From positions 138,629 to 202,628 of the forward strand of contig CAVRWE010000002.1 in the NCBI GenBank assembly GCA_963724895.1: a DNA stretch of 64,000 nucleotides. Direction: 5' to 3'. A model generated the notes under the pieces. That model made no database searches. It was not told the DNA's origin and was given only the letters and a program-made list of their open reading frames with translations. The translations under genes were made by a program, and so were the position numbers. Below, piece by piece: positions 1-64,000 of this stretch. Positions within the stretch are counted from its first letter, which is position 1. Each line of letters opens with the position of its first letter. The stretch comes from an uncultured Actinomycetes bacterium (lineage in GTDB: Bacteria; Actinomycetota; Thermoleophilia; Gaiellales; Gaiellaceae).

Positions 1-581
1 GCGCTGTTCTCGGGCTGGAGGCGGATGCGGCCGTCCCGCTCGCGATGGAACGTCTTCACCGTTGCCTCGTCGGCGGTCTCGTCCTCGCCCACGAGCGCGA
101 CCACCACGTCGCCCGTTCGCGCGTCGTCCTGGCGGCGGACGACGACGAGGTCGCCGTCGAGGATGCCGGCCTCCACCATCGAGTCGCCGGTGACGCGGAG
201 GAGGAAGTCGGCATTTCGTCCGAGCGGCTCGGGGACGGCGATCTCGTCCTCGATCGCTTCCTCGGCGAGGAGCGGGCCGCCGGCAGCGATGCGGCCGACG
301 AGGGGAAGCACGGGCACCGAGTCACGCCCGCTTTCCGGCCGCGACCGCTCCGGCGCCGACGACGCGGCAGCACGCCGGCCGACGAGCTCGATCGCGCGCG
401 GCTTCGTCGGGTCGCGACGCAGGAGCCCCGCACGTTCGAGGTTGGCGAGATGGGCATGCACGGTCGACGGAGAGGCGAGCCCGACGGCCTCCCCGATCTC
501 GCGCACGGTCGGCGGATAGCCGTGGTCGTCCACGTACTGGACGAGGAACTGCCAGATCTCCTGTTGCCGTTCGGTGAGCAT
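1..581 (-). CDS. lexA: LexA repressor; its C-terminal end is cut by the left window edge
   Basis: My own minus-strand translation from ATG 581-579 reads MLTERQQEIWQFLVQYVDDHGYPPTVREIGEAVGLASPSTVHAHLANLERAGLLRRDPTKPRAIELVG..., then ...FLLRVTGDSMVEAGILDGDLVVV...ATVKTFHRERDGRIRLQPENS. This gives a winged-helix N-domain and an S24 Ser/Lys autocleavage domain. It is absent from the ORF track because no stop codon lies inside the window. Confidence 0.92.
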   Translation of the reverse strand, partial: MLTERQQEIWQFLVQYVDDHGYPPTVREIGEAVGLASPSTVHAHLANLERAGLLRRDPTKPRAIELVGRRAAASSAPERSRPESGRDSVPVLPLVGRIAAGGPLLAEEAIEDEIAVPEPLGRNADFLLRVTGDSMVEAGILDGDLVVVRRQDDARTGDVVVALVGEDETADEATVKTFHRERDGRIRLQPENS

Positions 582-613
582 GGTCTCTCCCGTGAGTGGC
601 GACTGGACGGTGA

Positions 614-627
614 CGAACGTATGTTCG
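614..627. promoter_or_regulatory. LexA (SOS) box upstream of lexA, predicted autoregulation
   Basis: CGAACGTATGTTCG is a perfect GAAC-N4-GTTC palindrome 33 nt upstream of the lexA ATG. It matches the Gram-positive/actinobacterial Cheo-type SOS box. Confidence 0.8.
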
Positions 628-717
628 CCAGTGAGGGTAGAGATCCTTCCGGACGCCGTCAAGCTCAGCGCCTGGTCGCAGAAGCACGAAGGCGGCCCGC
701 GGGGCCGCCTCGAGTCA

Positions 718-802
718 TGCGCTGGAGAGGACTTGAACCTCCACGGCCGCAATGGCCACTAGGCCCTCAACCTAGCGCGTCTACCAATTCCGCCACCAGC
801 GC
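718..802 (-). tRNA. tRNA-Leu (anticodon GAG)
   Basis: The reverse complement is GCGCTGGTGGCGGAATTGGTAGACGCGCTAGGTTGAGGGCCTAGTGGCCATTGCGGCCGTGGAGGTTCAAGTCCTCTCCAGCGCA. It has a 7-bp acceptor stem (GCGCTGG/CCAGCGC), an anticodon stem CTAGG/CCTAG with loop TTGAGGG, a long variable arm and a GGTTCAAGTCC T-arm. CCA is not encoded. Confidence 0.93.
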
Positions 803-831
803 GTGGTCGCGCAAGTGTAGCCCGCGACCCT

Positions 832-1071
832 CTACAGGAGGTGGAACAGGATGATCGTGTTCAGGGTGAAGACCGATGCGACCACGACCGTGAGGCGCGT
901 CAGGTTCTTCTCCACGATGTGCGTCCCTCCCTGCGAGTGCGGCGTGAACCCCATGCCTCCCATGCCGGCTTCGCGCCCGGAGTGCATGAGCACGAGAACG
1001 GTCAGGAACGCCGCCAGGAGCACCTGAAGGACGGCCGAGACCTGGAGCCAGACCGCGAGGACGCTGAACAT
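832..1071 (-). CDS. secG: Preprotein translocase subunit SecG
   Basis: 79-aa ORF MFSVLAVWLQVSAVLQVLLAAFLTVLVLMHSGREAGMGG...LTRLTVVVASVFTLNTIILFHLL. It has two TM helices and the SecG-type MHSGK/R..GMGG core. Placement next to tRNA-Leu is the usual arrangement. Confidence 0.88.
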   Translation of the reverse strand: MFSVLAVWLQVSAVLQVLLAAFLTVLVLMHSGREAGMGGMGFTPHSQGGTHIVEKNLTRLTVVVASVFTLNTIILFHLL

Positions 1072-1102
1072 CGCCGGGCCAGGATAGCGGTAGCCTCCTG
1101 CA

Positions 1103-1336
1103 ATGGCCGCCGATCAGGACGCACGCGAACGGATCCAGAAGCTCCTGGTGACGGGCGACAACCGCCTGAAGCAGGGCGTCGCCCCGGCGAAGGTTCGCGA
1201 GACCTACGAGGAGGCGCTCGCGGTCGCGCGCGAGGCGGGGCTCGAGGACTCGGTGCGCCCGCTCGTCGAGGTCAGGCTCGCCGATCTCCAGCGGCTCGGA
1301 GGAGGATCTCCTCCACCCGCACCGCCTGAGTCCTGA
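1103..1336 (+). CDS. Hypothetical small protein (77 aa)
   Basis: The ORF starts at ATG and has a protein-like helical sequence (ERIQKLLVTGDNRLKQGVAPAKVRETYEEALAVAREAGLEDSVRPLVEVRLADLQRL). Its 3' end overlaps the convergent glycosyltransferase. I recognised no family. Confidence 0.4.
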   Translation: MAADQDARERIQKLLVTGDNRLKQGVAPAKVRETYEEALAVAREAGLEDSVRPLVEVRLADLQRLGGGSPPPAPPES

Positions 1337-2294
1337 CGTCGTGCGCCTCGGCAACCTCGCGGGCCGCGAGGTTCGGCCGCGGGAGAGCGGCGGCCGCGGC
1401 GAGCGCCTCCACGAGCGCGTCCTCGTCCGTCGGATCGACCAGAACGCCGGCCTCGGGCGAGACGAACTCCGGCGGGCCGCCGACACGTGTCGCCACCACC
1501 GAGCGCGCAGACGCCATCGCCTCGAGCGTCGCGAGACCGAACGGCTCCACGAGGCTCGGCTGGCAGACGACGTCCGCGGCCGCGATCCAGCGCGGGACCT
1601 CGTCGTGGGGCACCCGCCCGGCGAGCCGGATCCCCGCTCTTCCTTCGAGCGCCGGCCGCAATGCTCCGTCGCCGACGAACACGAGCGTGCCTTCGCCGCG
1701 CCGCTCGAACGCGCGAGCCAGGCGGAGGACGTTCTTGCGCTCGGTGAGCGCGCCGAGACAGAGGAGGACGGTGCCTTCCCCGTCCAGCCCGAGCTCGCGG
1801 CGGGCGGCGGACGCGTCGCTCGGCGCGAAGCGCTCGAGGTCGACGCCACAGTCGACGACCTCGGTCTTTCCTCGCGCGTCCGGGACCGCGCCTTCGAGCC
1901 GCAGGCGGAGCCAGTGGGACACGGCGATCACGGTCGCGGCCCGGCGCACGACGAACCGGGTCGCAGCTCGGACCCGGGCCGAATCCACGGCGTTCTGGAC
2001 GTCCTGGCCGTGAGCGGTGACGACGAGGGGTGCGCGGGAACCCAGCGCCGCGGCGAGCCCGGCCGGCACGAGGAAGTGCGCGTAGACAACGTCGGGCCGG
2101 AACCGCCGCGCGGCCCGGACGGTGTCGCGGAGGAGCGAGGCGTGCCGCCGGCTGCCGCCGGCACGCCGGTCGACGACCGCGCGCTCGATCTCGTGCCCAC
2201 GTGCGAGCAGCTCGCGCTCCAGGTTCGCGACGAAGACTCCGAGGTCGGGGTCGTCCGGGCCCGGGTACATCTGCGACACGAGCAGGATCCGCAT
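1272..2294 (-). CDS. Glycosyltransferase, GT4/GT-B family
   Basis: The ORF 1272..2435 was trimmed to ATG 2294-2292, giving MRILLVSQMYPGPDDPDLGVFVANLERELLARGHEI.... The C-terminal part carries the EX7E-type motif VCQPSLVEPFGLATLEAMASARSVVATRVGGPPEFV. Confidence 0.85.
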   Translation of the reverse strand: MRILLVSQMYPGPDDPDLGVFVANLERELLARGHEIERAVVDRRAGGSRRHASLLRDTVRAARRFRPDVVYAHFLVPAGLAAALGSRAPLVVTAHGQDVQNAVDSARVRAATRFVVRRAATVIAVSHWLRLRLEGAVPDARGKTEVVDCGVDLERFAPSDASAARRELGLDGEGTVLLCLGALTERKNVLRLARAFERRGEGTLVFVGDGALRPALEGRAGIRLAGRVPHDEVPRWIAAADVVCQPSLVEPFGLATLEAMASARSVVATRVGGPPEFVSPEAGVLVDPTDEDALVEALAAAAALPRPNLAAREVAEAHDVRTQAVRVEEILLRAAGDRRA

Positions 2295-2434
2295 GGCGCG
2301 TGAATCGTGACGCTTCCGGCATCGTCTCGCGGCCATCGGTGTCGCGACCGACGTACGCTGACGTCGATGAGCGAGCCAGAGGATGCCTTCGTGGCGTCTG
2401 TACTCTGAATGGTCGATGCCCGCAGGACGCGACA

Positions 2435-2605
2435 ATGGATGAGGTGCCGCTTCCGGAGCGCGGGGTCCTCCGCAAGGGTGTCATCTACCGCGTGCCGGCG
2501 CCTCGCACTCGGCCGAGGCGCGAGCTCGATTCGGAGACGCTCGCGATCATCCAGCGTGGTCGCGAGAAGCTGATCCGCGAGTACTTGAGACGGCGCGCGT
2601 CGTAA
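2435..2605 (+). CDS. Possible small basic protein (56 aa), hypothetical
   Basis: The ORF starts at ATG and reads MDEVPLPERGVLRKGVIYRVPAPRTRPRRELDSETLAIIQRGREKLIREYLRRRAS. GC3-rich codon use fits coding sequence. No family was recognised. The longer track ORF 2030..2605 upstream looks non-coding. Confidence 0.3.
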   Translation: MDEVPLPERGVLRKGVIYRVPAPRTRPRRELDSETLAIIQRGREKLIREYLRRRAS

Positions 2606-2620
2606 CGCGCGGGGGCGGGC

Positions 2621-4087
2621 CTACCTGCTCGTGACCTGGAGGATGCCGAGGCACATCTCGTCGGTCGTGCCCTCGCCCCAGAGCACGTAGCGCGGCGTCG
2701 TCGGCACGCCGTGCCCGCCGTGGTGACGCTTCATCGTGTCGTAGCGGCAGGTGACGCGCACCACGTCTCCGCGCTTCGCCTCGACCGGCTCGGCGAGTGC
2801 ATATGCGCCCTGCCAGTGGAAGTCCCAGCGCGGGATGTCCAGGAGCACGCGCGCACGCGGCGTCCCGGGGTTCAGCTCGAGGCGGATCGCCGTGCCGAGC
2901 AGGTGCATGTGGCCCGCGACGACGAGGATCCGCGTCGGCTCCGAGATGCGCCGATCGCAGCGTGACACCGAGCTCGGTCGAGCGTTCGCCGGATCACGAC
3001 CGCACAGGAAGAGGAGGCCCGCGGGCACGAATGCCGCCTCCGTGCCGTACTTGCGTGCGAGGTCGGCGAGCGCCGCTTCCCTGGAGCAGAGTCTCCCCCG
3101 CTCACCCTCATGGCACGCGAGCTCGACGGGCGCGGGGAGGAGCACGGTGCGGACCCGATCGAGGTTCGCACTTGCCGGCGCGACGGTGAGGACCGCGCGC
3201 GAGCGGTCGCGCACCCTTCCGTTCAGCAGGTTGTAGTGCACCTGCATCACGATGCGGCTCCCCGCGCGGAGGGGGATGCCCGTGCCGTCCGGGAGCCGCC
3301 CGCCACCGGTGCCGGGTGCCCACGCCGCGATCCAGCTCGCATCCGCGAGCGCAGACCGGACCGAGCCGCCCCCCTCGTCGACGCCGGTGCCCCCGAAGCA
3401 CGACCAGCCGGGTCCTGCGGAGGCTGCGTCGAGGCGCGCGGCGTCGGAGGCCTGCTCCGGCGGAACGCGGAAGAGGATCACGTGGTGCACGACCCTCGAC
3501 GCGCCCGGGACGATCCGGGCCGACGTCACGAACACGTCGCTCGAGAGCTTCGGGTCGAGGACGAAGCAGCGGTAGTCGTCCGTCACGCCGGCTTTCGCTC
3601 GCGGGAGGTAGGCGCCCGGCAGCCGCACGTCGAGTCGCCGCTCGCCGTCCTCGAGGACGGCTGAGTTGGCCGGGCGCGCCTCGAGCATGGGCCCGTCCAC
3701 CGGTCCGCCGGCCCGCGCCCACGAGACCAGCGTCGCGCGCTCGGCCGAGCTCAGCGTCCGGTCGCCCTGACCGGCGTAGGCGGGCGAGCTCGGACCGGGC
3801 GGCCACGGCGGCATCAACCGGGCCTGGGCCATGGCTGCGATCGGGCCGACCCGCGACGACACGTCGCGGGCGGTCGCGAACGCGAACGGGGCGATCCCGC
3901 CCACGCGATGGCAGCCGGTGCACTTCTGCTGGACGATCGGAGCGACGTCGCGGCTGAAGCTCGGCGGCGAGCCCGCTTCGCCCGCGCTCCCTCCGCGCGT
4001 CGCTGCGAACGCCACGAGCGGAACCGTGAGGCCGGCCGCGATCGCCGCGCCCACGGCGGCCCGCGTGCCTCCGCGCCGGCTACGCAT
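2621..4087 (-). CDS. Secreted or membrane-anchored copper type II monooxygenase-like (PHM/DBH-fold) protein with an N-terminal CxxCH motif
   Basis: The start was trimmed to ATG 4087-4085 ([29 protein letters not shown], signal-like). CTGCH lies near the N-terminus. Ligand-like motifs VVHHVILF (His pair), AGHMHLLG (H-x-H) and TDEMCLG (Met) occur in the order seen in peptidylglycine/dopamine beta-monooxygenase domains. This is motif-level recognition only. Confidence 0.6.
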
Positions 4088-5719
4088 GCTGCGCGTCGTA
4101 CGTTCCCCAGAGCTCGCGCAGGGCGTCGCAGATCTCGCCGATCGTGCAGCGCGCGCGGAGCGCATCCCGCATCGGGCGCAGCAGGTTCCCGTCGCCCTCG
4201 GCGACGCGGCGCACCTCGGCGAGAGCGGCTGCTGCCGCGATCTGCGTCGCGCTCGGCCCTCACCCGTGCCGTGCGCTCACATTGGCTGCGCTCGCTCTCC
4301 GGGTCGACGTGCAGGAGCTCCACCCGCTCCGCCTCGTCCTCCTGGTACCGGTTGACACCGACGACGACCCGCTCTCCCGACTCGACCTGCGCCTGGTAGC
4401 GGAACGCGGAGGCTTCGATCTCGGCCTGGACGAATCCCTGCTCGATCGCCGCCACCGCGCCACCGAGCTCGTCGATGCGGCCGATCAGCTCCTGGGCCTG
4501 CCGCTCGAGCTCGGCTGTCAGCGACTCGATGTAGAACGAGCCTGCGAGGGGATCCGCGGTGTCTGTCGTCCCCGCCTCGTGGGCGAGGATCTGCTGGGTG
4601 CGGAGCGCGATGCGGGCGGCGTGCTCCGTGGGGAGCGCCAGCGCCTCGTCGAAGGAGTTCGTGTGGAGGGACTGCGCGCCCCCGCAGACGGCCGCCAGCG
4701 CTTGAATCGCGACGCGGACGACGTTCGACTCCGGCTGCTGGGCGGTCAGCGTCGAGCCCCCCGTCTGCGCGTGGAAGCGCAGTGCGAGCGCGCGCGGGTT
4801 GGTCGCGCCGAAGCGCTCGCGCATGATCCGCGCCCAGAGTCGACGCGCCGCCCGGAACTTCGCGACCTCCTGGAAGAAGTCGTTGTGGGCGTTGAAGAAG
4901 AACGACAGCCGCTCGCCGAACTCGTCGGGCGAGAGCCCGGCCGTCGACCGCGGCCTCGCAGTACGCGATCCCGTTCGCGAGCGTGAAGGCGAGCTCCTGC
5001 GCCGCGCTCGAGCCCGCCTCGCGGATGTGGTAGCCGGAGATCGAGATCGTGTTCCAGAGCGGGAGCCGCTCCGCGCAGTACGCGAAGAGATCCGTCGCGA
5101 GCCGCATCGACGGGCGCGGCGGGAAGATGTAGTTGCCCCGCGCGACGTACTCCTTGAGCACGTCGTTCTGGACGGTGCCGCGGAGCTTCTCGCCCGGCAC
5201 GCCCTGGCTCTCCGCGACGAGCTCGTACAGGAGCAGGAGTAGCGCGGCCGGCGCGTTGATGGTCATCGACGTGGACACCTCGCCGAGCGGGATGCCGTCG
5301 AGCAGCGCCTCCATGTCCGCGAGAGAGTCGATCGCGACTCCCGTGCGCCCGACCTCGCCCTCCGCGAGCGGGTCGTCCGAGTCGTAGCCGAGCTGCGTCG
5401 GGAGGTCGAAGGCGACGGAGAGACCGGTCTGGCCACGCTCGAGCAGGTAGCGGAAGCGCGTATTCGTCTCCTCCGCCGAGCCGTAGCCGGCGTACTGCCG
5501 GATCGTCCAGGGCCGGCCGCGGTACATCGTCGGGTACGGCCCCCGCGTGAACGGGAACTCCCCCGGCAGCTCGAGCCCGTCCGGGGGCAGGTCGTCCGCC
5601 GTGTAGACGGGCTTGACCTCGATCCCGGAGTCGTTCGCCCGGCCAGCGACCTTCGCGCGAGCGGAATTCCGCACTAGCGGATCCCGCTCTTGCGCAGAGT
5701 CAGGCTCGGCGGTCGCCAT
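4080..5719 (-). pseudogene. Methylmalonyl-CoA mutase family, catalytic (large) subunit, interrupted by two frameshifts
   Basis: The N-terminal part (ORF 4277..5719) reads ...[55 protein letters not shown]...[34 protein letters not shown]. The sequence continues in another frame (ORF 3814..4824 extended upstream): [52 protein letters not shown]...[11 protein letters not shown]. The tail sits in a third frame: ...[50 protein letters not shown]. The frame changes lie near 4940 and 4236. The stop TAG is at 4082-4080. Confidence 0.85.
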
Positions 5720-5761
5720 CCGTCGGATCGTACGCGCGCGACCGACGGATACGCTCTGAGC

Positions 5762-6400
5762 GTGACCGTGCGTGTGAGGCTCTTCGCCGGGCTACGTGAG
5801 CGGGCCGGTTCGGGGAGCGTCGAGGTCGAGCTCTCCGAGGGCGCCGTCGTCGGCGACGTCTGGGCCGCACTCCATCTCGGCGACGAGCCCTCCGGCATCC
5901 TGTTTGCCGTGAATCGCGCCTACGCGGAGCGCGACCACTCCCTCTCCGAAGGCGACGAGGTCGCCGTGATCCCGCCGGTGTCCGGCGGCGACTTCCGGCT
6001 CTCGGAGGAGCCGCTCTCGATCGACGCGGCCGTGACCGAGGTGCGGTCGGACGATGCAGGCGCGATCGCGACGTTCGTCGGCACGACGCGCCGGCGCTCG
6101 CGCGGCCGGGACGTCCTCCACCTCGAGTACGAGGCGTACGAGGGCATGGCGGAGCAGGTCATGGCGGAGCTGGCGGACGAGCTGACGCGCCGTCACGACC
6201 TGTGCGACGTCGCGATCCACCACCGCGTCGGTCGGGTCGAGATCGGCGAGACGAGCGTCGTCATCGCCGTCTCCGCTCCGCATCGCGCGGGCGCGCTCGC
6301 GGCGTGCCGCGAGGCGATCGACGAGTTGAAGGTGTCCGTCCCGCTCTGGAAGAAAGAGGTCTACGTGGGAGGCGAGGAGTGGATCGGTCGCGGCAGCTGA
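5762..6400 (+). CDS. Fused molybdopterin synthase MoaD-MoaE (MoaX-like)
   Basis: From GTG 5762 the N-terminal part reads [16 protein letters not shown]...[12 protein letters not shown], a MoaD ubiquitin-like carrier ending in Gly-Gly. It is followed directly by [18 protein letters not shown]...IATFVGTTR...[12 protein letters not shown]...[26 protein letters not shown]...VPLWKKE, which is MoaE. Confidence 0.85.
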
Positions 6401-6465
6401 AAGAGGAGCCGGATCTCCGGTACGAGCCGTACGAGGCGCCGGAGGCCGAGACGCTCCCGGACCCG

Positions 6466-7263
6466 GTGCCCAGTACGAGCGGCGACCGGGGCTACGAGCC
6501 CGTGCACCCGCGCTCGGGGCTGCGCGACCTCGTGCGGAAGCTCTTCGCGCCGGTCATCGCGCTCGGGTTCCTGATCCTCAAGTTCGGCGGCCTGCTCCTG
6601 AAGCTCAAGGTCGTCACGACGGCCGCGTCGATGCTCGTCTCGATCGCGGCGTACGCCTGGATCTGGGGACTGCCCTTCGCGATCGGGTTCGTCCTCCTGA
6701 TCTTCATCCACGAGCTCGGACACGTGCTCGAGCTCCGGCGGCAGGGCGTGCCCGCGAGCGCACCGCTCTTCATCCCCTTCCTGGGGGCGGTCATCGGGAT
6801 GAAGCAGCTTCCGGACGACGCCTGGAAGGAGGCGCAGGTCGCTCTCGCCGGGCCGATCCTCGGCTCGCTCGGCGCGGCCGTCGTCTGGGTCGCTGCGGAG
6901 GCGAACGGATCCGACCTCCTCATGGCTCTCGCGTTCACCGGCTTCTTCCTCAACCTCTTCAACCTGATCCCGATCGTCCCGCTGGACGGCGGCCGTGCCG
7001 CCGCCGCGCTGCATCCCGCGATCTGGCTCCTCGGACTCCTGATCATGGTGGGCCTCGTCGTCGTCAGCCCGAACCCGATCCTGATCATCATCGTCGTGCT
7101 CGGCGCCTTCGAGCTCTGGCGACGCTGGCGTGAGCGCGGTGAGCGGGCCGAGTACTACGCGCTCGAGGTCTGGCAGCGCGCCGTGGTGGCAGTCGTCTAC
7201 ATCGGCCTCATCGCGGTGCTCGCCGTCGCCGTGTCGGCGACGCACGTCGAGCGCACGTTCTGA
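6466..7263 (+). CDS. Site-2 protease family (M50) zinc metalloprotease, membrane protein
   Basis: It has an HELGH motif (IFIHELGHVLELRR), multiple TM segments and NLIPIVPLDGG. The start is uncertain: there is no ATG, and in-frame GTGs lie at 6466 and 6502. The upstream part of ORF 6202..7263 overlaps moaDE and was rejected. Confidence 0.75.
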   Translation: MPSTSGDRGYEPVHPRSGLRDLVRKLFAPVIALGFLILKFGGLLLKLKVVTTAASMLVSIAAYAWIWGLPFAIGFVLLIFIHELGHVLELRRQGVPASAPLFIPFLGAVIGMKQLPDDAWKEAQVALAGPILGSLGAAVVWVAAEANGSDLLMALAFTGFFLNLFNLIPIVPLDGGRAAAALHPAIWLLGLLIMVGLVVVSPNPILIIIVVLGAFELWRRWRERGERAEYYALEVWQRAVVAVVYIGLIAVLAVAVSATHVERTF

Positions 7264-7979
7264 TGGCCGAGGCGAGGAAGCCCGGCCCGAGGAGGTCCGG
7301 CGCCGGGCTCGACCGCCGGGTCTTCCGTCGCACCGAGGAGACGCTGGCCAGCGACGTCTCCCTGATCGCGTCCGAGTTCCTCGCCGGTTTCCAGGTCGTG
7401 AGCGAGATCGACCGGCCCGCGGTGTCCATCTTCGGCTCGGCGCGCGTCCAGGAGAGCTCGCCGACCTACGAGAGCGCGCGCGCGACCGGGCGGATCTTCG
7501 CGCAGCGCGGGTTCGCGGTCGTGACCGGGGGCGGCCCAGGTGTCATGGAGGCCGCGAACCGGGGCTGCCAGGAGGCGGGCGGGCTCTCGGTCGGCTTCAA
7601 CATCGACCTCCCGCACGAGCAGGGCCTCAACGCCTGGTGCGACGTCGCGATGACGTTCGACCACTTCTACGCGCGCAAGGTCATGTTCGTGAAGGCCGCG
7701 GAGGGGTTCGTGATCTTCCCCGGCGGGTTCGGGACGCAGGACGAGCTCTGGGAATCGTTGACCCTCATCCAGACCGGGAAGATCGGCCACTTCCCGGTCG
7801 TCCTCTTCGACTCCGACTACTGGGAGGAGCTGCTCGCCTGGGTGCGCGAGGAGATGCTCGACGACGGGCTGATCTCGCCGGACGACCTCGATCTCCTCAT
7901 GCTCACGGGGGATCCCGAGGAGGCGGCCGAGCTCGTCATCTCGCACTACGAAGAGCGGGTCGCCGAGGGCTCCGCCTGA
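7263..7979 (+). CDS. LOG family protein (TIGR00730-type nucleotide 5'-monophosphate nucleosidase)
   Basis: Motifs present: VSIFGSAR..., VVTGGGPGVMEAANRG, and PGGFGTQDELWE (the PGGxGTxxE motif). The ATG overlaps the upstream TGA (TGATG). Confidence 0.85.
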   Translation: MAEARKPGPRRSGAGLDRRVFRRTEETLASDVSLIASEFLAGFQVVSEIDRPAVSIFGSARVQESSPTYESARATGRIFAQRGFAVVTGGGPGVMEAANRGCQEAGGLSVGFNIDLPHEQGLNAWCDVAMTFDHFYARKVMFVKAAEGFVIFPGGFGTQDELWESLTLIQTGKIGHFPVVLFDSDYWEELLAWVREEMLDDGLISPDDLDLLMLTGDPEEAAELVISHYEERVAEGSA

Positions 7980-8001
7980 GGCGGCTGCCTACACTCAGCG
8001 C

Positions 8002-11000
8002 GTGAGCACGCGGTCGCTGCGCGATCTCCCCTCGGTGGACGAGCTCGTCCGCGAGGAGCGGCTGGCCGGGGAGCCCCATGCCCTCGCAGTGGAGGCCGCG
8101 CGCGTGGTTCTCGCGCGGGCCCGCGACGACATCAAGGCCGGGCGCGAGCCGGCGGCGCTCGTGGACGCGGTGCTCGACGAGCTCGCGCGCTCCCGGCGCG
8201 CGAGCCTCCGGCGCGTGCTGAACGCGACCGGCGTCCTCGTGCACACGAACCTCGGCCGCGCGCCGCTCTCGGAGGCCGCGCTGGCGCGTGTGACGGAGGT
8301 TGGCGCCGGCTACTCGAACCTCGAGTACGACCTCGGAAGCGGCGAGCGCGGGTCGCGGCAGGACCACCTCGCGCCGCTTCTCTGTCGGCTCACCGGCGCG
8401 GAGGCGGCACTCGTCGTGAACAACAACGCGGCCGCCGTGCTCCTCGCGCTCGCGGCGCTTGCGGAGGGACGTGAGGTCATCGTCTCGCGCGGCGAGCTGA
8501 TCGAGATCGGCGACGGCTTCCGCATCCCCGAGGTGCTCGCGCGCTCCGGCGCGCGCCTCGTCGAGGTCGGGACGACGAACAGGACGCGCGCCCTGGACTA
8601 CGAGCGGGCGATCGGGCCCGAGACTGCGCTTCTCCTCCGAGTCCACCAGTCGAACTTCCGCGTCCTCGGCTTCACCGAGCGTCCGCCGCTCGACGAGCTG
8701 GCGCGGGTCGCACGGCGCGCGGAGCTGCCGCTGGTGGACGACCTCGGCTCCGGCGCGCTCGTCGCCGTCGGCGACGAGCCGACGCCGGCCGAGAGCCTCC
8801 GCGCGGGCGCCGACCTCGTCTGCTTCTCCGGGGACAAGCTCCTCGGCGGCCCGCAGGCCGGGATCGTCGTGGGCCGGTCGGAGCTCGTCGAGCGCCTTCG
8901 CAGACACCCACTCCAGCGTGCCCTCCGTGCGGACAAGCTCACGCTGGCCGCGCTCGAGGGGACGCTTCTCGCCGCGCTCGATCCACCTTCAGCCGAGATT
9001 CCGGTCCTCCGCATGCTCCACGAGCCGGTCGAGCGCGTTCGCGAGCGTGCGGCCCGGCTGGCCGAGCTCGTCGGCGGTGAGGTCGAGGAGACCGTCGCGC
9101 GGGTCGGCGGCGGGGCGCTCCCGCTGGCGGAGCTCCCGAGCGCAGCCTGCGCGGTCGAGGAGGGGCTCGCCGATCGCCTGCGGCTCGGAGAGCCGCCGGT
9201 CGTCGGCGTCGTCCGCGACGGCCGCACGCTCCTCGATTGCCGCACGCTCACGGACACGGACGTCGAGGAGGTCGCTGCGGCGGTCCACACTGCACGGCGG
9301 GATGACGTCATGCCGCTGACGGTCGGCACCGCGGGGCACATCGACCACGGGAAGACGTGGCTCGTGCGCGCACTCACCGGGAAGGACACCGACCGCCTGC
9401 CCGAGGAGCAACGGCGCGGGATCTCGATCGACCTCGGCTACGCGCCGCTCGAGCTCCCGAGCGGTCGCACGCTCTCGGTGGTCGACGTCCCCGGTCACGA
9501 GCGCTTCGTGCGTGCGATGGTCGCCGGCGCGACGGGGGTCGACCTCTTCCTGCTCGTGATCGACGCGGGTGAGGGCGCGCGGCCGCAGACGCTCGAGCAC
9601 CTGGCGATCCTGCGATTGCTCGGCATCGAGACGGGCGTCGTCGCGGTGACGAAGGCGGACGCCGTGGACGCAGAGACGCTCGAGCTCGCACTCGAGGAGG
9701 CCCGCGAGCTCGTTCCGAATGCTCGGGTGTGCGCGGTGAGCGCGAAGACCGGTGAGGGGCTCGACGAGCTGCGCGCCTCCCTCGACGAAGCGGCGGATCG
9801 GGTCGAGCGGACGCGGGCGGACCGGCCGACGAGGCTCTGGATCGACCGCTCCTTCACGCTCCGCGGCATCGGCACCGTCGTGACCGGAACGCTCTGGTCG
9901 GGCACGGTCGGCGAGGGAGACGAGCTCAGGCTCGAGCCACGCGGTCGCGACGTGCGGGTGCGCAGCGTCCAGGTGCACGATCGTGAGGTCGGGCGCGCCG
10001 AGGCGGGACAGCGCGTGGCGGCGAGCCTCCCCGGGGTGGAGCGCAGGGAGGTCCAGAGGGGTGACGTCCTCGCGGAGCCGGGCGCCTATCCGGTCTCGTT
10101 CCGGCTCGACGTCGCGCTCGACGAGCTCGTGCCGATCCCGGACGGCGCACGCCTCCAGGCGCATCTCGGGACCGCGCACGCGCCGGCAAGGATCGTGCGA
10201 GTGGGGGAGCGGTACGCGCAGCTCCGGCTCTCCCGCGCGCTCACGGCCGCTCGCGGGGATCGCCTGATCCTCCGCGGAGAGACGACGCTCGGCGGCGGGG
10301 TCGTGCTCGACCCCGCTCCACCGCGGCACCGCGACCCCGAGCGCATGGCTCTCGTCGAGGCCGGCCGGGCCGCCGAGATCGTCCACGCTCCGGTGCGCGC
10401 CGACGATCTGCGGCACGTTCTCGACGGAGAGCCCGACGGCCTGGTGCGGACTGGGCCCTGGTTGCTGGCGCCGGAGTGGCTCGCCGAGCTCGAGCAGAGC
10501 CTGCGAGAGCGGATCGCCGCAGCGGACCCGATCGATCCGGGAGCGCCCGTGCCGTCCGAGCAGTGGTCGGCGGACGTGGTGTCGCTGCTTCCCTTCGAGC
10601 GCCGCGGGGCGAAGCTCTACCTGCCCGGCGCCGCTCCGTCGCTGGCCGGCCGCGCCGAGGAGGCGGCGGCGCTCGAGCAACATCTCGCGGACGCGGGCGT
10701 ACGCGCGACGAAGGTCGAGGATCAGGAGCTCGCGCGCTACCTCGAGGCGAGCGGTGCGCTCGTGCGGCTCGGCGACGGCTACGCGATCGGCGCCGAGGCG
10801 TACGACGCGGCCAGGGAAGCGTTGCTCGCGGAGTGCCGGGCGACCGGCCAGATCACGCTCGCACGGTTCCGAGACCTCGTGGGCACGGGTCGCCGCGACG
10901 CGCAGCTGCTGCTCGAGAGGTTCGATCGGGACGGCCTCACGAGACGTGTCGGCGAGGGCCGCGTGCTTCGTCGCTCGGCCGGCGGCTCGGCTGTCAGCAC

Positions 11001-11013
11001 GACGTCATCGTGA
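8002..11013 (+). CDS. selA-selB: L-seryl-tRNA(Sec) selenium transferase (SelA, aa 1-436) fused in frame to the selenocysteine-specific elongation factor (SelB, from Met437 at 9310)
   Basis: The SelA part has [29 protein letters not shown] and the PLP-lysine motif [13 protein letters not shown]. The SelB part starts [16 protein letters not shown] and has [15 protein letters not shown]-Tu-like beta-barrels and C-terminal winged-helix repeats. No stop codon lies between the two parts in this frame. Confidence 0.85.
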
Positions 11014-11362
11014 TCTCGCCGCTCGGGCCCTGCTTCCACCAGGAGCGCCCGCCCACGGTGCTCGAGACGCAGTAGTCCTCCTGGACCGACCATTCGACGA
11101 CGATGCTCCCGATGCCGGGGCTGTACGTGCTCTTCAGGGTCCCGGCAGTCATGCCCGCGTAGCCGTCGAAGTCTCCGCGGTAGGCCTCGATCGCGGGCAC
11201 GGCGGTGCGGATGTTCGCCTTGGCGGTCGCGTCCGACGCACGCTCGCGGGCCCCGTAGTGGAAGACCGCGGCGATCGAGACGAGCACCGCGATGATGATC
11301 ATCACGACGAGGAGCTCGACCAACGTAAAGCCTTCTTCACTCCGCAGTTCGCTCCGCAGCAT
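10994..11362 (-). CDS. Type IV pilin / pseudopilin with a prepilin-type N-terminal methylation motif
   Basis: MLRSELRSEEG|FTLVELLVVMIIIAVLVSIAAV gives a class III signal peptide with a G/F cleavage site and Glu+5. The 3' end overlaps the selB end by 20 nt in convergent orientation. Confidence 0.85.
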   Translation of the reverse strand: MLRSELRSEEGFTLVELLVVMIIIAVLVSIAAVFHYGARERASDATAKANIRTAVPAIEAYRGDFDGYAGMTAGTLKSTYSPGIGSIVVEWSVQEDYCVSSTVGGRSWWKQGPSGEITMTSC

Positions 11363-11483
11363 TCCCTCACTATCGGAGCGGCGTGGGTGACTTCCTACCC
11401 CACTTTGGGTGAGTCGCTCATCTCCTCTTCGCGGGGCAGTCCCCAGTCCGGCTCGCCGTCGATTCCGGCGCTGCGCCCAGCGG

Positions 11484-12995
11484 CTACCGCGTCTGCGGGA
11501 AGCCGAGGTCGACCCTGCTCGTCTTCGGGTCCGGCCAGCGGCTCGTGACGACCTTCGTCCGCGTGTAGAAGTCGATGCCCTCGGGGCCGTAGATGTGCCG
11601 GTCGCCGAACAACGAGCTCTTCCAGCCGCCGAACGAGTAGTAGGCCACCGGGACGGGGATCGGCACGTTGACCCCCACCATGCCCACGTTCACGTCGAAC
11701 TGGAACTGGCGCGCGACGCCGCCGTCCCGGGTGAAGATCGCGACGCCGTTCCCGTACGGGTTCTCGTTCACGAGGCGGAGCGCCTCGTCGTAGGTCGGCA
11801 CGCGGACGACGGACAGCACCGGTCCGAAGATCTCGTCGCGGTAGGCGTCCATCTCCGGCGTGACGTCGTCGAGCAGGGACACGCCGAGGAAGAAGCCGTC
11901 TCCGTCGGGCGCCGTCTCCCGGCCGTCCGCGACGAGCGTCGCTCCCTGCGCGGGGCCGGAGTCGAGGTACGACGCCACCTTGTCCCGGTGCTGGCGCGTG
12001 ACGAGCGGCCCCATCTCGGCCTCGGGATCCAGGCCGTCGCCGACTTTGACCTTCGGCAGCCGCTCCTTGATCGCCTCCACGAGCGGGTCGGCCGCATCGC
12101 CCACCGCGACCAGCACGGAGACCGCCATGCACCGCTCGCCGGCGGAGCCGTAGCCCGCGCTCACTGCGGCGTCGGCGGCCATGTCGATGTCCGCATCGGG
12201 CAGGACGACCATGTGGTTCTTCGCGCCGCCGAGCGCCTGCACACGCTTCCCGGCCTTCGTGCCGGTCTCGTAGACGTAGCGTGCGATCGGCGTCGAGCCG
12301 ACGAAGCTGACCGCCGCGATGCCGGCGTGCTCGAGGATCCCGTCGACGGCGACCTTGTCGCCCTGGATGACGTTGAAGACGCCGTCCGGCAGGCCGGCCT
12401 CCTTCAGCAGCTCGGCGGTGAGGATCGACGCGGACGGATCCTTCTCCGACGGCTTGAGGATGAACGCGTTCCCGCACGAGATCGCCGGTGCCCACATCCA
12501 CATGGGCACCATCGCCGGGAAGTTGAAGGGTGTGATGCCGGCGACGACGCCGAGCGGCTGGCGGATCGAGTAGACGTCGATGCCGGTCGCCGCCTGCTCC
12601 GAGAACCCGCCCTTGAGGAGCGTCGGGATGCCGCAGACGTACTCGATCACCTCGAGGCCGCGCTGCACCTCGCCGTGCGCGTCGGAGAGCACCTTGCCGT
12701 GCTCGGCGGTGAGGTGGCGCGCGAGGTCGTCGCGGTGGCGGTCGAAGAGGTCGTAGATCCGGAAGAAGAGGTCGGCGCGCTTCGAGAGAGACCACGTTCG
12801 CCACTCCGCGAAGGCCGTCTTGGCCGTCGCGACCGCGCGGTCGATCTCCTCCACGCTCGCGAACGCGACCTCCCCGCTCTGCTCGCCCGTCGCCGGGTTG
12901 TAGACCGGGCCGCTCCGCCCCGACGTCCCCGCGACCGACCCGCCGCCGATCCAGTGCCCGATCACCTTCAGCTCCGTGGTCACCGCTGCGTTCAT
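11484..12995 (-). CDS. mmsA: CoA-acylating methylmalonate-semialdehyde dehydrogenase
   Basis: The start was trimmed to ATG 12995-12993, preceded by GAGGAGG. Aldehyde-dehydrogenase motifs are FNFPAMVPMWMW, ILKPSEKDP and GSAGERCMA (catalytic Cys). The MmsA-type C-terminus reads VNVPIPVPVAYYSFGGWKSSLFGD. Confidence 0.9.
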   Translation of the reverse strand: MNAAVTTELKVIGHWIGGGSVAGTSGRSGPVYNPATGEQSGEVAFASVEEIDRAVATAKTAFAEWRTWSLSKRADLFFRIYDLFDRHRDDLARHLTAEHGKVLSDAHGEVQRGLEVIEYVCGIPTLLKGGFSEQAATGIDVYSIRQPLGVVAGITPFNFPAMVPMWMWAPAISCGNAFILKPSEKDPSASILTAELLKEAGLPDGVFNVIQGDKVAVDGILEHAGIAAVSFVGSTPIARYVYETGTKAGKRVQALGGAKNHMVVLPDADIDMAADAAVSAGYGSAGERCMAVSVLVAVGDAADPLVEAIKERLPKVKVGDGLDPEAEMGPLVTRQHRDKVASYLDSGPAQGATLVADGRETAPDGDGFFLGVSLLDDVTPEMDAYRDEIFGPVLSVVRVPTYDEALRLVNENPYGNGVAIFTRDGGVARQFQFDVNVGMVGVNVPIPVPVAYYSFGGWKSSLFGDRHIYGPEGIDFYTRTKVVTSRWPDPKTSRVDLGFPQTR

Positions 12996-13087
12996 CTCGC
13001 CTCCTCGACCGTTCCGGCCCAGCCTACAAATCAGCGTACCGCGGTGGGCGATCAAGAGCTCGCGCGCTCCGTCCGATAACCGGGCTC

Positions 13088-13342
13088 ATGGACCCGCAAG
13101 GACAGGCAGCCAGCGTCGAGCTCGCACAAATGCGCAAGGAGGAGCGGTCGATCTCCGTGCGCAGGACCCGCCTCCACGCGCGCATCGACTTCCTCCGCGC
13201 CGGTGGTCACGCCGGCGACTCGGGCGAGACGCTCGCCGAGCTCGAGCGCCAGGAGCAGGAGATCTCGCGCCAGCGCCGCGAGCTGCACGAGCGCATCGCC
13301 CGCCTCGAGGCCGAGCTCGCCTCCGGCGGGCGCGCCGCCTGA
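13088..13342 (+). CDS. Small two-helix coiled-coil protein, RsiG-like (tentative)
   Basis: 84 aa. Residues E19-D34 read E-RSI-S-VR-R-TRL-H-ARI-D, and E56-A71 read E-QEI-S-RQ-R-REL-H-ERI-A. These are two copies of an E-X3-S-X2-R-X3-(Q/H)-X3-D-like motif separated by a Gly-rich turn. Confidence 0.5.
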   Translation: MDPQGQAASVELAQMRKEERSISVRRTRLHARIDFLRAGGHAGDSGETLAELERQEQEISRQRRELHERIARLEAELASGGRAA

Positions 13343-13363
13343 GTTCCCGCCTGGAGGCCTAAA

Positions 13364-13456
13364 CGGAGCGGCGCCGGAGTCGAACCGACCGAGCCGTGGG
13401 CTACACGACCGCACTGGTTTTGAAGACCAGCTGGGCCACCGGGCCCATGCCGCTCC
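13364..13456 (-). tRNA. selC: tRNA-Sec (anticodon UCA)
   Basis: The reverse complement is GGAGCGGCATGGGCCCGGTGGCCCAGCTGGTCTTCAAAACCAGTGCGGTCGTGTAGCCCACGGCTCGGTCGGTTCGACTCCGGCGCCGCTCCG. It has an 8-bp acceptor stem (GGAGCGGC/GCCGCTCC), a 6-bp D stem (TGGGCC/GGCCCA) with a 4-nt loop, anticodon loop CTTCAAA, a long extra arm (GGTCGTG/CACGGCT) and a 5-bp T stem. This is the bacterial 8/5 tRNA-Sec architecture. Confidence 0.92.
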
Positions 13457-13557
13457 GCCGCTCAGGCTAGTCAGAGACGCTGGGCGATGCGGGACGTTGG
13501 AGGCCGGAGGGCGAGCGCCTCTTGCCGGGTCTTCGCCGTCGGCGTACGCTCGAACCG

Positions 13558-14907
13558 ATGAGCCGGTCTTGGCTCGCGATCGCGGTTCTGATCGCATGCG
13601 CATCGGGTGCGGCTGCGACGACTGCTCCGGAGGCGACGAGCAGGATCCCGGCGTGCTCGGTCGAGCCGGCTCTGCCCGCCCCGCCGCCGGATCGCGTCGC
13701 GTATGCGCTGCGCGTTCGCCTCAATCGTGGCTTGACGGAAGCTGCCGGATCTCTGCGCGTCTCCTTCCGCCCGGCGGTGGCGACCGATCGTCTCGTGTTT
13801 CGTCTTTGGCCGAACTCACCGTTCTACAGGCAGCAAGGTGCCCGCCTGACGGTGGGCGCCGTCATGGCCGCCGGACAGACGGTGGCGACGAGGCGTCCCG
13901 ATGCGACGACGCTCGTGGTCGACCGTGCAGTGGCCGCGGGTGAAGCGGCGACGGTTGCCATGACCTGGAGTCTGCGTCTGCCGCGGCGCGCCGGGCTCCA
14001 GCTTCGGGGCGGCGGTGGCTCGGCGCGGCTCGTGTCCTTCTTCCCGGTGCTGTCCTGGGACGGCAGCGACTGGACGTCGGACCCAGGGCTCCGTCGCCTC
14101 GACGGATTCTGGTCGACGTCGCCGACCGCCGACTTCGACGTCCGGATCGTTGCGCCGCGCGGCCTTCGGGTACTCGCATCTGGCGCGGAGCTCGGGCGAG
14201 GGCGCTGGCGCGCACGTCGCGTCAGGGACTTCGCAGTCGCGATCGGCGCCTTCACGACACGACGGACGACCGTCCGTCTTCCCCGCCCCGTGCGCGTGCG
14301 TGTGGCAGTCGAGCGCGGGTCCGGCTACACGATGGAGCCCTTCCTCATGGCGACGGTGCGTTCGCTCCGCTCCTACGCCGAGCGGTATGGCGCGTACCCC
14401 TGGCCCACCTACACGCTTGTCGCCATGATCGACTACCTTGGGCTGGCTGGCACCGCCTACCCGACGATCGGGTTCGTCGGCGACGGCAGCGTCGTGCTCA
14501 TCCCCCACGAGACGGCCCATCAGTGGTTCTTAGCGTTGGTCGGAAACAACCAGGCGCGTGATCCGTGGCTGAGCGAGGGGCTTGCGACCTGGGCCCAGAC
14601 GGAACCCGAGGGCTCGCTCAACACCCTGCTCGCGACGGGGATTCCCCCCGAGGTGCGAAACCGCGTCGGCGAGCCGATGAGCTTCTGGGATCGATTCGGC
14701 TTCGAGACGATTCGTCTCGGCGTTTACGTCCAGACCGTCCAGGCGCTTGGCTCCCTAGGGGAGCCGGCCGAAGTCGACTGCGCCCTGCGTCTCTTCGTCG
14801 CTCGAAACGCGTATCGGACAGCGACCCCGCGGGACCTCGCCGCTTCGCTGACGGAGTTCTTCCCGGATGCGGAGCAGAAGCTGAGCGCGTACGGCGCTCG
14901 CTTCTAG
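13558..14907 (+). CDS. Secreted M1-family (gluzincin) metallopeptidase
   Basis: From ATG 13558 the protein starts with the signal peptide MSRSWLAIAVLIACASGAAA. HETAHQWF followed by WLSEGLATW gives HEXXH-X18-E. Confidence 0.8.
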   Translation: MSRSWLAIAVLIACASGAAATTAPEATSRIPACSVEPALPAPPPDRVAYALRVRLNRGLTEAAGSLRVSFRPAVATDRLVFRLWPNSPFYRQQGARLTVGAVMAAGQTVATRRPDATTLVVDRAVAAGEAATVAMTWSLRLPRRAGLQLRGGGGSARLVSFFPVLSWDGSDWTSDPGLRRLDGFWSTSPTADFDVRIVAPRGLRVLASGAELGRGRWRARRVRDFAVAIGAFTTRRTTVRLPRPVRVRVAVERGSGYTMEPFLMATVRSLRSYAERYGAYPWPTYTLVAMIDYLGLAGTAYPTIGFVGDGSVVLIPHETAHQWFLALVGNNQARDPWLSEGLATWAQTEPEGSLNTLLATGIPPEVRNRVGEPMSFWDRFGFETIRLGVYVQTVQALGSLGEPAEVDCALRLFVARNAYRTATPRDLAASLTEFFPDAEQKLSAYGARF

Positions 14908-14928
14908 TCCGCGGTACGCTCACGAGCC

Positions 14929-15690
14929 ATGTCACGCGCTGTGGGCGTCGCAGCCGGCGTGGTCGTCGTCCTCGCCGTCGCCGGCGCTGCGACGTGGTTC
15001 TTCGTGGTTCGCGACACGACCGAGCCGGTCGGTGTCGACGAGGCCGTTACGAGCTTCCGCACGGACACCGAGCCGGGAGCCGGCGAGTCGCCGATACCCG
15101 AGGGCGTCTACGTCTACGACACGAAGGGGCTCGAGCAGACCGACGCGCTCCTCGGCGAGAAGCACGAGTACCCGAAGCAGACGACGATCACCGTGACCGC
15201 CGCAGGCTGCGGGGCGAGCCTCCTCTGGCGGCCGGTGCAGGGCCGGTCGACGCGGTTCGTCGTCTGCACGACGCCGGACGGCTGGGAGCTGCGCACGCAG
15301 GACGAGCGGCACACGTTCTACAGCCAGACGGAGACGACGACCTACCGCTGCGAGGACACGCTCATCCGGCCCGCCGACGAGTCGACCCCCGAGTGGGACG
15401 TGTCCTGCACGACGGGCACGGTCGACGAGGCGGGCACGGGCGAGCTCGTGGGGCGCGAGCGGATCCGTGTGGGCGGGAAAGCAGCGGAAGCCGAGCACGT
15501 GCGCACGGAGGCGACGCTCTCGGGCGAGACGCGGGGGACGACGACGCGCGACCTCTGGTTCGACTCGGAGACAGGCGTCCTCGTGAAGCTCGTGCTGGTG
15601 AGCCACACGGCGACCGACTCGCCGATCGGCGAGGTGCACTACGACGAGGACGTGACGCTCGTCCTGACGTCGCTCGAGCCACGTCGATGA
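14929..15690 (+). CDS. Hypothetical membrane-anchored protein
   Basis: It has an N-terminal TM helix (VAAGVVVVLAVAGAATWFFVV) and a Thr/Cys-containing extracytoplasmic domain. Its stop overlaps the next start (ATGA). No family was recognised. Confidence 0.6.
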   Translation: MSRAVGVAAGVVVVLAVAGAATWFFVVRDTTEPVGVDEAVTSFRTDTEPGAGESPIPEGVYVYDTKGLEQTDALLGEKHEYPKQTTITVTAAGCGASLLWRPVQGRSTRFVVCTTPDGWELRTQDERHTFYSQTETTTYRCEDTLIRPADESTPEWDVSCTTGTVDEAGTGELVGRERIRVGGKAAEAEHVRTEATLSGETRGTTTRDLWFDSETGVLVKLVLVSHTATDSPIGEVHYDEDVTLVLTSLEPRR

Positions 15691-16640
15691 CGCTCTCCGA
15701 GCGGCTTGCCGCTTTGCGCCTCGCGCCGGACGGCGAGCCGCGGCCGGAGGCGCCGCTCGGCCGGGGCCCGCTCGCGGCGCGCGTCCTGCGAGGCGTGATC
15801 GCAGGCTCTTCCGCCCTCGTCGGGCGCGTGCCGGCGAGCGTCGTCCATCCGCTCGCCGGCTTCGGTGGCACGATCGAGTGGGCGGCGCGACCCGCGAAGC
15901 GGCGCCGCCTGGCGACGAACGTCTGTCATGCGCTCGGGCTGCCCAGTGAGCACCCCGACGTTCGCGCGCTCGTCAGGCGCGAGGTGCTGAACGAGGCGCG
16001 GCGCTCGGTCGACTTCCTGTGGGCGCTCGCGAGCCCGGACGAGCTGCTCGCCACGACGCAGGTCGACGGCCGCGAGCACATCCTCGGGGCGCTCGGGCGG
16101 GGAAACGGTGTCCTGCTCGTCTCCACGCACGTCGGCGGCTGGGAGGTGGCGACGGCGCTTCCGAAGGCCGTCGTCCCGGTGGCGACGACGGCGATCGTCA
16201 CCGACGACTGGCTCGCCTGGGCCGTCGAGGGGCTTCGGGCTCGCGCCGGGCTCGGGATCATGTACGACTCCGAGCCGGTGTCGAAGGCGGTCCGACTGCT
16301 TCGCCGCGGCGAGGCCATCCTCGTCCTCGGCGACTACGCGAAGCCGGGGATGCGGACGTACCCGGTCCGCCTGCTCGATGCCGTCGCCGAGCTCCCCGCG
16401 GGGCCGGTGGTGCTCGCGCGCCTGTGCGGCACGCCCATCGTCCCGTTCAGCGTGCTGCCCACCGGCCCGAGGCGGTGGCGGGTCGAGATCGAGTTGCCGC
16501 TCGAGCCACCCGCGCGCAACGGCGGAGCTGAGGCCGAGAGGGCGACGCTCCAGGAGCTCGCCGACCGCTGGAGCCGGACGCTGCGCGAGCATGCGGAGCA
16601 CTGGGCGGCGGTGTACCCGATGGCCTGGCACCCGAAGTGA
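15687..16640 (+). CDS. Lysophospholipid/lipid A-type acyltransferase (LpxL/HtrB-like, PIM-acyltransferase-like)
   Basis: This is the last 317 codons of ORF 14565..16640, starting at ATG 15687 (MTLSERLAAL...). It carries LLVSTHVGGWEV (H-X4-E acyltransferase motif) and ILVLGDYAKPG...PAGPVVLARLCGTPIVP. Confidence 0.75.
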   Translation: MTLSERLAALRLAPDGEPRPEAPLGRGPLAARVLRGVIAGSSALVGRVPASVVHPLAGFGGTIEWAARPAKRRRLATNVCHALGLPSEHPDVRALVRREVLNEARRSVDFLWALASPDELLATTQVDGREHILGALGRGNGVLLVSTHVGGWEVATALPKAVVPVATTAIVTDDWLAWAVEGLRARAGLGIMYDSEPVSKAVRLLRRGEAILVLGDYAKPGMRTYPVRLLDAVAELPAGPVVLARLCGTPIVPFSVLPTGPRRWRVEIELPLEPPARNGGAEAERATLQELADRWSRTLREHAEHWAAVYPMAWHPK

Positions 16641-17303
16641 GGTTCTCGCTCAAGCGCGAGGTGGCGCTCGGGCTCGGCGTCTACGCCGTGTACCTCCTCG
16701 TCCGCTGGCTCGCGCTCCGCGCCGACGGCCGGGCGCGGGCACGTCGCAACGCCCAGCGGGTCGTCCGGCTCGAGGAACGGTCGGGGCTCCACGTCGAGCC
16801 CGCGGTGCAGGATGGCGCTGCTCCGCTTCCCGCGCCTCGTCCACGGGCTGAACGTGGGCTACGCCCTCTTCAACGTCTCGCTCACGGTCGGCTGGCTCGT
16901 GTTCCTGTACCGGCGCCGCGATCCCGGCTTCCATCGCCTGCGGCGAGCGTGCGTGCTCGCGCACCTCGGTGCGCAGCCGGTCTTCCTCCTCTTTCCGACG
17001 GCTCCGCCTCGCGTCCTCGACGGCTTCGTCGACACGCTGTCGGAGGTCTCCGGGCTCGATCTCGAGCATCCGGTCCTGGTCCGCTTGTACAACCCGGTCG
17101 CCGCCCTTCCGAGCCTCCACGTCGCGTTCGCGACCGTCACGAGCGCCGCGCTCGCCGAGCGCGCCGGCTCGCCGACGGCCCGCGTCGCCGCGCACGCCTA
17201 CGCGCCGCTCGTCTCCCTCGTCGTCGCGGGGACCGGCAACCACTACGTGCTCGACTGCGTCGCCGGGGCCGGGCTCGGCGCGATCGCGAGGCGGCTCGCG
17301 TGA
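16637..17303 (+). pseudogene. PAP2-superfamily (PAP2_3 / IPC-synthase-like) membrane phosphatase with one frameshift
   Basis: The N-terminal part starts at GTG 16637: VRFSLKREVALGLGVYAVYLLVRWLALRADGRARARRNAQRVVRLEERSGLHVEPAVQ. The sequence continues one frame over at about 16810: ALLRFPRLVHGLNVGYALFNVSLTVGWLVFLY...FPTAPPR...AALPSLHVAFA...GNHYVLDCVAG. The GTGA overlap with the upstream gene argues that the 16637 start is real. Confidence 0.7.
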
Positions 17304-18319
17304 GCGAGCGACCGTCGGCGTCAGGGAGGCAGATCGCGTTCGGCGTCGTCGCCGCGCTGCTCATCGGCGTCGGCGTGGCCGTGCTCATCGCGCGCGCCGC
17401 AGGATTCTCCGAGGTGCGGAGCGCGCTCGAGGAGGCCGACCCGGCGTGGTTCGCGGTCTGCCTGCTCGCGATCGTCGTCGCGCTGTGGGGTTATGCGGCG
17501 ATGTACCGCGAGGCGTTCCGCTGGGACGGAGGCCCCGAGCCGGGCATGGGCCTGAGCGCCGTCGTCATGCTCGCCGGCATCGGCGGCACGAGGATCGTCG
17601 CCGGGGGAGCAGCCGGGGCGCTCGCCGTCGGCTACTGGTGCTTCCGCCGGGCTCGCTTTGGCACCAGGGACGCGCTCGTCCGCGTGCTGGGCTTCAACAC
17701 CTTCCTCTACGTGCTCTTCGGGATCGGCGCCTGGGTGGCCGCGCTGCTCTGCCTGCTCGGCGTGCTCGGGGAGGCCCCGCGCTCGCTCACGCTGCCATGG
17801 CTCGTCGTCGTCCCGTTCTGCTTCGCCGCGGCCCGGTTCGTGACGCAGCCGGGCCGCGTGCAGCGGCTTGCGCGGACGGAAGGGTCTCTCCTCCGCCGCG
17901 GCTTCGGGTACGCGATCGCCGGGACCGCCTGGGCCCGGGAGGTGCTCGTCGACCCGCGCGGCGCGCGCGCGCTCGCTGCATCCGGCGTGTACTGGGCGGG
18001 GAACGTCGTCTGCCTGTGGGCGGCGTTGCACTCGGTCGGTGAGCCCCTCCCCCCGGCGGAGCTCGTGCTGGCCTTCGTCACGGGCCAGGTCGCGATGATC
18101 CTGCCCCTGCCGCTCGGCGGCGTCGGGGGAGTGGACGCGGCACTGACGTACGCGCTGACGGTCGTCGGCGTACCGCTCGCCCCGGCACTCGTGGCCGTCG
18201 CCGTCTACCGCCTGTTCTCGTTCTGGCTGCCGACGATCCCGGCGCTCGCGGCCATCGCGTTCCTGCCGCGCGCGGGACGGAGCCTCGAGCAAGCTGGGCT
18301 CAGCGGCGCCAGCTCGTGA
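17300..18319 (+). CDS. Lysylphosphatidylglycerol-synthase-TM-region-like (UPF0104, flippase-like) membrane protein
   Basis: GTG 17300 overlaps the PAP2 stop (GTGA). The product is multi-TM, with the typical C-terminal part ...FVTGQVAMILPLPLGGVGGVDAALTYAL. Confidence 0.75.
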   Translation: MSERPSASGRQIAFGVVAALLIGVGVAVLIARAAGFSEVRSALEEADPAWFAVCLLAIVVALWGYAAMYREAFRWDGGPEPGMGLSAVVMLAGIGGTRIVAGGAAGALAVGYWCFRRARFGTRDALVRVLGFNTFLYVLFGIGAWVAALLCLLGVLGEAPRSLTLPWLVVVPFCFAAARFVTQPGRVQRLARTEGSLLRRGFGYAIAGTAWAREVLVDPRGARALAASGVYWAGNVVCLWAALHSVGEPLPPAELVLAFVTGQVAMILPLPLGGVGGVDAALTYALTVVGVPLAPALVAVAVYRLFSFWLPTIPALAAIAFLPRAGRSLEQAGLSGASS

Positions 18320-19370
18320 GGTCGTACCGCTTCTCGAGGACGTCGAGCACCCGGTCTGCGATGAGGTCGCCGGCCGGGCGCTCGAAGTGGACTCCGTCGT
18401 CCGCGCGCATCTTCACGAGCTGGCCCGTGTCGTCCTGGACGTACTGCGCGTAGCCGCCGTCGGCGCCGGCGAAGAAGAAGTACGTGTCGAGGTACGCCAC
18501 GCGGCCCGGACGCTCGGCGGCCTCGGACTGGAGGATCGCGTTGATCGTGTCGTAGCGGCGGGTCTGGTCGGGATCGTCCGTGATGGGGAGGCCGACCCAG
18601 ACGAGGAAGGCACCCTGCCGGGTGGCCGAGTCCATCACGCCGGCCACGCGGCGGCGGTACTCGGCGGCCCAGCTCGAGCTTCCGAACGAGTCGACCTCGA
18701 CACCCTCCGGCAGGCCGGTCATGAACCCGTGGTCGTCGTTCCCGCCGAACATGAGGACGACGGCGTGCGGCTTGTCCTTCCGCGTCACCTCGCGGATGCG
18801 GTCGAACCAGTTGTAGACGTCAGGTCGCTCGAGCCCGCTCGCGATCCGGCCCTCGACTTGCCCCGTGCGAGCGATCGCCCGGTTCGAGGCCGCCGCGCGC
18901 AGGAGCGACTCTCCCGGAACGACCACGAGCGAATCGCCTGCGATCCAGATGCGGAGCTGCTTTCTCGGGCTGAACCGCGTGCGCGCGGGCGGTGGCGGAG
19001 TCGACTGGGGCTGTGATTGTGGCTGGGGCGAGGGGCTTGCCGTGGGTGGCTCGGGAAGCGCGACGGCGGTGTCGATCTCGTCGTCGTCCGAGCGGCCCAG
19101 GACGGCCTTGAGCCCGCGGCGCGGCTCGTCGAGGAAGAACGCGCTGGAGACCGATTCGAGCGGGCCGGTCACGCCGAGCGCGACGTCGCGCTTCCAGCCC
19201 TCGGCCTGGATGTGCGCGGACTTGTGGATCCCTGGAGCGTTCAGGAGCGCCCCGACGAGGAGCGCGCCGAGACACACGACGAAAGCCGACCCGGCGGAGT
19301 GCAGGCGGCGACCGCCTTCCCCGACCCGCTCGCGGGGGCGCCTGCGTGGTGTGGATCCGTCGGTCGTCAC
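18300..19370 (-). CDS. SGNH/GDSL hydrolase (DUF459-like), likely the partner esterase/acetyltransferase of the adjacent MBOAT
   Basis: It carries WIAGDSL (block I Ser), MFGGNDD (block III) and ADDGVHF (block V Asp/His), plus an N-terminal TM anchor. The start was set to GTG 19370, 1 nt after the MBOAT stop. The track's 19421 start would overlap the MBOAT. Confidence 0.75.
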   Translation of the reverse strand: MTTDGSTPRRRPRERVGEGGRRLHSAGSAFVVCLGALLVGALLNAPGIHKSAHIQAEGWKRDVALGVTGPLESVSSAFFLDEPRRGLKAVLGRSDDDEIDTAVALPEPPTASPSPQPQSQPQSTPPPPARTRFSPRKQLRIWIAGDSLVVVPGESLLRAAASNRAIARTGQVEGRIASGLERPDVYNWFDRIREVTRKDKPHAVVLMFGGNDDHGFMTGLPEGVEVDSFGSSSWAAEYRRRVAGVMDSATRQGAFLVWVGLPITDDPDQTRRYDTINAILQSEAAERPGRVAYLDTYFFFAGADGGYAQYVQDDTGQLVKMRADDGVHFERPAGDLIADRVLDVLEKRYDLTSWRR

Positions 19371-19371
19371 G

Positions 19372-20791
19372 TCAGAACTGGAAGTAGATGAACGGGGCGA
19401 CTCCCTCGGGCCCCATGGCATGTGTGACGAGGAGCGCGAGCCCGAGGACGGCGGCCTGGGCGGGCACGGGCAGCCGCGAGAACCACGCCATGATCCCGAG
19501 CGGGATGCGGGAGGGGAGGTACTGCGAGCCGATGCCGACCGCGATTGCCGCCACGACGCCGAGGGTAACGAGCGACGACGGCTCGCCCCAGGCCGTGAGC
19601 AGCCGGACGATGAGATCCCAGGCGTCCGCGAAGGAGTCCGAGCGGAAGAAGATCCAGGCGAAGCAGACGACCTGAAATGTCGCGAAGCGGTGCCATGCGC
19701 GGCGCCACCGGGTCCACGGCCGCTCGACGAAGCCGGGCCGCTCGCGCCACCAGCGCTCGGCGACCAGCGCGCTCCCGTGGATCGCGCCCCACGCGACGAA
19801 GGTCCAGCCGGCGCCGTGCCAGAGGCCGCCGATGAGCATCGTCAGCATCAGGTTGCGGTACGTCGCGAGATCGGCTTCCCCGGTTCCCGCCGAGCGGGAT
19901 GTAGAGGTAGTCGCGCAGCCAGCGCGACAGGGTCATGTGCCAGCGTCGCCAGAAGTCCTGGATCGACACGGCCGCGTACGGCGCGTCGAAGTTCTGCGGG
20001 AACTGGAACCCGAGCAACAGGGCGATCCCGATGGCGATGTTCGTGTAGCCGAAGAAGTCGGCGTAGATCTGGACGGCGTACGCGTACACGCCGACGAGCA
20101 CCTCGAGCGACGAGTGCTGGTCGGGCGCGCCGAAGACGGGGTCGACGATGCTCGTCGCCAGGTAGTTCGCTATCACGACCTTCATGAAAAGACCGGTGCC
20201 GATGAGGAAGAACGCGCGCGAGGTGTCCACGTAGCGCGGGTCGCGTGGAGTCTCGAGCTGCGGAACGAGCTCGCCGGGCCGCACGATCGGCCCCGCGACG
20301 AGGTGCGGGAAGAACGAGAGGTACGCGGCGAACTTCGAGAGCGACGTCGGCTGGAAGTCGCCGCGGTAGACGTCGACGACGTAGCTGATCCCCATGAACG
20401 TGAAGAACGAGATGCCGACGGGCAGGACGATCGAGCGCACCTCGAGCGGGAGGTCGACCCCTGCGAGGGCGAACAGGTTGTTCGTGGACGAGACGGCGAA
20501 GCCGTAGTACTTGAAGTACCCGAGAAGCGCCACGTTCCCGGCGACGGCCGCGATGAGCAGCTGCTTCCGGGCGGACGGCGAGCGGCGCGCGTGGATGAGG
20601 CCGCCGAAGACGTAGTTCCACGCGATCGATGCGGCGAGCAGGAAGCAGAAGCGCCAGTCCCAGCCCGCGTAGAAGACGAAGCTCGCGACGACGATGAACG
20701 GCCGCCAGCGCTCCCCGCGCGGCATCAGCAGCCATGAGAGCGGCAACACGATCAGGAAGAAGATCGCGAAGGTGGCGGTCGGGAAGAGCAC
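19372..20791 (-). pseudogene. MBOAT family O-acyltransferase (AlgI/DltB/PatA-like) with one frameshift in a G/C run
   Basis: The N-terminal 300 aa (ORF 19367..20791) reads ...FFPHLVAGPIVRPGE...FWRRWHMTLSRWLRDYLYIPLGGNR. The sequence continues in ORF 19372..19848 extended upstream: EADLATYRNLMLTMLIGGLWHGAGW...FIYFQF*. The frame change is at the CCCC run 19878-19881. Confidence 0.8.
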
Positions 20792-20837
20792 GCTAGGCCC
20801 TTGAAGTCTCTACCCGGCCACGCGGCGTTGCGCCGGG

Positions 20838-21446
20838 TCAGTCGTCGTTCGGCGGCGGCAGCTTGGCGGGCGGCGGCGGCCCTTCGTCCGGGGTGATGTC
20901 GAGGACGGTTCGCTCGACCGCCCGCTCCACCGGGGGCGCGAACCACGACGCGTCCGACGGATAGCCGGAGACGAGTGGATACGGCCCGTAGACGGCCTCT
21001 GCCCGCCGGCGCTCAGCTCGCGCGGCGGCAACCTCGGCGACGGCGACGAGCGCCCAGGAGACGGCCATGACCGCGACGATCTCGGCCGCCTCGAGCTCGG
21101 CGACCGCCGCTCCCACGGCGACCGCGACGAGGAACACGACCTCGAGCAGGAGCCTCGGCACGTTCGACATGCGCGCCGAGGGAGCCTCGAGCGTCTCGAT
21201 CCAGGTGAGAGATGCGGCCGGGAGCCGTGGATCGTCCCAGCGCGGATCCTCCCAGCCGGGGGCATCGCGCTCCGCCGGCGGGAGCACCCGGCCCTGGGCG
21301 CGGATCGTCTCCACCTCGGCCTGCAGGTCGCCGACCTGGGCCGAGAGGTCGCGGATCGCCGACAGGACCTCCGTCGCTCCGTCCTCCGCGGCTCCGTCCG
21401 TGACCGGGGCGCTGCCCACCTGCGTCGTCTCGGACGGATCCGCCAT
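20838..21446 (-). CDS. Hypothetical membrane protein
   Basis: From ATG 21446 the product reads MADPSETTQVGSAPV..., then a coiled segment (LSAQVGDLQAEVETIRAQ) and two hydrophobic helices (LLLEVVFLVAVAVGAAVA, IVAVMAVSWALVAVAEVAA). No family was recognised. Confidence 0.55.
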   Translation of the reverse strand: MADPSETTQVGSAPVTDGAAEDGATEVLSAIRDLSAQVGDLQAEVETIRAQGRVLPPAERDAPGWEDPRWDDPRLPAASLTWIETLEAPSARMSNVPRLLLEVVFLVAVAVGAAVAELEAAEIVAVMAVSWALVAVAEVAAARAERRRAEAVYGPYPLVSGYPSDASWFAPPVERAVERTVLDITPDEGPPPPAKLPPPNDD

Positions 21447-21457
21447 GCGAGTGCCGG

Positions 21458-21790
21458 TTACTCCTCGGTGGACCGCTGCATCTCGTCGAGCGCGGCCTTG
21501 CCCTGTTCGTGGACGTTCGCGCGCCGCGCATCGACGCTCTCCTCGGACTCCTCGGGCTCGGTTCTCGCCGGGGTGTCGGAGAGGCCGGCCTCGTGGCGGG
21601 CGGAGGCGAGCTTGCGGCGGAGCTCCTCTGCGGGATCGCCGGTTTCCTCGGGTGCCGGAGCGTCTCCGTCCTTCGCCGCCGGGGCGGCGTCGACGGTCCA
21701 CTCGGGCTCCGACTTGCCCCTGCGGCGGAGCCTGCGCACGAGCGCCGCGATCCCGATGGTGACGACGAGCCACGTGAGGAGCTTGCGCAT
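21458..21790 (-). CDS. Hypothetical small membrane-anchored acidic protein
   Basis: From ATG 21790 the product starts with a TM anchor (MRKLLTWLVVTIGIAALVRRLRRRGK) followed by an acidic tail. The upstream part of ORF 21458..22105 looks non-coding. Confidence 0.5.
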   Translation of the reverse strand: MRKLLTWLVVTIGIAALVRRLRRRGKSEPEWTVDAAPAAKDGDAPAPEETGDPAEELRRKLASARHEAGLSDTPARTEPEESEESVDARRANVHEQGKAALDEMQRSTEE

Positions 21791-21919
21791 GCGGCGATGG
21801 TACCGGGCCTGTTCGGGCGGGTTCGGCGAGGGGGCGAGGCACGCGTGAGGTGGGGTCGCTGCTCGAGGTCGCTGCCAGAGGTCGCCGCTAGAGGCGCTGG
21901 TAGACTGGCGCCGCTTCCT

Positions 21920-21965
21920 GCCTCGCATCGACACATCCTTTCCCGGTGTGTCTTGCCCGCGAGGC
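21920..21965 (+). promoter_or_regulatory. Structured 5' leader upstream of rpsF (candidate S6:S18 autoregulatory element)
   Basis: A nested hairpin reads GCCTCGC-atc-GACACA-tcctttcccgg-TGTGTC-ttgcc-GCGAGGC. It ends 33 nt before the rpsF GTG and lies downstream of a TAGACT -10-like hexamer (21901-21906). Confidence 0.4.
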
Positions 21966-21998
21966 CGTGAGACCGAAGGAAGGAGAATCAGGGAACCC

Positions 21999-22397
21999 GT
22001 GACGAAGTACGAAATTCTGCTGCTGCTCGACTCGGACCTGGACGAGGCCGGCCAGGGCGAGGTCGTCGATCGCGTGCGCCAGCTCGTCGAAGGCTCGGAC
22101 GGCACCTGGGATCTCCACGACTCCTGGGGACGACGCCGGCTCGCCTACGAGATCGCGCACAAGAGCGAGGGCTCGTACCACCTGCTCCACTTCACGTGCG
22201 ACGCCGCGACACTCGACGAGATCTCGCGCGTCCTGCGCATCGACGACCGCGTGATGCGGCACATGTCGACACGTCGGATCGAGGGCAGTCCCGCACGACC
22301 GGTAGCGGTCGGCGTGGCCACGAGCCAGGATGCCGGGGGAGTGGACCCCGCAAGCGAATCGGCGCTCGAGTCCGAGGTCGAGGAAGAGGAGGCGTAG
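21999..22397 (+). CDS. rpsF: 30S ribosomal protein S6
   Basis: GTG 21999 follows AAGGAAGGAG. The product reads VTKYEILLLLDSDLDEAG...WGRRRLAYEIAHKSEGSYHLLHF and has an acidic C-terminus. Confidence 0.9.
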   Translation: MTKYEILLLLDSDLDEAGQGEVVDRVRQLVEGSDGTWDLHDSWGRRRLAYEIAHKSEGSYHLLHFTCDAATLDEISRVLRIDDRVMRHMSTRRIEGSPARPVAVGVATSQDAGGVDPASESALESEVEEEEA

Positions 22398-22400
22398 AGC

Positions 22401-22829
22401 ATGGCCGCCAACATCAACCGGGTCGTTCTCGTCGGGAACCTGACGCGCGATCCCGAGCTCCGGCACACGCCGTCCGGGACGCCCGTGTGCTCGCTGCGCG
22501 TCGCGGTCAACACGCGGCGCAAGGACGAGACTGGCCAGTGGACGGACAAGCCGAACTACTTCGACATCACGGTCTGGGGCCAGCAGGGTGAGAACTGCGC
22601 CCAGTACCTCGCCAAGGGCCGCCCGATCGCCGTCGACGGCCGCCTCGAGTGGCGCGAGTGGGAAGCGCAGGACGGCACCAAGCGGCAGGCGGTCGAGATC
22701 GTCGCCGACAGCGTCCAGTTCCTGGGCGGGCGCATGGAGGGCGAGACCCCGGCGTACGTCGCGGCCGGTTCCGCCGGCGGAGACGACTTCCCGTCCTCCC
22801 CGGCGGTGGACGACGACATTCCGTTCTAG
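22401..22829 (+). CDS. ssb: Single-stranded DNA-binding protein
   Basis: The product starts [37 protein letters not shown]...RLEWREWE and ends with the acidic tip DDDIPF. Confidence 0.93.
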
Positions 22830-22848
22830 AAGAGTTTCCAGGAGATAC

Positions 22849-23115
22849 ATGGCCAGCAAGAAGACCGCGACCCCGTCCCGCAGACGCGCCGCGGCGACGA
22901 GCGCGCCCGGCAAGCGCAAGAGCTGCCACTTCTGCCGCGACAAGATCGCCGAGATCGACTACAAGAACGTCGCGCAGCTGCGGCGGTACATCTCGGAGAA
23001 GGGGAAGATCCGCTCGCGCCGCATCACGGGCGCGTGCCGCCGGCACCAGCTCCAGGTCGCGACCGCGGTGAAGCGCGCGCGCGAGATGGCGCTCCTGCCC
23101 TACGTGGCCCAGTAA
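22849..23115 (+). CDS. rpsR: 30S ribosomal protein S18
   Basis: From ATG 22849 the product includes ...[64 protein letters not shown]. Confidence 0.92.
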
Positions 23116-23120
23116 CTGCG

Positions 23121-23837
23121 ATGGACGTCATCCTCCTCAAGGACGTGGAGAAGCTGGGGCTGCGCGGCGACGTGGTCGGCGTCGCGCGCGGCTACGCGCG
23201 CAACTACCTGCTGCCTCGCCGGCTGGCAGAGGTCGCGACACCGGCGCGCGTCGCCGAGCTCGAGCGCGTCGAGGCGGGGCGGGCGAGGCACGAGGCGCGG
23301 AGCTCGGACCAGGCGCTCCAGATCGCGGAGGTGCTCGGCAAGACCGTGCTCCGGTTCGAGGTCAAGGCGGGCCCGACGGGCGCACTCTTCGGATCGGTGA
23401 CTCCGTCTGATGTCGCCGACGAGATCTGGCGCACGCGCAAGGTGCGCGTGGACCGGCGGCGCGTCGGCATCGACCCGATCAAGCGCATCGGCCGCTACTC
23501 GATCCCGATCGAGCTCTTCCAGGACGTCGTCGTCGAGGTGAAGACGCTCGTCGTGCCGGAGGGAGGCGAGCTGCCGCCCGAGGAGGAGCTCGAGGCGCTC
23601 GAGGCTGCGGAAGCCGAAGCGGAGGCGTCCGCGCAGGCGGAGGCCGAGGCCGCGCATGTGGAGGCGGAGGTCGCGATCGCGGAAGTGCTCGCCGAGGAAG
23701 AGCCCGAGGTGGAGGGAGAGGCCGAGGTTGAGGCCGAGGCCGAGTCGCCCGCATCGTCCGCGGAGGACGTCTCGGACGACGACGCCGAGGACGTCTCGGA
23801 CGACGACGCCGAGGACGCGTCCGAACCGACTGCCTGA
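23121..23837 (+). CDS. rplI: 50S ribosomal protein L9 with a long acidic C-terminal extension
   Basis: From ATG 23121 the product reads MDVILLKDVEKLGLRGDVVGVARGYARNYLLPRRLA.... The canonical L9 of about 150 aa is followed by about 90 Glu/Ala/Asp-rich residues. Confidence 0.9.
   Translation: MDVILLKDVEKLGLRGDVVGVARGYARNYLLPRRLAEVATPARVAELERVEAGRARHEARSSDQALQIAEVLGKTVLRFEVKAGPTGALFGSVTPSDVADEIWRTRKVRVDRRRVGIDPIKRIGRYSIPIELFQDVVVEVKTLVVPEGGELPPEEELEALEAAEAEAEASAQAEAEAAHVEAEVAIAEVLAEEEPEVEGEAEVEAEAESPASSAEDVSDDDAEDVSDDDAEDASEPTA
23763..23822 (+). repeat. Tandem 24-nt repeat inside the L9 tail
   Basis: GAGGACGTCTCGGACGACGACGCC occurs twice exactly (23763-23786 and 23787-23810), followed by a partial diverged copy. 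It encodes EDVSDDDA-EDVSDDDA-EDAS. Confidence 0.85.
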
Positions 23838-23972
23838 CCCGTCCCCACCACTTTCCACAGACCTGTCGATAGCCGCGCGAACTTCTCGCTCCGAGCGGCT
23901 GTTTCCACCTCGGAATCAGTGGAATGCCGGCGGGCATTCTGGGGAAACCGTCCGGCGCCTGTGGAGTAATAG

Positions 23973-23986
23973 GGAACACATGTTCC
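23973..23986. promoter_or_regulatory. LexA-type box (GAAC-N4-GTTC) upstream of dnaB
   Basis: GGAACACATGTTCC is a perfect 14-nt palindrome 23 nt upstream of the dnaB TTG start. It has the same core as the lexA box at 614-627. Confidence 0.45.
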
Positions 23987-24008
23987 TTTTGCCCTGCATC
24001 GGGGATTC

Positions 24009-25418
24009 TTGGCGACTCCGCACCTCCGACTGGACTCGTCCGGCGGAGACGGATTGACTCCCACGTCCGTGACCGCGATCGCCTCCGAGCGCCTCGGCGC
24101 CGTCGTGCCCCCTCAGAACCTCGAGGCCGAGGAGTCGGTCCTCGGCGCGATGCTCCTGTCCCCGACCGCGGTCGGGACCGTCAGCGAGATTCTCGACGCG
24201 TCCGACTTCTACCGCGAGAGCCACGCCAAGATGTTCCGCGCCGTCCTCGGCCTGTGGTCGAAAGGCGAGCCCGTCGACGCGATCACGCTCGCGAACGAGC
24301 TCGACGAGCGAGGCGAGCTCGAGGCGGTCGGCGGGCAGAGCAGGGTCGCGGAGCTCGCAGCGCTCGTCCCGAGCACCTCGAACGTCGAGCACTACGCCCG
24401 GATCGTCAAGGAGATGGCGACGCTGCGGGGGCTCGTGCGCGCGGGGCAGGAGATCGCGAAGCTCGGCCAGGAGAGGCCGGGCGAGGTGATCGACCTCGTC
24501 GACCGCGCCGAGCAGATCGTCTTCGAGCTCGCGCAACAGCGGGTCACCGGCGACTTCACGCACATCGAGACCCTGCTCAAGGAGAGCTTCGAGCGCATCA
24601 CGCAGCTGTACGAGGCCGGCGCCGAGATCACGGGCATCCCGAGCGGTTTCCGCGAGCTCGACCTCATCACGTCTGGCTTCCAGCCGGGGAACCTCGTGAT
24701 CCTCGCCGCGCGCCCGTCGATGGGGAAGTCCTCGCTCGGCTTCTGCATCGCAGCGAACCTCGCGGTGCGGCACGAGATCCCGGTCGCGCTCTTCACGCTC
24801 GAGATGTCGAAGGCCGAAGTGACGCAGCGGATGATGTGCAGCGAGGCGAAGGTCGAGCTTCAGCGCCTGCGCACAGGACGCCTCGCGCAGGACGACTGGC
24901 CGCGCCTGACGACGGCCTGCGACCGGCTCACGAAGGCGCCGATCTACGTGGACGACACGGGCTCGACGACGATCATGGAGGTCCGCTCGAAGGCGCGCAG
25001 GCTCAAGGCGCGCGAGCCGTCGCTCGGCCTGATCCTCGTCGACTACCTCCAGCTCATGACCTCGGGGGCGACGGCCGAGAACAGGGTGCAGGAGGTGTCG
25101 CAGATCTCGCGGGCGCTCAAGGTGCTCGCGCGCGACCTCGACGTTCCGATCCTGGCCATGTCCCAGCTCTCGCGCGCCGTCGAGCAGCGGCACGACAAGC
25201 GCCCCATACTCTCCGACCTGCGCGAGTCGGGAAGCCTCGAGCAGGACTCGGATCTCGTGTTCTTCGTCTACCGCGACGAGTACTACCTCGGGGAGGAGTC
25301 CGATCAGCAGGGGCTCGCGGAGATCATCCTCGCGAAGCACCGGAACGGGCCGACCGGCACGGTCAAGCTGTCCTTCCTGCGGCGATACGCGAAATTCGCC
25401 GACCTCGCTGCCGCGTAG
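24009..25418 (+). CDS. dnaB: Replicative DNA helicase DnaB
   Basis: It carries PPQNLEAEESVLGAMLLS, Walker A ARPSMGKSS, LEMS, LILVDYLQLM and SQLSRAVEQR. The start is TTG 24009 or an in-frame GTG about 60 nt downstream. Confidence 0.92.
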   Translation: MATPHLRLDSSGGDGLTPTSVTAIASERLGAVVPPQNLEAEESVLGAMLLSPTAVGTVSEILDASDFYRESHAKMFRAVLGLWSKGEPVDAITLANELDERGELEAVGGQSRVAELAALVPSTSNVEHYARIVKEMATLRGLVRAGQEIAKLGQERPGEVIDLVDRAEQIVFELAQQRVTGDFTHIETLLKESFERITQLYEAGAEITGIPSGFRELDLITSGFQPGNLVILAARPSMGKSSLGFCIAANLAVRHEIPVALFTLEMSKAEVTQRMMCSEAKVELQRLRTGRLAQDDWPRLTTACDRLTKAPIYVDDTGSTTIMEVRSKARRLKAREPSLGLILVDYLQLMTSGATAENRVQEVSQISRALKVLARDLDVPILAMSQLSRAVEQRHDKRPILSDLRESGSLEQDSDLVFFVYRDEYYLGEESDQQGLAEIILAKHRNGPTGTVKLSFLRRYAKFADLAAA

Positions 25419-25449
25419 CGCCGGCGAAGTCCCTCTCTTCTAGGGTGGC

Positions 25450-26817
25450 GTGATGAGCGCCCCCGCGCCTACCGCGGAGGACGAGAGCCGCGGGACAATC
25501 GTCGGCTACTACGTCCTCTCGGGCCTCTACACGCTCTCGGCCGCGGCGATCTGGGGCGTCAACACGCTCTTCCTCCTCGGCGCGGGCCTGAGCTTCTTCG
25601 AGGTCTTCCTCGCGAACGCGGCGTTCTCGCTCGGGACCGTGCTCTTCGAGCTCCCGACCGGGGTCGTTGCGGACACCCTTGGTCGTCGCGTCTCGTTCCT
25701 CCTGAGCGTGTCGGTCCTGGCCGCCTCGACGCTCCTGTACGTCGGCCTCGCTCAGGTCGACGCCGGCGTCGTCCTGTTCGCGCTCGCCTCGATCCTCATG
25801 GCGCTCGGGTTCACCTTCTACTCGGGCGCGATGGAGGCGTGGGTGGTCGACGCTCTGCGGGCCACCGGGTACAGGGGCCTGCTCGACCGCGTGTTCGCGC
25901 ACGGCCAGCAGGTGACCGGTGCCGCGATGCTCGTGGGGACGATCGGCGGGGGCCTCCTCGGCCAGGTCGACCTGAGCCTTCCGTACGTCGTGCGGTCGGT
26001 GCTCCTCGGCGCCGTGTTCGTCGTCGCCTTCTTCGTCATGCACGACGTCGGCTTCGCCCCGAGACCGCTCACGGCACGGGAGCTTCCGACCGAGGTCGCG
26101 AGGACGGCGCGCGCGGGCGTCGCTTTCGGTTGGGCGCAGCGGCCGATCCGCCTGCTCATGCTCGCGTCCGCGATCCAGACCGGGTTCATCATCTGGGCGT
26201 TCTACGCATCGCAGCCGTACCTGCTCGACCTCCTCTCGAGCGATGCGGTCTGGATCTCGGGAGCCATCACCGCGGGCATCGCGTGCTCCACGATCGTCGG
26301 GAACCAGATCGTGAACGTGGCCGCCCGTTACTGCAGACGGCGAACGACGCTCCTGCTCGCCACCAGCGCCGTCCAGACCGTCGCGGCGGTCGTCATGGGC
26401 CTCACGGAGTCGTTCTGGGTCGCATTGCCCGCGCTGCTCGTCCTGACCGCGGGCCTCGGAGTGATCGGTCCCGTGCGCCAGGCGTACCTCCACCAGATCA
26501 TCCCGAGCGAGCAGCGGGCGACGGTGATCTCGTTCGACTCGATGGTCTCCGGAGGCGGCGGCGTCGTCGGCCAGGTCGGCCTGGGAGCGCTCGGCGAGGC
26601 GCGTTCCGTGGGCTCGGCGTTCGTCGTCGGCGGCCTCGCGACTGCGGCGGCGCTTCCGTTCATCCGCGCCGTGCGGCGCCTGGGCGGGCCGGCCGACGAG
26701 ATCGTGGCCGCTCGCGCCGGCGCGGAGTGCGCGTCAGCCGGCAAGGGCTTGCCGGCCGTCGCGCAGGTCGAGCCGACGGCGCTCGAGGACCTCGAGCCGG
26801 CGACGACGGGTCGGTAG
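25450..26817 (+). CDS. MFS transporter
   Basis: It has about 12 predicted TM segments and the motif GVVADTLGRRVSF (MFS motif A-like). The start is GTG 25450 or the adjacent ATG 25453. Confidence 0.8.
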   Translation: MMSAPAPTAEDESRGTIVGYYVLSGLYTLSAAAIWGVNTLFLLGAGLSFFEVFLANAAFSLGTVLFELPTGVVADTLGRRVSFLLSVSVLAASTLLYVGLAQVDAGVVLFALASILMALGFTFYSGAMEAWVVDALRATGYRGLLDRVFAHGQQVTGAAMLVGTIGGGLLGQVDLSLPYVVRSVLLGAVFVVAFFVMHDVGFAPRPLTARELPTEVARTARAGVAFGWAQRPIRLLMLASAIQTGFIIWAFYASQPYLLDLLSSDAVWISGAITAGIACSTIVGNQIVNVAARYCRRRTTLLLATSAVQTVAAVVMGLTESFWVALPALLVLTAGLGVIGPVRQAYLHQIIPSEQRATVISFDSMVSGGGGVVGQVGLGALGEARSVGSAFVVGGLATAAALPFIRAVRRLGGPADEIVAARAGAECASAGKGLPAVAQVEPTALEDLEPATTGR

Positions 26818-26848
26818 ACGTCCACCGGCGCGTGCAACACTGCAGCAC

Positions 26849-28114
26849 GTGCCCGCGACCGTGATCGTCGGCGCGCAGTGGGGCGACGAGGGCAAGGGGA
26901 AGATCGTCGACCTGCTCGCCCAGGACTCCGACCTCGTCTGCCGTTACCAGGGCGGGCCCAACGCGGGGCACACGATCGTCGTCGGCGGCGAGACGTACAA
27001 GATCCGCCAGATCCCGAGCGGCCTCATCGCCGGGAAGCGGAGCGCGATCGGCGCGGGCTGTGTGGTCGATCCGAGCGTGCTCGTGGCGGAGCTCGACGAT
27101 CTGGAGGAGCGCGGTCATCCCACGGCCGGAGTGCTCTTCGTCTCCGGCAACGCGCACCTGATCATGCCCTGGCACGTCGCCCTGGACGGCGCGCGGGAGC
27201 GCCGGCTCGGGAACCTCCAGATCGGGACGACGAGGCGCGGTATCGGTCCGGCCTACGCGGACAAGGCGACGCGGATCGGCATCCGCGTCCAGGATCTCCT
27301 CGACCCGAAGATCCTGAGGCAGAAGCTCGAGCTCGCGGTCGCGGAGAAGAACGTCTGGCTCGAGCGCGTGTACGAGCTCGAGCCGTTCGACCTCGAGCAG
27401 ACCGTGGCCACGCATCTCGCGTACGCCGAGCGTCTCGGGCCATACGTGGCCGACACCTCGCTGCTCGTCGATCGTGCGCTCGCAGCGGGCGAGCGCGTGC
27501 TGTTCGAAGGAGCGCAGGGGACGCTCCTCGATCTCGACCACGGCACGTATCCGTTCGTGACGTCCTCGAGCCCGATCGCCGCGGGAGCCGCGGTGAGCTT
27601 CGGGATCGGGCCGAACCGGATCGAAGAGGTGATCGGCGTCGCCAAGGCCTACGTGACTCGCGTCGGCGAGGGCCCGTTCCCGAGCGAGATCGAGGGCCCC
27701 GACCACGACCGGGTGCGCGAGCTCGGCCAGGAGTTCGGCACGGTCACCGGACGCGAGCGCCGGTGCGGCTGGCTCGACCTCGTCGCGTTGCGCTTCGCCG
27801 TGCGCGTGAACGGGATTACCGCGCTGGCGCTCACGAAGCTCGACGTGCTCTCGGAGTTTCCCGAGCTCCCCGTGTGCGTTCGCTACCTGCTGCCCGACGG
27901 CAGCGAGACCGACGACTTCCCGGCCCATCAGAGCGACTTCCATCACTGCCGGCCGGTCTTCGAGCACCTTCCGGGCTGGGGGTCGGAGATCGGCTCCGAC
28001 GGCCTGCCGTCGGCAGCGCGTGGCTACGTCTCGTTCGTCGAGGCCGCACTCGACGTTCCGGTGACGCTCGTGGGCACGGGCGCCGCGCGCGACCGCGTGC
28101 TCGCGCTCGGCTAG
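26849..28114 (+). CDS. purA: Adenylosuccinate synthetase
   Basis: VIVGAQWGDEGKGKIVD, NAGHT and TTRRGIGPAYADK are present, along with GTEYGTTTGR-equivalent FGTVTGRERRCGWLD. Confidence 0.95.
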   Translation: MPATVIVGAQWGDEGKGKIVDLLAQDSDLVCRYQGGPNAGHTIVVGGETYKIRQIPSGLIAGKRSAIGAGCVVDPSVLVAELDDLEERGHPTAGVLFVSGNAHLIMPWHVALDGARERRLGNLQIGTTRRGIGPAYADKATRIGIRVQDLLDPKILRQKLELAVAEKNVWLERVYELEPFDLEQTVATHLAYAERLGPYVADTSLLVDRALAAGERVLFEGAQGTLLDLDHGTYPFVTSSSPIAAGAAVSFGIGPNRIEEVIGVAKAYVTRVGEGPFPSEIEGPDHDRVRELGQEFGTVTGRERRCGWLDLVALRFAVRVNGITALALTKLDVLSEFPELPVCVRYLLPDGSETDDFPAHQSDFHHCRPVFEHLPGWGSEIGSDGLPSAARGYVSFVEAALDVPVTLVGTGAARDRVLALG

Positions 28115-28124
28115 CGCGTCGGCT

Positions 28125-28889
28125 TCACGCGGCGCGCCCGCGGGCGAACCACGCACGCGCCGTGAGCGTGAACGGCCCGGGCGGAGCTGCCAGGCGCTCC
28201 TCGAAACGCTCGCGCAAGGCTCGCTGGTGCCCGGGCTCGAGTGACGCGCAGTACGCCCCGGCAGGCCCGACTCCGCTCGGGAACGGAGCCCAGAGGTCGT
28301 CGAAGCTCTCGTAGGAGGCCTCCGCCTCGAGCTCGCCCGTCTCGACGTCTGTGAAGCCGGACGCATTCCAGAGCGCGAAGAGCTCCTCCCGTGACGCGTA
28401 CGGCATCCCCCGCGCCTCGTCGGGCCCGTCGGGATCGAGGTCGAGCACGGCGTCCCAGTACGCGCGCAGCATCTTCATCCCCTCTGCGTAGTCCCACACG
28501 CACGAGGTCACGACGCCGCCGCTCGTGGCGGCGTCGCGCATCGCGCGGACGCCTGCTTCGGCGTCCGACATGAAGTTGACGACCAGTTGCGACAGCACCA
28601 CGTCGAAGCTCGCCTCGAAGTCCGGAAGATCTTCCGCGGTGCCGATGCGTACGTCGGCTCCGGGCACCTTGCGGCGGCAGGCTTCGACGAAGGAAGGCGA
28701 CGGGTCGACAGCGACGACGCGGGCGGGGCCGACGATCTCGGCGAGCGCCTGCGTCAGCGCTCCGGTCCCGCAGCCCACGTCGAGCACGCGCTGCTCGGGC
28801 TCGACGCCGGCGGCGACGACGTGTCTCTTCGCGAGCGATGGGCCGTAGCGGCCGACGAACGCGTCGTACGCGTCCGCACCGACGAACAT
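28125..28889 (-). CDS. Class I SAM-dependent methyltransferase
   Basis: From ATG 28889 the product starts MFVGADAYDAFVGRYG.... It carries SAM motif I VLDVGCGTG. The upstream part of ORF 28125..29225 was rejected. Confidence 0.8.
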   Translation of the reverse strand: MFVGADAYDAFVGRYGPSLAKRHVVAAGVEPEQRVLDVGCGTGALTQALAEIVGPARVVAVDPSPSFVEACRRKVPGADVRIGTAEDLPDFEASFDVVLSQLVVNFMSDAEAGVRAMRDAATSGGVVTSCVWDYAEGMKMLRAYWDAVLDLDPDGPDEARGMPYASREELFALWNASGFTDVETGELEAEASYESFDDLWAPFPSGVGPAGAYCASLEPGHQRALRERFEERLAAPPGPFTLTARAWFARGRAA

Positions 28890-28973
28890 CGAGCGTCTGT
28901 CCCGGTGCACGTGCACGCGCCGAGCGTGCGGACGCGGCGGTTCCCTGTCAAGCGGCGGTACTAGACTCGCCGC

Positions 28974-30209
28974 GTGCGCGTTCTCCTCGTCGGCTCCGGG
29001 GGGCGCGAGCATGCCCTTGCCTGGAAGCTGGCTCAGTCGAAGTCCCTGACCGAGCTCCATGCCGCCCCCGGCAACCCGGGGATCTCGGAGCTCGGCGAAT
29101 GCCATCCAATCCGTGGGGAGGACGGGGAGAGCTTGCTGGGGCTCGCACGGTCCCTCGGTGTCGAGCTGGTCGTGGTCGGCCCGGAAGTGCCTCTCGTGCG
29201 CGGCGTCGCAGACGTGCTCCGACACGCGGGCATCCCCGTGTTCGGTCCGAGTGCGGCCGCCGCCCGGATCGAGGGCTCGAAGTCGTTCGCGAAGGAGGTG
29301 ATGGGCGCGGCCGGAGTGCCCACTGCCACCCAGCTCGCGGTCGCGCGACCCCCTTGCGTCGTCAAGGCCGATGGACTCGCCGCCGGCAAGGGCGTCTTCG
29401 TGTGCACCACGCAGGACGAGCTCGACTCGGCGCTCCGGGCCGTCAACGCGCTCGGAGGAGCGTTCGTGGTCGAGGAGCTGCTCGAAGGTGCGGAGGTCTC
29501 GCTCTTCGCGATGTGCGACGGCTCGGACGCAATCCCGCTACCCGTTGCGCAGGACTTCAAGCGTGCGCACGACGGCGACGAGGGGCCCAACACGGGCGGC
29601 ATGGGCTCGTACACGCCGGTGCCGGGCATCGGTGAGGCCGAGGTCGAGGAGCTGCTCGAGACGGCGTGCCGGCCCGTCCTCAGGGAGCTCCAGCGCCGAG
29701 GCGCGCCCTTCGTCGGGGTCCTCTTCGCCGGGTTGATGCTGACGCCGAGCGGGCCGCGTGTCCTCGAGTTCAACTGCCGGTTCGGCGATCCGGAGACGCA
29801 GTCGATCCTCCCGCTCCTCGCCGGAGATCTGACCGAAGCGCTCGCCGCGGCTGCCGTCGGCGAGCTCGTCGGCACGGCTGTCGAGACGGAGGAAGGAGCG
29901 GTCGTGTCCGTCGTCCTCGCCGCCGACGGATATCCCGAGCGAAACGACCAGGGCTCCGCGATCGAGGGCGTGGCGGAGGCGGGCGAGCTCGGAGCTCTCG
30001 TCTTTCACGCGGGCACGGCTCGGCACGGCGAACGCCTCGTGACGAACGGTGGACGCATACTCACGGTGACCGGACGCGGCGAGAGCCTGGCCGCGGCGCG
30101 AGACCTCGCGTACCGCGGGGCGGAGCGGATCTCGTTCGACGGCAAGTGGTCGCGGACGGACATCGCGCAGGCCGCTGCCGAGGGGACGGTCGGCAGCGTC
30201 CGCGCCTGA
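28974..30209 (+). CDS. purD: Phosphoribosylamine-glycine ligase
   Basis: The product starts VRVLLVGSGGREHALAWKLAQS... and has an ATP-grasp core (VVKADGLAAGKGV) and EFNCRFGDPETQ. Confidence 0.95.
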   Translation: MRVLLVGSGGREHALAWKLAQSKSLTELHAAPGNPGISELGECHPIRGEDGESLLGLARSLGVELVVVGPEVPLVRGVADVLRHAGIPVFGPSAAAARIEGSKSFAKEVMGAAGVPTATQLAVARPPCVVKADGLAAGKGVFVCTTQDELDSALRAVNALGGAFVVEELLEGAEVSLFAMCDGSDAIPLPVAQDFKRAHDGDEGPNTGGMGSYTPVPGIGEAEVEELLETACRPVLRELQRRGAPFVGVLFAGLMLTPSGPRVLEFNCRFGDPETQSILPLLAGDLTEALAAAAVGELVGTAVETEEGAVVSVVLAADGYPERNDQGSAIEGVAEAGELGALVFHAGTARHGERLVTNGGRILTVTGRGESLAAARDLAYRGAERISFDGKWSRTDIAQAAAEGTVGSVRA

Positions 30210-30384
30210 GCCGCCGGCTCGAGAGGTCACCTCTGCTCGGCTCCGCCTCAGAGCTCATACCCTGGGGCCACCCCGCGCCTCCACCCGCTGTGAGCGTAAC
30301 GAGGCAATGTGAACGTGTGGGACACGGGAGAATGTCGAAACGTCGTCGACCGGGCCCGCGGAGGGTGCCTCTAGAATCGAGCCA

Positions 30385-31701
30385 GTGATCGCGCGCTACT
30401 CCCGACCGGCAATGGCGCGCATCTGGTCCGAGGACGCGAAGCTCGAGCGCTGGCTCGCCGTCGAGCTCGCAGCGCTCGATGCCTGGGCGGAGATTGGCGC
30501 GATCCCTCCGGAGGTCACCGCCACGGTTCGTGCAAAGGCCCGTGTGCCCACCGTGGAACGCGTTGCGGAGCTCGAGCGAACGACGAACCACGACGTCGCC
30601 GCGTTCGTCGATGCCGTCGCCGAGCAGCTCGGCCCGGAGGGGAGGTGGGTGCACTTCGGGCTGACGTCGTCGGACGTCCTCGACACGGCGCTGGCGCTCG
30701 GCGTTCAGGACGCCGGACGCCTGATCCTCGACGGCCTCGCGAGCAGTCTGCGAGCGGTGGTCGAGCGGGCGGAAGAGCATCGCGAGACGGTCACGATCGG
30801 GCGCACGCATGGCGTCCATGCCGAGCCGACGACGTTCGGTCTGAAGCTCGCCGGCTGGGCGTTCCAGTTGCATCGGGACCGCGGACGCGTCGAGCGAGCG
30901 CTCGAGGGCCTGCGGGTGGGCAAGCTCTCCGGTGCGGTCGGTACGTATGCCTCCGCTCCACCCGAGGTCGAGCGTCTCGCGTGCGAGACGCTCGACCTCG
31001 AGCCCGCTCCGAGCTCGACGCAGATCCTCCAGCGCGACCGGCACGCCGAGTTGCTGAGCGCCCTCGCAGGACTCGCGGCGTCACTGGAGCGCTTCGCGCT
31101 CGAGATCCGCCACCTGGCGAGGACGGAGGTCCGAGAGGTCGAGGAGCCGTTCGGCGCCGGGCAGAAGGGGTCGTCTGCTATGCCCCACAAGCGCAACCCG
31201 ATCGTCTCGGAGCGCATCTGCGGCCTGGCGCGCGTCGTGCGTGGCTACGCCGTCGTCGGTCTCGAGAACGTCGCGCTCTGGCACGAGCGCGACATCTCGC
31301 ACTCGTCGGCGGAGCGGATCGTGCTTCCGGATGCCTTTCTCGCTGTCGACTACATGCTCGACCGCTTCGACTGGCTCGTCCGAGGCCTGGTCGTGCGCCC
31401 CGAGCGGATGCGGGCGAACCTGGAGGCCACCGGAGGGCTGTTCTTCAGCCAGCGGCTTCTCCTGGCCCTCGTGGAGGCCGGGCTCGCGCGCGACGAGGCG
31501 TACCGGCTCGTCCAGAGGCATGCGATGCGTGCGTGGGACGAGGAGCTGGATTTCCGCGATCTCGTCCGCACCGACGGGGAGATCGCCGACCGCGTCGACC
31601 TCGACGAGGTCTTCGACCTGAGTGCCTACACCCGGCACGCCGAAGTCGTCTTTGCACGCCTTCGCGCACTCTCGAGCGAAAAGGAGGTCGTTCGTGTCTG
31701 A
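30385..31701 (+). CDS. purB: Adenylosuccinate lyase
   Basis: It carries IARYSRPAMARIWSE, TSSDVLDTA and the signature GSSAMPHKRNP. Confidence 0.95.
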   Translation: MIARYSRPAMARIWSEDAKLERWLAVELAALDAWAEIGAIPPEVTATVRAKARVPTVERVAELERTTNHDVAAFVDAVAEQLGPEGRWVHFGLTSSDVLDTALALGVQDAGRLILDGLASSLRAVVERAEEHRETVTIGRTHGVHAEPTTFGLKLAGWAFQLHRDRGRVERALEGLRVGKLSGAVGTYASAPPEVERLACETLDLEPAPSSTQILQRDRHAELLSALAGLAASLERFALEIRHLARTEVREVEEPFGAGQKGSSAMPHKRNPIVSERICGLARVVRGYAVVGLENVALWHERDISHSSAERIVLPDAFLAVDYMLDRFDWLVRGLVVRPERMRANLEATGGLFFSQRLLLALVEAGLARDEAYRLVQRHAMRAWDEELDFRDLVRTDGEIADRVDLDEVFDLSAYTRHAEVVFARLRALSSEKEVVRV

Positions 31702-32551
31702 CGTCGTGCATGTCGCGAGCGGGAAGGTTCGTGAGATCTACGCGCTGGACGACCAACGCCTCGTGATCGAGGCGAGCGATCGCATCTCGGCGTTCGATGT
31801 CGTCCTCGGCACGCCGATCCCGGACAAGGGGCGCGTCCTGACCGGACTCTCCGCATTCTGGTTCGCGCGTACTCGCGACATCGTCGCGAACCACCTGCTC
31901 GAGCTCCGTCCGGACGGACGCTCGATGGTGTGTCAGCGGCTCGAGATGCTGCCGATCGAGTGCGTGGTCAGGGGATACCTCTCCGGCTCGGGCTGGCGTG
32001 ACTACACGGACACGGGGAGCGTCTGCGGGCATCGGCTGCCCGAGGGTATGCGGGAGTCCGAGCGTCTCCCGGAACCGCTCTTCACGCCGGCGACCAAAGC
32101 GACCGACGGCCATGACGAGAACATCGACGAGGCGAGCGCGGCCGCGCTCTGCGGGCAGGAGATCTACGAGCGGGCGAGGCACGTATCGCTTGCTCTCTAC
32201 CGCTATGCGTCCGCCCACGCGGAGGAGCGGGGGATCATCGTCGCGGACACGAAGTTCGAGCTCGGGCTCCTGCCGGACGGCACACTCGTGCTCGGCGACG
32301 AGGCGCTCACACCGGATTCATCCCGGTTCTGGCCGGCAGATCAGTACGAGCCGGGACGCTCGCAGCCGTCGTTCGACAAGCAGCCGGTGCGCGACTGGTG
32401 CGAGGAGAGCGGGTGGGACAAGACCCCGCCCGGCCCGGAACTGCCGGAGGACGTCGTCGCGGGAACACGCAGCCGGTACGTGGAGGCGTTCGAGCGGCTC
32501 ACCTCGATCCCGTTCGACGACTACGTCGCCAACCCGGAGGTCGTGCTGTGA
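31694..32551 (+). CDS. purC: Phosphoribosylaminoimidazole-succinocarboxamide (SAICAR) synthase
   Basis: GTG 31694 overlaps the purB end. The product carries GKVREIY, DRISAFD and IVADTKFELG. Confidence 0.92.
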   Translation: MSDVVHVASGKVREIYALDDQRLVIEASDRISAFDVVLGTPIPDKGRVLTGLSAFWFARTRDIVANHLLELRPDGRSMVCQRLEMLPIECVVRGYLSGSGWRDYTDTGSVCGHRLPEGMRESERLPEPLFTPATKATDGHDENIDEASAAALCGQEIYERARHVSLALYRYASAHAEERGIIVADTKFELGLLPDGTLVLGDEALTPDSSRFWPADQYEPGRSQPSFDKQPVRDWCEESGWDKTPPGPELPEDVVAGTRSRYVEAFERLTSIPFDDYVANPEVVL

Positions 32552-32787
32552 AGGCGACTGTTCTGGTTCGGCCGAAGGAGGGCATCCTGGATCCGCAGGG
32601 CGAGGCGGTCGAGGGATCGCTGCGCAAGCTCGGCTTCCACGTCTCGAGCGTTCGGGTCGGGCGCGTGATCGACATCGAGCTCACGCCGAACGGCGAGGAC
32701 GTGCGCGGGCAGGTGGAGCGGATGTGCGCTGAACTGCTGGCGAACCCGCTGATCGAGAGCGTCGAGATCGAGCTCGCGGGGTCGTGA
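32548..32787 (+). CDS. purS: FGAM synthase subunit PurS
   Basis: GTG 32548 overlaps the purC stop (GTGA). The 79-aa product reads VKATVLVRPKEGILDPQGEAVEGSLRKLGF.... Confidence 0.9.
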   Translation: MKATVLVRPKEGILDPQGEAVEGSLRKLGFHVSSVRVGRVIDIELTPNGEDVRGQVERMCAELLANPLIESVEIELAGS

Positions 32788-33491
32788 GCCGCCCGGTAGT
32801 CGCCATCGTGCAGTTCCCGGGGTCGAACGACGATCGCGATGCTGCGTGGGCGCTGGGCGCGCTCGGCGCGGATCCCGTGCTCCTGTGGCACGAGGAAGAG
32901 GAGCTTCCGCGCAAGACCGGTGCCGTCGTTCTGCCCGGAGGGTTCTCGTACGGTGACTACCTCCGCTGCGGGGCGATGGCGAGCCTCGCTCCGGCGATGG
33001 ACGCCGTGCGGCGCTTTGCGTCCGAAGGTGGTCCGGTGCTCGGGATCTGCAACGGCTTTCAGATCCTCTGCGAGGCCGGCCTTCTGCCCGGGATCCTACG
33101 ACCGAACCGGCAGCTCGAGTTCGTCTGCCGCGACGTGCGGGTCGAGGTCGAGAACGCGGACACGCTGTTCACCCGGCGGTGCGAGCCCGGCCAGCCGCTC
33201 CTGCTGCCCGTGAAGCACGGCGAAGGCGCCTGGTACGTGGACGACGTGACGTTCGCCGATCTCTCGGAGAGGGGCCAGATCGCCCTCCGCTACGAGGAGG
33301 ACGTCAACGGATCCCTCCACCGCGTCGCGGGCGTCGTGAACGAGGCCGGGAACGTCCTGGGACTCATGCCCCATCCCGAGCACGCGGTCGACCCGCTTCT
33401 CGGATCCGCGGACGGAGGGCTCCTGCTCGCTGCTCTCGTGGACGCCGCCGCCGAGCGAGTCGGCGTGGTCTCAGAGGCCGCTCCCGCGTAG
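32784..33491 (+). CDS. purQ: FGAM synthase glutaminase subunit PurQ
   Basis: GTG overlaps the purS stop. The product carries VAIVQFPGSNDDRD, the catalytic Cys in GICNGFQIL, and MPHPE. Confidence 0.93.
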   Translation: MSRPVVAIVQFPGSNDDRDAAWALGALGADPVLLWHEEEELPRKTGAVVLPGGFSYGDYLRCGAMASLAPAMDAVRRFASEGGPVLGICNGFQILCEAGLLPGILRPNRQLEFVCRDVRVEVENADTLFTRRCEPGQPLLLPVKHGEGAWYVDDVTFADLSERGQIALRYEEDVNGSLHRVAGVVNEAGNVLGLMPHPEHAVDPLLGSADGGLLLAALVDAAAERVGVVSEAAPA

Positions 33492-33594
33492 GCCGGCGGC
33501 GGACAGAGCGCAGCGACACGCACGCGCGCTTCTGAGCCGAGCACTCCCCTCGGCCCTACGCACAAGGCACTCCCGGCGAGGGTGTCTCCGCTGC

Positions 33595-33879
33595 TCAGCA
33601 TCGGAGCGCCTCGCGTAGTACGGGCGCACGCTCGAGCGCCGCCCGCAGCCGCTCGAGATCGCGCGCCCGCATCGTCACGGGCCCACGTCGCGCGGTGCCC
33701 GAGGTCGCGTACGCGAAACGGATGAGCCGCTCACCGTCCGAGGCGTCGAGCAGCTGGACGAGAACCGAGAACCTTCGGTCGCCGGCACGCTGCGGGACGG
33801 TCACCTCCTCGACGATCGTCGCCGGACCCCAGGGAGTCGCCGACGAGCGTTCCCTCTGCTGCGCGCGAGCGGTAGCCAT
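33595..33879 (-). CDS. Hypothetical protein (94 aa)
   Basis: The ORF starts at ATG and has non-repetitive, protein-like sequence (FSVLVQLLDASDGERLIRFAYATSGTARRGPVTMRARDLERLRAALE). No family was recognised. Confidence 0.5.
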   Translation of the reverse strand: MATARAQQRERSSATPWGPATIVEEVTVPQRAGDRRFSVLVQLLDASDGERLIRFAYATSGTARRGPVTMRARDLERLRAALERAPVLREALRC

Positions 33880-33991
33880 GCGCCGAGCGTAGGGCGCAAC
33901 ACCTCACACGTGGGGAACGGGTTCGCAACGAAACCGTCACGTTTCGGAGCCCGAGACCATCGCCTCGCAGATCGACCCGTACCATCCGGTC

Positions 33992-34552
33992 GTGGTCCCC
34001 GAGGCCAGGCTGGAGCAGACGGAGGCGGGGCTCGTGCCGGCGGGCCCCGGGTGGTTCGTCATGAACGCGCGCGATGCGCGGTGGTTCCACCGGCCCGGGC
34101 GGGGCGACAGCCTTCCGCTGACCGGAGCCGACGAGTTCGAGGCCGAGACGTACTTCCCCATGCTCGGGATGTCGATCCAGGTTTTCTCACCCGGTGAGCC
34201 GAACGCGATGTACCACTGGGAGACCGAGCAGGAGGACTTCCTCGTGCTCGCCGGCGAGGCGCTCCTCATCGTCGAGGGGCAGGAGCGCACTCTGCGGCAG
34301 TGGGACTTCGTGCACTGTCCGCCGGAGACGCGGCACGTCTTCGTCGGTGCAGGCGACGGGCCGTGCGTGATCCTCGCGGCGGGCTCGCGACAGTTTCAGG
34401 CGACCGGCCCGTGGGGCATGTACACCGTGGACGAGGCTGCGCGCCGCCACGGCGCGTGTCCGGACGAAGAGGCGCAGGACTCGGGCGTCGCGTACGCGAG
34501 GTTCGCGCCCTCGAGGCCGACCCGCTACCGCGGCGGCCTGTTCCCGGACTAG
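33992..34552 (+). CDS. Cupin domain protein
   Basis: The cupin beta-barrel core is YHWETEQEDFLVLAGEALLIVEGQERTLRQWDFVHCPPETRHVFVG. Confidence 0.75.
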   Translation: MVPEARLEQTEAGLVPAGPGWFVMNARDARWFHRPGRGDSLPLTGADEFEAETYFPMLGMSIQVFSPGEPNAMYHWETEQEDFLVLAGEALLIVEGQERTLRQWDFVHCPPETRHVFVGAGDGPCVILAAGSRQFQATGPWGMYTVDEAARRHGACPDEEAQDSGVAYARFAPSRPTRYRGGLFPD

Positions 34553-34944
34553 CCGCCTCGCCGCTCGATCAGCTCGATGCGATAGTCGTCCGGATCACGG
34601 ACGAAGCAGATCCGGGCGCCTCCCGCACTGACGGTGTACGGCGGCCGCTCCGGCTCGATCCCGTGCTCCGACTCGAGCCCCGCAAGCGTCGCGTCCAGGT
34701 CGTCGACGCCGATCGCGATGTGCCCGTAGGCGGTGCCGAGCTCGTAGGTCCGACCGTCGTGGTTGTACGTCAGCTCGAGGACGTTCTCCTGGTCCCCGAT
34801 GGAGTAGAAGTAGTTCGTCGCCTCGAGCTGTCCGTCGCGGACGATGTCCATATCGCGCGAGAACTGGAAGCCGAGCGCCTCGTAGAACGACTTACTCGTC
34901 TCCGGATCTGTGATCCGAACCATGGTGTGGAGAAAACGAGCCAT
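34549..34944 (-). CDS. gloA: Lactoylglutathione lyase / VOC (glyoxalase I) family
   Basis: The product reads MARFLHTMVRITDPETSKSFYEALGF...VLELTYNHD...YGHIAIGVDD...ICFVRDPDDYRIELIE. The symbol is assigned by similarity pattern only. Confidence 0.8.
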   Translation of the reverse strand: MARFLHTMVRITDPETSKSFYEALGFQFSRDMDIVRDGQLEATNYFYSIGDQENVLELTYNHDGRTYELGTAYGHIAIGVDDLDATLAGLESEHGIEPERPPYTVSAGGARICFVRDPDDYRIELIERRGG

Positions 34945-35229
34945 GCCTGGATCCTACGCGGCGGGCGAGCTTCTACCGGCCCCCTCGCGCGGCCTTCGCC
35001 TCGTCAGTGGTGGTGACGCCTCAGCGTCGACTCCTGTCTGCCCTGATTGCGTTGTCGTCGCGCGGGACGAGAACAGGCACAACAAGGGGCCGGCGGGTGT
35101 CGAAATCTGAGCGAAGCGCTCGGGTCCGTTGCGACTCCTCACGGCCGTCGCCACGACGCGCGTGTAAACATCCTCCTAACGCAGCTCTCAGCTATCTCAT
35201 AGACGGCATCGGCACAGTTGTGAGCGACT

Positions 35230-36822
35230 GTGCCCGCACCCCGCCGCTTCGCACTCGTCCTCCTGCCCCTCGCGATCGCCTCGCTCGCGTCGGGCGCGGC
35301 GATCGGCGAGACCTCGCCACACACGAATGCCCCGGATCTGCTCGTTCGCCTCCGGTCCAATCCAGGTAGCAACGCGTCTGCCGCGCTCGTGCGCGCGGGC
35401 GGAACTCTTGTCGCCAAAGAGCTCTCTCTCTGGAAGCTTCCTGCCAGCAGCGCCGCGAAGACCGTTCGAGCGTTGCGCGCATCGCGGAGTGTTGCCTTCT
35501 CCGAGCCCGAAAGGAGGTACGCCGCGAGTGTCTCCGCGCTCACCCTCTCCGACCCGCTCGTCCCGCACGAGTGGTGGCGCGCTGCGATCGGCGTCGACCA
35601 GTTGACGCCCCCGGGCCCAGGCGTCCCGGTCTCCGTCGTCGATTCGGGCGTCGACGTCGAGCATCCGGAGCTCGCGGGGCGGCCGAATCTCGCATTGCTC
35701 AATCCACAGGAGCCGCAGCCACTCGGTGGCGTCCACGGCACCGCTGTCGCTTCGGTCGTGGGAGCACAAGAGAACGGCGTCGGGATCGTCGGCATCTACC
35801 CGGACGCAATCCTCCGCAGTTGGGATGCGGCGACCGGCCTCGGGACCGAGCTCACCTCGAGCGGGATCGTCAACGGGATCCTCTCCGCCTCGGTTGCAGG
35901 AAGGAGCGTCATAAACCTGAGCCTGGGAGGGCCGGGTCGAGATCCCGCGATCGAGGCGGCCGTCAACCTAGCCGTCGCGCGTGGCTCGCTCGTCGTCGCA
36001 GCCTCCGGAAACGACGGTGACCGAGGGAATGCCCTTGGCTACCCCGCCGCCTACCCGCACGTCCTGACCGTCGGGGCGACGCAGCCGGACGGGTCGGTCG
36101 CGCCATTCTCGAGCACGTCGCGCTTCGTCGACCTCGCCGCTCCAGGGGTAGAGATCCCGGTTGCCGCTGTCGATCCGGAGACCGGGGCGACGGGCTGGGC
36201 GCTCGAGGACGGAACGAGCTTCGCCTCGCCGCTCGTGGCAGGCGCCGCCGCTTGGGTGTGGACGGCCCGCTCCGCACTCAGCGCCGATCAGGTGGCGCAG
36301 ATCCTGCGTGCCAGCGCAACGGACATCGGCGCTCCCGGCCGTGATCCGGCCAGCGGGTTCGGGCTCCTCAACGTGCCTGCGGCACTTGCTCGGCCAGCTC
36401 CCGTCATGGATCAAGCAGAGCCCAACGACGATGTCGCGCAGGTGACCCCTGGACGCATCGGCTACCACGGCACGCTCGCACTGACCCGAAGGACGAAGAC
36501 GTCCAACCGCACGAGCGGCCGCGTCGACGCGGCCGAGGATCCGCGGGACGTGTACCGCGTCTGGCTCCCGAAGGGAAAGTTCCTGGCGGCGCGCGCGTCG
36601 GCCGACGCGGCCGTCTCGGTCACGCTCGCGCGCGCAGGTGCGAGGTCGGTCGCCTCCGGCGTCGCGCGCACCGATCGGCTCGTCCGGGGGGCGTCGACGT
36701 CCGCCGGCGCCTCGCTCGCCTACCGAAACCCCGGCAAGGGGCGCGGGCGCTTCGTGCTCGTCGTCGTCACCCCGGAGACGGCGAAGATCACCACGTACAC
36801 GCTGTCGGTCACCGCGCGATAG
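35230..36822 (+). CDS. Secreted S8 (subtilisin-like) serine peptidase
   Basis: It has a signal peptide and the catalytic triad motifs VSVVDSGVD, HGTAVASVV and GTSFASPLVAGAAAW. Confidence 0.88.
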   Translation: MPAPRRFALVLLPLAIASLASGAAIGETSPHTNAPDLLVRLRSNPGSNASAALVRAGGTLVAKELSLWKLPASSAAKTVRALRASRSVAFSEPERRYAASVSALTLSDPLVPHEWWRAAIGVDQLTPPGPGVPVSVVDSGVDVEHPELAGRPNLALLNPQEPQPLGGVHGTAVASVVGAQENGVGIVGIYPDAILRSWDAATGLGTELTSSGIVNGILSASVAGRSVINLSLGGPGRDPAIEAAVNLAVARGSLVVAASGNDGDRGNALGYPAAYPHVLTVGATQPDGSVAPFSSTSRFVDLAAPGVEIPVAAVDPETGATGWALEDGTSFASPLVAGAAAWVWTARSALSADQVAQILRASATDIGAPGRDPASGFGLLNVPAALARPAPVMDQAEPNDDVAQVTPGRIGYHGTLALTRRTKTSNRTSGRVDAAEDPRDVYRVWLPKGKFLAARASADAAVSVTLARAGARSVASGVARTDRLVRGASTSAGASLAYRNPGKGRGRFVLVVVTPETAKITTYTLSVTAR

Positions 36823-37001
36823 CTGCCAGCCCTCTAACGCAATTCCGACCCACCTCTCGCGAGGACATCGGGGCGCGGTCGCCGCGAGGATCACGATCCG
36901 AAACCTGAGGCCAGACTCGGCGACCTGCACGAGCCACGCCAAGAATCGAACTGCGCACGCGATTTAGGAACCAGGGCGCCGCAGGCCCGCGGCCCGGCCG
37001 A

Positions 37002-37036
37002 GCATCACCCCCGGCATCACCCCCGGGCATCACCCC
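37002..37036. repeat. Three tandem copies of about 12 nt (GGCATCACCCCC)
   Basis: GCATCACCCCC / GGCATCACCCCC / GGGCATCACCCC. The third copy contains the padR stop codon (TCA 37030-37032 on the plus strand). Confidence 0.8.
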
Positions 37037-37569
37037 TTGGGCAGCGCCCGCCAGCTCGGCGAGCGCAGCTCCACGATCGCCTCGTCGAGCCACTCGATCG
37101 TCGCCGCGATGGTGTGCTTCCCGCCTTCGAGCGCGATGCGGAACATCCTCGCTTTCCGGCCGGGTCCGGTCGGCTCCGCCTCGATCCGCTCGAGCTCGGC
37201 GAGCATTTCCTGCCAGTACGCCCGCTCGCGCTCGAGAAGCGTGGCTGCCTCCTCGGGCTCGAGCGCCCAGAGGAAGAACGTGCGCAGCGCCGCCTCGCTC
37301 CGCACCCGTCTGTCCGGCTCCGTCTCCAGCAACCAGCTCCGGATCTCCTCGAGCCCGCGCGAAGTGAGGGCATACGTCTTCGAGCCGCGCGCGCCGGTCT
37401 CGGTCTGCTCGATCAGGCCGTCCTCGAGGAGCCGCGCGAGCTCCGGGTAGATCTGGCTGTGGCTCGCAGGCCACGCGTACGCGAGGGACTGCTCGAAGTG
37501 CTTGAGGAGCGCGTATCCCGTCCGTGGCTGGTCGGCGAGGGAGCCCAGGAGTGCGTGGCGGAGCGACAT
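37030..37569 (-). CDS. PadR family transcriptional regulator
   Basis: The product starts MSLRHALLGSLADQPRTGYALLKHFEQSLAYAWPASHSQIYPELARLLEDGLIE, a PadR winged helix. ATG 37569 is preferred over the adjacent TTG 37572. Confidence 0.88.
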   Translation of the reverse strand: MSLRHALLGSLADQPRTGYALLKHFEQSLAYAWPASHSQIYPELARLLEDGLIEQTETGARGSKTYALTSRGLEEIRSWLLETEPDRRVRSEAALRTFFLWALEPEEAATLLERERAYWQEMLAELERIEAEPTGPGRKARMFRIALEGGKHTIAATIEWLDEAIVELRSPSWRALPKG

Positions 37570-37573
37570 CAAT

Positions 37574-37622
37574 ATGTCAGTCTTGACATGTCAAACTAGA
37601 TATAAGAGCATGTCACGACATG
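37574..37622. promoter_or_regulatory. Cluster of ATGTCA/TGACAT palindromes in the padR-hydrolase divergent region (candidate PadR operator)
   Basis: ATGTCAgtctTGACATGTCA includes the perfect 10-nt palindrome TGACATGTCA at 37584-37593. CATGTCACGACATG is a 14-nt palindrome at 37609-37622. Together they fill the whole 50-nt intergenic space. Confidence 0.55.
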
Positions 37623-38387
37623 CGGACGGCCGTCACCACCGCCCTCGTCCTCCTCGCTGCAGTGCTGAGCCTGACCGCCGCCGGTCCTGGCATTTCCACC
37701 CCGAGCTATCCCGCGCATGCCTGCGCCGGCGGCGGCGAGCTCCGGTTTCGAGCGCCTGACGGCACGAGGCTCGTCGGGCACCGATTCGGGAGCGCGAAGC
37801 CCAATCCGCGCCGCACCGCGGTCGTGCTCGCGCACATGTCGGTCGGTGACCTCTGCCAGTGGGTGCCGTTCGCCAGACGCCTTGCTCGGCAGGGGCTCTT
37901 CGTGTTCCCGTTCGACCTGCGCGGGCACGGCCTGTCCGAGGGCGCCGTGGACCACGCGCTCGCCGCGACGGACGTCGCGGCGGCGGTCCGGACGGCACGC
38001 AGGCTAGGAGCGAGGAAGGTCGTCGTGGTCGGCGCGTCGCTCGGCGGCATCGCCGCCCTCGTAGCGGCGCCCCGTCTCGGACGATCCGTGGCCGGCGTGG
38101 CCGCGATCTCCGCACCGGCCGCGATTGAGGGCGAGCTCGACGCCATGCCCGCCGTCCCGCAGATCGCTGTGCCGACGTTGTACGTGGCGGCGGCGGCCGA
38201 CCAGAACCCGCCGTACGACTTCGCGGCCGACGCGCGGACGCTGTACGAGGCGACCGGGACGCAAGCGAAGCGCCTGGCCCTCGTCGACGGATCGCTGCAC
38301 GGCGTGTTCCTGGTGGACGGATCGCCGAGCGTTCGCAATCTGCTGGTCGCGTTCCTGCGCAACCCGGCGCAAGCAGTTCGCTCCTGA
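37620..38387 (+). CDS. Secreted alpha/beta hydrolase
   Basis: It has a signal peptide, the nucleophile elbow VVGASLGG (G-x-S-x-G) and a C-terminal DGSLHG. Confidence 0.78.
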   Translation: MRTAVTTALVLLAAVLSLTAAGPGISTPSYPAHACAGGGELRFRAPDGTRLVGHRFGSAKPNPRRTAVVLAHMSVGDLCQWVPFARRLARQGLFVFPFDLRGHGLSEGAVDHALAATDVAAAVRTARRLGARKVVVVGASLGGIAALVAAPRLGRSVAGVAAISAPAAIEGELDAMPAVPQIAVPTLYVAAAADQNPPYDFAADARTLYEATGTQAKRLALVDGSLHGVFLVDGSPSVRNLLVAFLRNPAQAVRS

Positions 38388-38400
38388 GCGGCCTCTCGAC

Positions 38401-38919
38401 CTACTCGGGCTGCGCCCCGAGATCCTCCGCGACAAGCCCGAACAGGACGCTGTCCACCCACCGCTCGTTCCGCCAGTACGCCTTGCGGCGGACTCCCTCG
38501 CGCGTGAAGCCGGCGCGCTCCGCGTGCCGGATTGCACGCTCGTTGAACGCGTAGATCTCGAGCTGGAGGCGATGGAACCCGAGCTCGTCGATCAGATGCC
38601 GCTGGAAGAGCCGCGCAGCCTCGTCCGCGACGCGGCCGCCGCGGAAGTCGGGATGGACGGCGAGGCCGCCGAGATCGGCGATCCGGCTCCGCTGGTTCGC
38701 ACGCGTGAACTGCATCGTGCCGGCGCTCGCGCCGTCCATCTCGATCACGAAGACGCCGAAGGCCTCTGGATCCTCCTCGGAGCGGGCGATCTCGGCGGCG
38801 ACGGACTGGGCATCCCTCGGGCGGATCACCGCGAGGTACGGCTCGACGTCCTCGTGCGTGAAGAGCTCCGCCAGGAAGCCCACGTCGTCCGGTCGCGCAC
38901 GGCGGATGGAGGCGGTCAC
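38401..38919 (-). CDS. GNAT family N-acetyltransferase (RimJ/RimL-like)
   Basis: GTG 38919 overlaps the EamA stop (GTGA). The product carries IRRARPDDVGFLAELF..., GGLAVHPDFRGGRVADEAARL and NERAIRHAERAGFTREG. Confidence 0.8.
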   Translation of the reverse strand: MTASIRRARPDDVGFLAELFTHEDVEPYLAVIRPRDAQSVAAEIARSEEDPEAFGVFVIEMDGASAGTMQFTRANQRSRIADLGGLAVHPDFRGGRVADEAARLFQRHLIDELGFHRLQLEIYAFNERAIRHAERAGFTREGVRRKAYWRNERWVDSVLFGLVAEDLGAQPE

Positions 38920-39830
38920 GCGGGCTCCTCCTGCGAAGCTGCGCGCCGCGCGCCCAGCAGCCGGGCACCCGATGCGAGCGCGACCCCGGCGAGGATGAGC
39001 GCGAGCCCGGCGAGAGCGGCGACGGTCACGGCCTCGTCGAGGAAGACGGCGCCGTAGAAGACGGCGAAGGCCGGGATCAGGTACGTGACCAGCGAGAGCC
39101 GGCGCGACCCGAAGAGGCGGAGCATCCGGAACAGGATGAGCTGGGCGAACGCGGTTCCGACGATCGTCAACGCGAGGAGGCCGAAGATCGATCCGGCATC
39201 CGGCACGCTCTCGGGCGGCTGCAGGACGGCGACAGGCAAGAGGATCAGCCCGCCCGCGAGCATCGAGCCCGCTGCGAGCACCGGCCCGGGGACGGTGCGC
39301 ACGCGGAGCTGTCCGTAGACCCCGCCGGCCGCGTACAGGAGCGAGGAGAGGACGACGGCGAGCGTCCCGGCGACCACCCACCAGCCGCCGCCGTCACCCG
39401 GATGCACGCCGGCGAGCATCGCGACGCCCGCGAATCCGAGCGCGACGCCTGCGATGCGAGCGGCGCCGACGGACTCGTGGGGCAGGAAGCGCGTCGCGAG
39501 CAGGAACGTGAAGATCGGCACCGTCGACTGCGCGATGCCGGCGACGCTCGAGTCGATGTGCTTCTCGCCCCACGCGACGAGCCAGTACGGGAACGCGGCG
39601 TTGAGAGCTCCGAGCACGACGGCGGGCCTCCAGTGCACCACCAGGTCGCGAACGGCCTGCCCTCCGCCGCGAATCACCACGAGGTAGGCGGCGAGCATGA
39701 GGCCGGCCACGAGCGCGCGGAACGCCATCATCGGAGCAGGCTCGATGTCGTCGATGGCGAGCTTGATGAAGAGGTACGAAGCGCCCCAGATGGCTGCGAG
39801 GAGGATCAAGAGCGGCCAGTACCGGTTCAC
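38916..39830 (-). CDS. EamA/DMT superfamily transporter
   Basis: 10-TM pattern. The product starts LLILLAAIWGASYLFIKLAI... and shows a duplicated EamA repeat. Confidence 0.82.
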   Translation of the reverse strand: MNRYWPLLILLAAIWGASYLFIKLAIDDIEPAPMMAFRALVAGLMLAAYLVVIRGGGQAVRDLVVHWRPAVVLGALNAAFPYWLVAWGEKHIDSSVAGIAQSTVPIFTFLLATRFLPHESVGAARIAGVALGFAGVAMLAGVHPGDGGGWWVVAGTLAVVLSSLLYAAGGVYGQLRVRTVPGPVLAAGSMLAGGLILLPVAVLQPPESVPDAGSIFGLLALTIVGTAFAQLILFRMLRLFGSRRLSLVTYLIPAFAVFYGAVFLDEAVTVAALAGLALILAGVALASGARLLGARRAASQEEPA

Positions 39831-39928
39831 GCCCTGAGGCTACGCGAGCGCCGCGCCCGTCCCGGGCGGCACCGGTCGAGGCAGTCGGGGGCCGTCGATA
39901 AGCTGACGGTCTGAGCAGCGTCGCCAAC

Positions 39929-42025
39929 GTGCCGCTCCATCGTGCCCTCGGCCTCACGGACGGGGAGTACGAGCGCATCCAGGCCCTGCTCGAGCGCGAC
40001 CCGAACGACTTCGAGCTCGCCGTGTTCTCCCTGCTCTGGTCGGAGCACTGCGGCTACAAGCACTCGGCGCCGCTCCTGCGCCGTCTCCCGAGCCAGGGCG
40101 AGCGGGTGCTCCAGGGGCCCGGGGAGAATGCCGGCGTCCTCGACCTCGGAGAGGGTCTCGCGGTCGCGTTCAAGGTCGAGAGCCACAACCACCCGTCCGC
40201 GGTCGAGCCCTTCCAGGGCGCGGCGACCGGTGTGGGCGGGATCCTCCGCGACATCGCCGCGATGGGCGCACGGCCAGTGGCGCTGCTCGACGGGCTCCGC
40301 TTCGGCGCCCCCGACTGGCACTTCTCGCGCGCGGTCGGCGGCATCGGCCACTACGGCAACTGCGTGGGCGTCCCGACGGTCGGAGGAGAGGCGGTCTTCG
40401 ACGAGGCGTACCGGGACAACTGCCTCGTGAACGCGATGTGCGTGGGGCTGCTCCCTGTGGAGCGGCTCACGCGCGCCAAGGCGACGGGCACTGGCCACGC
40501 GGTGCTCCTCTACGGGGCGACAACCGGTCGAGACGGCATCGGCGGTGCGTCGGTGCTCGCGAGCCAGGAGCTCGACGACGGCTCGGCGGAGAAGCGGCCG
40601 TCGGTACAGATCGGCGACCCGTTCACCGGCAAGAAGCTCATCGAGGCCTCGGTCGAGCTCGGCCAGTCAGGGCTCGTCGAGTCTCTCCAGGACTGCGGCG
40701 CGGCGGGGATCGCGTCCGCCCTCTCGGAGATGGCCGCGGACTTCGGCATCGACGTCCACCTCGACCGGGTTCCGCTCCGCGAGCAGGGCATGGAGCCCTG
40801 GGAGGTGATGATCTCCGAGAGCCAGGAGCGGATGGTCGCGATCGTGCGACCGTCGCTGCTCGAGGCGGTCCAGGCGGTCCTCGACCGGTGGGAGCTCCAG
40901 CACGCGGTGGTCGGCGAGGTGACCGCGACCAGGGAGCTCCGCGCGTTCTGGGACGGGGAGCTCGTCGGCGAGGTCCCGACGCGCTTCCTCACCGACGAAT
41001 GCCCGCGCTACGACCTCGTGCTCGAGCCACGCGCGGCGGTCCCGGTTCGGGAGGTCGCGGACCCGCCCCCGGCGACGGACGCCCTCGTCGCCTTGCTCGC
41101 GTCCACGAACCTGCGAAGCCGCGAGTTCGTCTACCGCCGCTACGACCAGCTCGTCGGCTCGCGGACCGTGCGGCGTCCCGGGCTCGATGCCGCAGTGATC
41201 CGGCTGCGACCGTCGCTGCGCGGGCTCGCGGTCTCGCTCGACGGCCAAGGGCGTATCGCCCGGCTCGACCCGTTCGCGGGCGGCGCGCTCGCCGTCCTCG
41301 AGGCGGCACGCAACGTCGCGTGTGCGGGCGGAGAGCCGCTCGGGCTCACCGACTGCCTCAACTTCGGGAACCCGGAGAAGCCCGGGGTCGCGTGGGAGCT
41401 GACGGAGGCGGTCGAGGGGATGGCTGCGGCCTGCCGCGCGCTCGGTGTGCCCGTCGTCTCCGGGAACGTCTCGCTGTACAACGAGACGAACGGCCGTGCC
41501 ATCCATCCCACGCCGGTGGTCGGGGCGGTCGGCCTCGTGCAGGACGTGCGGCACGTCCCGAGGGGTTGGCACCCGGGGAACACGATCTTCGTCGCCGGAG
41601 GCTCCGAGGTCTCGCTCGCCGGCTCCGAGTACCAGGCGCTCTTCGGCGAGGTGGGAGGGAGCCCGCCTCGCCTCGACCTCGACGCCGAAGCGCGGCTCGT
41701 CTCCTTCCTCTGGCGGGCGGCGTCCTTCTGCACGCTTGCCCACGACGCCGCCGAGGGTGGGCTCGCCGTCTGCCTCGCGGAGGCTGCGCTGCACTCGGGG
41801 TGCGGGGCCAAGCTGGACCTCGATCTGGACGGGCACGAGCTCCATGGCGAGACGGGCGGACGCGCCGTGCTCGCCTGCCGCGCGGCGCAGGAGGACGACC
41901 TGATCGACCTCGCGGAGGAGCTCGCAGTGCCCCTGCGGATGGCGGGGTCTGCCGGAGGCGCTACGGTGCTCGGTGTGGAGCTCGAGCGCCTGCGGCAGGC
42001 GTGGAGCGGCGAGGAGGCCGCCTGA
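39929..42025 (+). CDS. purL: FGAM synthase subunit PurL
   Basis: It carries LSLLWSEHCGYKHS, VESHNHPSAVEPFQGAATGVGGILRD and the duplicated AIR-synthase-like domains. Confidence 0.95.
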   Translation: MPLHRALGLTDGEYERIQALLERDPNDFELAVFSLLWSEHCGYKHSAPLLRRLPSQGERVLQGPGENAGVLDLGEGLAVAFKVESHNHPSAVEPFQGAATGVGGILRDIAAMGARPVALLDGLRFGAPDWHFSRAVGGIGHYGNCVGVPTVGGEAVFDEAYRDNCLVNAMCVGLLPVERLTRAKATGTGHAVLLYGATTGRDGIGGASVLASQELDDGSAEKRPSVQIGDPFTGKKLIEASVELGQSGLVESLQDCGAAGIASALSEMAADFGIDVHLDRVPLREQGMEPWEVMISESQERMVAIVRPSLLEAVQAVLDRWELQHAVVGEVTATRELRAFWDGELVGEVPTRFLTDECPRYDLVLEPRAAVPVREVADPPPATDALVALLASTNLRSREFVYRRYDQLVGSRTVRRPGLDAAVIRLRPSLRGLAVSLDGQGRIARLDPFAGGALAVLEAARNVACAGGEPLGLTDCLNFGNPEKPGVAWELTEAVEGMAAACRALGVPVVSGNVSLYNETNGRAIHPTPVVGAVGLVQDVRHVPRGWHPGNTIFVAGGSEVSLAGSEYQALFGEVGGSPPRLDLDAEARLVSFLWRAASFCTLAHDAAEGGLAVCLAEAALHSGCGAKLDLDLDGHELHGETGGRAVLACRAAQEDDLIDLAEELAVPLRMAGSAGGATVLGVELERLRQAWSGEEAA

Positions 42026-42026
42026 G

Positions 42027-43403
42027 ATGTGCGGCGTCTTCGGCATCCGTTCCGAGGAACGCGACGTCTCCCGGCTCGCGTACTTCGGCCTCTTCGCGCT
42101 CCAACACCGGGGTCAGGAGTCGGCGGGGATCGCGGTCTCCGACAACGGCCGCCTCACCGTCGTCCGGGACATGGGTCTCGTGGCTCAGGTCTTCGACGAG
42201 CAGCAGCTTCAGGCCCTTCCAGGCGTGCTCGCCATCGGGCACACGCGGTACTCGACGACGGGTGCGAACCGCTGGGCCAACGCGCAGCCGCTGATCCACC
42301 ACGGCCGCGCGAGGACGATCGCGCTCGGCCACAACGGCAACCTCGTGAACGTGGAGGAGCTCCGGGCCGAGCTCGTCGCCGAGGGCGTCCGGCTCACCTC
42401 CGGCTCGGACTCCGAGGTGATCGCGGCGCTCATCGCGAGCGATCCCGCTCCTCTCGCCGAGGCAGTCGCGAGCACGATGGCGCGGCTGGAAGGCGCCTAC
42501 TCCGTGACCGCGCTCACGGAGGGCACGCTCGTCGCCTTCCGCGACCCGCTCGGCTTCCGCCCGCTCGAGCTCGGGCGGCTCGGCGACGACTGGGTGGTCG
42601 CGTCGGAGACCTGCGCGCTCGACCTGATCGGAGCCGAGATCGTCCGCGACATCCGACCCGGCGAGATCGTGAGCGTGGATGCCGACGGGCTCCACGCCGC
42701 CCAGGCCGTGCCGGCCGGCCCGAGCGCGCTCTGCATCTTCGAGCACGTCTACTTCGCGCGGCCCGACTCCCAGCTTGCAGGCGTGGAGGTGCACGGCGCC
42801 CGGGTGCGCATGGGCGAGCGGCTGGCGCGCGAGGCGCCGGTGGAAGCGGATCTGGTCATCCCGATCCCCGACTCCGGCACGCCTGCCGCGATCGGGTTCT
42901 CGAAGGCGTCGGGCATCCCGTTCGACGAGGGCTTCGTCAAGAACCGCTACGTCGCGCGGACGTTCATCCAGCCCGACCAGGGGATGCGCGAGCAGGGAAT
43001 CCGGATGAAGTTCAATCCGCTCGACGAGATCGACGGGAAACGGATCGTCGTCGTCGACGACTCGATCGTCCGCGGGAACACGATGCGTCAGCTCGTCGCG
43101 ATGCTCGTCGATGCCGGCGCCGCCGAGGTGCACGTGCGCATCTCCTCGCCGCCCGTCGTCTCGCCGTGCTTCTACGGGATCGACATGGCCGACGAGGACG
43201 AGCTCGCGGCGGCCCACCGGTCGGTGGAGGAGATGCGCGAGCTCGTCGGCGCGACGTCGCTCCACTATCTCTCGGTCGAGGGGATGCAGGAGGCGACGAC
43301 GCTGCCGGAGGACGCCGTCTGCCGCGCCTGCTTCACGCGCGCCTACCCGACGCGCGTGCCCGAGAGGGCTGCGAAGCTCCGCTTCGAGCCCGCAACGGCG
43401 TAA
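42027..43403 (+). CDS. purF: Amidophosphoribosyltransferase
   Basis: The product starts MCGVFGI (Ntn Cys after Met) and carries LQHRGQESAGI, GHTRYST, the PRTase loop VVVDDSIVRGNT, and FeS Cys residues near the C-terminus. Confidence 0.95.
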   Translation: MCGVFGIRSEERDVSRLAYFGLFALQHRGQESAGIAVSDNGRLTVVRDMGLVAQVFDEQQLQALPGVLAIGHTRYSTTGANRWANAQPLIHHGRARTIALGHNGNLVNVEELRAELVAEGVRLTSGSDSEVIAALIASDPAPLAEAVASTMARLEGAYSVTALTEGTLVAFRDPLGFRPLELGRLGDDWVVASETCALDLIGAEIVRDIRPGEIVSVDADGLHAAQAVPAGPSALCIFEHVYFARPDSQLAGVEVHGARVRMGERLAREAPVEADLVIPIPDSGTPAAIGFSKASGIPFDEGFVKNRYVARTFIQPDQGMREQGIRMKFNPLDEIDGKRIVVVDDSIVRGNTMRQLVAMLVDAGAAEVHVRISSPPVVSPCFYGIDMADEDELAAAHRSVEEMRELVGATSLHYLSVEGMQEATTLPEDAVCRACFTRAYPTRVPERAAKLRFEPATA

Positions 43404-45739
43404 GACGCCGCAGCACGGCCTCTGGCCGGCGCAGCACACGCGCGATCAGAACCTCGAGCGCTCGCTGGCCGCGAACCGGCCCACGGGCGCTGATCCAGAT
43501 GGCGACCGGCTCGGGCAAGACGTTCACCGCGGCGAACGTCGCCTACCGGCTCATCAAGCACGGCGACGCGCGCCGGATCCTCTTCCTCGTCGACCGCGCG
43601 AACCTCGGCCGGCAGACGCTCAAGCGAGTTCCAGGGCTTCACGACGCCCGGACGACGGCCGCAAGTTCACCGAGCTCTACAACGTCCAGCACCTCTCCTC
43701 GAACCGGATCGACCCGGTCGCGCGCGTCACGATCTCGACGATCCAGCGGCTCTACTCGATCCTCCGCGGCGATGCCGAGCTCGACCCGGAGCTCGACGAG
43801 CACTCGGCGTACGAGCTCGACCGACCGAGCCCGTGCCGGTCGAGTACAACGCGCGACGTCCCGCCGGAGACGTTCGACGTCGTGATCGTCGACGAGTGCC
43901 ACCGCTCGATCTACGGCGTCTGGCGGCAGGTGCTCGACTACTTCGACGCGTTCACGATCGGGCTGACCGCGACGCCGAACAAGCAGACGTTCGGCTTCTT
44001 CGACCAGAACCTCGTCATGGAGTACACCCACGAGCAGGCGGTCGCCGACCAGCGTCAACGTCGACTTCGACGTCTACCGCATCCGGACCGAGATCACCGA
44101 GCAGCGGCTCGACGATCGACGCCGGGCACTCGTGACCGAGTTCCGCGACCGCCAGACGCGCGCGCATCGCGCTGGGAGCAGCTCGACGACGACCTCGCCT
44201 ACACCGCGAGCCGAGCTCGACCGCGCGGTCGTCGCGCGCGACCAGATCCGCACGGTGCTGCGAGACCTTCCGCGACCGCCTGTTCACCGAGATCTTCCCC
44301 GGCCGCACGCGAGGTGCCGAAGACGCTGATCTTCGCCAAGGACGACGCGCACGCCGACGACATCGTCCAGCATCGTGCGCGAGGTCTTCGGCAAGGGCAA
44401 CGACTTCGCGGTGAAGATCACCTACAAGGCCGACCGGCGCGGAAGACCGACGAGCTGATCGCGGCGTTCCGCAACTCGCTACAACCCGCGGATCGCGGTG
44501 ACCGTCGACATGATCGCCACCGGCACCGACGTGAAGCCGCTCGAGTGCGTCTTCTTCATGCGCGCGGTGAAGAGCCGGACGTACTTCGAGCAGATGAAGG
44601 GCCGCGGCGTCCGCGTGATCGACCGACGCCGACTTCCAGGCGGTCGACGCCCGACGCCGACGGCGAAGGACCGCTTCGTGATCGTCGACGCGGTCGGCGT
44701 CACCGAGAGCGAGCTCGTCGACACGCGTCGCCGCTCGACCGCAAGCCGACGGTGGCGCTCGAGAGGCTGCTGCGGCAGGTCTCCTATCGGCGTGCGCGAC
44801 GCCGGACGTCGATCTCGGCGATCGCCGTCGCGCCTCGCGCGGCTCGACCGCCGGCTCTCACCGACGACGCAGCGCGCCGAGCTCGAGGCGCTCGCCGGCG
44901 GGGCAGACGCTCCGCGAGATCGCCGGCGGCATGGTCGACGCGCTCGACCCCGACCGCCAGCTCGCCGCCGCGCTGCGAGGCGACGCGGCACGGAGGAGCC
45001 CGTGCGGTGGACGCGATCGCCGACGCGCCGCGCGCACGCTCCTCGACGCAGCAGTCGCGCCGCTCGCGCACGAGCCCCGAGCTGCGCGAGCGGCTCGTCG
45101 AGCTCCGCCGCACGCCACGAGCAGGCGATCGACGAGATCTCGGCCGACGAAGGTGCTCGAGGCCGGCTACTCGAAGGAGGCCGCCGACCGCGCGCGCTCG
45201 ACCGTCGAGTCCTGGGAGCTGTTCTGTCGAGGAGCAACCGCGACGAGATCACGGCGCTCCAGGTCCTCTACTCCCGCCGTACGCCGAGCGGCTGACGTTC
45301 GCGCGAGGTGAAAGAGCTCGTCGCAGGCGATCGAGACGCCGCCGCACGGCTGGACGCCCGAGCGGCTCTGGCAGGCGTACGAGGCGCTCGACCGCTCGAC
45401 GCGTGCGCGGCTCCGGGCAGCGTGTGCTCACCGACCTCGTCTCGCTCGTCCGCGTCGCGCTGCACGCAGGACGACGAGCTCGTGCCGTACCCCGAGCTCG
45501 TCCGCGAGCGCTTCCACGCCTGGCTCCTCGCAGCAGGAGAACGCGGGACGAGATGTTCACGCCCGAGCAGCTCGCCTGGCTCGAGGATCCGCGACCACGT
45601 CGCGGCCTCGCTCGGGATCACGGTGGACGACTTCGGCTACACGCCGTTCGTCGAGGACGGCGGGCTCGGCAAGGCCGAGGTGTTCGGCGACGACCTCGGG
45701 CCGCTACTCGACGAGCTCAACGAGGTGCTCGTCGCGTGA
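43404..45739 (+). pseudogene. hsdR: Type I restriction enzyme HsdR (EcoEI-R-type C-terminus), 5'-truncated and heavily frameshifted
   Basis: It is readable only by frame-hopping. Recognisable pieces are RALIQMATGSGKTFTAANVAYRLIKHGDARRILFLVDRANLGRQTLK | EFQGFTTP | DDGRKFTELYNVQ..., FDVVIVDECHRSIYG, TIGLTATPNKQTF, EVPKTLIFAKDDAHADDIVQ and MIATGTDVKPLECVFFMRAVKSRTYFEQMKGRGVR. The tail reads ...FTPEQLAWLE | IRDHVAASLGITVDDFGYTPFVEDGGLGKAEVFGDDLGPLLDELNEVLVA*. There is no start codon or nuclease domain; readable sequence starts right after the purF TAA. Confidence 0.85.
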
Positions 45740-46081
45740 GCGAGCTGCCGCTTGGGTGGCCGAAGGTCGGCGAGGTCGGCCAGGTCTGCACAGAACCGCG
45801 CCGACGACGAGGTCGAACGCGTCCCTACCTCCGGAACAAGAGACATCGACGTCGGAGATCGGGGAGCGACGGTGGAGCGCGAGATCGCTCAAGCAGCCGA
45901 GCTCGTTGGGCGACCGCGGACGAGGCGAGCTTGGGTCTTGCAGAATCCCTGACAGATTCGTCCCTACGACGGTCACGAGCCATTTCCTTTACCTCTTTCT
46001 CCACCATCGCGCCGAAGCGCGGGAAACACGCGCTCTCATCGAATCGGTTCTCGTCCGTCGAGTTCCCGGTGCCGCCGCTGA

Positions 46082-46101
46082 ACGAGCAGCGGCGGATCGT
46101 G
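46082..46101 (+). repeat. 20-nt direct repeat, copy 1 (HsdS conserved region)
   Basis: ACGAGCAGCGGCGGATCGTG is identical at 46082-46101 and 46707-46726. Confidence 0.9.
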
Positions 46102-46706
46102 GCGGCGATCGAGGAGCACCTCTCGCCGCCTCGACGCCGCCGATGCATCGCTACGACAGGCGCGCTGCGCCGCGCTGCGACACGCTCGAGGCGTGTCGCA
46201 GGCACTGAGCCATTGCGACGGCAACTGGCCGACCAGACAGCTGGCGGAGAGTCAAGTGGTCCGAGCGGCCGATTCGACTACGGAATGCTGATCGTCAGAA
46301 GGGCACATCGATCGATGCGAGGTGCTCTACGTCCGGGTGCGTGACTACCCGCGCGACATCATTGAGCTGGACGGTCTCGAGCAACGTCGAAGGTGATCGC
46401 GCGAAGTACAACCGCGATCGCACGCTTCTGGCGAATGACGCTGCTTCATGGCGATTCGATCGGAACGTACGGGCCGAGTTGCGATCGTCGGCCGCGCGGA
46501 ACTCGATGGTGGTGAATATCACCCAAGATCACCGTCCGGATCGCGCCGCTGACCGCGAGTTCGATAACCGCGAGTTCGTCGCGTAGCCTGCGAAGCGACG
46601 CTCGCGCAGCGTTACTTACGCCGGGTCGCGCGTGGTGTCAGCCGTGACAGGGAGTCAATATCGGCGATCTTCGGACTGATGCCGCTGCCACGTGCCAGCC
46701 GCTCGC

Positions 46707-46726
46707 ACGAGCAGCGGCGGATCGTG
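46707..46726 (+). repeat. 20-nt direct repeat, copy 2 (HsdS conserved region)
   Basis: Identical to 46082-46101. Both copies encode the (N/H)EQRRIV segment. Confidence 0.9.
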
Positions 46727-47060
46727 CGCGGAGGTCGAGGAGCGGCTGTCGCGGATCGACGCGATGCGGGCGTCGATCGAGCGCGCGCAGCACCGCTCGC
46801 AAGGCTCTGCGCGCCGCGATCCTCGAGCGTGCCTTCCGCGGCGAGCTCGTCCCGCAGGACCCGTCCGACGAGCCCGCCGAGGCCCTCCTCGCCCGCATCC
46901 GCGCCGAGCGAACGGACACTCGAACGGTCACCAGAAGGGGCAAGTAAGAAAACACGCTGCATTCAAGCCACTTTCACGGTTGGAGTTAGGGACACACTCG
47001 CTGTCGCGGAGAGCGCGCAACGTTGTGTATACGTCAGCAACCGTTGATACTCTGGCATAC

Positions 47061-47669
47061 GTGGCTCGGACATCGTCACCGTTCTTGCTCCCCCTGTTTC
47101 GCTCGCAAGCGCAGGCTCGGCTGCTCGCCCGGATCTACCTCGAGGACCGACCGGCGCCGCTTGCGGACATCGCAGCCGAGCTCGACCTCGATCGCGGCGG
47201 GCGTGAAGCGTGAGGTGGATCGGCTCGAGCAGGCCGGACTCGTAGCGACGCGATCGCGTGGGCCGCCAACGCCTCGTTCGGCCGAACCGCGGACTCTCCG
47301 TACTACGACGATCTCCTCGGGCTCGCTGATGACAGCCGTTCGGCCCGGCAGCAGTCGTCGGCGCCCGCGCTCGCCGACATCGACCGGCGTCGAGCGCGCG
47401 TATCTGTTCGGATCCTGGGCGGCGCGATACACCGGTGAGCAGGGCGTACGCGCCAGACGACGTCGACGTCCTCATCGTCGGAACGCCCGACAGAACGTCG
47501 AGGTGTACGCGATGCAGCCACGCGCGCTGTCGGACGATCTTGCATCGGCGAGGTGAATCCGACGATCGTCGTCTCGCGAATCGCTGGGACGCGCTCGGAG
47601 CGAGGGCTTCATCCGCGACGTGAACGAACGCGCCACTGATCGCGCTCGACCTCGACCGCGGACGCGTGA
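47061..47669 (+). pseudogene. Winged-helix (ArsR/MarR-like) + nucleotidyltransferase (MNT-like) protein, frameshifted
   Basis: Pieces lie in different frames: VARTSSPFLLPLFRSQAQARLLARIYLEDRPAPLADIAAELDLDRGG | REVDRLEQAGLV | GVERAYLFGSWAARYTGEQG | DDVDVLIVGTPDR | EVNPTIVVS.... The end coordinate is approximate. Confidence 0.6.
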
Positions 47670-48115
47670 CTCGCGCCGACGTCGAGCAGAACTCGTCGCT
47701 GACGGGACGCTAAGGCGTACCACGTCCGACGACGAGGCGCGCCACGCGCGAGCTCGTGACGGTCGCATCAGCAGCACATCGCGAGCTCGCCGTGCTCGAT
47801 CGCAGACGTGGACTCGGCGGGTGCGCTCGTGCGTCGCATACGACGCAGCTCGCAAGGCGATCGAGGCGCACATGCGAAGCGAGGGACTCGGGTTGCGAAG
47901 CGGCGAAGGTGGTCACGCGAAGCTCGGCGAAGTACGCTGTCGCGGCCTTCGGGGACTCGCCCGCCGTCGAGAGCTTCCGCGATGTTCGACCGCGTTCGTC
48001 GCCTTCGCAACAGCGTCGCAGTACGACGCGTTCTCGGTCGAGGATGCCGACGTCGTGTTCGCGCTCGAGCAGGCCGAGGCTATCGTCGCGGCTGTGGAAG
48101 CGGATCTCTCGATGA
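47666..48115 (+). pseudogene. HEPN-domain partner protein, frameshifted
   Basis: Pieces are VTRADVEQ | ELVADGTLRR | AYDAARKAIEAHMRSEGLGLRSGEGGHAKLGE | YAVAAFGDSPAVESFRD | RRLRNSV | QYDAFSVEDADVVFALEQAEAIVAAVEADLS. An ATGA junction with hsdM lies at 48112-48115. Boundaries are approximate. Confidence 0.55.
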
Positions 48116-49580
48116 GCGCGCAGAACGGCCTCGTCCAGCGGCTCTGGAACTACTGCAACGTCCTGCGCGACGACGGGCTCTCGTACGGCGACTACGTCGA
48201 GCAGCTCACGTACCTGCTCTTCCTGAAGATGGCGGACGAGCAGACGAAGCCGCCGTTCTCGCGGCCGGCGATCGTGCCCGAGGGGCTCGACTGGCCGTCG
48301 CTCGCTCGCGCGCGACGGCGACGAGCTCGAGGCGCACTACCGCCACGTCCTGAGCGAGCTCGGGCAGCAGCCCGGGATGCTCGGCGTCATCTTCCGCAAG
48401 GCGCAGAACCGGATCCAGGACCCGGCGAAGCTGCGGCGGCTGATCGTCGACCTGATCGACCGCGAGACCTGGCTGACGCTCGACGCGGACGTGAAGGGCG
48501 ACGCCTACGAGGGCCTGCTCGAGAAGAACGCCGAGGACATGAAGTCGGGGCGGGCCAGTACTTCACGCCGCGGCCGCTGATCAAGGCGATCGTCGAGGTG
48601 CATGCAGCCCGAGCCGGGGATGACGATCTGCGACCCGGCCTGCGGCACCGGCGGCTTCCTGCTCGCCGCGTACGAGTACGATCGCGCGGCCAGCGGGATG
48701 CTCGACCCCGACCAGAAGAAGCTCCTGCGCGACGACGCGTTGCGCGGCTGGGAGATCGTCGACAACACCGCGCGGCTCTGCGCGATGAACCTGTTCCTGC
48801 ACGGGATCGGCTCGCGAGGACGCGCGACGAGCCCGATCGCGGTCGACGACGCGCTCGCAGGCCGACCCGGGCACGCGCTTCGACATGGTGCTGACGAATC
48901 CGCCGTTCGGGAAGAAGTCGTGCGATGACGATCGTCAACGACGAGGGCGAGGCCGAGCGGGAGAGACCTCGTCGTCGTCGCGCGACGACTTCTGGGCGAC
49001 GACGTCGAACAAGCAGCTCAACTTCGTGCAGCACGTGAAGACGCTGCTGAAGATCGGCGGCCGGCGCGGTGGTCGTGCCGGACAACGTGCTGTTCGAGGG
49101 CGGCGCCGGCGAGACGGTCCGCCGGAAGCTGCTCGCACGAGTGCGACGTGCACACGCTGCTGCGCCTGCCGACCGGCGATCTTCTACGCGCAGGGCGTGA
49201 AGGCGAACGTCATCTTCTTCGACCGCAAGCCCGCGTCGGAGGCAGCGGCAACGCGCGAGCTCTGGGTCTACGACCTGCGCACGAACCAGCACTTCACGCT
49301 GAAGCAGAACCCGCTGCGCTACGAGCACCTCGACGACTTCGTCGCGTGCTTCGCCGCGCGGGAGGAGACCGAGCGGTTCAAGCGGTTCACGTACGAGCGA
49401 GCTGCTCGCGCGCGACAAGGTCATCCTCGACATCGTCTGGCTGCGCGACGAGTCGCTCGAGGACCTCGAGAACCTCCCGCCGCCGGACGTCATCGCGCGG
49501 AGATCGTCGAGGATCTCGAGGCCGCGCTCGCCGAGTTCTCCGCTGTCGCCGAGTCGCTCGGCGAACCGGCCGAGAGCTGA
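48112..49580 (+). pseudogene. hsdM: Type I R-M DNA methyltransferase HsdM (N6-adenine), heavily frameshifted
   Basis: All the following are present but in changing frames (about a dozen shifts by my manual reading): MSAQNGLVQRLWNYCNVLRDDGLSYGDYVEQLTYLLFLKMADEQ (HsdM N-domain), AGQYFTPRPLIKAIVEV, ICDPACGTGGFLLAAYEY (SAM motif I), FDMVLTNPPFGKK (motif IV) and IFYAQGVKANVIFFDRKP. Confidence 0.85.
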
Positions 49581-49601
49581 GCGCCGTCTACACTCGACGG
49601 A

Positions 49602-50105
49602 GTGGACGAAGCTCTGGCGGCCGCAGTGATCCTCGGCTGGCCGCTCGCGTTCGGCTATCTCGTCTGGCGCTTCCAGCGCATGCCCGGAGAGCTCTCGGAT
49701 CGGGAGGAGGAGCGACTCCTGGCGGAGTTCAGCGAACAGCAGGAGCGCGAGCGGCTGCTCTCGCTCACGAGCGACACGGGATGGCGCGTGCCGTACGCGG
49801 ACGCGGTGTCGCTCGAGGGGGAGCGCTGGTGGACGACGCGGTGGCGGACCGGGTCCACGCTCCTGGTCGTCCAGGAGAACGGAGTGTTCGACCGGTACTG
49901 GTGCGCATACGAGCTGTGCAGGCTGGAGCCACGCCTGATTGCGGCGCTCCCGATGTCCGAGTACCGCTCAGCAGAGGAGCTCCTGGCGGACGTGCCCTCC
50001 ATCTACTCCCCCAAGGTCGACTCGCTCGCCCGGTGGACCCAGGTGCCGGCCTACGTCGGGCGCTCGCTGGCCGCGACGGCCGCGTGGGTCGGCCGCAACG
50101 CATAG
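49602..50105 (+). CDS. Hypothetical protein with an N-terminal TM segment (167 aa), intact
   Basis: It starts at GTG 22 nt after the hsdM stop. The product reads AAAVILGWPLAFGYLVWRF, then a charged helix (SDREEERLLAEFSEQQERERLL), then a Trp-rich domain. No family was recognised. Confidence 0.5.
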   Translation: MDEALAAAVILGWPLAFGYLVWRFQRMPGELSDREEERLLAEFSEQQERERLLSLTSDTGWRVPYADAVSLEGERWWTTRWRTGSTLLVVQENGVFDRYWCAYELCRLEPRLIAALPMSEYRSAEELLADVPSIYSPKVDSLARWTQVPAYVGRSLAATAAWVGRNA

Positions 50106-50897
50106 CTACGAGCGCCGCGGCGGAAGCGGGAACGAACGACGCTCGTCGTGCGCTGGTACTCGGCGTAGTCGGCTCGCGAGCGGAGCGCCTGCGCCTCGGT
50201 CGCCGGGATTCCGGTCACGCGGAAGAGGAGGAAGAGGAGAACCGCGGGCACGAGCCACGACACCCACCCCGACGGCGCAGCGGTGGCGACGAGCGCGACG
50301 CCGCACCACGTCACCCACTCGAAGAAGTAGTTCGGGTGGCGCGACCAGCCCCAGAGGCCCGAGCGGGCAGTCCGTCGCTGATTCCCGGGATCCGCGCGCC
50401 AGCGGGCGAGCTGGCGGTCGGCGACGATCGTGCCCGCGTTGCCGATCGCCCACACGGCGATCCCGAGCCACTCGAGTACCCCGATGCCGCCGGCCGGGTC
50501 GAGGGCGATGAGCGCGAACGGCAGCGAGAAGAGGACCACGGCGAGCGCCTGGAGCTGGAAGAACCAGAAGAAGTTCCGGTTCGCAGCTCGTCCCCACTTC
50601 GTGCGGAGAGCCCGATACCGCCCGTCTTCCTCCTTCCCCAGCACCCGGTCGAAGAAGAGGTAGGTACCGAGGCGGAACCCCCAGATCGACGCGAGCAGCG
50701 GCGGCGAGGAGGCGCTGGCCGTCGTCGCCGTCCGCGAGTAGCGCATACGCGATGGCGGCGCAGGCGATCAGCACGGCCCACGCGACGTCGACGAAGCTCG
50801 CGTCGCGAATCCGGACCTGGACGACCCAGAGCGCGGCCATGACGACCGACGCGAGCAGCGCGCCGACGAGGAGGAGGCCCCAGACCGAGCCGATCAC
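50106..50897 (-). pseudogene. DUF1295 / steroid-5-alpha-reductase-like (ICMT-fold) membrane protein with 1-2 frameshifts
   Basis: The N-terminus starts at GTG 50897 and overlaps the MMPL stop (GTGA): VIGSVWGLLLVGALLASVVMAALWVVQVRIRDASFVDVAWAVLIACAAIAYALLADGDDGQRL. The middle part is in ORF 50051..50746: LLASIWGFRLGTYLFFDRVLGKEEDGRYRALRTKWG...GLWGWSRHPNYFFEW...AEYQRTTS. The likely true end FPLPPRRS* is in the first frame again. Shifts lie near 50700 and 50135. Confidence 0.7.
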
Positions 50898-53018
50898 GCC
50901 GCTCCTTCCGGGGAACGAGCGGCCGCGACCGGCGTCTGAACGGGGCGCTCGCGGCGCGAGAGCGCGGAGGGCCACCAGGTCCGCTCGCCGAGGGAGAACG
51001 TGAGCGCCGGTACGAGGATCGAGCGCACGACGAACGTGTCGAGGAGGACGCCGAGCGCGACCGTGATCCCGATCTGGGTCAGCGCGACCAGCGGCAGGAC
51101 GGCGAGCACCGAGAACGTGCCGGCGAGGACGATCCCCGCGGACGTGATGACGCCTCCGGTGACCGCGAGCCCCTTCAGCATCGCGTCCTTCGTGGGCAGC
51201 ACCTGCGCCTCCTCGCGGACGCGCGCCATGAGGAAGATGTTGTAGTCGATCCCCAGCGCCACGAGGAAGATGAACGCGAACAGCGGGTAGCTCGGATCCT
51301 CGCCCGGGAAGTCGGCGAAGAGCTCGAACACGACGAGGCTCAGTCCGAGTGCCGCGAAGAACGAGATGCACGACAGTGGCCATGAGCATCACCGGCCCGA
51401 GGATCGCTCGCAGCAGCACGACGAGGATCGCGAAGACGACGAGGAGCACGAGCGGGACGAGGAAGAGGGTGTCGCTCCGCACGGCCGCGCGGAGGTCGTG
51501 CTCCTCGGCCGTCGCGCCGCCCACGAGCACGGCGTCACCGCCGGCCGCCCTCAACTGCTCGCGCAGCGGATCGACGAGCGCGAACCCCTCCTGGCCGAAG
51601 GGGTCCTCGGCGAGCGTGACGGTGAACAGCGCGCCGGGCGGGCCGGTCTCCGCCCGGCCGACGGCGACGACCTCGGGTGCCGCCCGGGCAGCCGCGACCA
51701 CCGCCTCGAGCCGGCCCGGATCGGTCACGATCACGGTCGTCGGTGCGCTCGCGCCGGTGGGGAACGAGCGCTCGAGCAGCCTCTGCCCCTCGACGGCCTC
51801 GACGTCGCCGCGGAACGCGTTCGCCGTCGTGAGGCTCGTATCGAGGCTCAGCGTCCCCAGCGCGATCGCCAGCAGCGCGAGAGTCGTCACGACCCAGACG
51901 CCGCGATGCCGCCGTTCGATCCACGCGCCGAGCCGTCCCCAGAAGCCGCGGCGCCAGGCCGTGCCGTTCTCGGCGCCCTCCTCACCTTCGAAGCGCGGGA
52001 CGAACGGCCAGAACGCTCGCCTCCCGCCGATCAGGAGAAGCGCGGGCAGGACCGTGAGCATCGCCGTCGCCGCGACCGCCACGCCCATCGCGCCGACCGG
52101 GCCGAGACCCGCGATCGAGTTCACCGACGCCAGCGAGAGGCAGAGGAGCGCTGCGACGACGGTGCCGGCCGACGCGAGGATCCCTGGGCCCGCCCGGCGG
52201 ACCGCGATCCGCATCGCCTCGTGCTTGTCCTCGTGCCTGTGGAGCTCCTCGCGGTAGCGAGCCGTGAGCAGGAGCGCGTAGTTCGTCCCCGCGCCGAACA
52301 CGAGCACGAGCAGGATGCCGCCCGTCTGTCCGTTGACGACGACTCCCGCGTCGACGAGGAGCGATCCGAGCCCGCGCACGAGGGCCTCTGCGAAGAAGAC
52401 GGCGAGGAGCGGAAGGACCCAGAAGATGGGGCTGCGGTAGATGAGCACGAGGAGGACGAAGACGAGCGCCGCGGTGGTGAACAGCAGGGTCGAGTTGATG
52501 CCCTCGAAGGCCTTGCTCGCGTCGGCCGAGTATCCCGCCGCGCCCGTGACCTTCGCCTCGAGCCCGTCCCCGGACGCGGCGGAGACGGTCTCGCGGACGG
52601 ACTCGACCGCCTCGATCAGGACCTCCTCCTCACCCTCGGCGACGATCTGCGCCACCACGAGCGCGGCGTTCCCGTCCTCTGAGTACTGCGGCGGGCTCAC
52701 CTCGACCACGCCCTCAGGCGGAGAGCCGGCGAGCTCCGCGCGTGCCTCCGCGATCGCCTCGCGATCCCCTGCGGTCAGGCCGTCCGTGCGCGCGAACACC
52801 GCGATCGCGGCGACACCCTCCGCGGACGGGAACTGGTCTGCGAGCTCGAGCGCCCGGACGGACTCCGCGTCCTCGGGCAGGAAGCTCGACGGCTCGTTCT
52901 GCTGCTTCGACTCGAACTGGCCGATCAGCGGGCCGAGCGCGACGAGCGCGGCGAGCCAGACGCCGAGCACGACGAGCTTCGATCGGCGTCCGGAGACGAG
53001 ACCGGCGATGAGGTTCAC
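50894..53018 (-). pseudogene. MMPL (RND-superfamily) transporter with one frameshift
   Basis: About 550 aa from GTG 53018 are intact (MNLIAGLVSGRRSKLVVLGVWLAALVALG...LRAILGPVMLMATVV). The sequence then continues one frame over: ISFFAALGLSLVVFELFADFPGEDPSYPLFAFIFLVALGIDYNIFLMARVREE.... The shift is near 51368. Confidence 0.8.
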
Positions 53019-53060
53019 GCGCTCATTCTATACAGAATCTATACAGAGATGTGACAGGAG

Positions 53061-53915
53061 CTAGGCGAGCTCGTGCCAACGGCGGTACCGCACCGCGCGG
53101 CGCGCCGTGCGCTCGTCCACTCCGCGCTCGAGGAGCTGCTGCCGCACCTCGCCCTCCTGGGCCATGCGCAGGAAGAGCCACGCGATCGCCACGATCGTGA
53201 CGAGCGAGCCCTCGATCATCATCAGCGAGCCGGCGAGGCTCTGGTCGGCGGACGGCGTGAGCCCGAGATAGTCGTCCCCCGTTCCGTAGACGTCGTAGAA
53301 CGGCGACCCGCCCCAGACGAACACGTTGCCGATCACCGTTGCCACGAGCCGCACGCCGAGGATGTAGACGAGCTTCGCGCCCGTTCCGAACCACTCGGGC
53401 GCGGGCAGCGTCTCGAGGACGGGGAGCCAGAGGACGAGCCCGGCCGCGAAGAAGCAGACGTGCTCGAGCGCGTGGATCGCGCCGTTCTCGACGGCGCCCT
53501 CGTACAGCACGGGCAGGTGCCAGAGCGCGAGGTTCGCCGCCCAGATCGGGAGCGCGACGAAGGGGTTCGCGAGCACGCGGAGCCGCATCACCCCGGGCAG
53601 TGCGAGCAGGGGTCGGAGGATTGGACCGGTCACTCCGGCGAGGAGGCAGAGCGGTGCGAGGTCTCCGAGCAGCAGGTGCTGCGCCATGTGGAACGAGAAG
53701 AGCTCGTCCTCCGCGACCGCGGCGAGCGGGGAGGCCACCGCGACGAGCAGGAGCGCGATCCCGAGCGCGAACAGCGCGATCCGCCACCCGGGGACGGGCT
53801 GCCCGCGCCGGGAGAGCGTCCGCGCGCGCACGGTGTACGCGGTCGCGAGGACCACGATCGGCAGGAGCTGCAGCGGGTCGAGCGTCCAGCTCGTCAGCAG
53901 CGAGACGGCGAGCAC
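53061..53915 (-). CDS. Cytochrome c oxidase assembly factor CtaG (Caa3_CtaG family) membrane protein
   Basis: From GTG 53915 the product reads VLAVSLLTSWTLDPLQLLPIVVLATAYTV...FSFHMAQHLLLGDLAPL...ALWHLP...IHALEHVCFFAAG.... The upstream 150 codons of ORF 53061..54377 were rejected. Confidence 0.75.
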   Translation of the reverse strand: MLAVSLLTSWTLDPLQLLPIVVLATAYTVRARTLSRRGQPVPGWRIALFALGIALLLVAVASPLAAVAEDELFSFHMAQHLLLGDLAPLCLLAGVTGPILRPLLALPGVMRLRVLANPFVALPIWAANLALWHLPVLYEGAVENGAIHALEHVCFFAAGLVLWLPVLETLPAPEWFGTGAKLVYILGVRLVATVIGNVFVWGGSPFYDVYGTGDDYLGLTPSADQSLAGSLMMIEGSLVTIVAIAWLFLRMAQEGEVRQQLLERGVDERTARRAVRYRRWHELA

Positions 53916-54017
53916 GCGGTCACTGTAGAGCCGCGGCGGCGTGCGGCCGGACCGGCAGTGGATTCCCCGATGCCGAGGATGCTCCCGCGGCCGTACCGTT
54001 GGGGAGAAGGAGGTGTC

Positions 54018-54563
54018 GTGAAACCTCTCTGGGCACTCCTCGCGGCTCTGTTTGCGCTCGTCGTCGTCGTTCCGGCCGCGTCGGAGCCTGCGGAGCGATC
54101 GTCGACCACGGCCGTGCCGCCCGCGTCGGCGTTCCTGCCAACGGGCATGTTCGGCCCGAGGCAGATCCTGTTCTTCGGATACCCGAAGTCGCTTACGCGC
54201 AGCGGCGGCTGGTACTCCGTGCGGGTCGACCCGACCCTCATGTTGACCGGAATCACAGGGAGCACCGCAGGCGTCGAGGACGGAGTCCTGCGTCCCGGTG
54301 AGGCGCCCCCGAACGACTACTACGAGCGGAACGAGAGCGCGCGCCTGCTTACGTACCGCGTTCCGGCGAACGCCCACGTCACGGTGATCGTCAACCCGGG
54401 CGAGGGGCCGCGCTCGGCGGTCGTCCCCGTCTCGGAGTTCGCGCAGATCGTCAAGGGCAAGAACCCGAAGAAGCGCCCGGGGCTCTGGGGGCCTGCGTCC
54501 GGTTTCTGGATCCGCGTCCGGGGCGACACGGCGCTGGCACTCGATCAGGCGTACAGGCCGTAA
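54018..54563 (+). CDS. Hypothetical secreted protein
   Basis: GTG 54018 follows GAAGGAGG. The signal peptide is VKPLWALLAALFALVVVVPAASEP. The rest of ORF 53073..54563 is an antisense shadow of ctaG. Confidence 0.6.
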   Translation: MKPLWALLAALFALVVVVPAASEPAERSSTTAVPPASAFLPTGMFGPRQILFFGYPKSLTRSGGWYSVRVDPTLMLTGITGSTAGVEDGVLRPGEAPPNDYYERNESARLLTYRVPANAHVTVIVNPGEGPRSAVVPVSEFAQIVKGKNPKKRPGLWGPASGFWIRVRGDTALALDQAYRP

Positions 54564-54572
54564 CCGCCCCGC

Positions 54573-55676
54573 TTAGTGCGGCATGTCGAGCACGGGCTTC
54601 AGCACCTCGCCCGAGTACGCGGCCTCCATCGCCTCGTTGACCTGGTCGAGCGGGAACCGTGTGATCAGCCGCTCGAAGGGGAACCGGCCCTGGCGGTTGA
54701 GCTCGATCAGCGCGGGAATCGTGATGTCCGCGCGCCCGTCGCCCCCGAGCGTGCCGCGTATCGTCTTGCCCCAGAGCGTCGACATGTGGTCGAGCGTGAA
54801 CTCCGCCTCCGCCGGCGCGCCGCCGATCAGCACGCAGATGCCGCGCATCCCGACGGAGTCCGCCGCCTGGCGGACGACCGAGATCACGCCGGTGCACTCG
54901 AGGCTCGCGTCCGCTGGGCCGCCCAGGATCTCACGGACGGCGTGCACCGGATCCGTCTCGCTCGCATCCACGACGTCCGTCGCGCCGAGCTCCTTCGCCA
55001 GCTCGAGGCGCGACGGATGGAGATCGATCGCGACGATCTTCGTGGCGCCGCTACAGCGCGCTGCCATCACGCCGGCGAGCCCGACCGTGCCGGCCCCGTA
55101 CACGACGATGCTCGACCCGGGCCCGGGCTTCACGACGTTGAAGACGGCCCCTGCCCCGGTCATGAGCCCACAGGCGAGCGGGCCTACCAGGTCGATCGGT
55201 GCGTCCTCGGGAACGACGATCAGGCTTCGCGCCGGCGCGATCGAGTAGCTCGCGAACGACGACTGCCCGAAGAAATGGCTGTGGAGCGCGCTTCCGTCCG
55301 CGCGGCGCAACGCGGTCGACCCGTCCGCGCGACCGCCGCGGAACGCGAGCGGGCCGATGCTCGTGCAGAAGAACCGCTGGCCGTCGAGGCAGTTGCGGCA
55401 GGTGCCGCACCAGGGCCAGCCGATGACGACGCGATCGCCCTCCCGGACGCTCGTGACTCCCTCTCCGACCGCCTCGACGATCCCCGCGCCCTCGTGGCCG
55501 AGCACGCCGGGGAATGGAAACGGCAAGGCGCCCTCGCGCGTGATGCCGTCGGTGTGGCAGATGCCGCTCGCGACGATGCGGACGAGCACCTCGTCTGCAC
55601 GCGGCTCTTCGACCTCGATCTCCTCGATGGTGAAGGGTGCGTGGTGCTTCTCGACGACCGCGGCGGTTGCGCGCAT
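54573..55676 (-). CDS. Zn-dependent NAD(P) alcohol dehydrogenase (aryl/benzyl-alcohol dehydrogenase-like MDR)
   Basis: It carries GICHTD, GHEGAGIVEAVG, structural-zinc Cys residues (WCGTCRNCLDG...FC) and the Rossmann motif VYGAGTVGLAG. Confidence 0.88.
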   Translation of the reverse strand: MRATAAVVEKHHAPFTIEEIEVEEPRADEVLVRIVASGICHTDGITREGALPFPFPGVLGHEGAGIVEAVGEGVTSVREGDRVVIGWPWCGTCRNCLDGQRFFCTSIGPLAFRGGRADGSTALRRADGSALHSHFFGQSSFASYSIAPARSLIVVPEDAPIDLVGPLACGLMTGAGAVFNVVKPGPGSSIVVYGAGTVGLAGVMAARCSGATKIVAIDLHPSRLELAKELGATDVVDASETDPVHAVREILGGPADASLECTGVISVVRQAADSVGMRGICVLIGGAPAEAEFTLDHMSTLWGKTIRGTLGGDGRADITIPALIELNRQGRFPFERLITRFPLDQVNEAMEAAYSGEVLKPVLDMPH

Positions 55677-55726
55677 CAGGACCCCTTCCGTTCAGGTGAG
55701 AGCCGTGTGTCATACCACCTGACCGC

Positions 55727-56659
55727 GTGTCACGCGGCGCGCATAGACTCGAGGTCGTGGGGAGCGGCCGGCAGACGTACGCGCAGGCGGGCGTCTCGCT
55801 CGCGACCGCCGGGGCCGTCGTCGACCGGCTGCGAGCCGCGGTCGAGTCGACCGGGGCCACGGGCTTCGGCGCCTTCGCCGGTGTCCACCCGCTCGACGAG
55901 CAGCGTCTGCTCGCGGCCTCGACCGACTCCGTCGGGACGAAGCTGATCCTCGCGCGCGCCCGCGGGCGGCTCCGTGCGTGCGGTGCCGACCTCGCGGCCC
56001 ACTGCATCAACGACGTGATCGCCACGGGCGCGGAGCCCTTGATCCTGCTCGACTACTTCGCCGCCAACCGGATCGACGTGGAGCAGGTCGCCGAGCTCGT
56101 GGAGGGAGCCGCCGACGTGTGCCGGGAAGCGGGGGTCGCGCTCGTCGGCGGCGAGACGGCGGAGCTGCCGGGGATCTACCGCGAGGGCGAGCTCGACTTC
56201 GCCGGCACGTGCGTGGGCATCGTCGATCGAGAGCGCCTGATAGACGGGTCGCGCGTGGCGGAGGGGGACGTCGTCGTGGGGCTTCCGTCCGCGGGCGTGC
56301 ACGCGAACGGCTTCACGCTCGTGCGCCGCGTCCTGGAGGAGGACGACTACGACGGCGAGGATCTTCTCGCGCCGACGCGGTGCTACCTGGAGGACGTCCG
56401 TAGGTTGCGCGACCACGCGCACGCCTTCGCGCACGTCACGGGCGGTGGCATCGACGGAAACCTCGCGCGCCTCGTCCCCGACGGGCTCGCTGCACGCATC
56501 GACTGGGACGCCTGGGAGCGTCCCCCCGTCTTCCGCTGGCTCGCGCGACACGTCGCAGAAGACGAGTTGCGGCGCGTGTTCAACCTCGGGATCGGCTACT
56601 GCGCCGTCGTGCCCGCTTCGGGCGACGACCTCGTCATCGGCAGGATCGAGGCGGCGTGA
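55727..56659 (+). CDS. purM: Phosphoribosylformylglycinamidine cyclo-ligase (AIR synthase)
   Basis: It carries TYAQAGVSL, STDSVGTKL, DLAAHCINDV, GGETAELPG and HVTGGG. The start is GTG 55727 or the in-frame GTG about 30 nt downstream. Confidence 0.92.
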   Translation: MSRGAHRLEVVGSGRQTYAQAGVSLATAGAVVDRLRAAVESTGATGFGAFAGVHPLDEQRLLAASTDSVGTKLILARARGRLRACGADLAAHCINDVIATGAEPLILLDYFAANRIDVEQVAELVEGAADVCREAGVALVGGETAELPGIYREGELDFAGTCVGIVDRERLIDGSRVAEGDVVVGLPSAGVHANGFTLVRRVLEEDDYDGEDLLAPTRCYLEDVRRLRDHAHAFAHVTGGGIDGNLARLVPDGLAARIDWDAWERPPVFRWLARHVAEDELRRVFNLGIGYCAVVPASGDDLVIGRIEAA

Positions 56660-57210
56660 TCGGCGTTCTCGTGAGCGGAGAAGGAACCAATTTGCAGGCA
56701 CTTCTCGATGCACGTCTCCCGGTCGCCGCGGTCGCGTCGAATACGCCCGGCGTGCGCGCGCTCGAGCGTGCCGGCGCAGCGCAGGTGCCGGCGGCAGTCT
56801 TTTCGCTCGCCGACTACGCGAACCGCGAGGCGCGGGACGCGGCGATGGCCGACTGGCTCGTGGCGCACGGCGCCCGGCTCGTCGTGTGCGCCGGGTACAT
56901 GCACCTGCTCACGCCTCCGTTCCTCGCCCGCTTTCCGGAGGGAGTCGTCAACGTCCACCCGGCGCCGCTGCCCGAGTTCCCGGGAGCTCACCCGCTCGAG
57001 GACGTCCTCGCGGCGGGCGCTGCGACTGCGGCGGCGACGGTGCACTACGTCGACGAGGGCGTGGACACGGGAGCGGTGATCGCGAGCGAGCCGGTCCCGG
57101 TGCTTCCGGGCGACACCGTCGACTCGCTGCGGGAGCGCGTCCACGAGGTCGAGCACCGCCTCCTGCCGAGCGTCGCCAGGAAACTGATACAGGAGTTGAT
57201 CGAGGCGTGA
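56656..57210 (+). CDS. purN: Phosphoribosylglycinamide formyltransferase
   Basis: GTG overlaps the purM stop. The product carries IGVLVSGEGTNLQAL, CAGYMHLL, NVHPAPLPEFPG and VHYVDEGVDTG. Confidence 0.92.
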   Translation: MIGVLVSGEGTNLQALLDARLPVAAVASNTPGVRALERAGAAQVPAAVFSLADYANREARDAAMADWLVAHGARLVVCAGYMHLLTPPFLARFPEGVVNVHPAPLPEFPGAHPLEDVLAAGAATAAATVHYVDEGVDTGAVIASEPVPVLPGDTVDSLRERVHEVEHRLLPSVARKLIQELIEA

Positions 57211-58748
57211 AGATCGCCCGGGCGCTCCTGTCCACGTACGACAAGTCCGGGCTCGCGTCGTTCGCGCGCGGCCTCGCGGAGCTGGACGTCGAGCTCGTCG
57301 CGAGCGGCGGGACGGCCGGCTTCCTCGAGGACCTCGGGCTCCAGGTGACGCGGGTCGAGACGCTCACCGCGTTCCCCGAGATGCTCGGCGGGCGCGTGAA
57401 GACGCTCCACCCGCGCGTCCACGCGGGAATCCTCGCGAGACGCGACGTGGAGGAGGACGTGCGGGCTCTCGAGGAGCAGGAGATCGAGCCGTTCGACCTC
57501 GTCTGCGTGAACCTGTACCCGTTCGAGTCCGCGGCGGGTGGTCACGGCGTCACCGAGGAGCAGGCGGTCGAGCTCATCGACATCGGCGGGCCTGCGATGC
57601 TCCGCGGCGCGGCCAAGAACTTCGCCCACTGTGCGCCGGTCTGCCGTCCGGAGGACTACGAGGACGTGCTCGAAGAGCTGCGGACGAGCGGCGAGCTCTC
57701 GGACGAGACGCGGCGCTCGCTCGCCGCCCGTGCGTTCGCCGCGACCGCCGCGTACGAGTCGGCGATCGCGCGCTGGTTCGGCGAGCGGGAGACCTTCCCC
57801 GACACGCTCACGCTCGCGTTCGACAAGGTGCTCGACCTCGCGTACGGCGAGAACCCGCACCAGCGGGCGGCCTACTACGGGGAGCGCGGCGTGCGCTCGC
57901 AGCTCCTCTCGCGCGTCGAGCAGCGACACGGGAAGCCGCTCTCGTTCAACAACCTGAACGACCTCTCCGCTGCGCGCCTGCTCATGCGGGAGTTCCAGCT
58001 GCCGGCGTGCGTGATCGTGAAGCACGCGAACCCGTGCGGGGTCGCGGTCGCGGCCTCGATCGAGGAGGCGTACGCGCGCGCCCTCGCCGCGGATCCGGTG
58101 TCCGCGTACGGCGGCGTGGTCGTCCTCAACCGACCGATTTCCGCGAGGCTCGGCATCTCCCTGGCCGGCCAGTTCGTCGAGGTCCTGCTCGCGCCGGGCA
58201 TCGACGAGCAGGCGCTCGAGGTGCTCGTCCGCAAGCCGTCCATCCGCATCCTCGACGACACGGAGCGGCGCGCGCCTGCGGAGGCGGAGCGGGACTACCG
58301 TCGCGTGCTCGGCGGCCTGCTCGTGCAGGACCGGGACTGGGACGTCGCGGAGCGGGACGGGATGGAGGTCGTCGGCGGGACGCTCTCCGAGGACCAGTGG
58401 GGCGACCTGCTCTTCGCCTGGCGGGTCGTGAAGCACGTCACGTCGAACGCGATCGTGCTCGCGAGCGGTCTCCGGACGATCGGGGTCGGAGCGGGACAGA
58501 TGAGCCGGGTGGACGCGGTGCGGATCGCCGTGGAGAAGGCGCGTGAGCTCGGACACGACGTCTCCGGGGCGGTGCTCGCCTCGGACGCGTTCTTCCCGTT
58601 CGCGGACGGCCCGCAGCTGGCGCTCGAGGCGGGTGTCGGCGCGTTCATCCAGCCCGGCGGCTCGAAGCGGGACGACGAGGTTGTTCGCGCAGTCGAGGAC
58701 GCCGGCGCGGCGATGGTCTTCACCCACCGACGGCACTTCAGGCACTAG
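57207..58748 (+). CDS. purH: Bifunctional AICAR transformylase / IMP cyclohydrolase
   Basis: GTG 57207 overlaps the purN stop. The product carries ALLSTYDKSGL, GGRVKTLHP, DIGGPAMLRGAAKN, KHANPCG and FIQPGGSKRD. Confidence 0.95.
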   Translation: MKIARALLSTYDKSGLASFARGLAELDVELVASGGTAGFLEDLGLQVTRVETLTAFPEMLGGRVKTLHPRVHAGILARRDVEEDVRALEEQEIEPFDLVCVNLYPFESAAGGHGVTEEQAVELIDIGGPAMLRGAAKNFAHCAPVCRPEDYEDVLEELRTSGELSDETRRSLAARAFAATAAYESAIARWFGERETFPDTLTLAFDKVLDLAYGENPHQRAAYYGERGVRSQLLSRVEQRHGKPLSFNNLNDLSAARLLMREFQLPACVIVKHANPCGVAVAASIEEAYARALAADPVSAYGGVVVLNRPISARLGISLAGQFVEVLLAPGIDEQALEVLVRKPSIRILDDTERRAPAEAERDYRRVLGGLLVQDRDWDVAERDGMEVVGGTLSEDQWGDLLFAWRVVKHVTSNAIVLASGLRTIGVGAGQMSRVDAVRIAVEKARELGHDVSGAVLASDAFFPFADGPQLALEAGVGAFIQPGGSKRDDEVVRAVEDAGAAMVFTHRRHFRH

Positions 58749-58760
58749 CGCCCTCGCGGG

Positions 58761-59060
58761 TCAGGCGATGTGCTCCTCCTCGTTGAGGATGTGCGCGAAG
58801 CGCGAATGTGCCTCCTCGAGCTCGATCGTCCGGCCCGCCTCGAGCTCCCGGCGCAGGTCGAGCAGCAGCTGCGCGACCTCCGGGCGGCCGTCGAGCTCCG
58901 CCTCGATCCGGCCGAGCACGCAGCCGCGATCCCAGAACGCACAGCTCTCGCCGGGACAGCGCTCGGCATGACCCTCGGCGATCAGCTCGATCGTGCAGAG
59001 GGGTCGGTGCGTCGGCTCGCTTCACACGGTGACCGTGGCAGCCGTCCCGTCCGAGCCCAT
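58761..59060 (-). other. 99-codon ORF with an in-frame TGA at codon 13: candidate selenoprotein gene or disrupted small Cys-rich gene
   Basis: My own translation (not in the ORF track) is MGSDGTAATVTV-TGA-SEPTHRPLCTIELIAEGHAERCPGESCAFWDRGCVLGRIEAELDGRPEVAQLLLDLRRELEAGRTIELEEAHSRFAHILNEEEHIA*. The part after the TGA has clean protein-like sequence, but its only in-frame canonical start is the GTG of CVLG, about 40 codons downstream of the TGA. Confidence 0.4.
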
Positions 59061-59128
59061 CGGCGCGCCCGCGGATCCGGCTACGGGAAGCTACTGACGC
59101 CCAGCTACTGACACCCAGCGAGACGAGC

Positions 59129-59659
59129 TCAGAGCTTGGCGACGGGGTCGCCGGGGCGGACGGCTCCCGGCTCGACCACGCGCACGTACATGCCGCGCAG
59201 CCGGAGCGCCCTTCCGGGCGGCTGGTTGACGAACCGGATCGCCGCAGGGCCGAAGCGCTCCGTGAACTTGGCGCAGCCCGTGTGCGGGACGTCCGTCACT
59301 TCGACGACCGCAGAGCCGATCCGAAGACGCGCTCCCACGGGGAGGTTCTCCGGGCTCAGGTCGAGGTCGACGTAGAGCTGGTCGCCTGCGAGAGGCCAGC
59401 GATCTCGGCCTCCTGCGATCAGCTCGATCGCGCGCGCGTTCATCAGCGTGAGCTGCCGGTCCGGGCGGTCGCCGTCCTGCGTGACCCAGTCGTCCCCCAC
59501 GAGGCCGTGCTCCGCGTCGAGCATGCCCTCCTCGAGCACCTCCCGCTCGCCTTCGGCCGGCCTCCGGACGACGAGCTCGACCGTGCCCGGTGTTGCCGGC
59601 GCCTCGCGGATCCAGGCGAGCCCGGCCTCGAGCGCCTCCGTTTCGACGTACGCCGACAT
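59129..59659 (-). CDS. MOSC domain-containing protein
   Basis: 176 aa. The MOSC beta-barrel core reads RQLTLMNARAIE...GDQLYVDLDLSPENLPVGARLRIGSAVVEVTDVPHTGCAKF (conserved Cys). Confidence 0.8.
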   Translation of the reverse strand: MSAYVETEALEAGLAWIREAPATPGTVELVVRRPAEGEREVLEEGMLDAEHGLVGDDWVTQDGDRPDRQLTLMNARAIELIAGGRDRWPLAGDQLYVDLDLSPENLPVGARLRIGSAVVEVTDVPHTGCAKFTERFGPAAIRFVNQPPGRALRLRGMYVRVVEPGAVRPGDPVAKL

Positions 59660-61112
59660 GGGCTGGGGACGGTACCGGAAGCGCTATACGCTTCGGCCCG
59701 TGGCCCGCCGGGAGTACCCCACCGTCCTCGAGCTGGTCGGGAGGACGCCGATCGTGCGGCTCGAGCGCTTGAGCCGCGACGTTCCCGGCGAGCTGCTGGC
59801 GAAGCTCGAACACCTGAACCCCGGCGGCTCGGTGAAGGACCGGATCGGGCTCGCGATGATCGAGGCCGCCGAGCGAGACGGGAAGCTCCGTCCGGGCGGG
59901 ACGATCGTCGAGCCGACCTCCGGAAACACCGGCGTCGGCCTCGCGATGGCGGCGGCCCTCCGCGGCTACCGGTGCATCTTCGTCATGCCGGACAAGATGA
60001 GCCAGGAGAAGATCTCCATGCTCCGCGCCTACGGCGCGCAGGTGGTCATCACGCCGACCGCGGTCGACCCGGACTCGCCGGAGAGCTACTACTCGGTCTC
60101 CGACCGGCTCGCGGAGGAGATCCCCGGCGGGTTCAAGCCCGACCAGTACTCGAACCCGGCGAACCCGGAGGCCCACTACGAGACGACCGGGCCGGAGCTC
60201 TGGGAGCAGACGGACGGCGGAGAGGTGGACGCGATCGTCATCTCCGTGGGGACGGGCGGCACGATCACCGGCGTCGGCCGCTACTTCAAGGAGCGGAAGC
60301 CGAACGTGCGGATCGTCGCCGTCGATCCGGAGGGCTCGGTCTTCACGGCCGACGAGGCGCATCCGCCGGGCCCGTACCTCGTCGAGGGCATCGGCAAGGA
60401 GCGCTGGCCGCACACGCTCGACCCGGACGTCGTGGACGAGTGGGTGCGCGTGTCCGACCGCGACTCGTTCGTCACGGCCCGGAGGCTCTCGCGAGAGGAA
60501 GGGCTGCTCGTCGGCGGCTCGTCGGGCACGACGGCCTGGGCCGGGATGGAGGTGGCGAAGCGGCTCGGACCCGATGGCCGCGTGCTTCTCCTGTTCCCCG
60601 ACAGCGGCCGCTCCTACCTGTCCAAGTTCTACGACGACAACTGGATGATCCAGTACGGGTTCCAGGAGCGGACGGTCCCGCCGCCCGCGATCGAGGAGGT
60701 CCTCCTCTTCCGACGCGCCGGCCATGACGTCCCCGATTTCGTCACCGTCGGCTCGCACGAGAAGGTCGGCGCCGCGATCGACACGATGCAGCAGTACGGC
60801 ATCTCGCAGCTGCCGGTCGTCCGCAACGAGCCGATCGACTCCCTGGCGGACGTCGTCGGGTCGCTCCATGAGCGCGCGCTGCTCGACCGCGTCTTCCGGA
60901 ACCCGGACGCGCTGAGCGAGGACGTCGCCGTCGCGATGCAGCCCCCGTTGCCCGCCGTCGACGCGGACGCGTCGCTCGACGAGGTCTACGAAGGCCTCTC
61001 CGGAGGGAGCGGCGCGGTGGTCGTGGTCCGCGGCGGACAGCCGGCGGGGATCGTCACACGGTCTGATCTGCTGGAGTTCCTCGCGGCGCGGCGGTCGCAG
61101 GTCGACGCCTAG
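59658..61112 (+). CDS. Cystathionine beta-synthase (PLP fold-type II domain plus tandem CBS domains)
   Basis: It carries TPIVRL...KLEHLNPGGSVKDRIG (PLP Lys), EPTSGNTG and GTGGTITG, then a C-terminal CBS pair. The start is ATG 59658 (overlapping the MOSC start as CATG) or the in-frame GTG 59700. Confidence 0.88.
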   Translation: MGWGRYRKRYTLRPVARREYPTVLELVGRTPIVRLERLSRDVPGELLAKLEHLNPGGSVKDRIGLAMIEAAERDGKLRPGGTIVEPTSGNTGVGLAMAAALRGYRCIFVMPDKMSQEKISMLRAYGAQVVITPTAVDPDSPESYYSVSDRLAEEIPGGFKPDQYSNPANPEAHYETTGPELWEQTDGGEVDAIVISVGTGGTITGVGRYFKERKPNVRIVAVDPEGSVFTADEAHPPGPYLVEGIGKERWPHTLDPDVVDEWVRVSDRDSFVTARRLSREEGLLVGGSSGTTAWAGMEVAKRLGPDGRVLLLFPDSGRSYLSKFYDDNWMIQYGFQERTVPPPAIEEVLLFRRAGHDVPDFVTVGSHEKVGAAIDTMQQYGISQLPVVRNEPIDSLADVVGSLHERALLDRVFRNPDALSEDVAVAMQPPLPAVDADASLDEVYEGLSGGSGAVVVVRGGQPAGIVTRSDLLEFLAARRSQVDA

Positions 61113-61989
61113 GGCTCTCTGCCCGGACCGCCACGTACACAGCGCCCACGACGAGCAGCGCTCCGGCGAGCGTCCACGGGCTCGGGCGCTCGTCGAGGAA
61201 GAGCATCCCGAGCGTGATCGCGACGAGCGGGTTCACGTACTGGTGCGTAACGACGAGGGAGATCGGCGCGACGCGCAGGAGCCACGCGTACGCCGTGAAG
61301 CCGACGAGCGACCCGGCGACGACCAGGTAGGCCCAGGCGAGGACGGAGTCGATCGCGAAGGTCGAGCTGCCGACCTCGCTCCACTCACCGGCCGCGAGCG
61401 CGCCGAGCGCGAGGAGCAGGCCGCCGAACCCCATCTCGTAGACCGTGGTGACGAACGGGTCGCGCGGCAGCGGCAGCCAGCGGGTCAGGAAGGACCCCGT
61501 CGCCCAGCTGAGCGAGGCGGCCACCATGATCGCGAGCCCGACTGCGGTCGACCCGGCGCCGAGGCCGGGCGCCACGACGAGCACGAGGCCGGCGAGGCCG
61601 GCGAGCGTGCTCAGGCGCGTGGCACGGGCCGGGTTGTCGCCGGCAGCGAGGCGCATGGCGATGATCTGCAGCGGAACCGTGCCGGCGATCATCGCCGCGA
61701 CGCTCGAGTCGATCCGGGTCTCCGCGACGTGCACGAGGCCGACGCCGAAGCCGAGGAGGAGCGACCCGGCAACCGCGCTCGCTCCCAGCTCGCGGCCGCT
61801 GATCCGGAGCCGCGTCCCCCTGACGACGAGGATCGCGGCGAGGAGCCCGGCCGCGGTGAGGAAGCGGGACCCGGCTGCGAGGAGCGGCGGCATCGTCTCG
61901 ACCGCGATCTTGATGCCGAAGTACGTCGATCCCCACACGACGTACACGATGAGCAGCGCGGCCCAGACGTGCTTCGCAGGGGCGGTCAT
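61054..61989 (-). CDS. EamA/DMT superfamily transporter
   Basis: From ATG 61989 the product reads MTAPAKHVWAALLIVYVVWGSTYFGIKIAV.... It has a 10-TM duplicated EamA pattern. The 3' end overlaps the CBS gene end by 59 nt in convergent orientation. Confidence 0.8.
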   Translation of the reverse strand: MTAPAKHVWAALLIVYVVWGSTYFGIKIAVETMPPLLAAGSRFLTAAGLLAAILVVRGTRLRISGRELGASAVAGSLLLGFGVGLVHVAETRIDSSVAAMIAGTVPLQIIAMRLAAGDNPARATRLSTLAGLAGLVLVVAPGLGAGSTAVGLAIMVAASLSWATGSFLTRWLPLPRDPFVTTVYEMGFGGLLLALGALAAGEWSEVGSSTFAIDSVLAWAYLVVAGSLVGFTAYAWLLRVAPISLVVTHQYVNPLVAITLGMLFLDERPSPWTLAGALLVVGAVYVAVRAESPRRRPATAAPRGTPADQTV

Positions 61990-62102
61990 GGAGAGGTGAA
62001 CGCGGAAGAGCGCACGAACGTGAGAACGCAGCGTCACGCACCGCTAGTCCACGCGGCCATTCGGATGGCTGCTCGTGTCGAGCGGTGGGGCTAATCCGCG
62101 GG

Positions 62103-63863
62103 CTAATCCCAGCGGCGCGAGAGGCGGAACGCGGCGTTGATGAGCCCGACGTGCGTGTACGTCTGCGGGAAGTTCCCCGACTGCTCGTAGGTGTCGGGGA
62201 GGAGGTCCTCGCTGAACAGGCCGAGGCCGTTGTGGAGCGAGATGAGGCGCTCGAAGAGCTCTCGCGCCTCGTCGGTGCGACCGAGCACGGCGAGCGCCTC
62301 GACGAGCCAGAACGAGCACACGGTGAACGCCGCCTTGGGGACACCGAAGTCGTCAGAAGACGCGTATCGGCGCAGGAGGCCCCCGTCCAGCGAGAGGGCG
62401 TCGCGGATCGCGTCCACGTGCGAGGCCGCGCGCTCGTCCTCGGGAGGCAGGTAGCCGAGGTGCACCGCGAGCAGCAGCGCCGCGTCGAGCTGCGGCTCGC
62501 CGGCGACCTGCGTGAGTGCGCCGACGTCCGGATTCCAGCACTGCTCGCCGAGGATCGCCGCCGCTCTCCGCTCGATGTCCCTCGCCCGCGCCGCCAGCTC
62601 GTCCGCCTGCAGCGCCTCCGCGACCTCGACCGCGCGCCGCGCGCCGGCCCAGTGCATCAGCACCGCGAAGCTGTGCAACCGGGTGCGGCCGCGGAACTCC
62701 CACGGGCCTGCATCCGGCTCCTCCAGCCGACCCTCGATCTGGTCGAGGAGTCCCTGGACGATCGCGACTGCGGTGTGCGGCGGGATCTCGCCGACGAACC
62801 GCGTGTCGAGGAACAGGCGGCTGACCGCGAGCACCATCTCTCCGTAGACGTCGTTCTGCACGTGCTCGAACGCCTGGTTCCCGACGCGCACCGGGCCGTC
62901 TCCCTTGTAGCCCGTGAGGTAGTCGAGCTCGCGCTCCGGGGCGTCCGACCCGCCGTCGATCCGGTACGCGGGCTGGAGCGCGCCGTCCCGCTCGTCCGCT
63001 CGATTCCGGAGGTACTCGAGGAAGAGCTCCATCTCGCCCGAGTGCCCGAGCCGCTCGAACGCGTTCAGCGTGAAGTAGGCGTCGCGCAGCCAGCAGTACC
63101 GGTAGTCCCAGGTCCTCCCCGAGCCCGGATGCTCGGGCAGGCTCGTGGTCGTCGCGGCGAGCAGCGCGCCCGTGTCCTCGTACTGGTGGAGCTTGAGCGC
63201 GAGCGCCGAGCGGATGACCTCGCCTTGGTAGTCGCGCGGTACGCGCGTCGACTTCACCCACCGGCGCCAGTAGTCGATCGTGCGCTCGCAGAAGCGCTCC
63301 GCGGTCTCCTCGAGGCCGGCCTCGAGCGGCTCGCCCCAGGTAAGCACCAGGTGGCGTTCGCGCTCGAGGAGGAACGGCCGCTCGTCCTCGACGTACGTGA
63401 GCGCCACGTTCGTCGTCAGCCGCACGGGCGCGGGAAAGCCCGTGTACTCGATGTGGTTCGAGGCCCGCCACGACCCGGCCTGTGCCGCGCCGTAGTCGTA
63501 GACCGGCCGGCAGCGGACGCGAGCCTTGGGCTCCCCGTCGAGGGGCCGGAGGATGCGGACGATCATCGACGGCTTGAACGAGCGGTCGTAGAGCAGGAAG
63601 CGCGGCGCGAAGTCGAGGAGCTCGAAGCTCCCGTCCGGCCCGCTGAAGACCGTCCGCAGGACGTTCGTGTTCTCGACGTACTCCTGCCGGACCTCCTGGG
63701 TGTCGACCCCCTCGACGGCGAACACCCCGCCGCGGTCGCGGTCGAGGAGCGGGCCGAACACGAAGCTCGAGTCGGGGCGCGGCCAGCACAGCCACTCGAC
63801 GGACCCGTCGCGGACGAGCGCGCTGTAGGAGCAGTTGCCGATGATGCCGAGGCCGTTCGTCAT
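62103..63863 (-). CDS. Glycoside hydrolase family 15 (glucoamylase/trehalase-like)
   Basis: It carries IGNCSYSALVRDGSVEWLCWPR, SLPEHPGSGRTWDYRYCWLRDA and FPQTYTHVGLINAA. Confidence 0.88.
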   Translation of the reverse strand: MTNGLGIIGNCSYSALVRDGSVEWLCWPRPDSSFVFGPLLDRDRGGVFAVEGVDTQEVRQEYVENTNVLRTVFSGPDGSFELLDFAPRFLLYDRSFKPSMIVRILRPLDGEPKARVRCRPVYDYGAAQAGSWRASNHIEYTGFPAPVRLTTNVALTYVEDERPFLLERERHLVLTWGEPLEAGLEETAERFCERTIDYWRRWVKSTRVPRDYQGEVIRSALALKLHQYEDTGALLAATTTSLPEHPGSGRTWDYRYCWLRDAYFTLNAFERLGHSGEMELFLEYLRNRADERDGALQPAYRIDGGSDAPERELDYLTGYKGDGPVRVGNQAFEHVQNDVYGEMVLAVSRLFLDTRFVGEIPPHTAVAIVQGLLDQIEGRLEEPDAGPWEFRGRTRLHSFAVLMHWAGARRAVEVAEALQADELAARARDIERRAAAILGEQCWNPDVGALTQVAGEPQLDAALLLAVHLGYLPPEDERAASHVDAIRDALSLDGGLLRRYASSDDFGVPKAAFTVCSFWLVEALAVLGRTDEARELFERLISLHNGLGLFSEDLLPDTYEQSGNFPQTYTHVGLINAAFRLSRRWD

Positions 63864-63928
63864 GTCCGGATGGTTCGCGAAAACGTAGGTTGTACCTACC
63901 TGCTCACGCCCGAACAGGAAGGAGCGTC

Positions 63929-64000
63929 GTGGCGCGACCCAGGCAACACCCCGATCTCGTCGTCGCCAGCAACCGCCTGCCGGTGCGGGTGTCGATCGAA
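63929..64000 (+). CDS. otsA: Trehalose-6-phosphate synthase, N-terminal 24 codons only (cut by the right window edge)
   Basis: GTG 63929 follows AGGAAGGAG. The product starts VARPRQHPDLVVASNRLPVRVSIE, and the (V)VSNRLPV start is typical of OtsA. Very little sequence is available. Confidence 0.55.
   Translation, partial: MARPRQHPDLVVASNRLPVRVSIE

Follow-up and report, generated by a model that had tools for sequence, protein, structure and literature searches.

Insertion-dominated frameshifts without decay in a type I restriction-modification operon of a Gaiellales bacterium: a probable consensus artefact

An EcoAI/EcoEI-like operon in the purine gene cluster

The window analysed here (64,000 nucleotides from a contig of an uncultured member of the Gaiellaceae) contains, between positions 43404 and 49580, the genes hsdR, hsdS, a winged-HTH (wHTH)/nucleotidyltransferase-like gene, a HEPN-like gene and hsdM, none of which can be read without a switch of frame every ~60 nt. 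A Viterbi segmentation by GC3 phase resolved the flanks into frame segments of gene length, and 43403-49600 into segments of only 36-400 nt. Together these genes make up an ordinary type I (EcoAI/EcoEI-like) restriction-modification (R-M) operon in the order hsdR-hsdS-[wHTH/NTase-like + HEPN-like pair]-hsdM, and the gene identifications of a first-pass annotation were borne out overall by alignments and profile matches. In this Gaiellales lineage the operon occupies the purF-purM interval of the purine gene cluster. The relatives vary in the presence or absence of the R-M segment after purF, and remnants are found at the same position in two of them (hsdR without hsdM in L003, and hsdS interrupted by IS elements in L002).

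The preceding gene, purF (amidophosphoribosyltransferase; 42027-43403, forward strand), is complete and free of frameshifts. It shares 85-88% identity with Gaiellales relatives over residues 1-458, and its C-terminus and native stop codon (TAA, 43401-43403) are at the conserved position. Homology to hsdR (43404-45739, forward strand) starts with the very next nucleotide. Protein-guided, frameshift-aware alignment against an intact orthologue (P0136, residues ~160-928) begins at about residue 160, leaving hsdR with no start codon and with the first ~160 codons missing. No counterpart of the N-terminal PD-(D/E)xK nuclease region (...ADYLLF...VEAKK, residues ~55-78 of P0136) was found in this alignment, because the purF stop directly precedes the hsdR homology; the earlier description of an hsdR lacking both start codon and nuclease domain directly after the purF TAA is accurate. 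At this junction ~4 kb could genuinely have been deleted, or the join could be chimeric. Over the aligned part, at 81% identity, the insertions in hsdR number 26 of one base and 8 of two bases, with a single deletion. An additional -1/+1 pair at ~45272/45304 clears the sole apparent stop, which brings the total to ~37 shifts (about 35 insertions and 2 deletions) with no in-frame stops. All shifts previously resolved by hand were reproduced (43625, 43647, ~43819-43832 and 43854), and the accompanying estimate of roughly two dozen for the whole gene proved too low. The stitched HsdR matches the Pfam families ResIII (1.4e-34), SWI2_SNF2 (1.6e-22), Helicase_C and EcoEI_R_C, as well as the NCBIfam models PRK11448 and EcoAI, both far under their equivalog cut-offs. 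It contains the SF2 helicase/translocase motifs MATGSGKT, DECHRS and LTATP expected of a type I subunit.

The hsdS gene (45736-46947, forward strand; GTG start, TAA stop at 46945-46947) shares with the hsdR stop a GTGA overlap at 45736-45739, which we confirmed in the sequence, and contains several frameshifts. Its central and C-terminal parts are recognisably conserved and can be aligned with the HsdS proteins of L001 and L002; both target-recognition domains are divergent and, because of the frameshifts, unreadable. The match to Methylase_S is weak and under the cut-off. The gene has an internal direct repeat (46069-46137/46692-46762). A search of the window for inverted hsdS copies and for a second copy of the locus, the latter proposed for the whole assembly in the first-pass annotation, found neither.

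The two small genes that follow had been read as a wHTH-nucleotidyltransferase/HEPN pair. The wHTH assignment of the upstream gene (47061-47707, forward strand; ~200 codons, with homologues of 190-200 aa) stands, with a MarR_2 match of 29.1 bits, above the cut-off. Its nucleotidyltransferase part is suggested by the motif LFGSWAARY...DVDVLIVG (GS...DxD), which is conserved with the homologues, and by a Polbeta match at E=0.15; a profile search of these homologues found no NTase family. Aligned to P0374 (63% identity), the gene shows 13 one-base and 2 two-base insertions. The frameshifted downstream gene (47708-48111, forward strand, ends approximate), a likely partner of the wHTH gene, gave in a hand-stitched reading a weak, sub-cut-off HEPN match (PF05168, E=1.3e-3, 19.3 bits where the cut-off is 22, profile positions 16-115/117). 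The pair resembles the MNT/HEPN toxin-antitoxin pairs of defence loci in being a small two-gene module, placed here between hsdS and hsdM, with an NTase-like GS...DxD motif in the first gene and a HEPN-like profile match in the second. It differs from them in the N-terminal winged HTH of the first gene and in an NTase part below Pfam threshold and a HEPN match below cut-off, both scored on frameshifted sequence.

The last gene, hsdM (48112-49580, forward strand), encodes the N6-adenine methyltransferase subunit and is 89% identical to the intact P0255 (P0256 served likewise as an intact reference). The alignment shows 9 insertions against 3 deletions, and no stop falls in frame. These 12 shifts agree with the earlier count of about a dozen. 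At the nucleotide level it is 90.5% identical to the intact hsdM of L083. The stitched protein has both domains expected of a type I modification subunit (N6_Mtase, 3.8e-62; HsdM_N, 7.5e-12), and the motifs QYFTPRP, CDPACGTGGF and NPPFGKK were recovered along with those of HsdR, so that every motif listed in the first-pass annotation is present in the stitched reading.

Taken together, the locus resembles type IB (EcoAI/EcoEI-like) systems in the SF2 helicase motifs and EcoEI_R_C domain of HsdR, the HsdM_N and N6_Mtase domains of HsdM, the two conserved regions of HsdS, and the overlapping stops and starts; intact orthologues in relatives measure 928-930, 438 and 484 aa. Unlike in such systems, all genes are out of frame as assembled, hsdR is without ~160 N-terminal residues including the nuclease motif region, and the wHTH/NTase-like and HEPN-like pair intervenes between hsdS and hsdM. 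As deposited, all three subunit genes are frameshifted, leaving no ORFs able to yield the subunits, a condition that we attribute to the assembly (see below).

Frameshift spectrum and absence of decay

The overall count came to about 80 frameshifts, with a balance of about 67 insertions to 5 deletions. By region, the insertions comprise 26 one-base and 8 two-base events in hsdR (plus one from the -1/+1 pair), 9 in hsdM, 15 in the wHTH gene, 4 in the right flank and 4 elsewhere. The shifts fall mostly outside homopolymers: when the single-base insertions were pooled (n=79), only 21 were compatible with a homopolymer, against a null of 0.51-0.54 (p=1e-5). In 55 of the same 79 (70%), one of the inserted base and the third-codon base before it is G and the other C, against a null of 0.32 (p=9e-12). 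As a control, random insertions simulated and passed through the same aligner gave 0.31 for G/C pairing and 0.49 for homopolymer compatibility. The inserted base matches an allele that an orthologue has at that third position in 23 of 33 events in the window, versus 38% of control codons (p=4e-4), and in 10 of 13 events in L083 (p=0.01); in L001 the enrichment was not significant (12 of 24 vs 42%). At three sites both amino-acid alleles stand in tandem (S/A at 48922, E/H at 49136 and V/I at 49179). No simple-sequence tracts were found at the shift sites. The insertion bias and this G/C "both alleles" signature, which are absent from the first-pass annotation, are the most diagnostic features of the locus.

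The indels are accompanied neither by in-frame stops (0 in ~1250 codons) nor by raised dN/dS, as would be expected of a genuine pseudogene. HsdR and HsdM retain 81-89% amino acid identity to their orthologues, and dN/dS is 0.22-0.36 (0.24-0.36 for hsdR), versus 0.13-0.31 for pairs of other orthologues, intact or not. The proposal of indels without substitutional decay was thus upheld by frameshift-aware alignment, which revealed no load typical of an old pseudogene. Bacterial pseudogenes reportedly have a deletional bias (attributed to Mira, Ochman and Moran, 2001), so deletions would be expected at least to equal insertions, the opposite of what is seen.

Similar insertions on the contig and in related assemblies

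The lesions had been thought confined to ~6 kb. The locus is indeed by far the densest, with ~10-13 shifts per kb inside it, ~2 per kb in the 1.8 kb that follow and ~0.07 per kb in the remaining sequence, but confinement in the strict sense does not hold. Immediately downstream lies an intact ORF, orf167 (49602-50105, forward strand), with a strong GC3 signal, for which neither a family nor relatives were detected. It is followed on the reverse strand by a gene for a DUF1295/steroid-reductase-like membrane protein (50051-50899) with three +1 insertions (50699, 50140 and 50130), and by an MMPL/RND-type transporter gene (50894-53018) with a single one at 51368. The former has an intact relative, P0132 (268 aa), in the same cluster at >=90% identity (89% by alignment), and the latter an intact relative, P0130, that reads across the break. 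Further +1 insertions at ~4224, ~4940, ~16812 and ~19885 affect methylmalonyl-CoA mutase (twice), PAP2-like and MBOAT genes.

The closest relatives are long-read metagenome-assembled genomes (MAGs) of the Microflora Danica (MFD) project. Two Nanopore-only contigs show the same type of error at the R-M locus: L001 (hsdR with 16 one-base and 1 two-base insertions vs 3 deletions; hsdM with 10 one-base insertions) and L083 (hsdR with 14 one-base and 1 two-base insertions vs 1 deletion; hsdM intact). Shift positions vary from contig to contig. Housekeeping genes of sister assemblies are also affected, with +1 insertions in purL of the Nanopore-only MFD MAGs L005 (2) and L010 (3). The effect is not universal, as L002, another long-read contig from that project series, has an intact hsdR. 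Short-read assemblies are free of the errors or nearly so: at the R-M locus L006 has 0 shifts and L003 has 1, and purL and purF are clean in the short-read relatives. A JGI contig carries all three genes intact (hsdR 930, hsdS 438 and hsdM 484 aa). The short-read contigs L006 and L011 end within the R-M segment.

The MFD pipeline combines Flye (--meta --nano-hq) with a single Medaka round and does not polish with short reads; its authors name microdiversity as an issue (PMC12313526). Judging by the relatives and the error profile, the deposited consensus is most probably that of a metagenome assembly made with Flye and Medaka from Nanopore reads alone. Documented frameshift errors of such assemblies (fragmented gene calls of the IDEEL type) are similar in that single-base indels break the calls while the protein is otherwise conserved (PMC9262707, PMC12313526), and in that short-read assemblies are free of them. 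Nanopore consensus indels are, however, mainly homopolymeric (PMC9262707), whereas here the insertions lie outside homopolymers, bear the G/C third-codon signature and cluster in a variable locus. This difference favours a collapse of allelic variants over miscalled homopolymers, and it also means that the exact error mode is one that we infer rather than a documented one.

Origin of the frameshifts and what they mean

We conclude, with a probability of about 0.8, that the frameshifts are a consensus artefact, most likely of divergent alleles collapsed in the Flye/Medaka consensus, and not mutations of the organism. Reads of at least two divergent versions of the locus, from co-existing strains or from paralogous or horizontally shared R-M copies, would have been piled onto one contig. 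Wherever these versions disagree, which is chiefly at G/C third-codon positions, both alleles would be written into the consensus in tandem, creating a +1 insertion. Co-assembled versions that are nearly identical, as presumed for purF and purL, would collapse cleanly and yield no errors, which would explain why the errors crowd into the variable R-M segment and thin out across the right flank. Of the three explanations originally offered, the evidence favours the one that invokes errors of a long-read metagenome consensus in a region that varies among strains or is repeated. Allele mixing by itself does not explain the sharp left edge exactly at the purF stop.

An artefact of another kind, in which an R-M segment of a minor strain was covered by few Nanopore reads and retained raw-read noise, is clearly less probable but deserves consideration. 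The variable presence of the segment among relatives, the two short-read contigs ending inside it and the sparse +1 insertions across the whole contig are all compatible with locally low coverage, and signs of sequencing error have been tied to low-coverage MAGs (PMC12313526). Random noise, on the other hand, should yield many deletions and homopolymer indels, and not a homopolymer-depleted set of ~67 insertions vs 5 deletions in which G/C alternative bases and orthologue alleles are over-represented.

Both biological explanations previously entertained are disfavoured by the ~67 insertions against 5 deletions, the lack of stops, the unchanged dN/dS, and the occurrence of the same errors in housekeeping genes of the contig and in other Nanopore-only MAGs, the short-read relatives being intact. 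A genuine R-M system turned into true pseudogenes by recent and repeated inactivation would fit the missing nuclease-encoding 5' part of hsdR and the remnants in L003 and L002; it is nevertheless very unlikely, given that about 80 frameshifts have left no stop codon, that dN/dS is not distinguishable from that of intact pairs, that the insertion bias runs opposite to the deletional bias reported for bacterial pseudogenes, and that the same lesions affect methylmalonyl-CoA mutase, MMPL and MBOAT genes here and purL of related long-read MAGs. Even more improbable, to the point of being nearly negligible, is a local biological process adding single bases, such as targeted hypermutation or phase variation. 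A density 100-fold over the rest of the window and the recurrence of such shifts at this locus on two further contigs would speak for it; the positions, however, differ by contig, events of this type are also found beyond the locus, purL of other MAGs included, and they are seen in long-read assemblies only. Phase-variable type I systems likewise have frames switched off by indels, but they do so by slippage at a single repeat tract in hsdM or hsdS, or by inversion of hsdS cassettes; the ~80 scattered non-repeat insertions here involve neither element.

Since the breaks resemble long-read consensus errors and not decay, the finding is mainly a warning about data quality. In Nanopore-only MAGs, variable loci such as R-M systems may carry about 1% spurious +1 insertions beside clean-looking core genes, and pseudogene counts, defence-system censuses and gene-decay inferences drawn from such catalogues may therefore be badly biased at the very loci under study. 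A candidate cheap, read-free flag for collapsed-variant errors would combine a large excess of insertions over deletions, non-homopolymer context and an extra base that is the G/C alternative to the third-codon base before it with zero stop codons and normal dN/dS. The biological import is small: the operon is a standard type I R-M system, and the lineage is common in soil. It is highly improbable that the frameshifts are real, wholly or in large part, by a lineage-specific addition of single G/C bases that silences Gaiellales type I R-M genes without substitutional decay. A more modest reading, likewise given a low probability, takes the junction between the purF stop and hsdR as real, in which case a nuclease-less HsdR remnant and a predicted working methyltransferase would have been retained inside the purine operon.

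Reading of the R-M locus across its frameshifts

A GC3-phase Viterbi segmentation, run over the 64 kb (G+C content ~70%) to find frame changes, gave segments of gene length over most of the window and of just 36-400 nt within 43403-49600. This segmentation and alignments with a purpose-written frameshift-tolerant protein-to-DNA aligner, for which intact orthologues retrieved with stitched queries (frames joined across the shifts) served as references, confirmed, for the sequence as deposited, the claim of the first-pass annotation that the type I R-M locus (43404-49580) is readable only through repeated frame changes. All of the catalytic motifs quoted there were found, and the four shifts resolved by hand were recovered by the alignment; the "two dozen" shifts estimated for hsdR turned out to be about 37.

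The hsdR gene (43404-45739) aligned at 81% identity to residues ~160-928 of an intact HsdR (P0136, 928 aa) once 26 insertions of one base, 8 of two bases and one deletion were allowed for. Its sole apparent in-frame stop, at 45293, was removed by a -1/+1 pair at ~45272/45304, reading ...ERLTFAREVKEL... The best HsdR match by bit score (P0134, an 885-aa NCBI MAG protein) was dropped as a reference because ~300 of its residues are duplicated in tandem within it, with VDGVNVDFDVYRIRTEITERGSTIDAG... present twice; the MAG is probably misassembled there. The hsdM gene (48112-49580) matched two intact 484-aa references (P0255/P0256) over their whole length (89% identity); 9 insertions and 3 deletions were needed, and there was no stop. 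As predicted, hsdS begins at the GTG of a GTGA that it shares with the hsdR stop, and it runs to 46947; its central and C-terminal conserved regions are clear and its recognition domains divergent and unreadable.

Pfam and NCBIfam searches of the 45.7-48.1 kb region on raw frames or on the first codon-usage stitch gave nothing, or a weak Methylase_S match, and the region became readable with homologues from a full-library search. A gene of ~200 codons at 47061-47707 (homologues 190-200 aa), which required ~15 insertions to be accounted for, encodes an N-terminal winged HTH (MarR_2, above cut-off) and a nucleotidyltransferase-like motif, LFGS...DVD. It is followed, before hsdM, by a HEPN-like gene (PF05168, E=1.3e-3, below cut-off). 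The short spacer that separates the wHTH gene from the hsdS stop codon (46948-47060) is comparatively A+T-rich and is a possible candidate for an internal promoter of the wHTH/HEPN pair and hsdM. The locus is a system of an already-known kind, and no second copy of it was found within the window.

Overall, the frameshift-aware comparison with intact orthologues proposed in the first-pass annotation yielded insertions and deletions in a ratio of about 67 : 5 and no in-frame stops in ~1250 codons. The dN/dS values of the stitched genes versus orthologues were 0.24-0.36 for hsdR and 0.22-0.34 for hsdM, as compared with 0.13-0.31 for other orthologous loci taken pairwise and 0.20-0.31 for fully intact sequences. 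Real indels in such numbers (~80) would normally bring hundreds of unconstrained substitutions and also show a bias toward deletions, as is reported for bacterial pseudogenes (Mira, Ochman & Moran 2001).

Signature of the insertions and their occurrence elsewhere

The inserted bases were characterized in a pooled set of 79 single-base insertions, drawn from the window together with two related contigs. A G-with-C pairing of the inserted base and the preceding third-codon base was seen in 55/79 (expectation 0.32; p=9e-12), and just 21/79 could be homopolymer extensions (expectation 0.51-0.54; p=1e-5). When 240 random insertions were placed in an intact orthologue and processed by the same aligner, the respective fractions were 0.31 and 0.49, and the signature is therefore not made by the method. 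In the window the inserted base equalled an allele carried by an orthologue at that third position in 23/33 cases versus 38% of control codons (p=4e-4); the same held for contig L083 (10/13, p=0.01), and the value for contig L001 (12/24) was not significant. Three events appeared as tandem amino-acid alleles in the nucleotide alignment to intact hsdM: T|G at 48922 (Ser/Ala), G|C at 49136 (Glu/His) and G|A at 49179 (Val/Ile). Only the tests of base identity, homopolymer context and orthologue allele were retained. A codon-slot classification that assigned 68% of events to "third-position tandems" was discarded as uninformative, the random-insertion simulation giving 67%, and a fine-scale mosaic test against two orthologue clades (51 A, 76 B, 47 switches) provided no evidence, because any independent third lineage would give the same picture.

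The first-pass annotation had confined the damage to ~6 kb. The density indeed peaks in the locus (roughly 10-13 events/kb, ~2/kb in the following 1.8 kb and ~0.07/kb elsewhere), but the same +1 events occur in neighbouring and distant genes. Relative to intact relatives from the same >=90% identity clusters, +1 insertions are found in the DUF1295 gene (50699, 50140 and 50130) and in the MMPL transporter gene (51368). Farther away, single +1 insertions break the methylmalonyl-CoA mutase gene twice (~4224 and ~4940, minus strand) and occur once each in the genes for a PAP2-like membrane protein (~16812, plus strand) and an MBOAT acyltransferase (~19885, minus strand), all matching in type the errors of the R-M locus. 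Further suspicious Viterbi boundaries, in rpsF-ssb-rpsR-rplI, at purS and in purM-purN-purH, were normal gene junctions.

Between hsdM and DUF1295 lies an intact, strongly coding-looking ORF, orf167 (49602-50105, plus strand). No Pfam or NCBIfam family matches it, the syntenic relatives lack it, and its use as a probe for near-identical short-read versions in JGI metagenome contigs turned up no relatives. The window also carries a tRNA-Leu (718-802, minus strand) and a tRNA-Sec (13364-13456, minus strand; anticodon TCA, Rfam 68 bits), the latter adjoining a ~1 kb stretch (13340-14307) that is non-coding by the GC3 model.

Related assemblies and the purF/hsdR junction

PurF of the window shares 85-88% identity with the PurF proteins of Gaiellales/Gaiellaceae MAGs; many of these come from the long-read Microflora Danica (MFD) set and have contigs named in the style of Flye. 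MFD assemblies are built from Nanopore reads only (Flye --meta --nano-hq, then one round of Medaka), and the MFD authors discuss microdiversity and checks for sequencing errors (PMC12313526). In relatives the same R-M operon sits between purF and purM, in the order purF, small ORFs, a cyclase-like gene on the opposite strand (1055-1058 aa), hsdR, hsdS, small genes, hsdM, DUF1295, ctaG, purM, purN, purH. A JGI short-read contig has intact hsdR (930 aa), hsdS (438 aa) and hsdM (484 aa), and the short-read hsdR genes of L006 and L003 contain 0 and 1 shifts. The window-like pattern recurs at other positions in two Nanopore-style contigs of the ERZ250395xx series: L001 (hsdR with 16 one-base and 1 two-base insertions vs 3 deletions; hsdM with 10 insertions) and L083 (hsdR with 14 one-base and 1 two-base insertions vs 1 deletion; hsdM intact). 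In a third contig, L002, hsdR is intact; there (11027-15461) a truncated hsdS (239 aa) and then IS/transposase genes come after it, hsdM is absent, and the locus is an R-M remnant broken up by mobile elements. In L083, from a long-read MAG, the gene calls merge ctaG and DUF1295 into a single 545-aa product and break up purH (11475-13112 and 14711-16235), probably through more consensus frameshifts. Even the essential gene purL carries insertions of the same kind in MFD MAGs (2 in L005 and 3 in L010, e.g. GTC g ACG, CTC g TCG), and none were found in full-length purL of the short-read L006 and L011 or of L014, whose assembly type is uncertain.

Homology to hsdR starts at 43404, right behind the conserved purF stop, and about 160 codons, including the nuclease motif region, are missing. 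The purF-hsdR spacing in relatives is ~380-560 nt or ~4 kb, and the relatives diverge from one another from the first base past the purF stop, which therefore marks a core/variable sequence boundary. A real deletion variant and a chimeric join in the assembly graph would both fit the junction. No microhomology was found at it, and when JGI metagenome contigs were scanned with an exact 23-mer for a second instance, there were 0 matches. Across L003-L013, L083 and the JGI 3300056388 contig, the site holds an hsdRSM operon in some, hsdR alone in others and none in others. In Gaiellales, this site immediately behind the purF stop is a hotspot of variation.

Origin of the frameshifts

Consensus errors are the best explanation of the frameshifts; this was one of the options raised in the first-pass annotation, and it is favoured by the insertion bias, the base signature, the absence of decay, and the events in other genes and MAGs. 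As to how they arose, we infer that the locus, being variable and possibly shared horizontally, may have been present as divergent alleles that collapsed onto one contig, the consensus then putting down one allele after the other wherever many of the variants differ. Such a mechanism would account for the excess of insertions, the G/C signature at third positions and the enrichment for orthologue alleles, and likewise for the conserved protein sequence, the clustering in the R-M segment and the fading into the right flank.

Consensus errors arising from low coverage alone are a weaker alternative, since they would be predicted to be homopolymer and deletion errors. Nanopore frameshifts in earlier work were mainly homopolymer-derived (PMC9262707), whereas those of the window are not homopolymer-centred. 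Genuine decay into pseudogenes and a biological process that inserts bases are both very unlikely in view of the bias toward insertions, the lack of stops, the normal dN/dS, the hits in housekeeping genes and the intact short-read relatives. The identity of flanking residues (0.70 beside events vs 0.82 overall) does not discriminate between the competing models.

The "indel-only" breakage is thus most probably no feature of the organism. The R-M locus is useful as a warning on long-read MAGs, and its insertion signature is a possible read-free diagnostic of collapsed-variant errors in them.
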